From assembly GCA_048213135.1 (NCBI GenBank), contig PS015470.1:19182-78619 (forward strand): DNA of 59,438 nt, in the 5' to 3' direction. The stretch comes from Reclinomonas americana ATCC 50394 (lineage: Eukaryota). This document shows, one piece after another, positions 1-59,438 of this stretch. The notes beneath the pieces are model-generated. The model ran no database searches, was not told where the DNA came from, and saw only the letters and a list, made by a program, of their open reading frames with translations. Numbering within the stretch: position 1 is the first letter of the stretch; each line of letters starts with the position of its first letter. A program made the translations under genes and the position numbers.

Positions 1-2073
1 TCTCGAGCACCTCTTCAAGACAAGCAAGAAGGTGGCGGAGTTGTCGTCTGGTGCGTACTGTGTCTTGCAAGAAAGCATCTGTTGCGTGATTCTGAACCAC
101 GGCTGTGTAGCGGAGGACCATCGAGTGCGATGCTCAATGACCACGGCAAGACTGTGTGCCGGTGCGTTCTCTTTCTCTCGCTCCCTGTCTGCGTTCGGCA
201 TGCCAACGTGTCTCTCCCCTGTTGTCAGCGCTGGCCAAGTTCTTCCGCGAGCACTCGCGCAGTCTGCTCAGCGTGCGACTGTACGACAAGGCCGCCGAGC
301 TGCTCGTCACGTGTCACGAGTCGCTCAGCGTGTTTCTCAGTCATGATGGTGTGCTATTTCGTGTGCACGTGTCTCAGTGTGAGAGCGCACTCAATTGCGC
401 CACAGGCTCGCTGATTGACGACGACACGCACTCGGCGTCGACGCTGTCGGCCTCGGTTCCGTCACTGTTCGAGCGTACGCTGGCGGTGCAGAATCCGCCG
501 AGTGCGTGGCTCGTCAAAGCGGTGGTTAATCGGTTGGCGGCGGCCGAGCGCTCAGACCTGCTGTTCTTGAAAACGTGGGACGTGTACAAGCGAGAGCGTG
601 TTGGTGAGAGCGGAAGAGACATGGATTCTGAGTCGTCTCTGGTGTGATGCTGACCCGCGGTCGCATAGACGAGAGCGAGGAGACGGTGGTGTTGATGGAG
701 AGCATTGGCGAATTGTACCAGCGAGACAACAACATCGATGCAGCGCTAGAGGTTGGTATCGCAGACAATGCTTGTTAATTTCGGTCTTTGTGCTGACGAC
801 TCTGCAGTGGTTGGAACGCGCGCTGCGGCTGCGGATCGAGCTGCACGGCGCTGACAATGTGCTGATCACATCCACCATGATTCTGCTGGGCAAGGCGCAC
901 TTGGAGCACAACAATCTCGATCGTGCAGGCGAGTACATTGCTGTTTGCTTCTCTCCTTGATGCCTTCTGTGCTCACGTTGCGATGGCGTGCACAGAGTCT
1001 CTGCTGCGCGACGCTGTGCGAATTCGTGAACAAGCGCTGGGCGCGATTCATGTCAACTTGTCGGTGCCACTGAGTGAGGTATGTGCGCACATCGCCGACA
1101 CGATGCAGTTGCATGCTCACTGGGGGTGCGTCGTAGATGGGCCGGCTGCTGACGCTGCGCGAGAACTACGACAATGCGTACGAGTGCTTCGACCGTGCGG
1201 TCACCATCCGCAGCAAGTCCACGGCGACCTATGCCGACACACACACGGCGCTCATGCTCTACAACTTTGCCGAGTGCTGCATCAAGCTGGTTGGTGTCGC
1301 TCACACAGTTTTTGTTGATGATATCGGCCGGCACTGACTTGCGCGTCTCCCTCGCACACACAGCGCATGTATGAGCGAGCATTCGAGAAGTTTGCCGAGG
1401 CGCTGCGCATCGCGTGGGATGTGGTGGGACCGCAACGCTCGCTGTCGATTCGCATTGCCGATCGCGTGCGACGTTGCGTCGTTGCTGCTGCTGGGTGCGG
1501 TGTTGATTTGTTTGCGCGCTGATGTCGACTAAATGCAGAGATCGTGCGGGAGGATCGCGGCATTGTGCTGCGTGAGGGCTCGCTGCTCAAGAAGGGCGGC
1601 TTCCTCCGCAGCTGGACACGTCGCTACTGTGTGCTGTCACACGATGGTCTGCGCTACTACGAGTCGGAGGAGGTGTGTGTCTGTCTGGGTCATTCTGCTA
1701 CAGGACCGACAGACAACTCATGCTCCCACAGCGGTTCCGGTCCGGCAAGAACCCGAAAGGCACCATTCTGTTCAGCGACATGGTGCTGAACGAGCTGGGC
1801 GTGTTCCCGCACCGCGCACACTCGATGGTGATGACCACGCGCAGCACACAACACGTGTTGGTGCGTTTCGCTTCGCAGTTGTCTCCCGCGCCTCCTTGCA
1901 CACACACACAGTGTGCGCTCACGAAATGAAACGAACACGTGCAGGCGGGCGAGTCACCGGAGCAGATCGGCGAGTGGAAAACGAGCATCACCGGCGCCCT
2001 CAAGCGCTACGTACAAATCTTCTCGTCCTCGGCTGTCCACGGCCAAGACCAACAGGCGGCCTCACGAAGCTAA
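1..2073 (+). CDS. TPR-repeat (kinesin-light-chain/NPHP3-like) protein with C-terminal PH domain; 5' truncated, multi-exon
   Basis: Spliced frames give WLERALRLRIELHGADN, DRAESLLRDAVRIREQALG and YERAFEKFAEALRIA (TPR-like). They are followed by LREGSLLKKGGFLRSWTRRYCVLSHDGLRYY...PKGTILF...EQIGEWKTSI (PH signature). Stop TAA at 2071-2073. Confidence 0.8.
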
Positions 2074-2127
2074 ACTAACGATTAAAGGCGTCTCCAACAA
2101 AACCCCTTCACTTGCTTCAGGCGTCAC

Positions 2128-2798
2128 TCACGACGCACCGCCACTCCGCGTGGCATACAACCGCGTGTACATGCGTGCTGTCGAGTTGAATGCGCGCATA
2201 TCACCGGCACGAATCATATTGCCGGCATCGCAGTTGAGCGGCGACGAGGCCTCGGGCTCCGACAGCAGCGCCACCACCGCACGACACACCGACTGCAGAC
2301 TCCACATGGGACTCCACGCGCTCTTCAGCTGCACCGCGATGAGGAGAAGCGAAAAAAGCGAGACAACACAAATGCCCGCCACTCACCACATCAAGACAGA
2401 TCTCGCCCGTCTTTTCACACACACACACACGTATGGGCATTGTGTAAGCAGCAGCAGCAGCAGCAGCACACACAGAGAATGACTGCGCGCGCAACTCGGA
2501 AGAGCACGTTCGGATGAAAAATGCGCGTGACAAACGACACTGTGGGCGCCTGAATGGGGTACTCGGCGGGCACACGAATGTCCAACACAAAGCGGCCGCC
2601 TTCGTAGGGCGAGTCGGCGGGACCCGTGATCTCTGCGCGCCAATGATCCAACGAGGTCTCGCTCACAGGCCGCAAAAAGATCTCTCCACTCGATGAGGAG
2701 GATGAGGAGGATGAGGAGGAGGAGGTGCCGGCACCGCGCTTCTGTTCCTTTTCAAGTTCGCGCCATTCGCGTTGAAGGCGGCGGAGGGCGGCGCTCAT
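2128..2798 (-). CDS. PEX4: Ubiquitin-conjugating enzyme E2, peroxin-4 type (3 exons)
   Basis: IFHPNVLFR|TGEICLDV|LKSAWSPMWSLQSVCRAVVALLSEPEASSPLNCDAGNMIRAGDMRAFNSTARMYT. Catalytic Cys present. The C-terminus matches the plant/protist PEX4 pattern (WTLQSVCRA...SPLNCDxGN+LRxGDxRxF). Confidence 0.85.
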
Positions 2799-3021
2799 CG
2801 CACTACACTATCGGAGTGATTGAGTTGCGGGACAATGACCGCGCTGGTGACGTCATGCGTAACGATCGCACGCGTCTGTGATTTGTGTGTGAACGAGTGA
2901 GCGAGTGAGTGTCACATTGCACGCAGCGGACTTTCCCACTTCTGTGTGTGACAGCGAGAGAGAGAGAGAGAGCGAGAGCGCGTGTGTGTGCTGTGCTGTG
3001 CTCTGTGGGCGATCGTGTGCC

Positions 3022-6000
3022 ATGGCGTCGTCGGCTGCTGACCAGCGCGCGACGCGCAAGGTCATGGAGAAGAGCGAGTATGTTCGCGGACCGTGGTCGG
3101 TCGAAGAGGTGCGTCCCTCTCTGCTGTCTCCTTGTGTGTGTGTGTGTGCGAAATGGCGGCTCTCGCTGTCGAAGCACGGGCACTTTTTTTTGTTGTGGCG
3201 GAAAGGAACCGGTACAACACGCACTCTCCCGATTTGTGCCCACACACGCTCTCCTCTGTGCACACACACACGCATGCTCTCTCCGCTGTCTGTCTGTATG
3301 CGTGTACGTGCGCGGGTTCGGGTTGTTGTTGTTGTTGCTGTTGGCGCGCGATGCTCTCGTGCTGAACGCCACGCCCCCCTCTCTCTCAACGCACGCACAC
3401 TCTGTCTGTCTCTCTCTGCGCCTCTGTCTCTCCATCTCCATCTCTCTCTGTCTGTGCATCACTTGTCGGTTTGACGGCTGATTTGTGTGTGCGTGCACAG
3501 GATCAAATGCTGCGCGACTTGGTGGAGAAAATGGGACCGAAGCGATGGTCGCGCATCGCACAGACGATGCCGGGGCGCATTGGAAAACAGTGTCGAGAGA
3601 GGTTTGTTTGATTTTTCTTTTTCTGCTCGTACATACATGGGCATGATTGTGTTGGGTGTGCAATGTCACCCGTTGCGATCTGTGTCATTTCTCGTTCGCT
3701 CTCTCTCTTTCTCTCTCCCTCCCTCCGAGTGTCGGAGGAAAGGGGTGTTTGTGATGCCAGCATCGCAGTGGGCGAGAATTAGTCCCTCGACCTCTGTTTC
3801 GCTCGAGACAGGCGTTTGCTCACACACACACACGTTCGCACCCGCAGATGGTACAATCACTTGTGCCCTGGTGTGCGAAAGACCGAGTGGACAGACGAGG
3901 AGGATGCTCGGATTCTGGATGCACACCAGCGACTTGGAAATGGTGCGTTGCAGTCGAATCGTCGGATTTGTGTGCCACACGTGCCAGAATGTGAATCGCT
4001 CATGGGTGCTTGCAGCGTGGTCGCAAATCGCACGAGCGCTGCCCGGACGCACAGCCAATGCTGTGAAGAATCGCTGGCACTCCACCCTGCGGAAACGTAT
4101 CAATGGTGGAGTCGATGGGCCGCCGAGCCCCACCATGTATGGATCGGCGCCGCACTCGATGGCGCCCGACATGCTGCTGATGAGCGCCAATGCCGTCCCC
4201 ATGGATCTCACACTCGGCGCAAATCGCAAGCGGCGGTGCGAGTACACGCTGCCGTCTAGCCCCAGTAATCTCATGAGGAGTGTCGCCAAGTCGTTCCAAC
4301 AGCGCAAGAATCGCAAGCGCGGTGCGTCTCTCCAGGACTTGCCTGGCAATCATGTGTATTCTCTTCTTGGGACTGACGTTGAGCTGTAGGCGGTATGGAA
4401 GACGACGACGACGAAGACGACGACGACGACGATGATGACGAGACTGACTCATCGTACCCGATGACCACGTCCATCTCCACGGGGCCTTCCACACCTGCTC
4501 CACCGCCGATGTTTGACGACGCGGGAGAGACTGGTACGTGTGCATGTGCTGACTACTCACTGCTCATTTTCGTCACTCATTGTGCTGTGCAGCGAGGAAG
4601 CGACCACGAACCAATGCCCACCAGCCGAATTTGGGAGAGGAGTTTTCACGCAGTGCGCCTGGTTTCGATTTTGCCGAGTTCCAGCACACCATGGCCAAGA
4701 ACCACGCTGCTGCAATGCAACAGTGGGGTGGAATGATGCCGCCCGGTCAGGTCAGTCGCCTCACCTCGGTTGTCCTTCTCTCGCGCACAATCCGACTCAC
4801 CACGTATCTCCTCGCAGCCTTCGTACGCCCCAATTCCTCTCATGTATGGCGGCCCAGTGCCTGCCATGCCCTACGGCGCCGTGCCCATGGGCGTCGCTGG
4901 TGGTCCACCACTGCCACCACCGCCACCACCACCGCCAGTCGCAAGCATGGGATTGCCGCCACCACCGCCTCCGCCCCCACCAGGGTCGCTCATGTCGGCG
5001 CCGATGATTCCACCCGCTGGCATGCAAGCTTCGCTACCGCCGCCGCCACCACCACCACCAACACAACAACACATGGCGAGCATGCCGACGCAGGGTGTGC
5101 CCATGATTCCCGCCGCAGGTTCACAGCCACCAGCTGCCAGCATCGCCGCGACAGCAGCGTCAACAGCAGCAGCAGCAGTAGCATCAAAACCTGGCCACCT
5201 GTTTGGCGCACCTGTGCCCAATCCGTTCAAGTCTGGCGAGCCCATGTTGCGTTTTTTCCCTTGCGGCTGCTGTGACTTGTCCACTTCCCTCACTTCGTTA
5301 TCCTCCTCCCTTTCGTGCAGTCAACTGGCGGCTTCGCGTGTATTTGGCTCGTTCCGATCACTGCGCAACTCGCTGTTCCTGCCACCGACTGCTACAGAGA
5401 GCAATCAAAAGGGCAAGACGGGTGATGATGCCCGCGGCGAACTGCCGCTGCCAGAGGACGCGGACCGTGTCAAGTGCGACAATGGCCGCAATGTCTCCAT
5501 CTACGAGTACTGGAGGTACCGAGACTGCACACCGGCACTGGATCAAGTTGCGCAACTCTCTCGTGTGAACTGCAGCAAAATGCGGGTGATGCTCACACGC
5601 ACGCGCACACACAGCTTGGTCTCGACATGAGGTTCGTCGAGTCCAACATCACTCGGTCGCTGGAGGAGGCGGCGGTGGAGGAGGAGGAAGAGGAGAGCAG
5701 CGGGTCGGCGCAGGCACCAGATGAGGCAGCCACAATAATCTCCAAGAGGCAACGTCCGTCGCTGACCGTGCAACTCGACGGCATCAAGACAGAACCGCAG
5801 CATGACAATGTCGGCAGCGTTGCTGAGCCGTCGGAGCGCCGTGTGGATGAGGATGTGATTGGAGACTCGGAGGAGCCGGTGAGTGCCGATCACGCCGTCG
5901 CTCTTTATTTTGTGGGCGTCTTTCTCACTGCTTGTTGGGCGCGGCGCAGAAATTCCAGTACGACTTCCGTCGCACATCGATTCATGGCACGTCGTTGCCG

Positions 6001-7146
6001 CGCATGCCTGTGCCGCCACCACTGGTTCGCCAGATGAGTCGCACCGGCTCAACCAAGGATGTGGCATTGTTTGGCGACCAGGGGTCAATTTTGGTGGAGC
6101 TCGACGACGGCCTGAACTTCCCGTGCGTTGATTTTCTCTGTGCGTTTTAGCCTGTTTTCCGTTCTCGAGGCTGACGATGTGTGCGACTGTCATGTAGTGG
6201 CTTCCCGGTGTCGGGTGCGAACCGCGGATACCTGTTGGAGCTCATGTCACCACTCATTTCGCCAGCTTGTGCTCGTGGTTGTGCGTCACCCGCCCCTGGC
6301 CTGCTGTCGCACATTCATGCACCGCCACCACTGCATCGGGATACGTCGCTGGACTCGTTGGGATGCTTGCAAACGGCCTTCTCGAACGGATCCATGCGCG
6401 GCCTGCTGGCAGGTGCACAGGGCCACTCGGACCGCAGCATCTCTGCGTTCTTCCAGCAACCGGCGGCCCCGCGACTGGGCTCGAACAGCCAGTTGGGAGG
6501 AGGCAGCAAGGATGTTTCAATGACACAGTTGAGACCGGCGGCCGCTGCTGCTGCTGCTGCGGCGTCTAGTGCCGCTGGCCACGCTGCTACCGCTGCCGCC
6601 TCTGCTGCCTCCGCAGCCGCCACCACCACCACCACCACTGCTTCGTCGTCATCGTCATCGTCCTCATCATCCACTGCCGCTACCGCCAATGGCGCGGTGC
6701 CGATGGTGGTGTCATCGGCAGCAGCGCCTGCACCGACCGGCAGCTCATCGCTGCTGGGCACTCGCAATGCGCCACTGTCGCCGGCCAGCAAGGAGAATGC
6801 CATTGACCGGTTACTGGAGGACATTTCGGAGGAGAGCGAGTCCGGTGGCGTCTTCACTTCGCTGAAGCGCAACGGCTCACTCGGCGTGATGTCGCGCAAT
6901 CGATCACTGGGGGCCCTGAGCTCCATGACGTTTTCTTCCACGGAAGGACAGGTCATGTGTGACGATTCGGTGCCGTCGTCGTCGCCGTTTCCGCAAAACG
7001 GATCCCCCGTCCGCGACGACTCGATGAGGTGAGGTTGAACATGTACGCACGCTCGCGTAGCATTCATTGTATGCGTGTGTGCTGACCACGTGTTCTCCGT
7101 GTGCATCTGCAGCAGAGTAGTCGCCTCGGGCATCACTCGTGCGTGA
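3022..7146 (+). CDS. R2R3-MYB transcription factor with long low-complexity C-terminus, multi-exon
   Basis: RGPWSVEE|DQMLRDLVEKMGPKRWSRIAQTMPGRIGKQCRER|WYNHLCPGVRKTEWTDEEDARILDAHQRLGN|AWSQIARALPGRTANAVKNRWHSTLRK. Poly-D, poly-P and poly-A/S tracts follow. The 3' exons are less certain. Confidence 0.85.
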
Positions 7147-7530
7147 GATACATTGACGACGACGAGGGTGGCAGGTCACCAGTGACGGTGGTCTCTTGTA
7201 TGTAATTCGGGATATTTTTTTGGCATACATGGTGTTCATATGATGCGTGAGTGCCGCGTTGAAGGGAGACAGGAGTGTGTGTGAGAGAGAGGTTGTGTTT
7301 TGCATGAATCAGAGTTGTTTTTGGTTTGTTTGGGTTTTTTTTTGGTGTCTTGTGTGCGTATGTGTGACAGTCTGTGTGTGTATGAGTGGTTAGATGAGGG
7401 ATGTGCAAGTGGACTTTGCGTCGCTGAGCGAGTGGGAGGCGACAAGGGGTTCCGAATTCGGCCAACAGCGACAAACAATGAATCGTTTGTGTTGCATGCA
7501 CGTGTGTCCCTTGTCCTCCTCCACAACTGT

Positions 7531-8336
7531 ATGGGTTGCAAGTGGTCGCGCTCGCGGCGCCCCACACGCCCCGCCCGACCTGCACGGTCACAACAGCGCC
7601 TCCTCTGCGTATGCCTGCTCGATCAAGTTGCGTGACCCGAGCCGGCCGTGCAGCTGTGCAGCTGTGTGATTCACCACCACCACCACCACCACCAACAGAG
7701 TGGTGAGGTGGTGGCCAGTCACGCCCCTCCATCTGTGGTGCCTGCACACTTGCAGCTGCTGCACGGAAGACTGGCCACACTGGCCACAGCACACTTGCGA
7801 CAGCGCACATCACATCGCCTTCGCCATCGTGAAGAGGACGATGATCTCGATGAGGCCAGCTGTGTTCTGGCGATCGCACACGACGCCAAGTCGTTTTACG
7901 CCGTCTCCACACCCGTGGACGTGGTAGCAGGTCCCGGAAGCAAGTGGCCACAGCGTGTGGTGGCTGCATGCGCCACACAAGGCGTTTCCGCGACGCATCG
8001 CGAGCTGGCCGAGTTCGTGGTGCGACAAGTGGTCTCGGAGCGCGCGTCGCACGTGAGCAACGCCGCAGCGAGTGAGTGGAGCACGTATGTGCGACTCGCA
8101 CAGCGTGTGCTGGAGACTGTGGCGGTGCGTGGCGCCGTTCTCCTCGTTTCGCTCAGTGACCCGACCCGTGTTGCGTGCAGAACGAAGGCTCCAGCGTGGC
8201 CACCGAGGACATCCTGCTCGGCGAGCTGTCCCGCATGGAGAGCAAGTCGCGCACACGCGCGCAGCAGCTGCTTGCAAAAGCAGAGGCCGCGGCTCGGGCC
8301 ACCGGTCGCCTGGCACCGGCCTCGTCATCGATCTAG
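7531..8336 (+). CDS. Hypothetical protein with MGCxxS dual-acylation N-terminus; weak longin-like region and C-terminal helix
   Basis: ATG at 7531 (MGCKWS). Intron 7627-7697 joins the long ORF, and a second intron leads to TAG at 8334-8336. The fold assignment is speculative. Confidence 0.5.
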
Positions 8337-8522
8337 CCAGTTGCTGAGATTGTTCCGATCGTCACGTGGTCTCAAGACGAGCTCGTCTCGTCATCGCCAC
8401 CTGTGCTGAGGGACCCAGCCATGAGTCGCCACTGCAGCAGCAGCGACGTGCCGGAGAGCAGGGAGACGACCGACCAACGAACGCAAGTAAAGAAAACCAA
8501 CCTCGATTCGTTTTTTCTGTCT

Positions 8523-10702
8523 ATGAGTTCACGAAGCTGGCGTGGCATCACGAGCATCGTGGTGGTGTGTCTGGCGCTGTGTGCGCTGGCTGTGGTGGCG
8601 GAAGACAATGGGCTGGCACGACTGCCGTACATGGTGAGCTGCAACGATGTGTGTGTGTGTGCACATTGATGCACTATGCTGATGATGCGTGCACACAGGG
8701 CTGGAACAGCTGGTGTGTGTGTGTGTGCGAGAGAGAGTGAGTGAGTTAGCGCGCGTGTGCACTGAGTGTGTACGCGCGTGTGTAGGTCCACAGATGACAT
8801 TGCGGGNNNNNNNNNNNNNNNNNNNNACTGTTGGATCTGTGCTTTGAGTCGGAGGTGCACGGCATTGCAGGTGTGGGTGACTGGTGTGATCATTCTCCGC
8901 ACCTCCGAAACGCTGCTCACTGTGTGTGGCGCAGATGCCATGGCCAAGTACCTGAAGCCGCTGGGCTACAACTATGTCATTCTCGACGACTGCTGGTTTG
9001 TGATGCGCCGTGATGAACGCGCATCTCTCTTTCTCAGACGTGTGTGGCATGGCATGCATATGCACAGGGCGGCGCATGAACGAGACACGCAGGGACGGCT
9101 GCAGGGCGACGCGAAGCGATTCCCCAGTGGCATGAAGGCCCTCGTGGGTGCGTGTGTGTGTGTGTGCTTGTAAGGCAACTTGGTGATTGCGGTGATCATA
9201 TTGCGGACCGCAGACTACGTGCACTCCAAGGGTCTCCGCATTGGCTTTTACACGTGCGCCGGCAACATCACGTGCAAGTACAATCGCCCCGGAAGCTACG
9301 GACACTACGAGCTGGATGCGCAGAGTTGCGAAAGACTGGCTGCCGTCACGCTGTGCTCTCTCTGTTCGTAACGAGGTTTGTTGTTTTTGCGTGCACAGCG
9401 TTCGCCTCGTGGGGAGCCGATCTGGTGAAGCTCGACAACTGCCACATCCCGCACGACGTGCCCGACCGCAAGGTGCTGTACACGCAGTTCTCGCAGGCGC
9501 TCAATGCCACCGGCCGTCCCATGCTCTTTGCGCTGTGCGAGTGGGGTCAAGGAAATCCGGTGTGTACCGCATGGCCACACATATTCGATCGTGTCGCCAC
9601 ACTGACTTAACAGTCTGTTCTTTCTTCATTGTTTCCGTGCAGTGGGAGTGGGCTGGAGACATTGCCAACTCGTTGCGTTGTCAGCTCGAGATCATGACTG
9701 AATGCAATGTTTTTGACTTGTGATCATCGCAGGTGGCGCATTCACACCGACCTCCTGCCGTGGTGGTGGGGTTCGCAGGGCACTCTGCAGGTGATTGAGT
9801 CGGCTGCCAACAGATCGGCGTATGCTCGTCCGGGGTTCGTGGAATGCGATGTCCTCTCTGCATAGTTTTCTGTGAGTTCCTCACCGCCTCTGCATGTTTC
9901 CCACGAATCAGCGCGTGGAACTATCTGGGTGAGTTTCTTGTGCGCCACACTCCTCCGCCATAGTCGCCACTTACAGTTCGTTTCGCTGCAGATATTATGC
10001 AAATCCTCACCTTTGAGACTGGCTACATTGACTCCAAGACCATGGTATGCGAGTGTGATGCGTACGTTTGATGCGCTTGATGTGTGACCGACTCCTCCAC
10101 TCTCCGCAGTTCAGCATGTGGGCCCTGGTCAACTCGCCGCTGGTCACTGGTTGTGACATTCGCGATCTCGGTGCGCCTCGGGTCGTGCACACACTGGCTC
10201 GTCATCGCACTCACCTTTTTTGTCGTGCGCAGGCATCAACAAGCCGAAGGCCGACATTCTCATGAACACCGACGTGATTGCCATCAACCAGGACCCGCTG
10301 GCCAAGGCCGGCGACCGCATCGCTCAGTACGCCGACGGCGGGCAGGTGTGGGCCAAGCCGATTGTCGGCGGCCACGCGGTCGTCCTCTTCAACCCGCACG
10401 ATGTCGAGACGCGCACCATCAAGGTTACGTGGGACATGCTCGGCTACAAGGCCGGCACCAAGCTGTCGCTTTACGATGTGTGGACGCACAAGGTGATGCT
10501 CCGCGCAGCGGTGCATTGTCTGTAAGAACACTGCTCACTCGTCCGTGCGCGCGCTGTGCAGTCTCTCGGTGATTTCGTCGACGGCTACGATCACCTCGTG
10601 TGGATGCACGGTGAGGGCGACTCGACCACTGCTCACTGCAATCGCTCCTCTTACCCTCTCTCGCCCACAGATGTGATGATGTTCACCGCCAAGCAGGTGT
10701 GA
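8523..10702 (+). CDS. Secreted alpha-galactosidase, glycoside hydrolase family 27, multi-exon
   Basis: Signal peptide, then DNGLARLPYM|GWNSW, GYNYVILDDCW, RFPSGMKAL, DYVHSKGL, FASWGADLVKLDNC (nucleophile Asp), WRIHTD (acid/base Asp) and VIAINQDPL. Confidence 0.93.
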
Positions 10703-10796
10703 GAGCAGAAACAACAACAAGAAAGACGAGGCCGTGCATTGTGCCGAAGCAATTGTGGGATTGAAGACTGCCTGTCTCTCTCCCTTGACCACTCAC

Positions 10797-11157
10797 TCAC
10801 GATCCAGACGACAGCACCTCGTTCTCTGCACGCGTCAGCGCGCCCTGCTCATCCAGATACCTGGCGTTCTCCAGCCACTTGCACTGCCGACCGATGCGAA
10901 TCAGCTGATCACGCACACTGTCACACACACTCTCACTCGCACTCACCCACACGCTACACACTTCCGTCAACTCGTCCTGCATCTGCGCCACGCTCTCACA
11001 GTTGCGTCGCAACCGCATCACCTCGCTCTCCAGTGTGCCCACCGATTGTGCGAGCTCTGTGTGCGACAACGTTTTCAACAAACTCATCGCAACACCCACA
11101 TGCGCACACACACACGCAACGACGAATGACTTCTTCTGCGGCCTCTGCTGTCGCCAT
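10797..11157 (-). CDS. Small coiled-coil protein (~57-80 aa); possible DASH/Dam1-complex small subunit
   Basis: Spliced product MATAEAAEEVIRQ|LAQSVGTLESEVMRLRRNCESVAQMQDELTE|LIRI... The family resemblance is by eye only. Confidence 0.45.
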
Positions 11158-11251
11158 CTGTCGCTCTCAGGTGTGTCAGTTTGGTGGGCGGGAGATGATC
11201 TGGCGATTGATTGGTCCATCATCCAAATCGAACACACGTCTTTCTCACACG
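11158..11251. promoter_or_regulatory. Putative compact bidirectional promoter with CCAAT box
   Basis: There are 94 bp between divergent ATGs (11157 on minus, 11252 on plus). The interval contains GATTGATTGG, i.e. CCAAT on the minus strand. Confidence 0.4.
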
Positions 11252-14216
11252 ATGAACAGCGCAGCTGCGACAGACAGTGAAGACGGCGGTGGTGGCAGTG
11301 GCNNNNNNNNNNNNNNNNNNNNNNNNNNNNNNNNNNNNNNNNNNNNNNNNNNNNNNNNNNNNNNNNNNNNNNNNNNNNNNNNNNNNNNNNNNNNNNNNNN
11401 NNNNNNNNNNNNNNNNNNNNNNNNNNNNNNNNNNNNNNNNNNNNNNNNNNNNNNNNNNNNNNNNNNNNNNNNNNNNNNNNNNNNNNNNNNNNNNNNNNNN
11501 NNNNNNNNNNNNNNNNNNNNNNNNNNNNNNNNNNNNNNNNNNNNNNNNNNNNNNNNNNNNNNNNNNNNNNNNNNNNNNNNNNNNNNNNNNNNNNNNNNNN
11601 NNNNNNNNNNNNNNNNNNNNNNNNNNNNNNNNNNNNNNNNNNNGGCAGTCTTTGAGGAGCTGGATTTCGATGAGGTGGATGGTGTGGTGTTGTACCATCA
11701 GCGGCAGGCGTGGACTCCGCGACCTCCCTCGCCCATTTTATCGTCGCCGCCGATCTCGCAAGCGAGTAGCAAGCGCCGCATTGTGCCGCTGCCGGCACGT
11801 TCATCGCGCTACCTGACAACTGTGGACATGGATCGCGATTTCCCCAATCCTTTCGAAATACTCTCGAGCTTGTACGCGCAACAGCCTGTGCCAAAGCTCA
11901 ACCTGTTGCAGCTGCGGTCCGCCCAACAACTATGGCAGAAGCCGACCTTCGCGCCCGGCGCAGACATTGTTACATACACTCACAACTGGCGATGGGATGG
12001 TCGGCGTGCTTCTCGCGCGGAGGAAGATTACGGCGAGGTGATTGACAACTCGTACGGGCGTGAGCGGTTGTTGGATGGTGAAGCTGCCTCGATGCTCGAG
12101 TACGCGCCGGACTTGGTGTCGGTGGCAGTGCCGGAGATCGCACAGGATGGGTGTGTGGGCTGGATGTACTCGGTGGAAGAGCCTTGTGTCGGTGCCGATC
12201 CGCAGTACCAGCTGCTGTTGCGTCTGGGGTGGTGATTGTTCAACAGTGCATTCTCTAACTACGTTGATTCGCAGCCTGCGACCATTGCGCGGACCCCGTG
12301 CTTTCGTGCCCACCGGCGCCGAAGTCAGCAAGCATCGCAGCTCCCGATACAGCAACGTGGAGGTTCCGCGGTTGGCGAAACTGATTCGCAGCTCTGGCGT
12401 ACTACATCGTTCCATCATTCACGTTGTGCTGCTGACGATGGCGTTTGTGCATTGGGTGTGTGCGATCGCGTCGGCTGCCCACCTGTGGTTGGCCGGCTAT
12501 GTCACGCTGGGCGCCGTGGTATGCGCAGATGAAGTGTGCGAGAACGCCTGCAGCTGGCTTACTTTGTTGGTGTCTCGACGCAGATGGTGTCGATGCTGGG
12601 TGTGTACAGTGTTGTCGTGTGTGGTTGTCACGTGGCTGCGAATCGGGAGCACTGGTTGGAACAGTTGCGTTGCAAGTGCATGCAGGGAGGCGATGTATGT
12701 GTGTGTGTGGTCTTTGCTGGCTGACTCGCAGCTGCGCAGCTACGGCGTGCGGTCGACATCATTGGGTGTGTCGCTGGCGGTCGGAGCCACTGGTGTGTTG
12801 CAGTTTTATGTGCTATGTGCTGCTGGTCGTGCTCAACGCGGTATGCATCGCAGGCTTTCCGGCCATTTTGTACGGCGCGCTGGAGTACGACATTTTTGCC
12901 GCTCGACAGCACCTGTCAGACGTGTCGATGCTTGCCACGTGGTACTACTCGATGCATTCGTTGACGTTGGGCGTGTGGACCACTGGAGTTGCGTGCAGGG
13001 GGAGGTGCTTGAAGTGTTAGACTGATCCACTGGCTGACAACATGTCTCCTCCAGTTTTTCGTCTTCCTCGTCGTGCAGTACCAGATGCTGCACGTGCTCT
13101 ATGTCGCGGTGCGTGAAGCAGTCCCTCACTCGCGCAGATACATATCGTCGCTGACGTGAATTGTTTGTTTTCATTCGCCACGGTACAGGGACTCATCTCG
13201 AGCGTGGTAATGTTGCACTTTCTGCTGTCGTTCCCGGATTACTCTGGCACCAACCTCGCGTGCCTGAACGGTTGGATTGCTGTGGAGAACTTCCTGTTCT
13301 GTGCTTCAACTCACACACTCTATTTTTCTGTCAGTGTTTCACACCCCGTGCTCGACCACTTCACTCGTTTTGTACCCGCTGAACTGGCTGCTGACGCTCG
13401 GCATGAGTGGCATGGGCTGCTGGCACATTGGCCTGCTGGGAGCGGCGTTTGGGACGTACAATATGTTCTTTACGATGGTGGGAGAGGTCAGTCTCGTCGC
13501 CTGTCCGCAGCGGAGCGCTGCCCTTTCTTGCATTTTCTCCGGTTGCCACTCACTTCGGGACCCTGGTGGCAGGTGGCACTGCACGGCTTCCTGTTTTTGA
13601 TTTTCTACCTCGTGGACTGCGAGCGACTGCGAAACCGATGGCCACGCACCTTTCTGTGGACCCTGCGCCACCTGCTGAGAGAATTTCGCACTGGCGTCAT
13701 GTTGGCTCTGCACCTCGTCCCCTCGGCACAAGTGTGGTCCGTCACGTTGCGCGAGCTGACGGAGGTATGTTATCCACTCGTTTCCCCCACAACATCGCAG
13801 CATGTGAACTGATGTCTCTGGCTGACAGAATTCGGAAGTCGTGTCGGCCGGCAAGCAGTACGCCTGTTGTTTGACGCTGGTGGCCGTCGATTTTTCCTTG
13901 TGGTTCGCGGAGTATTCTCTGCAGTCGGCTGTATCGCCAAGGTCACCTCACTGCCCTTTTGTTGCAGGATCGCGGCTTGTGTGATTTCACTGCGCCGCAT
14001 CTCCACCACGAGTACGATCAGCAGCAGTACGTACCAGTTGTTCCTCACGGTTCGTACGCGTCAGTCAGTCCCGTTTCCGTCATCTCCCTCTGATCGTTGC
14101 TTTCGCGGTTGCAGACATCGTTGGTGCTTGGCATTTGGAGTCTGCTCGGCATCTTCTGGCAGCTCTCTCTCAAGCTCATGCTGAAACCGAAACATCGAGT
14201 GGTTCGCGACGTGTAA
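11252..14216 (+). CDS. Uncharacterised multi-pass membrane protein, multi-exon, spans N gap
   Basis: Soluble N-terminal ORF followed by several hydrophobic exons (e.g. LISSVVMLHFLLSF, VALHGFLFLIFYLV, LVLGIWSLLGIFWQLSL). Ends TAA at about 14216. No family recognised. Confidence 0.5.
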
Positions 14217-14306
14217 ACAACATTACAAACATGTCTCTATTATTCCCTTTCATCGACCAACACGCAGTAGAGTGTGACCAGCCTTTTGGTGGCAAGTGGG
14301 GGGTTT

Positions 14307-14322
14307 GGTGTCCATAGACACC
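14307..14322 (-). other. Histone 3'-UTR stem-loop-like hairpin
   Basis: On the minus strand: cacaat-GGTGTC-TATG-GACACC-aaacccc. It has a 6-bp stem and 4-nt loop with U at positions 1 and 3, about 140 nt after the H2B stop. Confidence 0.6.
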
Positions 14323-14461
14323 ATTGTGAAGAAAGAAGTTGGGGGTTGGGGAGGGAAAGGCTTTCCCCCCGCGGTTGACCCAGCAAAACAATAAGTGGGC
14401 CAATCCAGCGGGGAGGCAAGTACAGTCGCAGCCACACAGCCAGTAGCAGCTAGGAAGCAGC

Positions 14462-14714
14462 TTACTGGGCGTTGCTGGTGTACTTGGTGACGGCCTTGGT
14501 GCCCTCGGACACGGCGTGCTTGGCCAGCTCTCCCGGCAGCAGGAGGCGCACGGCAGTCTGGACCTCGCGAGACGAGAGGGTCTTGGTCTTGCCGTAGCGC
14601 ACCAGGCGGGAAGCCTCGTTGGCGATGCGCTCGAACACGTCGTTGATGAACGAGTTCATGATGTTCATGGCGCGGTTGGAGACACCAGTGTCGGGGTGCA
14701 CCTGCTTCAGCACC
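14462..14714 (-). CDS. H2B: Histone H2B, last exon; N-terminal exon lost in the gap 14721-14740
   Basis: [37 protein letters not shown]...[36 protein letters not shown], preceded by the acceptor CAACAG. Confidence 0.97.
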
Positions 14715-15218
14715 CTGTTGNNNNNNNNNNNNNNNNNNNNATCACCTCCCCCCACTGGAGACCTTCCCTCCTCGGAGGGAGGGGGTGTTGTTGCCGCGCG
14801 CGCCATTTTGTGCGCCATCGCATCCCTTATTTTTTTCGGGATGCGGTGCCACAATGGCGAGCAGGCAGCTACGCTTTCTCTCGTACTTCTTAATGGCGCT
14901 TATTAGCGCCAAACCCCACATACCACCAACAAGAAAAAGAAGTCATCACGCTTTCTTGTGTGTGTATTGTATGTCAATGTGTCATCGTCATTTTTCCAAA
15001 CAGTGTTCCACGAGGAATCGGAAGGAGCTCGAACTCAAAACCAACCCGTCTCGTTGGCATGCGAGTGGACGTCGCAGTTGTTGTGTGTCTGTGTGTGAGG
15101 ATCCCAATGAAGCGCATTGTTTGATCGGACGATGTCCCGAATTCCCCGATCTGAAATCCATTCTGCAGGCGTTCCTTGTGCAAAGCACACCCACACTGCC
15201 CATCGCGCCTCCACTGAC

Positions 15219-18200
15219 ATGGGCAGCCGCGCGTCAGTGGCACAGCGTCGAGCTGCAGGCAGCGGTGGTGGTGGCAGCACAATGCTGGCATCACAGCTCC
15301 ACGCACAACCGTCACCGGCCGATGGCGACGAGGAGCAACAGCGGCGGCGCGAACGTCGTCACCGTCGCCACCAGCGCCGCCGACACCGTCATCACAAGCG
15401 ACGGCGTCGCCATCGCCATCGTGACGAGGCCGAGATCGATGAAGATCCGACAGGTGATTTCGTCCCTCTGGGCCTCCCCATCTGCCTCTTTGCTTCTCCT
15501 CATTCTCCGTGTGCCACAGATCGCGGCTCCGACGATGAGCAAGACATGCCACCGATCGCCGAGGAGCCCAGTCCGCCATTGTCGGCGCGTGGCACGTCGC
15601 GTCTGCGGGAACACTGGCGGCATGTGTGCGACGCCATGACGTCGTTGTCGTTGAGTGCACATCCGCAGGCCAACGCCGACGGCTCCGTGTCGCGTCTGTT
15701 CCACGTGCCGCTGAAGGTGCTGCTCACTGGGCGCACCGAGCCGGAGCCGGCGTTGGAGGCCATCTCGGCACTGGTGCAGGCCGTCGATGTCAAGGTGATT
15801 CTGGTGTGCGGCGCACCGGGCTCGGGCAAGTCGTCGCTGGTGCAGCAGGCACTCGGACCGCTGTGGGATGCCGTGACAGTCGATGTGGTGCCGGAGACCG
15901 ATGTGGCGACGTCGACGCTGGCCACAGACACGGAGCTTGGACGGCGGCCGACGGTGCCCGTGTACGCCTTTGCCGACACGTTCCGATCGCTGCCCTCGTT
16001 CTTCTCATCGATTGGCATGCACGACGATGAGGTATGTTGCTGCTGCTGCTGCTGCTGTAATGCTGTGTTGCTTTCTGACACCGGGTGACGCCAGATCGAG
16101 TCGGTTCGCAAGTCGCATCGGATTGTGCTCGTGCTCGACGACTGGGAGTGGCAGTACAAGGCCGATCGCAGCATTTGGGATGCGTTGCAGTTGTCGGTGG
16201 GTGCTGCTGTCGTCCATTCTTTCGAGGAGGTCGTGCAATTGATCCGGCATCACTGCGCAGGGTTGGTGCGTGCGGCTGGTGGTGATTACGAGGTGCACGA
16301 GCGTCGCCTCGGCCGATGCCATCTGGCTTGGTCCGCCCAACAAGGCCACCCCGCAGAGTCGTCGAGCGTACGTTATCGACTGTCTCATGCAACCTTTGAC
16401 TCACACGCAAGTGTCGGACGTCACGAAACGGTGCTGCTTTTGTGTGCACGAAGATCAGCTTCCCTCCCATTGTGGTTGCTCACATCTCCTTCATCACCCA
16501 CAGATCGATGGAGTTGGTCGGCAGTGTGGCCAAGAAGCACTTGCCGTCGCATTACTTTCGCCAGTTTCTCGGTCTGCCGGGACTGGAAGAGCTCACGCAA
16601 GTGGTGAGTTCCTTGCCTACAACGACAACAACAACAACAACAACAGTTGCGATACTGACAACTGTCACTGTAGCCCCTGCATCTCACTCTGGCGGTGGAG
16701 GCGTGGGAATCGTTGTGCCCGGAGCGCGATCCGCTGCCGACGGCACCAGTGTTGCAGCGACTGCAAATCTTCCGAGCCTTTGTTCGCATGCGCACGGCAC
16801 ACGCGGTGAAGCAGCTCCCGTACGGCAAGGTACGTACACACACAGGGGCACCGTCCTCTTTGCTGTGCTGACTCGCTGCGCAGTTGTACAGGAACGATGC
16901 GGAGGCTGTCGAAGCCGAATTGCGCTTCTCTGAAGAAGTCGCCATGAGCATGATGGCACTCGGGTGCCGCTCGGTGACTGCGCAGCAGGTGAGAGTGTTG
17001 CTGATATACACACTATGAAGTCCCACGCGCTCACACAGATATGCACACAAATGTACAGACCGACTTGTGGAACAGGTTCTTCGACGCGGCCTCGAGCGAG
17101 CAAAAGACGTGGTTGCGGGGAGCGGTGAGACTTCTCCTTCTTTGATGCCACTGCCACCGACGAGTCCTCACGAGTGCATGCGCACAGTCACTGCTGCGTC
17201 GTGACTCTCGCGCGACCTATCGCTGGCTGCACCCCACCCTGCTGGAGTACTTTGCTGCCGAGGGCTTCTGCCGATGTGTGCTGGCGCGTGACTATGCACA
17301 GCTCAATCGACGTCTGGTGGCGCATGAGGTGTGTACAGAGGATGAGAATGGCTGTTGCTGCAGGCTGACTCACGCAAACATGCAGACCTCGTTGATACAA
17401 TTTATGAGCGACAGCGCGGAAGGAGCAGCTCGCTTGCGCGAGGCACTGCTCGAGACCGTGCTGGCCACTCGTCGCCACCACCACCTGGCCACCGCCGCAG
17501 CCAATGCCATTACTGGTATGACGATGCATCGGGCATGGTGTGTTTCAATGACCTCACTAACTCGCGGTCCGTTGCAGTTCTCAACGTGTGCCGCCAGCCG
17601 CTGAGCAACACTGACTTGCGCGGCGTTCGCATCTGCGGTGCTGATTTGAGCCATGTTTCGTTTGTGTCTTTGTTGCCACGAAGGCGCCTGCTGCTAATGC
17701 ATTGATGGCGCAGAGTGTGATGGACGGTGCCATCTTGGATGGTGCTGATTTGGATCAAGTGTCGCTGTCACGCGCTTGGCTCGCCCGCTCATCGCTGCGC
17801 GGAGCCTCGCTGAGCAACGTGTTCATGGACGAGCGACCACGATGCAAGGTAGAGTAGATGCAGTGCTGTCGATGTCTTGCCGGGACTCGCCTCACTCATC
17901 ACCGCTGCAGATGCACTCCTCCATTGCCGGGTTTGATGTCGGCCCTGCTGGTGTGGTAGTGGCCGATCTCGGTTCTGGCGGCCCGCAGTTGTGGTCAGCC
18001 GCGAGTGACATGCAGCTTTTGAAGACGTTCCAGTTGCCACGCAGTTGCGCTGCTGTCAGTTCGTGAGTGTGATGATGGTGAGCGATTCCTCATACATCGC
18101 TTGCAGTCGCCACTCTGCCTACCCTGTCTGGCATCTGTTTCGTTCCGCTTCCTGCACGGCGCGATGATGCGTGGCGAGCACCGCCGCACCACCAGTTACG

Positions 18201-20667
18201 AATTCCGTTAATGCGGTTCCTGTTGGGTGCTCGCCTCACCTGGGGAATGTGCACAGACTGGTGGCCACGTGCAGCGTGGACGTTTCGGAGGTGAAGCTCT
18301 GGGATGCCGACACTGGCCTACCGTTGTCACTTGTAGGCGGGCATTCGGTTGGTGGCGTGTACGCCGTGTGTGCCACTCGCGACGGCTCCACGCTGGCTAG
18401 CGCCGGCGGCGACGGGACTGTGCGACTGTGGAAAATGACGTACGTCACCTCACTCAACAAGGTCAGGCAGGTGGAGGTCGCGAGGTTTGTTGCGCCTTTC
18501 ATATTCCGCCCGCAGCCGATGTGCACGCTCCCTGCTGACCTTCGGTCACGCGTAGACCGGAGGTTGAAGCGACTGTGGTGTTTCAACGGCATGTGGGCCC
18601 AGTGTTGTGTGTGGCGTTTGCCGAGGACCGCGACCCGAGCGAGAGCACGCAGTACCAGGTGGTACAAGAGGAGCAACCGCCGGCGTGGCCTCCAGCCGAG
18701 ACGGTGGTGCTGTCGGGTGGCGAAGACTGGACCGTCAATGTGTGGTTCTCACAAGAGGATGTGGTGACGTGCACTGGCCACGAGGGTACGTTGCCATGAT
18801 GATATATTTTATTCAGTGAGCAAGTGTCGCTAACTGCTGGCGACGCAGGCTCTGTCACATGCGTGGCCGCGTCGCCGTACGAGTGTGGTCTCGGCTGTTT
18901 TGTTTCCGGTTCGGCCGACTGCACCGTTCGCGTATGGGAGCTGGCGTCGTGCGAATGCGTCCACGTTTTGCGCGGACACACGCAAGGAGTTGCGTCGACT
19001 TGCTGCTTCGTGATCTCGACACGCTGCCACTGACCTTCTTGCAATAGGTCACTGCTGTTGCCTTCTCCGGAGACTCGATTGCCTCCAGTGCGCAAGACTT
19101 GGCCATTCGGCTGTGGTGCGTCGCTCGCACGCCTTTTTCGCCATCGCTCCAACACACTCACTTGTGCACGTCGCAGGGATCCGATATCCGGGGAATCGCT
19201 GCGCATTTTGCGTGGTCACACGTACATTGTCTCGCAGCTGCGATACATTCCCGATCCTGACGGCCGCAGCTTGCCGATACTCATGTCGAGTTCGCTGGAC
19301 GGCACCATCCGACGATGGGCCACCATGCCGCAGCCGTCGGCCTACCGTTCCATGGCCTTCAAGGACATTACCGGCATGGTTGTCTCTGGCGACGGTCGCT
19401 CCGTGTATGTCATCGATGCAGGGCATTTGTTGCGACTGGATGCAGTCACAGGCTGCCTGCAGGAGGCTTCACCGTTCCGACTGCGCAAGGTCTGGTTCTC
19501 GTCATCGTCGTCGTCGCCACTGGCGAGTGGCCGGCAACTCACCCATACGATTTGTTTGCAGATTACATGCGCGGCGACTTCTGCCAGTGCATTGGTCACC
19601 TGTTCGCGCGCTGGCGTGCAAATGTGGATGCCGTCGTCACCAGAGCCGGAAACGCTGGATGAGATTGTGGAGGTGTGATTTCGTTGCCCCTCTGTTTATA
19701 TTTTGCTTGTTTTCTCCTCACCCACTGATGGTCGTCGCAGGCCGTGACATCGCGCGTCGCTGTCTCGCGCAACAATGTGTGCTTGTACATTACTGGAGTG
19801 GAGCGCCTGGCGCACCTGTGGAAGCCAGATAGCGACGGATTCATGGATCTGGATCCGGTGCTGTCCACACGTCTGGACGAGCAGTCGAAGATTGTGTGCA
19901 TTGCGCTCTCCGACGACGGCCGGCGAGCCCTCACCGGCAACGAGGTCGGTGGTGTTGTGCTGTGGGACGCCGAATCCGGCAAGAGAATGCACTCGCTGCC
20001 GGGTCACACACAAGCCATTACGTGGTGCGTCGCCAACAGAAAGTCCATGGCGGTAACAGCGACAGTTTCCCTCACTATCGCGCTCCATCCATGCAGTCTG
20101 GCTATCTCAGCCACCGGCGAGTGGGGTCTGACGGCGTGCGCGAATCGCGTGAGCAAGCTGTGGAACCTGCCGGGTCAGTACTCGGTCGACTTGCCGCACC
20201 AGGCCATGGCACTGTGCTGTCAGTTCTCGGACGCAGCCTTTTCGACGCCGGTATGTTAATGCTGTGTTGTCTGCGCAACTGGGGTTTTCCCTCCTTTTCA
20301 ATCTGCACGCGAAACGCAGGATGGAGGCGCTCTGCGACTGGTCATTGGCAACTCACGCGGCCACGCGCTGGTGTGGGAGATCACCGCCGACGCGGTCAAT
20401 CTGCTGGTGGACATTGACTGCTTTGTGAGTCCGGGCGTCGAGTTCCCGGCCCGCCAGGTGGCCTTCTGCGCCCCCAACTGCGTCATTGTGGCACACATGG
20501 GTGTCGTCCGCGCGTGGTACTTTGCCGGTGGCGAACCATCGTTGCTGTGGCGGTGTGGTCCATCGTCGGACTTGGAGGCTCACGACGCGCAACTGCGTGG
20601 CGTGACCAAGATCGACGTCGCCACGCGGCTGCTGCTGACCGAGCGCAGGGCGATATCGATGAGCTGA
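15219..20667 (+). CDS. STAND/NACHT-like NTPase + pentapeptide repeat + WD40 protein (NLR-like), multi-exon
   Basis: Walker A GAPGSGKSS, Walker B IVLVLDDW and winged-helix YRWLHPTLLEYFAA. Then AAANAIT|VLN...DLRGVRICGADLS...LDGADLDQVSLSRAWL (pentapeptide). Multiple WD40 repeats follow (LASAGGDGTVRLW, FVSGSADCTVRVW, SSSLDGTIRRW). Confidence 0.85.
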
Positions 20668-20717
20668 GTGGCTGGTTCATTTCTATGCCTCGCTGGTCGG
20701 CAGGCGACAGCCCGTCA

Positions 20718-22324
20718 CTACTGCTGCTTCCTGCGTGACGGCACCCGTCTGAACGAGTCGACGAGCCAGCGCACTAGGCACACGAGCACCAGCACGTGCG
20801 CAGCGATGGTGATCATGGCCAGTGCGCGGAACGCAGCGACGCGTTCCCCTGATTCCACCACTGCGTGAGGGGGAAGAACGGAAGTGAATGAACCTCATTG
20901 CACATCCTTCACATGCACACATGCACACGCACCCGTGTACCACGTTCGCCACAGCAGCAGCGCGATCGCACTCACGAATGCGCAGCCGTACTCCAGTGCC
21001 TTGGCAATCGATTGGTTCCACCAGCGGAAATTGTCGGCTGTGCACACCACAGCGTGGGTCAGCGGCGGCGCAAGGAGAGACGCACGTAACCACTACGCAA
21101 CGGCATTGCTCGGCGCTGTAGCTCGCTCCAATGTCTTCCTCGAACAGGAGCAGCGGCGGACTCGATACGAGACGCACACCGACGAGAAGGAGCACCACGT
21201 ACGCCGCACTCCACCACCGCCAGTCGACAAAGACATCAAAGGCCACACGAACAACTGTGTGTTCCCACATGGCACTCGGCTGCACTCCACCTCCATGAGT
21301 ACCTCATCAACACGGCAACACACACGTGCACACCCACACCCGATGCACAAACCATGTCGCCAATGGCGATCAACGCCGCATAGTACCACACGGCAATGGG
21401 CGCCAACCAACGGTAGCACAGCAGCAGCAGGCGACGCAGCCCGAAAGACCAGTCGCTCAGTTCGATCGGCTGGCGAACCAGACGCTGCGCATGCACAGAG
21501 AGAGAGAGAGGCGATGAGTGCAAGACGCACCCACGTCAAACACACACCACAAGACCGACGCACCACCCACACGGGCAGCGACAGTGCAGCCAGCAGACTT
21601 GCACGCGCAAAGTACACAAACAGAGTCGGCACTGCACTCAGTAGCCGCGAGAAAGCGTCCATGATCCCACCAGAGGCCATCGCCACGAGTCGGGCCTCGG
21701 TCGACGCAGGCGATGCCGACGACGGCTTTGACGGCATGGCCTGCACGTCAAACTCGTCGGGATCAAGAGCTCCACTCGACAGCGATGCAGCTCCTGCTTC
21801 CGCGCACCACTCAGTGCACAACCCTACGATGCACAAACGATCTTACGTTCGTACACACCACCAGCAGGAGAAGGCGATGATGATGATGATGATCGCATGA
21901 CATGGAATCCATCCTGCTGCGCCAGCGGCACACCCAGCGAATCCAACACCCACGCCGATGGACTCATCCCACGCGCCGACTGGCCCTCCACGCGCCCATA
22001 AAAGACCACCACAATCAGCGTGAGGAAGAGGAAGCGTCGAATATACATCGCGCCCTGGAACAGCAGCACTTGCTTCCACTTGAGACGTGCCCACCAGTTG
22101 TGCGCACGTTGCGGCTATCACATATATATATGTGTGTGAGAGAGAAGTACAGAGCGCGAGTGAGAGAGACAAGTCGCAACTGGCTTTTTTGGCGCCTTCT
22201 CGTCGGCCACAGTGACGATGTCCCAGAATTCTTCATCAGTCAGTGGCAGCAGAGGCGGGTTGCTGGATGGATGCCCCACAATGCCACTGGCCACACCCAG
22301 TGCAGTCGCCACCACGTCGGCCAT
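20718..22324 (-). CDS. Uncharacterised membrane protein, multi-exon
   Basis: Starts MADVVATALG. Contains hydrophobic segments (WWSAAYVVLLLVGV; ALAMITIAAHVLVLVCLVRWLV). TAG at 20718-20720. Exon structure approximate. Confidence 0.5.
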
Positions 22325-22331
22325 TTTTGCG

Positions 22332-23034
22332 CTAACGTCGCAGGACGTTGGAAAACGAACTGCCTGCCTTCCTTACCTTGTGTGCGCCGTGAGTGGACCA
22401 CAGCGCGCGTGTGTGTCTTGAGTGTGTGTGAGTGTGAGTGTCTTTCTGAGGAGAGAGATGAGCGACACAATCAAGATCTATGGACGATCACATCGAGCAC
22501 GATGAGTTGGCCGGCAAGGGCTTTGTCGGTGAACAACACCCCCTTGCCACTCACTCACTCACTCTCTCTATTACACTCACTTCCTTGTGCTCTCTCACAC
22601 ACGCAGAGTTCTCGATCGCACGCGACGCACAAGCCGGCTACGTCAACAACTCACGAGAGAACTCAAGTTTGAGTTCAACCGCGTGTTCGACCGCGACACC
22701 CTCCAAGACGAGGTGTTTGATGTGGTGGCGCGCCCGAGTGTGGTCAGTGCGCTGGATGGGTACAACTCGCTGCGACGATTTTCGCGTACGGACAGACCGG
22801 CAGCGGTAAGACGTACACCATGACGGGCAGCACCAAGCGCTACGAGGATCGTGGTATCATTCCGCGAGTGATCTCCATGATCTTTGGTGAGCTGCAGAAG
22901 GTTTGTATGCGCAAGTCCGTGTGTCTCTCTTGCGGAAGGGTGACCACGATGAGACTGAGGAGTGTGGTGCAGCGATCGGATTATGTCTAGACGATTCACC
23001 TCGTATCTGGAGATCTACAACGAGTGCGGCTACG
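22332..23034 (+). pseudogene. Decayed duplicate of the KIF6 promoter and first exons/introns
   Basis: Near-identical to 24131-24870 but carries a 32-nt deletion after TATGGACG, a 1-nt deletion, a 5-nt insertion, a 2-nt deletion and TAC->TAG at 22988-22990. Introns are retained. Confidence 0.9.
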
Positions 23035-24251
23035 TGCGATGTCACGGAAGTGGGCGATGATCAGATGTGCAATCTGTGTGCTCCTATCAGAACCATACCA
23101 TCCGTTCGATTGGTGGTGGTGTCTGCTGGTGATTGACTGACGCTCGGACCCCAGTCGATGTCTGGGATACGACTGCCAGCAGCTACGACGAGCTAGGCGA
23201 TGGGCACAACAGTGACAGTTCAGGTACTTTCAACGGCAGTTCCCAGTCTCGATCGGCGTTGCCTGCAAAGTTTCGCACAAGTGTAATTGCGAGACTGCGA
23301 GGCACCCGGTGGCCGATCTTGCCTCTGTCGCTCCGTTTTGATCACGAGCGACTTCGTCAAGTGATCAAGCATGGTGGTAAGTTTGGCGTACCTCCCGCTG
23401 ACACGCTGTCGGTCGCCGTATTACTGCCGCAGAACACAGTGAAACAGCGGCATCGTCCCCGTGGCGCGACCAAGACACAAGAAATCAGTTCCTTGGCAAG
23501 TCGTCGATGAACGAGTTTCGGGCGGTGGTGCACTGGACGTCACCGGTACGGCTGCTGGTACACTCTCCATGCCTGCGTCACCACCGCACTGTTGACGGCG
23601 GCTGTAATTGCATAGGCGAGACTCAGGTGGCCGCGTGTGAATGAACTCATTGTGTACAGATTTATCACACACAGCTGCAGTGCAGCAAAAGCTCGTCATC
23701 CGTATCGGCGCGCGTCGGCGCTGCAGTCTGGCGGGCCTCGCTCTGGACTTGTAGCACTCTCACCGTGTACGGCGCGTTCAAACTCCGTGGATCCACAATT
23801 AACAGCTGCAGCGGTGAGTGCTGGCGCAGCCTGACTCGATGTGGGGCCAGGTTCGTGCCTACCAAACGCACCAGGGCGGAATACTTCATCCATGGCCTTC
23901 ACGCTCAACCGCGACCCCGGAAGAAGGTCGCCCAGGCGCCGAGCAACGGAACGGTTGCTGGAGAAGAAGCGAAGACGAGCAGCGCTAGCAGCAGACATTT
24001 CTGAGACAGAAAAAATGTGTCAGAGACACCAATGGCCAATCAGGTGAGCCAACGCTCCACACACACAGACGCACACGCACGCACGCAGTTTACATTAAAT
24101 GTTGAGAAATCGAGGAACGCTTGAAGTGCACTAACGTCGCAGGACGTTGGAAAACGAACTGCCTTCCTTGTGCGCGCCGTGAGTGGACCACAACGCGCGC
24201 GTGTGTGTGTCTTGAGTGCGTGTGAGTGTGAGTGTCTTGCTGAGGAGAGAG

Positions 24252-27200
24252 ATGAGCGACACAATCAAGATCTATGGACGTGTGCGACCGGTGAAACGGC
24301 CGAGTGAGAGCTATCACATTGAGCACGATGAGTTGGCCGGCAAGGACTTTGTCGGTGAGCAACACCCCCTTGCTACTCACTCACTCTCTCTCTCTCTCTC
24401 TCTATTACACTCACTCCCTTGTGCTCTCTCACACACGCAGAGTTCTCGATCGCACGCGACGCACAAGCCGGCTACGTCAACAACTCACGAGAGAACTACA
24501 AGTTTGAGTTCAACCGCGTGTTCGACCGCGACACCCTCCAAGACGAGGTGTTTGATGTGGTGGCGCGCCCGAGTGTGGTCAGTGCACTGGATGGGTACAA
24601 CTCGACGATTTTCGCATACGGACAGACCGGCAGCGGTAAGACGTACACCATGACGGGCAGCACCAAGCGCTACGAGGATCGTGGCATCATTCCGCGAGTG
24701 ATCTCCATGATCTTTGGTGAGCTGCAGAAGGTTTGTATGCGCGAGTCCGTGTGTCTCTCTTGCGGAAGGGTGGCCACAATGAGACTGAGGAGTGCGGTGC
24801 GCGCAGCGATCGGACTATGTCTACACGATTCACATCTCGTATCTGGAGATCTACAACGAGTGCGGCTACGATCTGTTGCATGGCGATGATATCACGGAGA
24901 TGGACGATTTGCCGTTGCGTCTATCGTGTGATCAGCTGTGCTACGGTTGACGCTCAATCATCGCGACCATCATCGCAGCAAGGTGCAACCGCGTGAAGAT
25001 GCCGACGGCAACATGCATCTGCACAACCTGAGTGCTCGACTCGCCACTCGCGAGGAGGACGCGCTCAATCTGCTGTTCCTCGGCGATCTCAATCGTGCCG
25101 TGAGGTGTGCGATCGCACGCTTGTGTACCCTCCCTCCGGCGATTCTCCACGCTCACATGTCGTGTTTGTACGCTCACAGCGAGACACCGATGAACGAAGC
25201 CTCGTCGCGTTCGCACTGCATCTTTACGGTGATGATCGAGGCGCGTGCGGAGGGTTCGGCCATGGTGCGTCGCTCCAAGTTGCACCTGGTCGATCTGGCC
25301 GGTTCCGAGCGCGTGTACAAGACTGGTGTCAACGGAACCACGCTGCGCGAGGCCAAGGCCATCAACCTGTCGCTCCACTTTCTCCAGCAAGTGATTGTGG
25401 CACTGACAGAAGGGTGCGCGATGGAGGAGAGGAGAAGTCAAGACTCGCCGTCGTCGTTGATCATCTCACTCCTCCATTGTTTCTCCTGCCACAGCCAGTC
25501 ACACATTCCGTACCGCAACAGTCTCATGACGAGTTTGCTGCGTGACAGTCTCGGCGGCAACTGCCGCACGGCCATGATTGCCACGATGAACCCATCGGAC
25601 GAGCACTTTAACGTGAGCAGAAGCGCGATCTGTGGTGCTGTCGCTTGGTGTTCATGTCGACTGCCGTTTACAGGAGAGCATCTCGACATGTCAGTTCGCC
25701 GCACGTGTGGCGTGCATTCGACAGGCAGCTCTCGTCAACGAGGAGCTTGATCCCACTGTGGTCATCCGGCGTCTCAAGCGCGAGATTCAGGAACTGAAAG
25801 AGGAGCTCGTGTTTTATCGAGGCGAAGGCTCCTCCGAGCCGCTAACAGAGTCGGAGATGCGCAGGTGTGTCAGCGTGCTGTCTATTGAGGCGACGTAGTT
25901 GTGTCTCACTGGCGAATCGCAGAGCACGAGAGACAGTGGAATCGTACGTAACAGACCCGTCACCAGACTCCTCCCTCCCCATGGGTAATCCGGAGAAGAT
26001 CAAGGCCTTTTATGGCATCATGAAGGTCTGGTGGTGCATGCGACTGTGAGTGAGCGAGTATGGACACAAGAGAGCCCATCCATTTGTGCACAGGAATTGA
26101 TTCTGGAGGCCCGAAAGAATGCGTCGTCAGCGCCGCGTGCGGCCCCAGTCGCCGCGGCCAAGATGGTCGACTCGACTCCGCCACCGTCAGCGGCTGTTTC
26201 GTGCACCGCACGTGTGCTGTGCGAATTCAAGTGTCATGTCCCCCTCACTGTTGTTCTTGTGCGCCGCAGCCCAAGGCAGCAGCGTCTGCGTCAGCGCCGC
26301 CGGCAGCCGTCTCAGCCGCAGCTGAGGAACAGATCAATGGCCTCATGCTGCAGATTGAGGAGCGCGACTATGAAATCAGTGAGTGCTGGCGCTTGCGCTT
26401 GCGGAGGTGGCTGTGCAGCAAGATACTGACTTGCTTGACCCCGCAGACATGTTGCTGTCGTTCCTGAAGAAGCAGAAAAAATCCGGGTCCATGGTGTCGG
26501 CTGGCACACAAACGGGCCCCGAGTCGTCGTCGAGTGCCGGCGAAGTGCTGCGTGAGCGATTCTCGGACCCCACTGGCGTGCCCAACATTACCGACCGCGA
26601 CACACTGCGACAGGCGGTGCTGGCAGGTGCACCACCGCGATCACATCATGCGCGTGCCGCTCCACCGGCGGCCGTGCAGCAAATGGCCGACACAGGTTGG
26701 TGTGCATTGCACGCATCCGAGTCTGTAAGAGTGCTCACGCCAGTCGCTGCTGTGCAGACTTGCTGAGCGATCGCAACAAGGCATTCGAGGTGTTCCGCAA
26801 GAGCTACAGGAAGAACGAGGTGTTTGAGGAGCAAAAGGCCTCACTCAAGAACAAGTACGACGAGGCCAAGGTGACACACGATGCGGTGAACCTTGCGCGC
26901 AAGAACATGGGTGTGTGTGTGTCTTTTATATGCAAGGAGTTGGTTTTGCTGTGACACTCACTGATGGACACACAGATGCATTGAAGGCCCGCATCGAAGC
27001 GCTGCGTGCCGAAAAGGCATTACAGGGCCTGCTGGACAAGTCGGGATCTGTGAGCGAGACTCGCGATCCAGAAGAACTGCAGTGCTTGCGACAGATTTCA
27101 GAGGAGAAGAGAATGTTGCGTGCACGTCTTTCGATGTCTGTCAGTCTCGAGTTGAGTGGATGCTCACGGCGTCGTGCGTGCATGCAGATACAAGGAGAAC

Positions 27201-27966
27201 TTTGAGCGGCTGCGCATGCTGAAGCAGGAGATTCAGAACATTCACGTGCTGCTCGAACGAAGGTGTGTGTGCGTTCCTCGCGTAGGTTCTCTTGTCCCCG
27301 ACTCGCTCATTTACCATGCAACGTAGTCGGGAAACGCTGCAGCGCGACTTTGAGCACTGGCTCTCCATCACCATGCAGCAGGGCTCCGTGGGGGCTGCCT
27401 CTTCGGTGGGCGCCAGTGGCAGCAGTGGGGCATCTGCGCCGGTGAGTCTTGCCAGCAGAAAGAGAATGTGGGAGAGAGATGTTTCGTTGACTCTCGCGAT
27501 CGCAGGCGCGACCGGCGTGGAGCGACGGTGCTTCGATGCAGACCGTCGACTCGTCGTTCTCCTTTGGTACGAGCTCCACCATACCGCAGTCCATGTCGTC
27601 GGCACTACATCAGGTGCGCATGTGTGTGTTTATCGGCATCTGCTCTCATGGTCGTGCTTACCAACTGCGATCAGAGTTCTGTGAACGCGGGTGTCGATCG
27701 ACGAGGAAGTGGCAGTGGCAGCGTCGGAAGCAGCAGCGCCAGTGGAATGCCCCCACCTGCAGCACCCGCCCGACCCATGCCTGGTGGCACACCGCCACTG
27801 ACTGGCGACGCCGAGGCCGACGCAGGCAAGTAACCTCCCCAGTTGACTTCAACCTTTATATCGTTTCCTCATTCGCCTGTCGCTGTATCACGCAGAGATT
27901 ATGCGCTTCTACGAGGCCAGTTCCACAGTCCGACGTGCCTCCAGCTCACAGAGTCTGCGAAGGTGA
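24252..27966 (+). CDS. KIF6: Kinesin-9 family motor, KIF6 orthologue, multi-exon
   Basis: MSDTIKIYGRVRP...[59 protein letters not shown] and LRDSLGGNC. The C-terminal LTGDAEADAEIMRFY motif is typical of KIF6. Confidence 0.9.
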
Positions 27967-28053
27967 CGAACGTGAGACGGAAAAATGAAACGCAGTCCTG
28001 TGTCAAGAAGCTCATTCTGTCGTCATTCTGTCGTTGTCAGTCAGTCAGCGAGC

Positions 28054-29207
28054 ATGGTGTGTTGTGCATGCTCTCTCTCTCTCTCTCTCTCTCGCAATCT
28101 CTGTCTCTCTCTCTGCTTCCCTTCCTCACACATGCGAGCACACAGAAATTCCGGATCTGTGGCAACCTCGACGCACCCGACTGGCTGCTGGCCGAGCTGG
28201 CCTACCTCGCCAAGATTGTTGCGCACACACAAGCACACCAAGAAGCGCACAATGAGAGAGAGAGAGAGATGTGTGTGACACGCACTCGCATTCAATCATT
28301 CACTCACTCTTCCCCTCTCACACTCACACAGACATCAGTGCGTTTCAAGCTGGTGGCCACTCAAGTCGTCTCACAACTCGTCGGCAGTGGCATTGATGTT
28401 GCGTCCATACCTCACACACACACACACTCTCTCCCCATTCTCCTCTCTCATGCATGCATTCACACTGTCCAGCATGAGAAAGTGGCCAAGTTGACAGCCG
28501 AGGCGATTCCCGACTCGTCGGATCTGCGCGGAGCTCTCGCCGCACTCACATTCCTCGTGCGCAACGCTGCGCGCTACTCCATCGACGAGGACACACTGAT
28601 CAATGAGCTGCAGCAGCTCGGTCTTCCCAAGGGTGTGTGTGTGTGTGTTTGTTTGCCTCTCGCTTGTGATGTGCTGCTCACGAGTGCGTAGAGCATGCGG
28701 ATGCGCTCAAGCGGCCGTACCGAGACAACCTGGATGCGTTGCGCGCCAAGTTCAGCGAGCAGAGCATCAGATGTTGCGTCTTTTCCGAGTCTTTTTTCCT
28801 CCTTGCTTGTCTGCTGATCAATGCCTTTCTCTCTGCGTGCAGTGCCTACTGTGTCGTCGCTGGAGTGGAAGGTCAACTTTGTGGTGTCGAGCAGCAAGAG
28901 CGGGGTGCGTCCGTGTGTGCTTCCTTGTGTGTCGAACGGGCGGCTGCTGACTGTCAGATACAGAGCGCACATGAACCGTACGTGGAGCTGCTGATGGGTG
29001 TGCGCTCGGAGGAGGCACAGACGCGCAACAAGCGACCGGAGATGGTGCACTTTTCGGCCGCACGCGACAAGTTCGACGTGCTGCTCACTGGTGAGACACT
29101 CACGACAAAATGAGCTTGCTGGAAAAGAACGACTCACCCGATTGATTGCTGCAGAACTGAGCGATGCGTATCGTTTGCTGGAGTCTCTGGAGCGCGAGCT
29201 GCGATAA
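28054..29207 (+). CDS. COMMD4: COMM domain-containing protein 4
   Basis: M|KFRICGNLDAPDWLLAELAYLAKI|TSVRFKL...ELQQLGLPK|EHADAL...LEWKVNFVVSS...KFDVLLT|ELSDA matches the COMMD4 pattern. Confidence 0.93.
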
Positions 29208-29351
29208 CTGCTACGTCCTTGTGCCGCACGCTGGTTCTGGTGGAGGTGGCATGGTGGACTTCTCAGTGAATTGATATTCCGGTGCAACGAAGGGAAATCA
29301 TCGCGTCCTCTCTCGCTTGTTGAGCAGAGAGAGGGAGAGACAAAGCTGACC

Positions 29352-32300
29352 ATGGTTGTCTCTCGTCTCGGTGTGGCATTCACTCTCCGCCTCCTATGTG
29401 TGTGAGATGCATATTCTCTCTCGTGATTCACACACAATCGCACACACAGTCCTCGCCTTTCTGCGCAAGTACCTCGTCATCTTCATCCGCGGCTTCCACC
29501 GCCGCCAGTTCAAGTTCTCGCTTCTCAAAGGCCAAAGCACCCTGCGCAATGTTGGTGTGTGAGAGAGAGAGAGAGAGAGTGGAGAGTGCATTCTGTATTC
29601 TCGACATGGAGTGCTGATAATGATGTTCGCAGAACTCAACTGTGTGGTGCTCACTGACCTGCTTCGGCGGGCGGGCATTGGTCAGCTGGATGTTCGCCGT
29701 GCCTTTGTCAGCCAGTGCCTCATCGATGTTGAGTGTGTTCTGCATGCAGCAGTTGGTCATTCTCTTTCTCACTCGCATCGCACTCTCTCCTCCTGTGCAT
29801 GATCATGGCAGATCTCCATCACCAAGTTGAAGAAGAAGCCAGTGGAGATTCACCTGGAGCGAGTGGTGGTGGAGATTGAGGAGCGCGACGACTGGGAACC
29901 GTATCAGCATATTCTCGAAACACTGCTCAAACAGTATGTCGTTGAATCAGCTGCTCCCGCCCTCGTCCTCCTGCTGCTGTTTCCTCACTGGAGTATGCTT
30001 TCTGCTGCCATTGTTGGTGTTGTGAACACAAGAACGAGAGAGCCGGAGGAGGAGCAAAAGGAGTACACGCTGTCGGATCGACTGGCCGATGGCGCCACGA
30101 TCACGGTGCAGCATCTGACGGTGTTACTCCGCTTCGGCTCGGCCAAGAGTGTGCTGCGGCCGCTGCCGTTGCGCATCGATGTGCGCGGTGTGCGTGTCAC
30201 CACTGTGAACTCGTTGTGGGAGGTGCGTGTGCGGATGTACAGCTCGGGCGAAGTGTGTGAAGAGATGCTCATGATTCTCGGCGGTAGGCGGCTCCTCTCA
30301 GCGACTGCATTCCGGCGGCGGCCGGCAAGAATTCCTTGTACATGTTCCGGTCGGTGGAGATCGAGAGTCTGTCGGTGGCGCTGGTTCAAGGCAATGGCGA
30401 ACAGCTGTCACTGATTCGCGACATGCCACTCAGCATCCGAGTGCGTTCTGTCGTCGAGCACGACCGAGACTCGCGCAGTTGTTGATTTTCTTCGTGCAGT
30501 TGGCGGTCAAGAAGCGACTGAATCCGCTCATGGAGTTGTCGACGCACACCGAGATCCACATTCCGGCGTTGTCGATTGTGGCAGACAGCCAGTCGTTGGT
30601 CGAATGGGTCAGCGCGCTGCAGCATGCCGACAAGTGCATGGACCGATTGCCGCCCACTGGCCTGAGGGAACGCTTTGCCTCCATGTTGCGTGACGTCACA
30701 CACACTGTTTGCGAATGGCGATGCGGGCACCTTAACGTTGGACTTGTACGCCAGTGGAGAAATGGACCCGGATCTGCAGGAGGTCCTGGGCGTGCTGCGA
30801 TCGAGTGACCAGATGGTGGTGCGTACGCACAATCTTCTTAAGGAGGATGATGGTCGATTTCATGGCGGTGCGTGACACAGGCCGACACCGAAGCGGACTT
30901 GGCCACCATCGACGAGGACACGTCGTCCTCTGAGGAGTACACGTACTCGGCGGCTGCGCCCGGCGGATCCACACCCAGCACAATACAGGTGTGCAATCGA
31001 TTATCAAAGAAGGCAAGCTCTCGTTGTCTGACTTGTCGCTCGTGTCATTGCAGTCGCCGCTGCTGGAGCTCAACTTTCGCCCCCTCCAAGTCATGAATGT
31101 TCTCATCGACAAACTCGATGTGTGCATCATGCCCATCAGTGGTTCCCCGAGTCGTATTCGAGTCAGCGCCGCACACATTCGGGTACTGTCGCCGTGCTAC
31201 GTCCCCAGTCAAAAGCATTGGTAAGCTCACCCGCTGCCGCCCACCTGTGCAGATTACCAAGTTTCGCTTTCCTTCGCGACCACCAGAGGAGACCACCACG
31301 CAGATCCAGTTGCCGGTACTGGGCATCTACGATGAGGCCGACGAGTCGAGCCCGTCGCTGTGTATTCTAGCCTGTCTGCCACCCTCGCGTCAGCGTTTCG
31401 TTGCTCGTCGCACGTCCCTTTGAGAGGAGTGTGTGCTGACGACTCCATGGTGCAGGTGCTGCTGCGCGCGATGCACCACCCGCGCAGCCGTTTCCGGTAC
31501 TCGAACACCGACCGCTCCCTTCGTGGATCGCCGCACGACCGTTCACCGGTGCGTTCTCTCTTGTCGGCACGCTTTCTTCCATTATCACGAAGCCGATGGT
31601 GCGACGTTGCGTGCAGATCTGCATGACCAGGGCCTGGTGATTCGCATGGTCAAATCGTACCCACCGCCGGCCAAACCCGCCATCCCAAAACACATGGAAC
31701 TCCGTGTGTACCCGTGCGAGGTTGGGAGTGGCGATCGTAAGTATTATCGCCGAAGCTGACTCACGCCGATGTGTGTGCCTGCAGATTACTCTATCCCTTC
31801 CGTTCCTCTCCAGAGTCATGGTGCTCGTCAAGCAGATTGCGGAGATGCAGGAGCGCTCGCCGTTGCCCGAGTACGAGTTTGAGCGTGATTTCAATCGCAA
31901 TCAGTCCATGCACATTGAGTTGGACAGCATGAGCTTCCGATTGCCTGCCGACGGTGTGTACGATGGCTCGCCAGTGGTGCAACTTGTCGCGGAGAAATGT
32001 TGCGTGCCCACACACGCTCCCGACTCCGTCGCACCACTCTTATCGTGCGGTCCGTCGTTGCAGTGTCTGTGCGCATGCCGAGTGCAGAGTTTGACGTGTT
32101 GCCCATCCACGACCCCATCTTTGGCTTGGATGTGGCGGAAATGCGCGACCTTCGGCACACGATGCAAGCGATTGGTGCCAATCTGTGGAGCATGTTTGAC
32201 ACGAGATATCAGGTGTGTGAACGTGAGAGAGAATGGACAGATGTGAACGCTGTGTGACGCTCCCGCCTACTGCAGGTGACTTGTAACAACCTGTATGTGC

Positions 32301-35198
32301 GGATGAAGGACGAGCATGCGCAAATGTCGCATTTGGTGGAGCCATTCAGGTTGCGACTGCATGCCGCCCTTGTTTCAGATCCGTTGGTACGTGTGGTGCG
32401 CGCTTGCAGCTTCTTTCCTCACGAGTCGTGCAGTCTCATGCGACGCGCCCAGATTCCGCTGTTGTACCGAACCATTGCATCGTTTGAAGCCACACGTATC
32501 GTGGCGGGAGTATCCGAGTGGCAGTTGCGCCCACTTCCGTCTCTCTCTCTCACTCTGCGGCGGCAGAATGCTCACTGCTTGTGTGTGTGGGGGGGAGCGC
32601 AGGTTGGGTCACTTGAAGCGCATATCACAAGCATTCTCCACCGATCTCAAGCCCAAGGATGCGAGTGGTGTTGGTGTTGAGGTCCCTGCTGCACCTGTTG
32701 ATGGTGTGTCTTGGAGAGTCGTCCCTCACTGCGATGCATGCATGCTCATTCACTCGGCGTCGCTCGACAGAGGCAGCCAAAGCGCTTGAGACACTGCAGG
32801 AGGGAGCCATGGCTCTCTACACATTCTTGCTGATTGCGTTTGTGGAAAACATTGTTGTGCGACTGCCGAAACCAATGGTGCTCGGCGATGTGTTGTTGGG
32901 TGGCGCTACGGCGTGCCCGGTGCAACTGATTGTTGAGCGGTGAGTGGTGGCATTCGTCAGCTGCGAGGCAGGCGACTAATGCAGCATTTGCCTGATGTGG
33001 GCAGGAGGACGCCACATACAATCCCCCGCGTTGTGTTCCGCACCACCATCGATGTCGGTGACGGCCAGGTGGCGCAGCAGCGTGACATTGTCTTGTCGGT
33101 GAGAGAACTGTGTGCAATGCTGTCCCTCGATTGCGTGAGTGTGCATCTGTTGACTTGAATCAGATTTTGGAGCCGTCGTCGGGAAGCCTGCAGCAGCCGA
33201 CGCCACCCGACGACACGGTCGACACGGTGACGCTCATGCAGCATTTCTCGAGTGACTTGCGCTCTGCGCTGTTTCGCACCCGCGTCATCCTGCATCGTTT
33301 GATGCACACACTGAATGGCGAACACTCGCGGGTGAGATCGGTGGAGAGTCGCTCGCAATGTTCCCCTCTCACAATAGCACGGCAGCGGCGAGAACAATCG
33401 TCAGAACACCTAATCAACCCTGAAGCCGCCTGCATGGCTGCCGCAATCGATGACGACCTGCGGCAGTTGCAACGTTGCGTTTGATGACAGTGCGATCACA
33501 CAATGGCTTCTGCTCATCACACCTTGCCCACACTCGCGCAGAGGACCCGCAGCAACTGGCTCGCCGGATGATGGCCACACCGCTGTACTGGCGACAAGTC
33601 GTGATCATGGATGGAGTCTTCGAGAAAGAGGGTGAGCGTTGCTGCTTGTGGCCTGCCTGCGGTATCCGCTCTTTTTCACTTTACCACNNNNNNNNNNNNN
33701 NNNNNNNNNNNNNNNNNNNNNNNNNNNNNNNNNNNNNNNNNNNNNNNNNNNNNNNNNNNNNNNNNNNNNNNNNNNNNNNNNNNNNNNNNNNNNNNNNNNN
33801 NNNNNNNNNNNNNNNNNNNNNNNNNNNNNNNNNNNNNNNNNNNNNNNNNNNNNNNNNNNNNNNNNNNNNNNNNNNNNNNNNNNNNNNNNNNNNNNNNNNN
33901 NNNNNNNNNNNNNNNNNNNNNNNNNNNNNNNNNNNNNNNNNNNNNNNNNNNNNNNNNNNNNNNNNNNNNNNNNNNNNNNNNNNNNNNNNNNNNNNNNNNN
34001 NNNNNNNNNNNNNNNNNNNNNNNNNNNNNNNNNNNNNNNNNNNNNNNNNNNNNNNNNNNNNNNNNNNNNNNNNNNNNNNNNNNNNNNNNNNNNNTGCACT
34101 GTTGCCGCACCTCGGACTCGCTCGTGATGTGACCACCATGTCGGTATGTGTTCGTTCATGCCGTGTGCTTCGCGATCGATGCAGGCGGCTGAGATTGCAT
34201 GCGACAGGTGCACGAGGTTCGCGACATTCTCGCCGCCCTGCAGCACATGGACGACGGCATCAACTCCATCTACATGAATGCAATTGGCATTGACCTGGCC
34301 GCTTGTGCGTACGTTTTCGTAGTTTGTCGTCATCTCACCTGCTCATCCCATGATGGCTGCACGCGCCGACAGCATGTGCCTGGCTGCGCGATCCCTCTCT
34401 CGATCGTCTCCTCTGTACGGTGCTGGCCGGCGTCCCCGTGCGTGCCCGCCGTGTGGGCGATCGACGAGCTCACCGTGGCGGTGGCGGCGGTCACAGCCAC
34501 CATCAGTCCATGCCAGCAAAGCGGGTGAGTGTCGGTTGTCATACTCGCTTTGCCGTACTCTGCGCTTCTCAACACAATGGCCCGACAGTTTGCCGACGTC
34601 ACCACGACGGCGGCGGCCACTCCCACCGATACCGATTTTGCGCTGTCGTCCATGTCTGCCAGCGATGTGCTGGCTCATCACGACAGCTCTCCAGAGATGC
34701 GAGTGCGCACTGGGCCCGGACGGTACGCCTCGTTCTCGTCGCGCCTCGCCGCAACAGTTGCGTGATTCGAAACGCGGATGCTGCTCGCCTCTCTGGTCAC
34801 TTGCTGAGCTTGTTGTCTTGCGGGAACAGCCGGTCGACGAGGTCGCACCCGAGGAGGAATCAGATGCCACGCAGCGGAGCACCACTGTGCGCTCGCTCTT
34901 CTCCGACACGACCGCCACCCCGCTTACCGCAGTGTCACGGTACACGGCCGAAGATGTGGAGTTGGCAGCCTTTCATGCGGCACAAGAGCGTTTCGTCTCC
35001 GACATGCATTGCAGCCCGGCGACAACCACGACAGTGTCCACTAATTTCCCTCGAACAGAGAGACGCAATCTCGGCTCCGTGGCCACTCAGCTGATGGAAC
35101 AACTGAAACAGCGTGACAAGACCATCTTGGATCTGAGCGACGAAAACAGACGGCTGCGCGAGGAAGTGGCACATTTGCGCGCCCGCCTCCACTCATAG
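29352..35198 (+). CDS. Bridge-like lipid transfer protein (Chorein_N), BLTP3/UHRF1BP1(L)-like, spans a gap
   Basis: FLRKYLVIFIRGF...FSLLKGQSTLRNV|ELN...ITKLKKKPVEIHLERVVVEIEE, YTLSDRLADGATITV and TVNSLWE. C-terminal coiled coil LSDENRRLREEVAHLRARL. That the two sides of the gap form one gene is inferred. Confidence 0.75.
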
Positions 35199-35538
35199 CA
35201 CACCCCCGGAACTATAGTCACAGNNNNNNNNNNNNNNNNNNNNNNNNNNNNNNNNNNNNNNNNNNNNNNNNNNNNNNNNNNNNNNNNNNNNNNNNNNNNN
35301 NNNNNNNNNNNNNNNNNNNNNNNNNNNNNNNNNNNNNNNNNNNNNNNNNNNNNNNNNNNNNNNNNNNNNNNNNNNNNNNNNNNNNNNNNNNNNNNNNNNN
35401 NNNNNNNNNNNNNNNNNNNNNNNNNNNNNNNNNNNNNNNNNNNNNNNNNNNNNNNNNNNNNNNNNNNTCTCTCTCTCTCTCTTTCTCCTTCCTTCCCTCC
35501 CTCCTGTAACGCTGACTGGTTCTTCCTTCCGTTTGCAG

Positions 35539-37308
35539 GCGTGGCACCAGCAGCCACCGCATGTGCCCGTGTTCGGCAAGGGCAACAATGTGGTGCCGCT
35601 GATTCACATCAACGACTTGTGCCAGATTCTGTACAATGTGGCGGTGAATAAGCCCGAGCGCAGCTACATTCTGGCGGTGGACGACGGCAACTGCACACTG
35701 CGTCAGATTGCCAAGGTAAAGAGAGTCTCTCACACTCCTCTCCTCCCTCGTGCGTGCGTCCGTGCATGCTCATTGCGTTGCGGCAGACCATCTCGACGCA
35801 CCTGACCACCGGCGACGTGGTGCACCTCAACGAAGACGAGTTTGCGCTGTTCCCGAACTTTGAGTTCTTCCTGGTGAACCTGCGTTTCGAGACGGGAGTG
35901 GCCAAGGAGTTCGAGTTTGAGTGGACATCGCAAGAGGGATTTGCGGAGAATGCGGAGAAGATCATGAGCGAGTACCGCAAGGCGCGTACCATTCAGCCAG
36001 TGCGCATTGTGGTGGCGGGTCCACCGGCCGCCGGCAAGAGTCTAGTCAGCGAGCGCATTGCGAAGAACTACAAGCTGCCGCACCTGAAGACCAGCGAGGT
36101 CATTGCCGAGTATGTCGGCCAGAAGCAGTGGCTGGAGGAGCAGGAGGCGAAGATCGCCGCCGAGCAAAAGGCCAAGGAGGAGCGCGAGGCCAAGATTGCC
36201 GAGCTCGGTTTGTTCGCGCACCGGTAGCTGTGCTTAACGGAGGCTAGAGAACAGTTTGCTCATTGACTGGACCATGCAGAGGAAAAGGAGGAACCGGTTC
36301 CCGACGACCTGCGCAACCCGCCCGGCCTTATCACCGAGGACGAGGAGGCGGCGCGACAGGAGAAGATGGATGCCATTCGCGAGGCTCTCGAGGCACTCAA
36401 CGAGCTGAAGGAGGAGGGCAGCGGCCGGTTCGTTTTCAATTTGCACGGAGCCGCACTGCAAATCGTTGTTTTTGTTGTTGTTGCTGACCATTCTCCCCCT
36501 CGCCCAGGTTCACGGACGAGGGTCTGACAAAGATCTTCCGGTGGAAGTTGGGTCAGAAGACATGCCTGAATCAGGGCTTTGTGCTCGACGGATACCCGCG
36601 GACACTGCGACAGGCACGACTGCTGTTCGCTCTTGGTGAGCTCTTTTCTCTTTTCTTCTTTTTCTCCTGTACCCGGTTGCTAACCGGATCCGTGCGACAG
36701 AGGGCGAGGATGGAGACGAGGCCACTGGCCCGCCCGCCGATCCAGAGCGTTTGCCCGAGTTTGTGCTGACCGTCACGGTTTGTGTGTGGTCGCGTGGTGT
36801 TGTGGTCGTTTCCTGGCAAACTCACTCTTGGTTTGGTTACACAGGCGCCATTGGATGTGCTCAAGGGCCGTCTGTTGAGGTTGCCGGAGGCAAACGTTGT
36901 CGGCACGCACAACACCGAGGCCGGCTTCAACCGCCGCTACGAGCACTACCAGCAGAACGCCACCCCCGACAAGACGATGATTACGTACTTTGAGGAGAAC
37001 GAGTGCGTGACGCGTGCAGTCGAGTCCAAGGAGGGCAATGTGGAGGAGATGCTGGCAGCGGTCGTCGACAAGGTGGGCGCCCCGCGTAACTACGGTCTCA
37101 CCCCCGACGAGGTCGCGCGTGTGGAGCAGGAGGAACGACTGCGGCAGGTGTGTTGAGGGTTCCGTCTTCTTGTCGTCCGTCCATGCACAAGCTGACGTGC
37201 TGTGTGTTGCAGCGTGCCGAGGAGCAGAAGCGCGAGGCAGAACGAGCCGCGCTGGGCGACAAGGAGCGCGAAGAGTACCAACGGCGAGAGATGCGTGAGG
37301 CCGAAGAT
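35539..37308 (+). CDS. AK7: Adenylate kinase 7, central/C-terminal part (on a gap-bounded contig)
   Basis: AWHQQPPHVPVFGKGNNVVPLIHINDL, YILAVDD, RIVVAGPPAAGKS, CLNQGFVLDGYPRT and GAPRNYGLTPDE. Confidence 0.88.
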
Positions 37309-37704
37309 GTTGCGCTTTTTTGGTGGGCGAGCTTTTTGTGNNNNNNNNNNNNNNNNNNNNNNNNNNNNNNNNNNNNNNNNNNNNNNNNNNNNNNNNNNNN
37401 NNNNNNNNNNNNNNNNNNNNNNNNNNNNNNNNNNNNNNNNNNNNNNNNNNNNNNNNNNNNNNNNNNNNNNNNNNNNNNNNNNNNNNNNNNNNNNNNNNNN
37501 NNNNNNNNNNNNNNNNNNNNNNNNNNNNNNNNNNNNNNNNNNNNNNNNNNNNNNNNNNNNNNNNNNNNNNNNNNNNNNNNNNNNNNNNNNNNNNNNNNNN
37601 NNNNNNNNNNNNNNNNNNNNNNNNNNNNNNNNNNNNNNNNNNNNNNNNNNNNNNNNNNNNNNNNNNNNNNNNNNNNNNNNNNNGCGAATCATGCGACCAC
37701 GCAC

Positions 37705-38560
37705 CGACTTGAACAGAGGATGCAGCCAGTCCTCGCCGAGGCCATACGGAATACCCGTGTGAACGACATGCGAGCGCACATTGTCGCGACGCGGGCGCTT
37801 GTGCACCAGCTTCTCAATCTGCGAGCATGGAGAGAGAAAGAGAGAGCTCAGTGGGACAGGCCGCGTAAACAAACACAGCACCCGAGACACACACGCAACA
37901 TCGACAATGTGCTGGTAGGCGGGATTGGTGCGGCGCTTCACTGCCAGATCCTCCGTGAACGTCTCGTCAGGGTTATCAGGATCACGAGGCACACGATCCC
38001 ACGACATGACACTGCTGCGCACAATCAGCGTCTTGTGATCCATGAACTCGGCGTTGCGCAAGACTGTGTCCCGCATGAGAAAAACTGATTTGAGATCGCC
38101 ACAAACACACACTTTATCCAACGCAACAGTTGACGCATTTCAGCGTCTCCTCTGGCCTCTCCAGCACATCATAGATGATAATGTTGGCCTCCAGCCACGC
38201 CGCCCACAGCGCCTCGTCACTGCTTCCATCCTACACACACACACACAGAACAAACCAGATGAACATGGTGCTCAACTCACTCTCTCCTCAGTCACAAGTC
38301 AACGCAACAATGAAACGCGTCACATGCGACAGCACACTGGGACTCCCCGAGCCCGCAGGCGCAGCATCAGAGGACGACGAACCAGCCGCAGCCGCAACAG
38401 CCGCAGCAGCCGCCTCCATCACAGCCGCAGTGGGCGGTGCCGTGGCCAGCGACTCGACATTGACCGTGCCAAACACCTCAATGCCCTGGTCCGCCAGCAG
38501 CTTGCTCAAGTGCCGACCCAGAAACGTGTCACACGGCGACAAAAACGCTTTCTTCACCAT
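37705..38560 (-). CDS. AK7: Adenylate kinase 7, N-terminal (SDR-like) part
   Basis: MVKKAFLSPCDTFLGRHL...IIYDVL...KTLIVRSSVMSW...IEKLV...GIPYGLGEDWLHPLFKS, ending in a phase-0 donor. This segment directly precedes 'AW' in AK7. Confidence 0.82.
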
Positions 38561-38930
38561 CACTGGGAAAAGAGAAGAGAGAAGAGAGAAGGGTAAGAAA
38601 GCAATCATAACACAGGTGCAAGAAGGAATGAGAGGAGAACGGAGGGAGAGGAGAAGGGATGAGAGGAGAAGGGAGGGAGAGGAGAAGGTGAGGGAGAGGA
38701 GAAGGGATGAGAGGAGTGAAGGAAGAGATTCAAGCGCTCTTATCGAAGCATGCAGCGGTCGACGAGAGACGTGTGTGTGTGTGTGTGCGACTGTGTGTGT
38801 GCATGTGAGAGCGAGGCTGAACGCGCTCACCGACAACCCTGCGCAGAAACAACGGCTGAGGCCAATACGGCTCGCGTGCGTGTCATCTGTCCGTCCCGCC
38901 AATTTCCACAGAGAGAGAGCTGCGCGCGCA

Positions 38931-41900
38931 ATGAAGCGGAGGCGACGATCGCGTTCTGCGACCAACGACGGCGATGGCGAGGATGACGATGGCGATGCGC
39001 CTCCTCCACCTCCGCCTCCTCCAGCAATGATGCAGGTGGATGATGCCAATGACGCGGATGAGGAGGATGAGGACGATGACAATGACGACTCCAAGGCGGC
39101 AGCGGCGATGACGACGACGACGACAACAACGACGCGGTTGAGAGCGTTGACACAGGAGCTGTTGAGCAGTGGCAAGGCGGTGACAATGGCGGCGCAGAGT
39201 GCGCTGTCGGTGGTGGGGGGCGCGGCAAAGGGTGGTGGTGAGGAGGATCCAGTCGAGGCGTTTGCGTACAGGATGGCGCGCAATAAGCATGGCTTTGCGC
39301 GGGTGGCGGAGGCGAGCGCGGCGCGCATTGTAAAGTGCGTTTGTGGTGTTTGTGTGTGTAGATGTGCATCTGCACGTCCGACACCCCACTCTCTCTTCTC
39401 TTCCTCGCACACGCACACACATAGTATCGAGTGTGCTCTCCTTCTCGCACCTCTTCTCTTTGTGTGCATGTTCGATTGAGTCCTCGCTCTCTCTCTCTCA
39501 CACACACTCACTCTCTCTCCCACACCCCCACCCGCACAGGATACTGAGCAAGCTGCATGGGACCTACGTGGGCGGGCGTGCACCGGCCACGCAGGCCGAG
39601 TGGACCGACAATATGGAGCCCGTGGTTGACTTGCTCGACAATTTGTACGAGATTGTAGTTGCGTGGTCGAACATCACAGCCACCACCAGCTGTCGCAGTC
39701 CACTCACGTTGTGTGGCGTCGTGCAGGACACGGCGTTGGATGAGGCGCAAGGGAAGCGCAAGACCGGCAAGGGTGAGAAAGCGACGTCGGCTGCCTCGTC
39801 GACGACCACCTCGCAGAAGAAGAAGCTGGGCATGGACGACCTCCGTCGCCCGGTTCTGCTGCGGCCGCAGCTGCGATGGGGCGACGTTGACAACGCCATG
39901 ACGCTGTTCGCACCGAAACTGAAGACCAAGCCGAATGCGTTGTTGTCGCTGGAGGAGACGTACGCACAGGGTGGAGTGACCGACACTCCCGACGGTCCCG
40001 CACCCGCTGCGCTGGCCAGTGTGGAGGAGTATGCGCGATCGCTTGGTGCTGTGTCGTCAGCATCGTCCGCGTCGGCGTCTCCAATGGTGGCGGGCGGGCG
40101 GAGACAGTGCGTCTCGTTGTTGCTTCTTCTATTTTTTGGGTTTTCGCACGCGAGTTGCTGAGTCGTCTTGTTGCTGTGCAGATTCCCGCACCCGTACGGA
40201 CCAGAGCTGAAAGCGCTCGACTTCACCGACGAGAGGCATCTGACTGCCACCCGTGAGCAACTGTTCCGCAAGGTCGAGGAGACCGAGTGCCAGTGGGTGT
40301 CCACGCGAGATGAGCTCGAAACCATGGCCGCAATATTGGATGGGGAGAGCGAGATCGCCATTGACTTGGAGGTTTGTAGTGTCCATGAAGTCTCTCTCGT
40401 GGTCGCATGTCGAATGTGCTCATCGTCTCGGTCTCCACAGCACCACAATTTCCGCTCCTTCACCGGTTTCCTGTGCCTCATGCAAGTCTCCACGCGGACG
40501 CAAGACTTTTTGGTGGACACTCTCGAGCTGCGCGAGGAGTTGCACATTCTCAACTCGTCGTTCACAAACCCCAACATCGTCAAGGTGTGTAGCGCTTCTG
40601 TATTGAAGGCATGGCGGCAGTCATCATTGTGCTCACATGCCAACGTGTGGATCAGGTGCTGCACGGTGCACAGTCCGACGTGATCTGGCTGCAGCGCGAT
40701 CTGGGCCTGTACCTTGTCAACATGTTTGACACGGGCCAGGCAGCTCGTATTCTCGGTGAGTCCCTCGCACGAGGAGTGCGTGCGCAGAGCTCACTGTTGG
40801 CTGACGCACTTGTGGCATGCAGAGTTTCCGAGTTTCGGCCTCGCCTTCCTGCTGAGTCACTACTGCGGTGTCGTGGCCAACAAGAAGTATCAGAAGGCCG
40901 ACTGGAGAATACGGTGCGATTTTTTTGTGTGTGAGACTGTGCATTGACCCACATCACATCACTCTTATTCTTTGCGTTGAAACAATGACAGACCGCTGCC
41001 GCAAGAAATGATTCGCTACGCCCGCGAGGACACGCACTATCTGCTGTATGTGTACGACCGGTTGCGTGCGTCGCTGGCGCAACAGGGCCAGCAGCGCGGT
41101 ATGGGCGCAGAGCTGTTGCGCCAAGTGTGGATCAAGTCGCGAGACATTTGCCTGCAAACATTCCAGCCCGACATCTTCACCGAGGACTCGTACATGAACC
41201 TGCTCGAGAAGCTCGGTGGCCGTCGACTGCGGCAGGAGCAGATCAACGTCTTCCGAGCACTGTTCAAGTGGCGCGACTTTGTCGCTCGCTTGGAGGACGA
41301 GTCAACGAGCTACGTGCTGCCGAATCTGTTGCTCATGCGGATAGCCGAGGAGGTACCGCATGACGTGGACCGATTGTGCGCCGTGGCCAAGCCCATTCCT
41401 CCGCTGCTGCAACGCTACAAACATGTAGTGATGCAAATCATACAACAGGCACTGCAAGAGAACGTTGCGTGGCGACGTGCTCGTGTGTGCGTGTGTCGTC
41501 CGTGATGTCGTGCTGACCGAGGATGTACGCAGTTTGACTTTGCGGATCAGTTCGAGGCCATTCGCTCGATGAGCCATGGTACAGTTCGATTTGCATTCAA
41601 TTTCTTTCTCGTTGTGTCTGACTGTTTGTTTCTGTAGGCGACAAGGCCAGTGGTTCGGGTGCAGGATCGTCTGCTGGTGCCACGGCGACGACGACAACCA
41701 CCACCACCACAACAACAATAGCGACAGCAGCCGCCAGTGCACCATTGTCGGCATCGGCTGGATCTGCAGCAGCAGTGACGGGTGGAGCTCGTAATGGATC
41801 ACGAGCGCGCACTGCCGCGGCATCCATGGCGGTGGACGAGCCATCGTCTCGCTCTGGTTCGTGCTTCTGTAATGTGTTTCCCACTTCTGTACCGCTACCA

Positions 41901-42835
41901 GTGTTACTCACGCACCCGCAAACAGAGTATGAGAGATATGCCAGTCAGGTGCACGAGGACGACGAAGGTGGGCGACTTCTCTTGCCTTGTGCATTTCATC
42001 GGCGCCGCTGACCTCCATCTCTGCACAGACGAAGAAATGGAGACCGACAAGTATCCATTTGAGCCGATCGAGTCGGCGTCGCGTGGCAAGGCGAGTTGTT
42101 GTTGGTCTCGTTGACCGTCGTTGATTGCATAAGCTGATCTATCGTTGTCGATGCGTCAGGCGCCGGGAATCATTGTGCGCACCACCGCCAGCAGTTCATA
42201 CTTTTCGTCACCGAATGCAGTCTACATGTTCCAGGTGCGTCTCTCTGCATTATTTCCCCCCTTCCTCTTATCTCGAGTGCACCACCTCACTGTGTTTCAT
42301 TGCAGCAGCGACAGGGCATGGGATTGCTGCCGTCGGCGAACAAGCCGAGCGCCAAGGCGATTGCTTCATCGATTGCCGATGCTTTCTCGCTGCCGTCCTT
42401 CTCGCTGTTGGATGTGCGTGTGTTTTATCTTGCTGCTGATGTCATTCCCACATGCACCGCTCACTGTGCTGCCACCACACTCAGCCACGACCATCGAGTG
42501 GCGGAGCTGGTGGCTCAGCTGCCTCGAATGCAGTCACCGGTGCCGGTTCACGGCCACAGGCGTTTATCGGCAAAGCTTCTGCGGCAGCACCAATGGAGAT
42601 GAGTGACGATGAGGAGGACGACGCTTCCGACGAGGCGCAGTCGCGCAACATTGAGGTGCCGACGCCCTCCGAGGACAGCGTTCCGCAGTCGCTGTCGGAG
42701 ATCTTTAAACTCAGGTTCGCCCCACACACATCATCATCATCTTCCTTTGCCAGGCAGGTGTGTTGTTCGTTGCGCACTCATCCGTGCACGCACATCTGCA
42801 GCAAGAAGAACCGTCGGCGGAACCGCGAGCGCAAA
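38931..42835 (+). CDS. RRP6: Exosome 3'-5' exonuclease RRP6/EXOSC10, 3' end in gap
   Basis: LRPQL...DN, [69 protein letters not shown] and an HRDC domain (WRDFVARLEDESTSYVLPN). Confidence 0.95.
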
Positions 42836-42949
42836 NNNNNNNNNNNNNNNNNNNNNNNNNNNNNNNNNNNNNNNNNNNNNNNNNNNNNNNNNNNNNNNNN
42901 NNNNNNNNNNNNNNNNNNNNNNNNNNNNNNNNNNNNNNNNNNNNNNNNN

Positions 42950-44191
42950 TCTCTCTCTCTATCACACTCCACCCCCACTCATGACTGATGAGGGTGGTCG
43001 CAGTGCGTTGATTTGCACGACGCCGGCGTCGCTGCAGAGCGTTGAGCGTGCGCAGGTGCCGTGGCTGGTGAGCGGCAACAGCCGCGAGTCACTGTATCGG
43101 TATCTGTTGAACAAGGCGCCCGGCGAGATCGGGGTGGTGCCACCGAAGCGCCTCGAGCTGCTCCTTCACCAGTCGCTGGCGCACCAGCACTCGCGGGAGG
43201 TGTATCGCACGCACGAACAAGTTGTGTCGTTGCTGGCACCGGGCACCGACTCGGCCGGTGGCGGCGGCGGCTCGAACGAGTCGTCACGCGGTGGCGTACT
43301 GCGTGCCATGAGTGCCGTGCAGCCGGTGGTGCGCCGACCGAAGCACGAATTGCGACAGCTGCTGTCGCTGGCCGTGCACTCGGACGAGGTGTGGTGTGTG
43401 CAGTTTTCGCACAATGGCCAGCTGCTGGTGTCGGCCTCGCGCGACGAGACCATTGCGGTGTTTGATGTGCAAAAGCTGCTGCATGCCGCGGCCACTGGCA
43501 CACCTCCACCGGCGCCACTCGTTCTCCGCGGACACGTCGACGAGATTTCGTTCTTGGCCTGGAGTCCGAATGATTCGCTGCTGCTCTCGTGTGCCGATGT
43601 GATCAAGTTGTGGAATCCGCTGGTATGTGTGTGCTGGGGCGAAGAAAGTGTGTCGCTTGCAGCTGACGTCATTTCCTCTCGCAGAATGGTGAGTGTGTGC
43701 GGACATTCGTCAAGCACACCAAGGGCGTGGAGGCACTAGCGTGGTGCAGTGACGGAGAGCACTTTTTCAGTGCGAGCACGGAAGAGGAGCACCGAAGCAG
43801 CGGTAGCCTCATCAAGTGGGTGAGTATAGGCGCACGGCATTGAGTAGAAAACTTGGGTGGTGAAGTCTCATCGTCGATGCCCTCGCAGAACATCAACGGC
43901 GAGATCTGCGACATTGTGGATCAGGTGCGCATTCGCGATCTCGGCATGGTGCTCGACGGAACGAGGCTGTTGGCGTTGGATGCAAACCGTGGCCTGTTGA
44001 TGTACGACCTCCGATCGTCTGGTGGCGATGAGGAGAGCGACTTGAGCAGTGCATGTACGGCGCTCGCCGAAGACAGTCAGCAGGCCATTTCGCTGTGTGT
44101 TTCGCACGACGGCGGTGCTGCACTGGTCAACATGATTGGGAGCGGAGTTTCGTTACTCCTGCCTTGGATGACAAGGGTGTTGTGTGTGTGA

Positions 44192-44232
<41 letters not shown>

Positions 44233-44730
44233 NNNNNNNNNNNNNNNNNNNNNNNNNNNNNNNNNNNNNNNNNNNNNNNNNNNTGTGTGTGTGTGTGTGA
44301 CAGGACATCGCTTTGTGGGATCTGCGTGCTGGCAGTGTCGTTCAAGTGTACCACGGGCAGAAGAACGCCATGTGGTCACTTCGATCGTGCTTTATCGGTT
44401 CGTCTCTGTCTTCCCGAAGGTGATCTGCCACCATACTACATGTGCACTCACCTGCTTCTGTATGCAGGGGACGTGGCGCCACTGGTGTTGTCGGGCTCCG
44501 AGGACTCCTCCATCTCGGTGTGGGACGCAACGGGCAAGCTTGTCGATCGTCTGCACGGACACTGCGGTGTGTTTTCTTCTCTGCAAGCATGGGTGACCGA
44601 TTCACGGAAACTAATGACAACATGCAGGGACGGTCAACATGGTGGCCTCGAATCCAACCCGACCATTCCTGTTCGCCTCTGCTTCCGACGACCACACTGT
44701 CGGCCTGTGGAACTTGGTGCCATCGCCTAG
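42950..44730 (+). CDS. WDR26: WDR26/GID7-like WD40 protein, 5' end in gap
   Basis: VPPKRLELLLHQSLAHQ, HSDEVWCVQFSHNGQLLVSASRD, VLSGSEDSSI and GH..TVNMVASNP..PFLFASASDDHTVGLW. Confidence 0.8.
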
Positions 44731-45349
44731 TGAGCCGTAGGTGTCTCGCGTGGCCTGCTGCCGCCAGTGTGCTGTATCTCTTTGTGTGTCATTTGTGTAA
44801 ATCGATTGTGTGCACTTGTGTATTTGTATATCTGCAGGCGGTGATAGACAGTGCGCTGCGTTTTATTGTTTTGCCGTGCGTGTTTGTGTGTGTGTGTGAG
44901 GTTACAAAGCAGTGGCACATGGCAAGAGATTCTGCTGCGTGAGGACTTTGATTGCGAGAGCAAGTGAGAGATTCTTGGCTTGGCCCAGTTTTCTGCATTG
45001 TATTTTCCGACAGCGTCGAGCGAACGCTACCTGCATCCTCACCGACTTCCACCTCCTGTTCCTTTTTTCACCCAAGTTGCGTTGCATGCACATCGAGCAG
45101 CGAGAGGGGTGAGAGGAGGGAGAACGGAGTGGAAGTTGCAGTTGTCTTGAGCTTTGCTTGCATTTTTTGTTTTTGTTCGCACATTTTCTGCTGCACATCG
45201 CTCTTGTTGTGCAAACCGTGCTTGCACATGTTTGTGGAGCATCGGGTTCGTTGTTCGTCGTCTGTTGCCTGGGGAATCATATTCTTCGTTTTGTGAGTAT
45301 TATTGTTGCTCATGTTGGGATTCCTCGGTTTGTTCCCAGCCGACAAGCA

Positions 45350-46435
45350 ATGGTGAGTGCTTCGCTTGCGCTGTTGTCGCCTTCCCCTGCCACACGTTTG
45401 ATCCCCTTTCTTTGCATCTGCGGCAGTCATCCTCCAAGGACACTTCACTCAGCGGCCGCACCGTGGAGGTATCTTGCCGAGTACGAATGCTGCTGCTTCA
45501 CAGTTCCGCGCACCAATTTTGCTGGCACACAGACGCACAAGACAACCACGGTGGAGACGATTCCGGAGACGGTGCCGATCGAGGAGGCCAAGAGCGCCGG
45601 TGAAAAAGTCATCGAGGCCGCCTCGGTGGCCATTGGCAAGGTCAAGTCGGCGGCCACGGCCGCCTCCGACCGGGTGAGGGAGGTGGCGCACCAAGTGTAC
45701 GACAAGGTGACGCACGCGACCGGCATTGTCAAGGACGAGGGCGCGGTAGCTGCGACCGGCACCACCGGCACCACCTCAACGACGGAGGAATCGACTGGCG
45801 AGAGCAAGGGTATCGTCACCAAGGCCAAGGAGGCCGTCGTGCATGCCGCTGAAAAGGTCAAGGATGTGACCGGCGCGGCCGTGGAGAAGACCAAGGAGCT
45901 GGCCAAGAAGGCCGTGGGTGCCTCCGACACCGAAACCACCGACACGTCCACGACTGCACCAGTGTCGGAGAAGTCCGGCCAGGCCTGGGAGGCCACCAAG
46001 CAGACGACGTCGCAGGGCGCCGGCAAGGTGTCGGAGAAGGCTGGCGAGGCGTGGGAGGGCACCAAGGATACGGCACGTGCGGCCAAGGACACGGTGGCGG
46101 AGAAGGCCATGGTGGCCAAGGATACGGTCGCGGAGAAGGCGCAAGTGGCCAAGGACACGGTGGCGGAGAAGGCGCAGACAGCCAAGGACACGACGGTGCG
46201 TGCAGCAGAGCGCGCTCGGCCGTACGCAGAAGTGGCGGCCGAGAAGACCAAGAGTGCGGGCCAGGATGTCGCCGAAGGCACGCGCAAGGGTGGCGAGCAC
46301 GTGAAACAGGGGGCGGCCGAGTTCACCGAGGGCGTGTCAAGTGCAGCCGAGAAGACCAAGAGCGCCGGACAGGATATCGTCGAGGGTGCGAAACAGGGCG
46401 CCCAGTCCACTCGCCAGTCGCGCCAGCACGTGTAA
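45350..46435 (+). CDS. LEA group 3-like hydrophilic repeat protein
   Basis: ATG-only first exon. A/K/E/T-rich ORF with tandem 11-mers AKDTVAEKAxV and repeated AAEKTKSAGQD. Confidence 0.75.
   Translation: MVSASLALLSPSPATRLIPFLCICGSHPPRTLHSAAAPWRYLAEYECCCFTVPRTNFAGTQTHKTTTVETIPETVPIEEAKSAGEKVIEAASVAIGKVKSAATAASDRVREVAHQVYDKVTHATGIVKDEGAVAATGTTGTTSTTEESTGESKGIVTKAKEAVVHAAEKVKDVTGAAVEKTKELAKKAVGASDTETTDTSTTAPVSEKSGQAWEATKQTTSQGAGKVSEKAGEAWEGTKDTARAAKDTVAEKAMVAKDTVAEKAQVAKDTVAEKAQTAKDTTVRAAERARPYAEVAAEKTKSAGQDVAEGTRKGGEHVKQGAAEFTEGVSSAAEKTKSAGQDIVEGAKQGAQSTRQSRQHV
46081..46200 (+). repeat. 33-bp tandem repeat (3-4 units) encoding AKDTVAEKAxx
   Basis: GCCAAGGAYACGGTSGCGGAGAAGGC is repeated at 33-nt spacing. 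Confidence 0.9.
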
Positions 46436-46556
46436 GCATGCTCGTCAGCCAAGCAAGTGACGACTTTTCACAATCGATGAATGCATTGATTGATTGTGTC
46501 CTGTGAGTCCGTTGTCGCTTTTTGCTTGAGAGAGAGAGAGAGAGAGGGAGGCCACG

Positions 46557-48314
46557 ATGAAGCTCGACACAGTGATGCCGTACGCCACTGGTCTGCTTGT
46601 TATGATCGCAGTGGCCGCGATTGCCGCCGCCTTTGGCTACAATCGAGGTCAGTCAGTGCACTTGTCTCTTGCAGAGAGAGAGAGAGAGAGAGAGAGACTC
46701 ACCATCAGGCCTTCATTCTTCTCTTCACACTCCCTCCTATACTCACACTCGTATTCAATGTCACAGGCGCCCACATGGCGGCAGACACGATTCGTCAACA
46801 GATTGAAGATTCTCTGAAGGAGAGCAACAATGAGGGAGAGGGCGATCAGGCGCCGCAAGAGGGCGACAAGAGCGCATTGCACGTGGCAGGCGACAAGGAT
46901 GGCGAGCTGGCACGAGCGCTCACTGATCGCATGAAGCGAATGCGAGAGCGTGGCGAAGCGTGGGCGACACATGCGGTGCGAGTGGCGCGCGAAGAGACGA
47001 GAAAGGAGCTGGAGAAGTGCAAGCAGCAACTGGAGCGCGCTCTGACTGGCTCCACCAGTGGCAGTGACAGCAAGGCTGTCCCTGGCTCGACAATCGATAA
47101 GCCGCCATCGTCAGCAGTGCCCGCGCAGTCGCTGGAAAAGGCGACGCGTTGTGGTAGTGTCGGTGAGCGCTGTCTTGTTGGTACTAGGATCGACATAGCT
47201 GCTGATTTCTGTGCGCTGCGCAGGCGAGCATGTGGATCCGTGGAAGCCACTGGCCGTAAACTGTCCGGGCGTCGCCCAGTTCCGCGGCAGTCCGCGCTAC
47301 GGTGTGGGATGATAGGTTCTGGTTGCGATTGGTGGGGAGTGTGCGCTGATATGTTCGGTTTCGATCTCGTGCAGGTGGGTGGACGGTGTGCGAGTCGGCG
47401 ATCTCGTCCATGCGCAAAGTGTACTCGATTGGCGTCGGCACCGACATTTCGTGGGATGTCGACATGATGCAATTGTACAATAGCGAGATCTGGGCGTGTT
47501 GCGTCGCGCGCGCACGATCGACGTGGTGATTCTCTTTTTTGTGCTCACGGAGCTGACTATGCAGACGATCCTACACCCGTGTCGATTGCTTTTGTGGAGA
47601 AGCAGTCGCCCAACCCTCATTTCCACTTCTTCCCACTCGGCATTGGCGCCACGAACAAGGACGATGTGGAGATGTTCCTCGACGAGGTGCGTGGTGGCGG
47701 TGGTGGGGATTGAGCGACTGTGTGCTTATGGATGAAACGTGCAGGGCCTCGACACCTCCTTCCGCCCGGGCGGCCTGAAGATCTCGAATCCGAAAAAGAC
47801 CGCCAAGATCAGCATTCGCACGCTGCAGTATCTGATGGAGAAGAACAGTTGCGATCACCAGCGATACCCGCTGTGTTTGCACGCGATTGACATGAGCGCC
47901 ACCAGATCACCGCCAAATCGACTTGTTAAAGATGGACGTGGAGGGTGAGTGGGTTGGTGGCTGCGCATGCTCGTTGGGTGCGTGCGACTGAGAACACGTA
48001 CTTTTTGCAGGCTTCGAGTTCGATATTGTCGAGGCGTGGCACAAGGTTGTCTTCTATCACCCCCACTCTCCCTCGTCTACCTCTCTCACGTACCTCTATG
48101 TGTGCAGAACGGCCGTCCACTGTGCGTCGACCAGATCCTGATCGAGTTGCATCACCGTTTCTTGCCCGTTTCCGGTGATGAACAGGAAAAGGCCGCGCAC
48201 ACCCTTGTGACACGGATGCACGAACTCGGCTATCGGCTCTTCAAGAACATCAAGAACGAAGAGTTCTCCTTCTTCTGCTGCGGAGGCTGTATGACCGGCT
48301 GCGACGCTCGATGA
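46557..48314 (+). CDS. Type II membrane FkbM/METTL24-like SAM-dependent methyltransferase
   Basis: N-terminal TM helix, then YG|GWTVC, VYSIGVGTDISWD, WA|YDPTP, IDLLKMDVEG|FEF, VDQILIELHH and GYRLF. Confidence 0.85.
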
Positions 48315-48369
48315 AGATGATTGTTTGTTGGTTTTGGTGTCGTGTCCTCGCGTCCTCTTCCAAAGATCG

Positions 48370-49717
48370 ATGGGAGGTGGTGCAAGCAACGGTGCAGGTG
48401 GCAAAGACGGTGGTGGCAGTCTGGCGTCAGGCGGCGTGCCGATCACCAGAACGCTCTCCATTCGTCCCGACGAAGACAAGCCTGTTGTGATAAAGCGTTT
48501 CGTCTTCTCTCACACACACGCACACAGACACANNNNNNNNNNNNNNNNNNNNNNNNNNNNNNNNNNNNNNNNNNNNNNNNNNNNNNNNNNNNNNNNNNNN
48601 NNNNNNNNNNNNNNNNNNNNNNNNNNNNNNNNNNNNNCTACATGTGTACACTCTCCACGCTGAGCCTCATCATCTTGTGTGGCGATCTGTGTGAGCAGTG
48701 ACCGATGAGCAACGATTCAAGATCGTCACGCGTTTCCGACAACTCAGGTGGGTCGCTCTCCCCCTCCTCCTCCTCCTCCTCCTTCTTCCTTCCTTCCCTC
48801 CTCTCTCTCTCTCTCTCTCTGATCAGTCTGCTGATGTGTGCGCGCATCAACAGCGATGGTCAACCGACATTGAGTCGCGATCGCTTATGTGCGGCGCTGG
48901 GCGGCGATCACGTGTTTGCCGGTCGTATCTTCGACGTGCTGTTGCGCTTTGGTGAGCAAGTGGCGGCCGCATCAGCTGCGGCCAAGTCGACGGGCAAGGG
49001 TACGCGCACTCTCCTCACGATAAATGATGTGTGTGTCGCTGACCATGTCACCAGGTCGCAAGGCAGCTGCACCTCCTGCACCGCCGCCACTCACGGAGCT
49101 CACAGAGGAGCACATGCTGCAGTGCTTTGCGCACATTCAGGATCCTGCGCGCACTGTGCAGTGTTGCGTTGACTGTCGCTTGCAGGCTTCTGGAGCACTA
49201 CTCATCGCCCGTCGCAGTTGTCATGGCGCTCTTTGACATGGACGGCGATGGGCGGTTGAGCGAAGACGATGCGGTTGCGTCGCTGGCCGACAAGACCGAG
49301 AGATACGGGCCCGAGGCCGTGTGGGAGGGCAGCATGCTGGCCGCCCTGCGACTGTGGATCAGCGGCATGAACGACGACGACGACGACGACGACGTGTCGT
49401 CGCCTGCCAGTGCTGGTGAGTGCGAGTCGAGGCAGCAGTTCTATATGTTTTCCATCGAGCTCACCCGGAGCACAGCCCCGGTCGACGTGGTAACCTTCCG
49501 CGACATCATGTCGCGGGCCAAGGAGAGCGAAAACGAGCGTCAACGACGCGCCTCGGCTGTCGCGTACGGCAGGTGCGTTGCTTGTTCCTCCTCGGACTGC
49601 TTTCCCTGTATTGACAACTGGAGATGCAGTGCGGAGCCTCCAGCTGCAGCAGCGAGTCGAAGACTAGCTCCACCCGAATCGCAGCGCCGATCGTCGAGAA
49701 GTCCAAGTCCACGATGA
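48370..49717 (+). CDS. Putatively myristoylated EF-hand protein (calcineurin-B/NCS-like), spans a gap
   Basis: MGGGAS start, RFRQL...FAGRIFDV and the EF-hand loop LFDMDGDGRLSEDD. Confidence 0.55.
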
Positions 49718-49770
49718 TGCAGTCGCCAACAGTGTACAAAGCGCGTCCTGTGTCGTGTCAGTTTCAACAT

Positions 49771-51151
49771 ATGGAGCTGAGAAAGCGACAAGGCGGCACT
49801 GCCGATGCCAGCATACAGCACGAGTCACAGTCTACACAAGCGCCCTACGCCTCCTGGGCGTCGCTCACCAAACTGGGCGTCGTCGATGTGATCAATCAAG
49901 TGCGTTTTGAGCGAGTGTGTGTGCGTGAGAGAGTGCGTGAGTCGCTCACATTGCACGCACGTGCGAGAGACAGGCTGAAGACGCGGCGTATGCGCTGTGT
50001 GTGGAGGAGCTGACAGTGCGCGTGCATGTGGAAGATCAACAATCACTGATCAAGATCGATATGCGCGTCGACAACTCGCGCCCTCGCCTCACTGGCGACA
50101 GCACCGATGTTTCGTGTCTGTCGGTGCTGTTGAGTGAATGAGAGAAGGTGCTCACTTGCCTTTGTGTCTCTGGTGACAGTCGCCTCGCGCCCTCGAGTTT
50201 CGATTCCCGGTCTCTGAGCTGGGCGGACCTGTCGACGACCTCACTGTGCGTTGGTCGTGGTGTTTTTCGTGCATGTTGTTGGAGTGCGAGGTGGACTCAT
50301 GCGCCAGAGCACGCAGATCAAGGTCAACGGCAAGCTCATTCGCGGGCACATTCGCATGTGCGACTCTCCTGGTTCGTGTGCTGCGGCTTCGCACTCCTTC
50401 CTGGTCGCAGCTGACTCTCCTTATCTGTTGCGCAGGCGAGCAGACGCTCGACGAGTCGCTGGCGGTGTTCCGCGCCAAGTTGGATGCGGTGGGCGACGAG
50501 CCGCAGCTGCGGATATTGGTGTCGTACACGTCGCAGTTGACCATGGACAAGGAGGTTTGCATGTGCGCGTTGGTGTTGCGCGTGACGTGGTTGCTTACGT
50601 TGTGTGTGGCGTTGCAGGATCGCTGCTTCTTCTTCCCGGTGGCGATCCTGCCCATTGAGCCCACGATCTTTCAGGTGGACGTCAGCATGCCGGGTCGCAT
50701 CACGCTGCTGAGGTACAGCTGATTTCAACCAGTGCTCGTTGCTCTCTTGCTCACACCCTGGGGTGGGGATGTGTGAACAGATCACCCACGCACGACGTGC
50801 GAGTGAACACCAATGGTCGCGATGGTGTGGCGTACCTGCAGAGTACCGCCGGCCGCGGCAATGCACAGGCAAAAGTCAAGGTGCGATGGGTACTTCCGCC
50901 TTCCACGTGCGCGCGCACACTGTTCCTCTGATCCATTGTAAGCGAGTGCAGATGTCGTCGGGGCGGCAAATCACCGTGCCGGTGGGTGCGCTGTTCGCGC
51001 TTCTCATCACTGTGGGCGAGGATGTCAAGCCGTCGTGCGCCGACCCAATGACCGTGCTAATCTTTGTCATATTCCTGGTGACGGTGGTCGGTGTGTTGCT
51101 GTACCAGTCGATGATGGAGGGAGACAGGCCGCTGATAACTCGACAATTGTA

Positions 51152-51152
<1 letters not shown>
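49771..51152 (+). CDS. Hypothetical protein with VIT-like beta domain and C-terminal TM helix
   Basis: MELRKRQ start, LTVRVHVEDQQSLIKIDMRVDN...LEFRFPVSE (VIT-like by eye), and C-terminal VLIFVIFLVTVVGVLLY. Confidence 0.45.

Positions 51153-51193
<41 letters not shown>
51152..51193. repeat. (ATG)14 microsatellite between convergent stop codons
   Basis: Read directly from the sequence. Confidence 0.95.
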
Positions 51194-51217
51194 CCGATGA
51201 CGGAAATGGTGCACGAT

Positions 51218-52994
51218 CTACCGGCCGATAATGTGCTTATCCACAGGCTGGCCGGTGGAGCCGCCGAACGCATGCAGTATGTTGTCGACAATGCAGCACG
51301 TGGTCTCACGAAGCGGTCCCGGCAGTGAACCTGCGACACACAAAAATCAGTTCGCAGCTCAGTGGAGCGGGATACCGCCTGCTGCAGCTCACCAGCCACT
51401 TTCTCCCATCGCATGGAATCGAGATCGAGGCTGTAGGCGTCGGCGTAGATTGGTTCCGCATCTGTCTCGGGCACCGCCGATCCGCCGACCACCATTGCGT
51501 ACTTGTCCGTCTGACAGGTGCCAAAGTGCATGCATTCTTCCGGCACTGCGTAGGAGGGGGAGTGAGTCTCTTGGTGAAGAGCGCGTAGCTGCCAGGTGCG
51601 AAACTCTTCGTGCCGTCCATCCACGCATTCGAACGCGGATCTGCAAGCGCGACAATGTGAGGCACAAGAAGAGATCTAATTCACATGACGATGCGGAGTG
51701 ACACACCGAAAAAGTGCACCAGCTGGCCATCATGGCATCCGCCGTACAGCAGAATGCGACCATCGGCGGCGAGACACGCACCGTGTCCGTATCGCTTCGT
51801 TGGCAACTTGCTGTCGGTGACCCACTTGTCGGCATTCGGATCGTACGTGCGGTGGCCATTCTGCGCCTGCACTCCACCCAGTACATGAATGCGACCTTCA
51901 CGGTCACACACACCGGCGGCCTAACGCAGCACCACGTGTAAGGAACGAAGAAAGGCAGCTCTGCAGAGACCTGCGGTTCGACACACCAGCCAACCGCACG
52001 TCACACGACCACCGGTCTTGGTGAACGATCGTGACATTGAGTCGTACATGTACGCACTGCCGCCGGGATCGCCACGAATGTAGCCGCCACAGAGCAGGAC
52101 TCGGTCGTCGAACATGGGCACCGCCACCAATCCTGCGCGGCACGAGTGTGAGCGTGCTTGCAAAAAGACACACTGTGTCGTCTATCCCTCCGAACCTCGA
52201 GCGGCAAAGGGCAGCCGCGCCACTTGCTCAAATGAGTCGGTCGTCGGCGAGTAGCGCAGAACTACATCAGATTCCACACCGTCCACCGTCCGTCCACCAA
52301 ACAAATGCACGGATGCTGCGCACAGTACACGTCGTCGTCGTGAGTGACGACGCAAACAAAAAACCCTTCAGCACAATCAACGAACCACCGCGATCAGTGA
52401 CTGCGCAAGCACTCTGCGACAGTGCCAGTGGCAGTGGTGTGGCGCAGGTGAATGTCAGTGGCTGTGTTGGATTGAAGCCTGCACATTCACGGAGTCAGTG
52501 CAGTGACACGGAGCACGGCGACTGCGAGCGATTCGCACCCTTGACACGACCGCGTGCATCGCCGGCTCCTGCAGCGTCACCACGCCACGCAGCACGCAGA
52601 GCGGTCAGTGCCCTTCCGCCGTCCACCGACGCCAGCGAGGCAAACGACGACGATGCGAGAAGATCGGCCGCCGGATCTGCAACGCCGGCCGCGACCGGCA
52701 CGAGAGCAAACCGAATCGAGCTGAGCAAACCCGGCAGCGAGTCGAGACGCTGTGACAGGGAACATCGTCAGCAACCATACCATCATGTGACGAAGCATCA
52801 GCAGAGTAGAGTACACCAACCGTGGCAGGCTCATGATTGACCCACGACAGCACGGCCTTCAGCAACTCGAGCTCCGACTCGGCTTGTACATCGTCACGCT
52901 TCAGCAGCTCGGTCAGCAGGTCGGCCGGAATCGTCAGGAACTCTCGCGACTTGGATGCATGCTTGAAGTGCTCGGCGGCGTACTTCATGCATGC
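51218..52994 (-). CDS. BACK-Kelch protein (BTB presumably in the gap), partial
   Basis: EFLTIPADLLTELLKRDDVQAESELELLKAVLSWVNH (BACK), then Kelch repeats RVLLCGG, RIHVLGG..YDPNADKW, RILLYGG and LHAFGG. Confidence 0.85.
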
Positions 52995-53099
52995 CTGCAC
53001 ATGACATGCCACTAGTGAGTGGCGGTGGGCACGCACAGAGACACCAGTTGGGGTAANNNNNNNNNNNNNNNNNNNNAAAAGTCAGCAGCACAAAGATCC

Positions 53100-55096
53100 A
53101 GATGGCCTGAATGTTCTCGAACAGCGTGCTTCAGGGAGGAGGGAGGGGTGTCAGCACAGAGGGCGGAGGGACACTCAAAAGGCGCGTGGGAAAACACACC
53201 GGTAGAATGTGTAGTAGTTCAGCAGAGTGGTGACAATACCCATAAAGTAGTACAACGAGCCGCCGACCTTGCCGGCGTCGATGCCTCGTCCCACCACCTC
53301 CATCAGCGACTGGATCACCGTCATGATGGTGAGGAACACCAAAAAGTAACCGTAGTAGGCGTAGGTGCCGGCAGCGGCGGAATTGGCCTGCGACTGGAAG
53401 AAGGAAGCAAAGGACTCGCCGAACTGGTACACGGCCAGCGTGAACATCATGAAGAGCGAGCAGAGAATGTACTGTGGCGGGTGGGAGGGAAGGAGGTAAT
53501 TTCAGCGCCACAGTGGAGAAGGAGGACGGAAGAGTGAAGGTCAGGGTACCTGCCGCACAGGCGAGACACAGAGACGGAGTGGTGCCTCGCTTCCGCTGAC
53601 GACGCCGCGCAGAACACGCGTGTTGGCCGACGAAGTGGACGTCAGATCGCTCTGCAGCGCCGACGTGGCCAAGGCGGTGGTCGGCAGCAGCGACTCACTC
53701 AGCGTTTCCGTCTTGGTCGTCGCCACTGAAATAATCGGGAACACTGCGCCAGATAGAGAGGTTTGTTAGAAAGGGCACTTCTGTACGCGCACCGACTGTG
53801 TCGACGCACGTGGTTGGGCAGTGAGCGTAAAGTGCGTGCTTTGTGGTACCACATAGGCCGATGCGGCACTCTCGCCGTCCATGTCGCCTTGACCTGGTGT
53901 TTCGGAATTTGAGTCACACAATGAGAGGAGGAGGAGGGGACGATGTGGACGCAACTCTCTTTGTCGGGGGCGTCATCGATGGGTAGCATGGCCGCCTCCT
54001 TGGCTCGCTGCAGTTCGTTCCACTCTCGCCGCAACGGGAACAGACACCAGTACGTGTACACCAGGAATACAATGAGGCCGGACAGGTATGGCGGAAAAAC
54101 GCGGAACGGAACCGTGTCGGTGACGGGGAGACGGATTCTGCGACACACGCACGCGATGAGCATCTCCCTGCACAGCAACAACAACACCAACAACAACAGC
54201 GTCTGCAAAAGGTACGCACCTGATGAACACATAATCCAGCACCATGATTATTCCTTGCGAGATGAACAGCAGAATGATTTGCGAACGCAATCCAAAGCCC
54301 GGAATGCCAAACGACATGCAGTGCAGCAGGATAAAGTACGCCAGAATGGACCACCAGAGACCAGAGCCGTAGGCCCACACGTAGATGTTGATGCAACCGG
54401 GACACGGGCCGCCGGCGCCGAGTGGCGGCAAGAAAATCAGATACGTGAGGAAGGCACCGATAAAGATGGTCGACAGCGCCACGCGCAAGCTGCTCCAGTA
54501 CAGACGACGGAAGGCCAGTGTCTCCAGCGCCACAGTAATCGTGTGCTCCGTGCCCAGCGCCTCCGCCCGCAGCTGATCATAGTTGGACACTCCTCGCCGA
54601 CGCGGTGACATGAGCGCCAGCTCCTTGCCCTCCGCCGAGTGGCGTGTCTCCCGCATGTCCACACCATGGTTACCAGCAGCCGCTGCAGCCTCGTGTGCTG
54701 CATGTGTGCCGGCCTCGCGACGAATGAGCTCCGCATCGCCCTTTGTTCACATGTCAGTTGCAGGCGCAGGCAAGTGAGCAGGGAATGGCCATGCGAGTGT
54801 TCTTTACCTTGAGGAGACCCACAGCTGCGTGCAAGGAAGTGGTGCTGCTGGCGGGGTTGCTGCGCGGAGGCGCGATTCGAGTGGGCGCGGCGGCCAGCAA
54901 TTCGTGTGATGTGGCCGCCGCCCATGGAACGTACATGTTGCTGAGGGAGCCTTGATGCGACTGTCGTGCCTGCGTGAGTGTGTGTGAGAGGGAGAGAGGG
55001 TAGTGAGTGAGCGAGTGCGCGTGAGACTGCGGAGTTCTTCTCGCAGTGCGCACAGACCTCCTCGGCGGAGCGCACCGAGAGCTGTCGGTCGCTCAT
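53100..55096 (-). CDS. Uncharacterised multi-pass membrane protein, 3' end near gap
   Basis: Starts MSDRQLSV. At least 7 hydrophobic segments across exons (IFIGAFLTYLIFL, LWWSILAYFILL, YYGYFLVFLTIMTV). Confidence 0.55.
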
Positions 55097-55450
55097 GGTG
55101 GAGTGTTGAGACGCGCACTGGAGGAGGGCAGTGCAGTGGGAAGGGAAGAGAGGTGTGTGTGGGGGAGACGGCGATAAAGCGTTCCGAGTGTTCGGACTTG
55201 CGATAATATGGGCGGGACAGCAGTCAGTCATGGACGGGAGACCGCCGCCTGCCACGCAGGGGACGGTCAAGGTGATATCTTTAGCTGATGCCACACGTGT
55301 TTTTAAAAGTGGGAGTGGTCTTTTGCAGGTGAAGGCTGCTTTTTTTCGCTGCGAAGTTGTGGTGCGATACAAAGTTGCGCAGATTTGTCATAGACCACGT
55401 ATCTTTGTTCTCCGGATTCATCTTGTCGCTGCGAGAACTTCTCATTCATC

Positions 55451-55678
55451 ATGGTGCTCATCGAGATTGACGGCAGCAACATCGACACTGTCGTTGCGTC
55501 GCTGTGCACTGCGTGGAACCGGTGCAGCTCTCTGTGTTGACATGCAGTGCAGATCACGCAAGAGGCCCCCAACCCCAACTACATCTCGCCAGGCCTGATG
55601 GCCCTGGAGAACTCGTACGGGTGCCCGGCGATGCCTGGCGCCGAGTTTGCCAACTGGTACAACGCGAACTACATGTGA
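55451..55678 (+). CDS. Small 55-aa two-exon protein not in the ORF track
   Basis: MVLIEIDGSNIDTV|ITQEAPNPNYISPGLMALENSYGCPAMPGAEFANWYNANYM*. Intron 55493-55552. Codons mostly end in G/C. Confidence 0.5.
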
Positions 55679-55762
55679 GAGGCAGCAGACAGAGAGTGCA
55701 CAACAGATCGAGAAAACCAAGTGTGGTTTCGTTCGCGTAGAGTAGTGTACACTTGCCCGGCA

Positions 55763-56589
55763 TCATTCGACTGGCCTCCACTCGCCCTCCTTGACGTAGA
55801 ACTCACAGCCGACCTCCTCGTCCGCCGCCTCCAGACCCCACGTCTCGCCCACCGGCAGCCGAATCCACGAGTGCGCGCCCATCACACGTGCACCGCCACC
55901 GCCGCCACACTCTCGCAGAGCACCGCGCAGCACAAAGATCTCCGTCAGCGCCGTGCAGCGCCGGTCGGCCACCGCGGGCGAGTGTCCAGGCGCCCACTGC
56001 TCCAGCCGCATCGTATCCGGAAACGACTCGTGCATGTACAGCACCTTCACCGCCACTCCCGCTGTCTGCGTCGCCTCCCACGGCATACCGCTCGTCTCCA
56101 CACGCACATGCTCACGCCCACCATGGCCTCCAAACTGGCGCAGCTTGACAAACAACACGGCGCCGTCTTGCGAGCCCGGTGCATGACGATAGCCCTGCGG
56201 ATTCAGCATATACGTGCCCGTGGGGTGCTCGCCGTTGGCATCTGGGCGCAAGGTGAGAAGCACGAAGAACAGCAGCAGCAGGCCACGCACAGACCTTGCC
56301 AGCAGCCGCTGAGCACAAGGATCTCCTCGCCGTCGGGATGATCATGCTCCGGAAACACACTGCGCTCTGCGTAGCGCACTACACTGGTCACGCGGCCGGA
56401 CTCCACCGGACCCTCCAGCGCCACTCGCCGCCGAAACACCTGCGCGCGCGACAATCAGCCACGCCGTGACACCTATCAATCAAAAGCAAACAAAAGCGCA
56501 ACTGTGGCAGATGGGCTTGCCGTCCACTCCATGGCCTCCGTGTCGACCACCACTCGCACTGAGTAGTCCACGTTGATCTCGTGAGACAT
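55763..56589 (-). CDS. ChrR-like tandem cupin (Cupin_7) protein, bacterial-type, 2 introns
   Basis: MSHEINVDYSVRVVVDTEAMEWTASPSAT|VFRRR...RVTSVVRYAERSVFPEHDHPDGEEILVLSGCWQ|DANGEHPTGTYMLNPQGYRHAPGSQDGAVLFVKLRQF. Confidence 0.88.
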
Positions 56590-56671
56590 TGATACGACGA
56601 CGGAAGGGGTCGGAGTGTACTGTGTCACCGTGGGACATCATCATCGTTTTCGCCTTGGTGTTTCCAGAGAA

Positions 56672-58410
56672 ATGGCGTTTAGCGGTGGCGGCGCACCGCC
56701 ACTGCCACCGCCCGCCTCCTCGTCGTATGAGCAGGACGACCCACTGTCGCTGTGCAGCGGGTGGGACGACGGGAGTACGCAGCTGGCCATGTCGTACGTC
56801 GACGAACAACTGTGGCACACACCACTCATGTGGTCTCACGAGTTGCGCGCGCACCACCCACACACACACACACGCACACACACTTTCTCTTCCTTCTGTG
56901 CGTGTGTGTGTATGGCGGCGACACGCGTGTCTGATTCTCTCGCAGTGTACCTCTCTTTGATGACTTGATGCTCGGTGCGCCCGCCGACGATGTCGACGAC
57001 ATTGACGAGGCGTTGACGCTGATGGACACGGACGAGGCGCTGATGATGATGATGGAGGACGACGAGGAGGACGACGGGGATGATGACGCGCGCACTGTCA
57101 AGTCGACGAGCACGCGATCCACCACCAGTGGCAAATCGTCGCTGGCACCCACGGTGGTGGTGCGCTACCGCCACCCGCAGTATCATGTTCACTCTCTTCA
57201 GCAGCAACCTGCCTTGCCTCCTGTGCTGCCTCCATCGGCGCTCTATTCAGCAGTGGCGACCACGACCGCGACGACGACGACGACGACGACGACGATGCGG
57301 CCGTTGCACGCGTCTAAAGTCTCGATTCAGATGCCTGCGGTGCCGCTGCCGCCACCGCCGCCTCCCCCGCCTCCTTCTTCCAACATGACAGTGCCGCCAT
57401 CACCGCCGGCGAGCAGTTGTGGGAGTAGCACGAGCAGTCGCGTGTCGGGTGGCTCGCGGAGCAGGAAACGTGCGGCGGAGTCTTCGTTGCGCTCGGTGTC
57501 GCGGCGCCAGCATCATCAGCAGCTGCGGTTTGCCAGCATGATGGACGAGGCAGGTAGTCGGCATCGTGCGGTGACAGGGGCGACGGCGGCCACAGCGGCA
57601 GCAGCAGCAGCGCCGCTGTCGACTCGGCATTTGGCGTCGCATAAGGCGCTGGTGGGAGTGCATGCTGCTGAAGATTTCGTGCGCGACTCGTTGCGTAGCA
57701 TGGTGTTGTTGAGCGAGGATCCGTCGCTGCCACCGCTGCCGCCGCTGCCTCCGGACGACGAGCTGATGGATCCGGCGACGTGCGTGGAGGAGGAGGAGGA
57801 TGTGGACGACGATTTGGAGTCGGTGTTGTTGGATGAAGACGACGATGACGAGGATGATGATGATGTTGGTGAGGAGGACGACGATGCGCTGCGGGATGAG
57901 GATGTCGACGATGTGGTGTTTGGCGACGCTGCAGTCGAGGAGGAGGAGGATGGGAATGGAGAGCAACGGCGGGGGATTGTTCTGCTGACGGCGCTGCAAT
58001 ACATTTTCAGCCAGCGGCGGGAGCAGGAGGGTGCAGTGCCGCGCGACCCGCGGTTACAGATGCAAGAGTGCACAGCAGGTGCGTCAACACCTTCATTATT
58101 TCGTTTCACCGTTTTTCCTCACACCATCTTCCTTCAGCCCCCCGCTGCACATCCACCACCAGCTCCACGTCGACATCGACGGCAGTGGCGTTGCTCGAGT
58201 CGGTGCCCGCCGTCAAGCGCTGCACGGCGCCCAAACCGCGCAACCAGAAGCGTGGACGCGCGCAAATGTGGACCAAGCGCAAGAAGGGCAAGAGGAAGAA
58301 AACGTGGCTGTTTGCCCGTGAGCAGACGATTCAAGTCAACGATGGGGATGGAGGAGGAGGTGGAGAGGGAGAAGAAGAGGAATGCGTTTCTGTATAGCAC
58401 TCTTTTGTAA
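56672..58410 (+). CDS. Low-complexity acidic/Pro-rich hypothetical protein
   Basis: ATG at 56672. Intron 56842-56945 joins the 481-aa ORF. The 3' end is uncertain. Confidence 0.55.
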
Positions 58411-58441
58411 ATCCGTCGTCCATTTTGTTTGTTTCCCTACA

Positions 58442-59438
58442 ATGTCGCAAGCGTCAGCATCGGGTGGTCAGTCTGGTGGGCAGCAGAGTGCAGCGCGTCG
58501 TGGTGGCGAGCTGTACGACGAGAAGGGCAAGGAGCGTGACGTGCGCCAGTCGAACATCACCGCCGCCAAGGGTCAGTTTCCCACGCACACACTTGCTCTC
58601 GCCCACACACACACACACCTCACTCCCCCGCTCACCTCTGTCTCTCTCTGTGCGTGTGGCTGTGCGTGTGTGCAGCTGTGGCCGATGGAGTAAGGTGATT
58701 TTGCTGTACAACTCCCACTTGTCCCTGCGCGTGTGTGTGCAAACGCCTCACACTCAAACACCCTCTCTCTCTCCCTCTCCACAACCAGAACATCGCTGGG
58801 TCCGCGTGGCATGGACAAGATGGTGAGTGCTGGGGCAGAATGCAAAGAGGCAGAAGAAAGAGAGAAGAGGGGGGAAAGAGAGAGAGTGTTGGGCGAGCTT
58901 GAGGATGCTCATGTCAGCGCGCGCGCGCGCGCTCTCACTTTCTGTTTTATCTCACTTCTCATCGTCGCGTCTGTGCAGGTGGTGGATGACCACGGCGAAG
59001 TGCTGGTCACCAACGACGGTGCCACCATCATGGAGAAGCTGCAAGTGACGCACCCGACGGCGCGCATGGTGCGACATTTGTGCACGCGCACGCACACAGA
59101 GAGACACACGCATAGGCACAGAGCAAGAGAGAGAGAGAAAGTGTGTTCCACGTGTCTGCACACACGCACGCATTGTTGAGTGTGTGTATGCTCATTTTTT
59201 TGGATGGCAGCTTGTCGAGTTGTCCAAGGCGCAAGACGTGGAGGCTGGCGACGGAACCACATCGGTGGTGGTTCTGGCCGGCTCGCTGTTGGAGGCGTGT
59301 GGTAAGCTGCTGGAGCAGGGCATCCACCCGACCATTATCTCGGATGCGTTTGGACGTGCGGCGGCCAAGTGCGAGGAGATTTTGGAGGGCATGGGAATTC
59401 CCATTGACCTCAGCGATCGGCAGACGCTGGTCGAGGCC
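58442..59438 (+). CDS. CCT4: T-complex protein 1 subunit delta, 3' truncated
   Basis: [26 protein letters not shown]|...[44 protein letters not shown]...GIHPTIIS. Confidence 0.95.

Follow-up and report, generated by a model that had tools for sequence, protein, structure and literature searches.

A GTTGCG class of 5′ splice sites that lacks the exon-final G in an intron-rich protist-like genomic window

Described registers and classes of 5′ splice sites

A 5′ splice site can pair with U1 snRNA in more than one register, and the register with a bulge at +2/+3 was reportedly described by Roca et al. in 2012. Both shifted and bulged registers have been experimentally established in human cells, as set out in excerpts of PMC4856993 and of the review PMC9311317. 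The shifted (+1) register is attributed to Roca and Krainer (2009), as summarised in PMC4856993, and the bulge +2/+3 register is treated by Tan et al. (2016; PMC4856993). According to the same excerpt, validated noncanonical registers make up in all about 1.5% of human 5′ splice sites; they are regarded as rare exceptions that matter chiefly for interpreting human splice mutations. Aside from registers, left-handed and right-handed classes of 5′ splice sites regulated by LUC7 have been distinguished (PMC11842720, in excerpt).

We analysed a window of 59,438 nt, i.e. the whole stretch of DNA considered here, which is intron-rich eukaryotic DNA of a protist-like nuclear genome. Its GTTGCG donors resemble the human shifted sites summarised in PMC4856993 in having an extra U after GU, an intron consensus displaced by one base, no G at −1, and cleavage at GU; the replacement of the exon −1 G by the intron +1 G opposite U1 C9 is probably a further likeness. 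Noncanonical registers are a small minority in the human data of that excerpt, whereas a single heptamer serves 27 of the 112 predicted introns here. In the shifted register the human sites form good pairing with canonical U1, and GUUGCGU here does not. The exclusion of −1 G together with an A/T bias is absent from the human shifted register as PMC4856993 summarises it. With the bulge +2/+3 register, as excerpted there, the window's donors share the GUU start and a downstream consensus moved by one base, but that register keeps exon-side pairing and favours −1 G, which is absent from all 27 donors. Like the LUC7 classes, they form one of two classes that rely on the exon side or the intron side around /GU; in the excerpt of PMC11842720, however, those classes are a continuum within one register, whereas in the window a U is inserted, the hexamer hardly varies, and −1 G is absent categorically and not by degrees. 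Among the matches listed by a narrow literature search (the motif with introns or splicing, and jakobid spliceosomal introns), no description of a GTTGCG donor class was found. A genome with a shifted-type heptamer at about one intron in four, and with an all-or-none rule for the last exon base, would be a natural experiment. It would bear on how the cleavage site is set by U1, U6, and U5, on whether donor consensus and U1 5′ end are able to evolve together, and on how far splice signals constrain exon-end codons.

GTTGCG donors of the window

Genes were predicted by a two-strand gene finder whose sole inputs were GT..AG and coding potential. It was run without a donor model (119 introns) and with a donor model of the intron side only (112 introns), and GTTGCG was the top donor hexamer both times, at 17 of the 119 and 27 of the 112 introns. 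Nine of these 27 donors are fixed by homology, meaning that the junction shows no indel against homologues or that a Pfam profile continues across it, and 18 are gene-finder predictions; the other introns are likewise predicted, except for 15 whose junctions are homology-fixed. Removal of the nine GTTGCG introns leaves a frame colinear with homologues or profiles of COMMD4, KIF6/9, alpha-galactosidase, UBC, and AK7. The best protein identities in the window are 76% for a jakobid TCP-1 delta, 52–55% for kinesin, and 43% for COMMD4, the last with a read-through query. A 51-nt exon string from the window end gave no match in a metagenome scan. The COMMD4-type gene, which carries Pfam COMM_HN, occupies 28.05–29.1 kb, and its spliced product has no indel against four homologues at its three GTTGCG junctions. 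In the ubiquitin-conjugating enzyme gene, a mini-exon of 24 nt (2410..2387) comes directly after the intron; it bears the active-site Cys and closes the gap at 75–87 of the UQ_con profile. An intron start one base later (G/TT...) is ruled out, as the extra base left in the mRNA would disrupt the frames fixed by homology. The homology-fixed GTTGCG donors are the following.

2490..2495, minus strand: cga/GTTGCG, ubiquitin-conjugating enzyme; intron 2495..2411 (85 nt)
9325..9330, plus strand: aga/GTTGCG, alpha-galactosidase; Pfam Melibiase_2 positions 85–119 in the upstream exon and 121–167 in the downstream exon, the split codon being position 120
24914..24919, plus strand: gcc/GTTGCG, KIF6/9-type kinesin motor; ..DDLP/KVQ.. 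without indel against five homologues
27115..27120, plus strand: aat/GTTGCG, kinesin C-terminal (KIF9) domain; ..EEKRI/YKENF.. without indel
28218..28223, plus strand: att/GTTGCG, COMMD4-type gene; intron 28218–28331; ..LAKI/TSV.. aligned without indel to homologues P0001–P0004
28398..28403, plus strand: gat/GTTGCG, COMMD4-type gene; intron 28398–28472; ..SGID/HEK..; the tblastn gap of 25 residues matches the intron length of 75 nt
28773..28778, plus strand: gat/GTTGCG, COMMD4-type gene, phase 1; intron 28773–28842; ..QSIR(L)PTV.. without indel
37894..37899, minus strand: gat/GTTGCG, AK7-like N-terminal block; ..HIVD/IEKL.. without indel against eight homologues
38122..38127, minus strand: act/GTTGCG, AK7-like N-terminal block; both flanks aligned, spacing unchanged

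The predicted GTTGCG donors come from a gene finder that is not free of error, having overlooked one 24-nt exon and put a donor within a GT repeat at the wrong place.

81..86, plus strand: tct/GTTGCG, predicted by the gene finder alone; 148-nt intron
1473..1478, plus strand: gac/GTTGCG, predicted by the gene finder, including the run without donor model
5246..5251, plus strand: cat/GTTGCG, predicted in both runs
5547..5552, plus strand: caa/GTTGCG, predicted in both runs; cited by the earlier note
11115..11120, minus strand: gtc/GTTGCG, predicted by the gene finder alone; low gene score of 1.8
21096..21101, minus strand: gcc/GTTGCG, predicted in both runs
22175..22180, minus strand: cca/GTTGCG, predicted in both runs
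30685..30690, plus strand: cat/GTTGCG, predicted by the gene finder
31999..32004, plus strand: aat/GTTGCG, predicted in both runs
32524..32529, plus strand: gca/GTTGCG, predicted by the gene finder
34757..34762, plus strand: aca/GTTGCG, predicted by the gene finder in a region unalignable to homologues
38393..38398, minus strand: gct/GTTGCG, doubtful; 168-nt intron with G at +7, gene finder alone, junction in an unalignable Ala-rich stretch
41464..41469, plus strand: aac/GTTGCG, predicted by the gene finder in an RRP6-like exonuclease; next exon without Pfam coverage
47498..47503, plus strand: cgt/GTTGCG, predicted in both runs
53950..53955, minus strand: aga/GTTGCG, predicted in both runs; 212-nt intron
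55493..55498, plus strand: gtc/GTTGCG, predicted by the gene finder alone; low gene score of 0.3
56497..56502, minus strand: aca/GTTGCG, predicted in both runs in a ChrR-cupin gene
56842..56847, plus strand: cga/GTTGCG, predicted by the gene finder

The exon-final base and the remainder of the intron

The earlier note had quoted four of these donors (att at 28218, gat at 28398, agat at 28773, and caa at 5547), which are present as written, and had claimed that such donors occur only after exons not ending in G. The full set bears this out. The −1 base of the 27 predicted donors is T in 12, A in nine, C in six, and G in none, and G is absent from the nine homology-fixed junctions as well. That most ordinary donors follow G also holds, with 52 of the 85 other predicted donors (Fisher p = 1.8e-9 against the GTTGCG donors) and 14 of the 15 homology-fixed ones (p = 7.6e-6). 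Removal of the three introns of a pseudogene copy changes little (50/82, p = 2e-9). The run without a donor model gives 0/17 against 45/102 (p = 2e-4), and among GTGCGT donors taken by themselves −1 is G in nine of 11 (p = 3e-7). Donors with a TGCG core comprise nine G|GTGCGT, two H|GTGCGT, 27 H|GTTGCG, and no G|GTTGCG. Counted without any gene model, GTTGCG preceded by A, C, or T occurs 25, 25, and 32 times against 12.4, 17.3, and 22.6 expected from an order-3 Markov model, a 1.4- to 2-fold excess; GGTTGCG occurs eight times in the window against 10.7 expected, without excess.

These eight G-preceded sites all lie outside predicted donors, in line with the earlier note, which had found no G/GTTGCG donor, with the site at 32350 as a possible in-frame alternative. 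The predicted donor at 32383 scores 4.0 nats better in the gene-finder model, in a stretch without homology. Three of the eight sites are listed here with three ordinary donors of the COMMD4-type gene, for one of which, at 28633, the gene finder had put the donor 2 nt downstream.

28057..28062, plus strand: atg/GTGTGT, ordinary donor, homology-fixed, M/KFR..
28633..28638, plus strand: aagg/GTGTGT, ordinary donor; intron 28633–28691, the sole phase giving the ..LPKEH.. of all four homologues
28905..28910, plus strand: ggg/GTGCGT, ordinary donor, homology-fixed
32350..32355, plus strand: cag/GTTGCG, the one G-preceded site that might serve in frame in place of the predicted donor at 32383, which lies 33 nt downstream
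41061..41066, plus strand: ccg/GTTGCG, unspliced in a coding exon, within a Pfam DNA_pol_A_exo1 match
49274..49279, plus strand: gcg/GTTGCG, in a predicted exon taken as coding (sense exon), directly after an EF-hand loop match

At 11.6–14.4 kb lie four GTTGCG sites not preceded by G, in a region without a gene model; one long frame there, when translated, appears non-coding.

The ordinary donors have the consensus G/GT(G/T)(T/C)GT, in which −1 G, +5 G, and +6 T are most informative and GTGCGT is the top hexamer. By count, GTGCGT has 11 donors, GTGTGT 10, and GTGAGT five, and beside the 27 GTTGCG donors there are one GTTGTG and no GTTGAG. The base after the GTTGCG hexamer, at +7, is T in 18 and C in six of the 27, which compares with T at +6 in 54 of the 85 ordinary donors. 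Where T at +3 is combined with G and T at +5 and +6, the −1 G is kept in 6/6 (GTTTGT), 2/2 (GTTCGT), and 4/8 (GTTGGT) cases. The remainder of the intron is alike in both classes: median lengths are 70 nt for GTTGCG introns and 71 nt for the others, the acceptor has C at −3 in 24/27 versus 69/85, and a CTSAY branch-like motif is found in 15/27 versus 58/85. GTTGCG and ordinary introns are mixed within genes, GTTGCG donors being found in 19 of the 28 intron-bearing gene models and on both strands. Hence, the two intron classes differ solely at the donor, where one of them strictly lacks −1 G.

The earlier note further supposed that the shifted donor frees the exon end from splicing constraint, and the data contradict it. 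Of 11 phase-0 GTTGCG introns, nine follow a codon ending in A or T, against 25% expected (p = 1.3e-4), and G is scarcer at −1 than at −2 in ordinary donors, the position equivalent by register (0/27 vs 25/85, p = 4e-4). Its idea of two mutually exclusive recognition modes holds in one direction: no GTTGCG donor carries −1 G, but 33 of the 85 ordinary predicted donors also lack it, as does one of the 15 that are homology-fixed.

U1 pairing and competing explanations

The heptamer GTTGCGT differs from G/GTGCGT at a single position, and its intron side carries the consensus one base further in, with T at +3. This one-base difference, the −1 G kept by the +3 T donors, and the shifted-register pattern partly support the proposal of the earlier note that the intron's first G acts as the −1 G for U1, whereas the pairing energies, the constrained exon end, and the motif, whose sharpness far exceeds that expected if ordinary donors were simply shifted, speak against it. 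Calculated with the canonical U1 5′ end as given in an excerpt of PMC4856993, AUACUUACCUG, mean pairing of the 27 GTTGCG donors is +0.96 kcal/mol in the canonical, −0.17 in the shifted, and +0.24 in the bulged register, compared with −4.66 for ordinary donors. Energies in the canonical and shifted registers, which the earlier note had named as a check, thus amount to no real helix with canonical U1, nor do those in the bulged one. A human-type shifted site reaches −7.8 in the shifted register with the same U1. Adding −1 G to the GTTGCG donors gains 4–6 kcal/mol of canonical pairing, so on simple U1 energetics G should be enriched and not excluded. The shifted register places −1 opposite U10 and should therefore favour A, or G by wobble, which does not match the observed order of T, A, C, and no G.

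We tentatively favour the reading that the two donor classes could well be two forms of one 5′ splice-site signal, with GTTGCG read in a +1 shifted U1 register. The second form, H/GTTGCG(T/C) at about a quarter of the introns here, would be the ordinary heptamer with T replacing its second G. U1 snRNA would dock on G-(G/U)-U-G-C-G-U in a single frame, the heptamer's first G always taking the place of the exon −1 G opposite U1 C9, and the cut would fall at whichever GU is present, i.e. 3′ of that first G in ordinary donors and 5′ of it in the GTTGCG class. We propose that, since the intron would provide the G itself, the exon needs none, and GTTGCG donors therefore follow A, C, or T. We infer U1 as the reader, the register, and a cause of G exclusion beyond mere dispensability from these patterns. 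As the canonical U1 5′ end cannot form a helix with GTTGCG on paper, the reader RNA or a helper protein of these donors is expected to differ from the textbook.

Unlikely, though worth weighing, is a changed or second U1 snRNA whose 5′ end is complementary to the local consensus (ACGCACC/ACGCAAC for ACUUACC) instead of the canonical ACUUACCUG, which would make GTTGCG a dedicated, fully paired class and not a tolerated mismatch register. When all 1024 variants of U1 positions 4–8 were scored against 95 short-intron donors, the canonical sequence ranked 285th; AUACGCACCUG was the best variant overall (means of −7.0 with GTTGCG donors and −8.4 with the others), and AUACGCAACUG reached −11.3 with GTTGCG donors. 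The invariant C at +5 (27/27 by definition, but with no GTTGAG and one GTTGTG beside them) suggests a G partner, and ordinary donors favour T/C at +4 (57/85) and seldom have A (13/85). Such a scan is circular, however, and gives back the complement of the consensus. AUACGCACCUG would also favour H/GTGCGT (−9.0) over H/GTTGCGT (−6.2), yet the former is 13 times rarer, and an Rfam scan of the window gave no matches, hence neither a U1 gene nor any other snRNA gene there. Few RNA sequences are as conserved as the U1 5′ end, which counts against a change. Yeast has U at +4 with canonical U1, so a donor consensus does not reveal the U1 that reads it. Quite unlikely in our estimation is that composition and sampling explain the pattern in part, −1 G being merely unneeded and its absence arising from the rarity of GGTT, the small sample, and gene-model errors such as those noted above. 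How far the depletion of G exceeds chance depends on the null chosen. G precedes 17% of all GTT (233/1377 across the window, 48/286 within predicted exons; p = 0.0065) and 8/63 non-donor GTTGCG sites (p = 0.10), the hypothesis itself derives from four of the 27 donors, and the site at 32350 is a candidate in-frame donor after G. Against this, codon-position composition predicts 35% G (P(0/27) = 7e-6), and unspliced GTTGCG in sense exons follows G in 4/12 cases (p = 0.006 against 0/27). The contrast with other donors is independent of the null (p of about 1e-9, or 7.6e-6 for homology-fixed junctions), and false GTTGCG donors would bring G in, not take it away.

Intron-side compensation, to which we likewise give little probability, would make GTTGCG an extreme right-handed class read in the canonical or a bulged-U register without any shift. 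A strong intron side, whether engaged by U1 through a +2/+3 U bulge, by U6, or together with a LUC7-type protein, would render the exon G unnecessary. Two classes of 5′ splice sites that trade exon-side for intron-side strength are known from animals and plants (PMC11842720, in excerpt), the +2/+3 bulge is a validated human register (excerpt of PMC4856993), and the bulged register is the best one for 18 of the 27 GTTGCG donors, though all three are near 0 kcal/mol. The bulged register nevertheless leaves C9 free, so −1 G should help by 4–6 kcal/mol and reach at least its background frequency, whereas it is seen in 0/27; nor is the A/T bias of phase-0 exon ends (9/11) predicted. A separate intron family, with other machinery or as a mobile introner with its own donor, is extremely improbable and is largely refuted by the intron comparison. 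U12-type introns have a rigid donor, /RTATCCTT, no exon-side consensus, and a conserved TCCTTAAC-like branch site near the acceptor, and the GTTGCG introns recall them in forming a second class that is rigid at the donor and free of consensus on the exon side. Their donor is not RTATCCTT, however, they match the other introns in CTSAY branch-like motif, CAG acceptor, and length, and they are far more abundant, comprising 24% of the introns and being interspersed with ordinary ones. Introner or transposon-derived introns were expected to share sequence over their full length, and such sharing is absent among the 27 GTTGCG introns, between which blastn-short found just two low-complexity matches of 12–16 nt.

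Extending the shifted-register reading, it is conceivable, at a rather low probability, that the lineage rebuilt its 5′ splice-site recognition: U1 or a second U1 paralogue would have an ACGCA(A/C)C-type 5′ end, about a quarter of the introns would be cut one base upstream of the usual helix-set cut, and an exon-end G would be selected against as pulling the site into the other register. If so, two registers would form a genome-wide, mutually exclusive code instead of a rare tolerance. In such a genome, gene finders that rely on one donor matrix will produce wrong annotations; a 66-nt exon of the COMMD4-type gene was skipped until the GTTGCG class was modelled.

Genes and predicted introns

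The window (59,438 bases) is a GC-rich (ca. 58%) piece of eukaryotic nuclear DNA in draft form, interrupted by ten N gaps. Pfam scans of its long open frames reveal 15 or more recognisable genes, distributed over both strands, among them the following.

TPR/PH protein gene
UBC enzyme gene
Myb protein gene
alpha-galactosidase gene
WD40 protein gene
KIF6/9-type kinesin gene
COMMD4-type gene (ca. 28.05-29.1 kb, site of the finding)
AK7-like adenylate kinase gene
RRP6-like exonuclease gene
LEA-like protein gene
BACK/Kelch protein gene
ChrR-cupin protein gene
TCP-1 delta gene

The closest proteins in large databases share 43-76% identity with the window's products, and an Rfam search of the window gave no matches. 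One long exon at 45428-46429 (+) encodes a repetitive, Ala/Lys/Glu/Thr-rich LEA_4-like protein, and at 14462-14720 (-) a histone H2B-type gene (Pfam Histone) is represented by its C-terminal part, truncated by a 20-N gap (14721-14740). The AK7-like gene is in two pieces, 35539-37156 (+) and 37684-38886 (-), with an N gap (37341-37683) between them. Its N-terminal block is on the minus strand, opposite to the rest of the gene; the minus-strand exon ends as ..LFKS/GTGCGT at 37704 (slash, exon-intron boundary), and the protein resumes with AWHQ.. at 35539 (+). This split suggests that a contig of the scaffold is in the wrong orientation. The segment 22440-23100 is a degenerate partial duplicate of the kinesin gene's 5' part (24215-24900; 84% identity over the alignment) with frame-breaking indels, and the similarity stops just ahead of the kinesin's GTTGCG donor position. 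It is probably a pseudogene, though the gene finder modelled a small gene there.

Introns are ab initio predictions from a two-strand Viterbi gene finder, which combines models of 3-periodic coding sequence and of intron composition with an acceptor matrix. Only GT and AG were obligatory at the intron ends, and non-GT donors lay outside its scope. Because scoring ignored the donor's exon side throughout, the last exon base (-1) is unbiased in the predictions. Without any donor model, GTTGCG was the top donor hexamer (17/119 introns), while its share among all GT hexamers is ca. 1% (90/7930). A second run, with a first-order donor model covering intron positions +3 to +8 only, gave 112 introns with a length peak at ca. 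55-85 nt; their donors include 27 GTTGCG, 11 GTGCGT, 10 GTGTGT, 8 GTTGGT, 6 GTTTGT, 5 GTGAGT, and 4 GTATGT. The gene finder placed one GT-repeat donor off by 2 nt and overlooked a 24-nt mini-exon at 2387-2410 (-), which codes for the stretch with the active-site Cys in the ubiquitin-conjugating enzyme and lies between introns of 85 nt (GTTGCG donor) and 58 nt (GTGAGT donor). Donors in (GT)n runs (e.g. 28633-28691, 8653, 8715, 26911) each have several frame-compatible cut points, which makes -1 G look rarer at ordinary (non-GTTGCG) donors in the ab initio calls; the COMMD4 donor at 28633 (aagg/GTGTGT) was picked by homology alone (..LPKEH..).

The base preceding GTTGCG donors

The earlier note had claimed that GTTGCG donors occur only after exons not ending in G, and within the limits of predicted introns this observation is confirmed. 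The four sites it quoted (28218, 28398, 28773, and 5547) are all present as written, and the -1 base of the 27 predicted donors is T in 12, A in 9, C in 6, and G in none. Most ordinary donors do follow G (52/85 versus 0/27, Fisher p = 1.8e-9, predicted introns). With three pseudogene introns left out, the other donors have -1 G in 50/82 (p = 2e-9); GTGCGT donors by themselves have it in 9/11 (p = 3e-7 versus GTTGCG), and the run with no donor model gives 0/17 for GTTGCG versus 45/102 for the others (p = 2e-4). Nine GTTGCG junctions are fixed because their flanks run colinear with homologous proteins or Pfam profiles.

Homology-fixed GTTGCG junctions per gene
COMMD4: 3
kinesin: 2
alpha-galactosidase: 1
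UBC: 1
AK7-like gene: 2

In this homology-fixed set, -1 G occurs at 0/9 GTTGCG and 14/15 ordinary donors (p = 7.6e-6). The -1 contrast between GTTGCG and ordinary donors is solid. Independently of gene models, the window contains 25 copies of AGTTGCG, 25 of CGTTGCG, and 32 of TGTTGCG, versus 12.4, 17.3, and 22.6 expected under an order-3 Markov model, and 8 of GGTTGCG versus 10.7. The surplus of ca. 30 lies entirely in the non-G heptamers and agrees with the donor count. None of the window's eight G/GTTGCG sites is a predicted donor; the earlier note had likewise found no G/GTTGCG donor.

Location of the eight G/GTTGCG sites
sense exons: 4
sense intron: 1
antisense to exons: 2
between gene models: 1

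The site at 32350 is the only one possible as an in-frame alternative donor, and the model scores it 4 nats below the donor that lies 33 nt further downstream. Outside gene models there are 26 GTTGCG sites, one of which follows G. Four sites (12217, 12664, 12988, and 13746) fall in the T-skewed region 11644-14460 (+), which has no gene call or Pfam match; further GTTGCG donors are possible in unmodelled genes, such as in this region.

Proposed pairing with U1

GTTGCG donors would be read in a U1 register shifted by +1, the intron's first G standing in for the exon's -1 G as the earlier note had proposed. This interpretation is partly supported, and its sequence logic is sound. G/GTGCGT and /GTTGCGT are one heptamer differing in the second base, T at +7 of GTTGCG donors (18/27) parallels T at +6 of ordinary ones (54/85), and T+3 donors with G and T at +5 and +6 retain -1 G (GTTTGT 6/6, GTTCGT 2/2, GTTGGT 4/8). 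The +1 register is established at human 5' splice sites, according to the excerpted text of PMC4856993 and of a review (PMC9311317). The former also describes bulged registers there, and puts all validated noncanonical registers at ca. 1.5% of sites, a minority, whereas GTTGCG makes up 27/112 predicted introns here.

A simple shift on canonical U1 is at odds with four findings, namely the energies, the gain from -1 G, the exon-end bias, and the motif sharpness. Duplex energies were computed with the U1 5' end AUACUUACCUG as printed in PMC4856993. The 27 GTTGCG donors average +0.96 (canonical), -0.17 (shifted), and +0.24 kcal/mol (bulged), and ordinary donors -4.66 kcal/mol in the canonical register. 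A human-type shifted site reaches -7.8 kcal/mol in the shifted register. With G at -1, GTTGCG donors would gain 4-6 kcal/mol, so this G is expected to be favoured. Nor is the exon end freed of constraint, as had been suggested: the last codon base before phase-0 GTTGCG introns is A or T in 9/11, versus 25% expected (p = 1.3e-4), and -1 G occurs at 0/27, versus 25/85 for G at the register-equivalent -2 of ordinary donors (p = 4e-4). The -1 base would lie opposite U10 in the shifted helix, so A or G should be favoured, contrary to the observed order T > A > C with no G. A shifted copy of ordinary donors would be a much less sharp motif (GTTGCG 27, GTTGTG 1, GTTGAG 0, versus GTGCGT 11, GTGTGT 10, GTGAGT 5). 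T at +5 would create a second GT, a possible reason for its avoidance; the absence of A is not explained in this way.

Readings of the donor class

We tentatively favour, at somewhat below even chances, a shifted-register donor class that in this lineage became major and sharply defined and whose reader is probably adapted. Narrow literature searching found no published description of GTTGCG donors. A variant U1, or a second one, is rather unlikely. In a scan covering every one of the 1024 possible sequences at U1 positions 4-8 for pairing to 95 short-intron donors, AUACGCACCUG was best overall, AUACGCAACUG was best for GTTGCG donors, and the canonical sequence ranked 285. The scan is circular, because its output is the complement of the consensus; it is a lead rather than a result, and yields a sharp prediction for the organism's U1 genes. 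Even the best-variant model leaves unexplained why H/GTGCGT (H, A/C/T) is so rare, with 2 cases versus 27 of H/GTTGCG, which suggests that G at the C9 position has an effect additional to nearest-neighbour energy. We give a low probability to a bulged or right-handed donor class with protein help (cf. the LUC7 work, as excerpted from PMC11842720).

It is similarly improbable that the -1 G exclusion is partly a compositional or sampling effect, and the verdict on G depletion varies with the null chosen. A null built on codon-position composition, with weights for intron phase, gives 35% G (P(0/27) = 7e-6), and unspliced GTTGCG in sense exons follows G in 4/12 (p = 0.006 versus donors). The base before GTT is G in 17% both window-wide and within predicted exons (p = 0.0065), and 8 of 63 non-donor GTTGCG sites follow G (p = 0.10). 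Judged on 59 kb, true exclusion of -1 G before GTTGCG donors is likely. A separate intron family is very improbable. GTTGCG and ordinary introns have median lengths of 70 and 71 nt, C at acceptor -3 in 24/27 and 69/85, and a CTSAY branch-like motif in 15/27 and 58/85, and they are intermixed in 19 of the 28 gene models that contain introns, on either strand. Comparison of the 27 GTTGCG introns found no common sequence. As nothing but the donor sets the class apart, both a repeat family and a minor-spliceosome-like class were ruled out.

Four ordinary donors after G, at 16032, 18485, 18786, and 49573 (+), have GTTGC from +5 (GTATGTTGC, GTTTGTTGCG, GTACGTTGC, and GTGCGTTGC, respectively), which places a GTTGCG-like motif 4 nt into the intron; they could be tandem alternative donors, or arise by chance.
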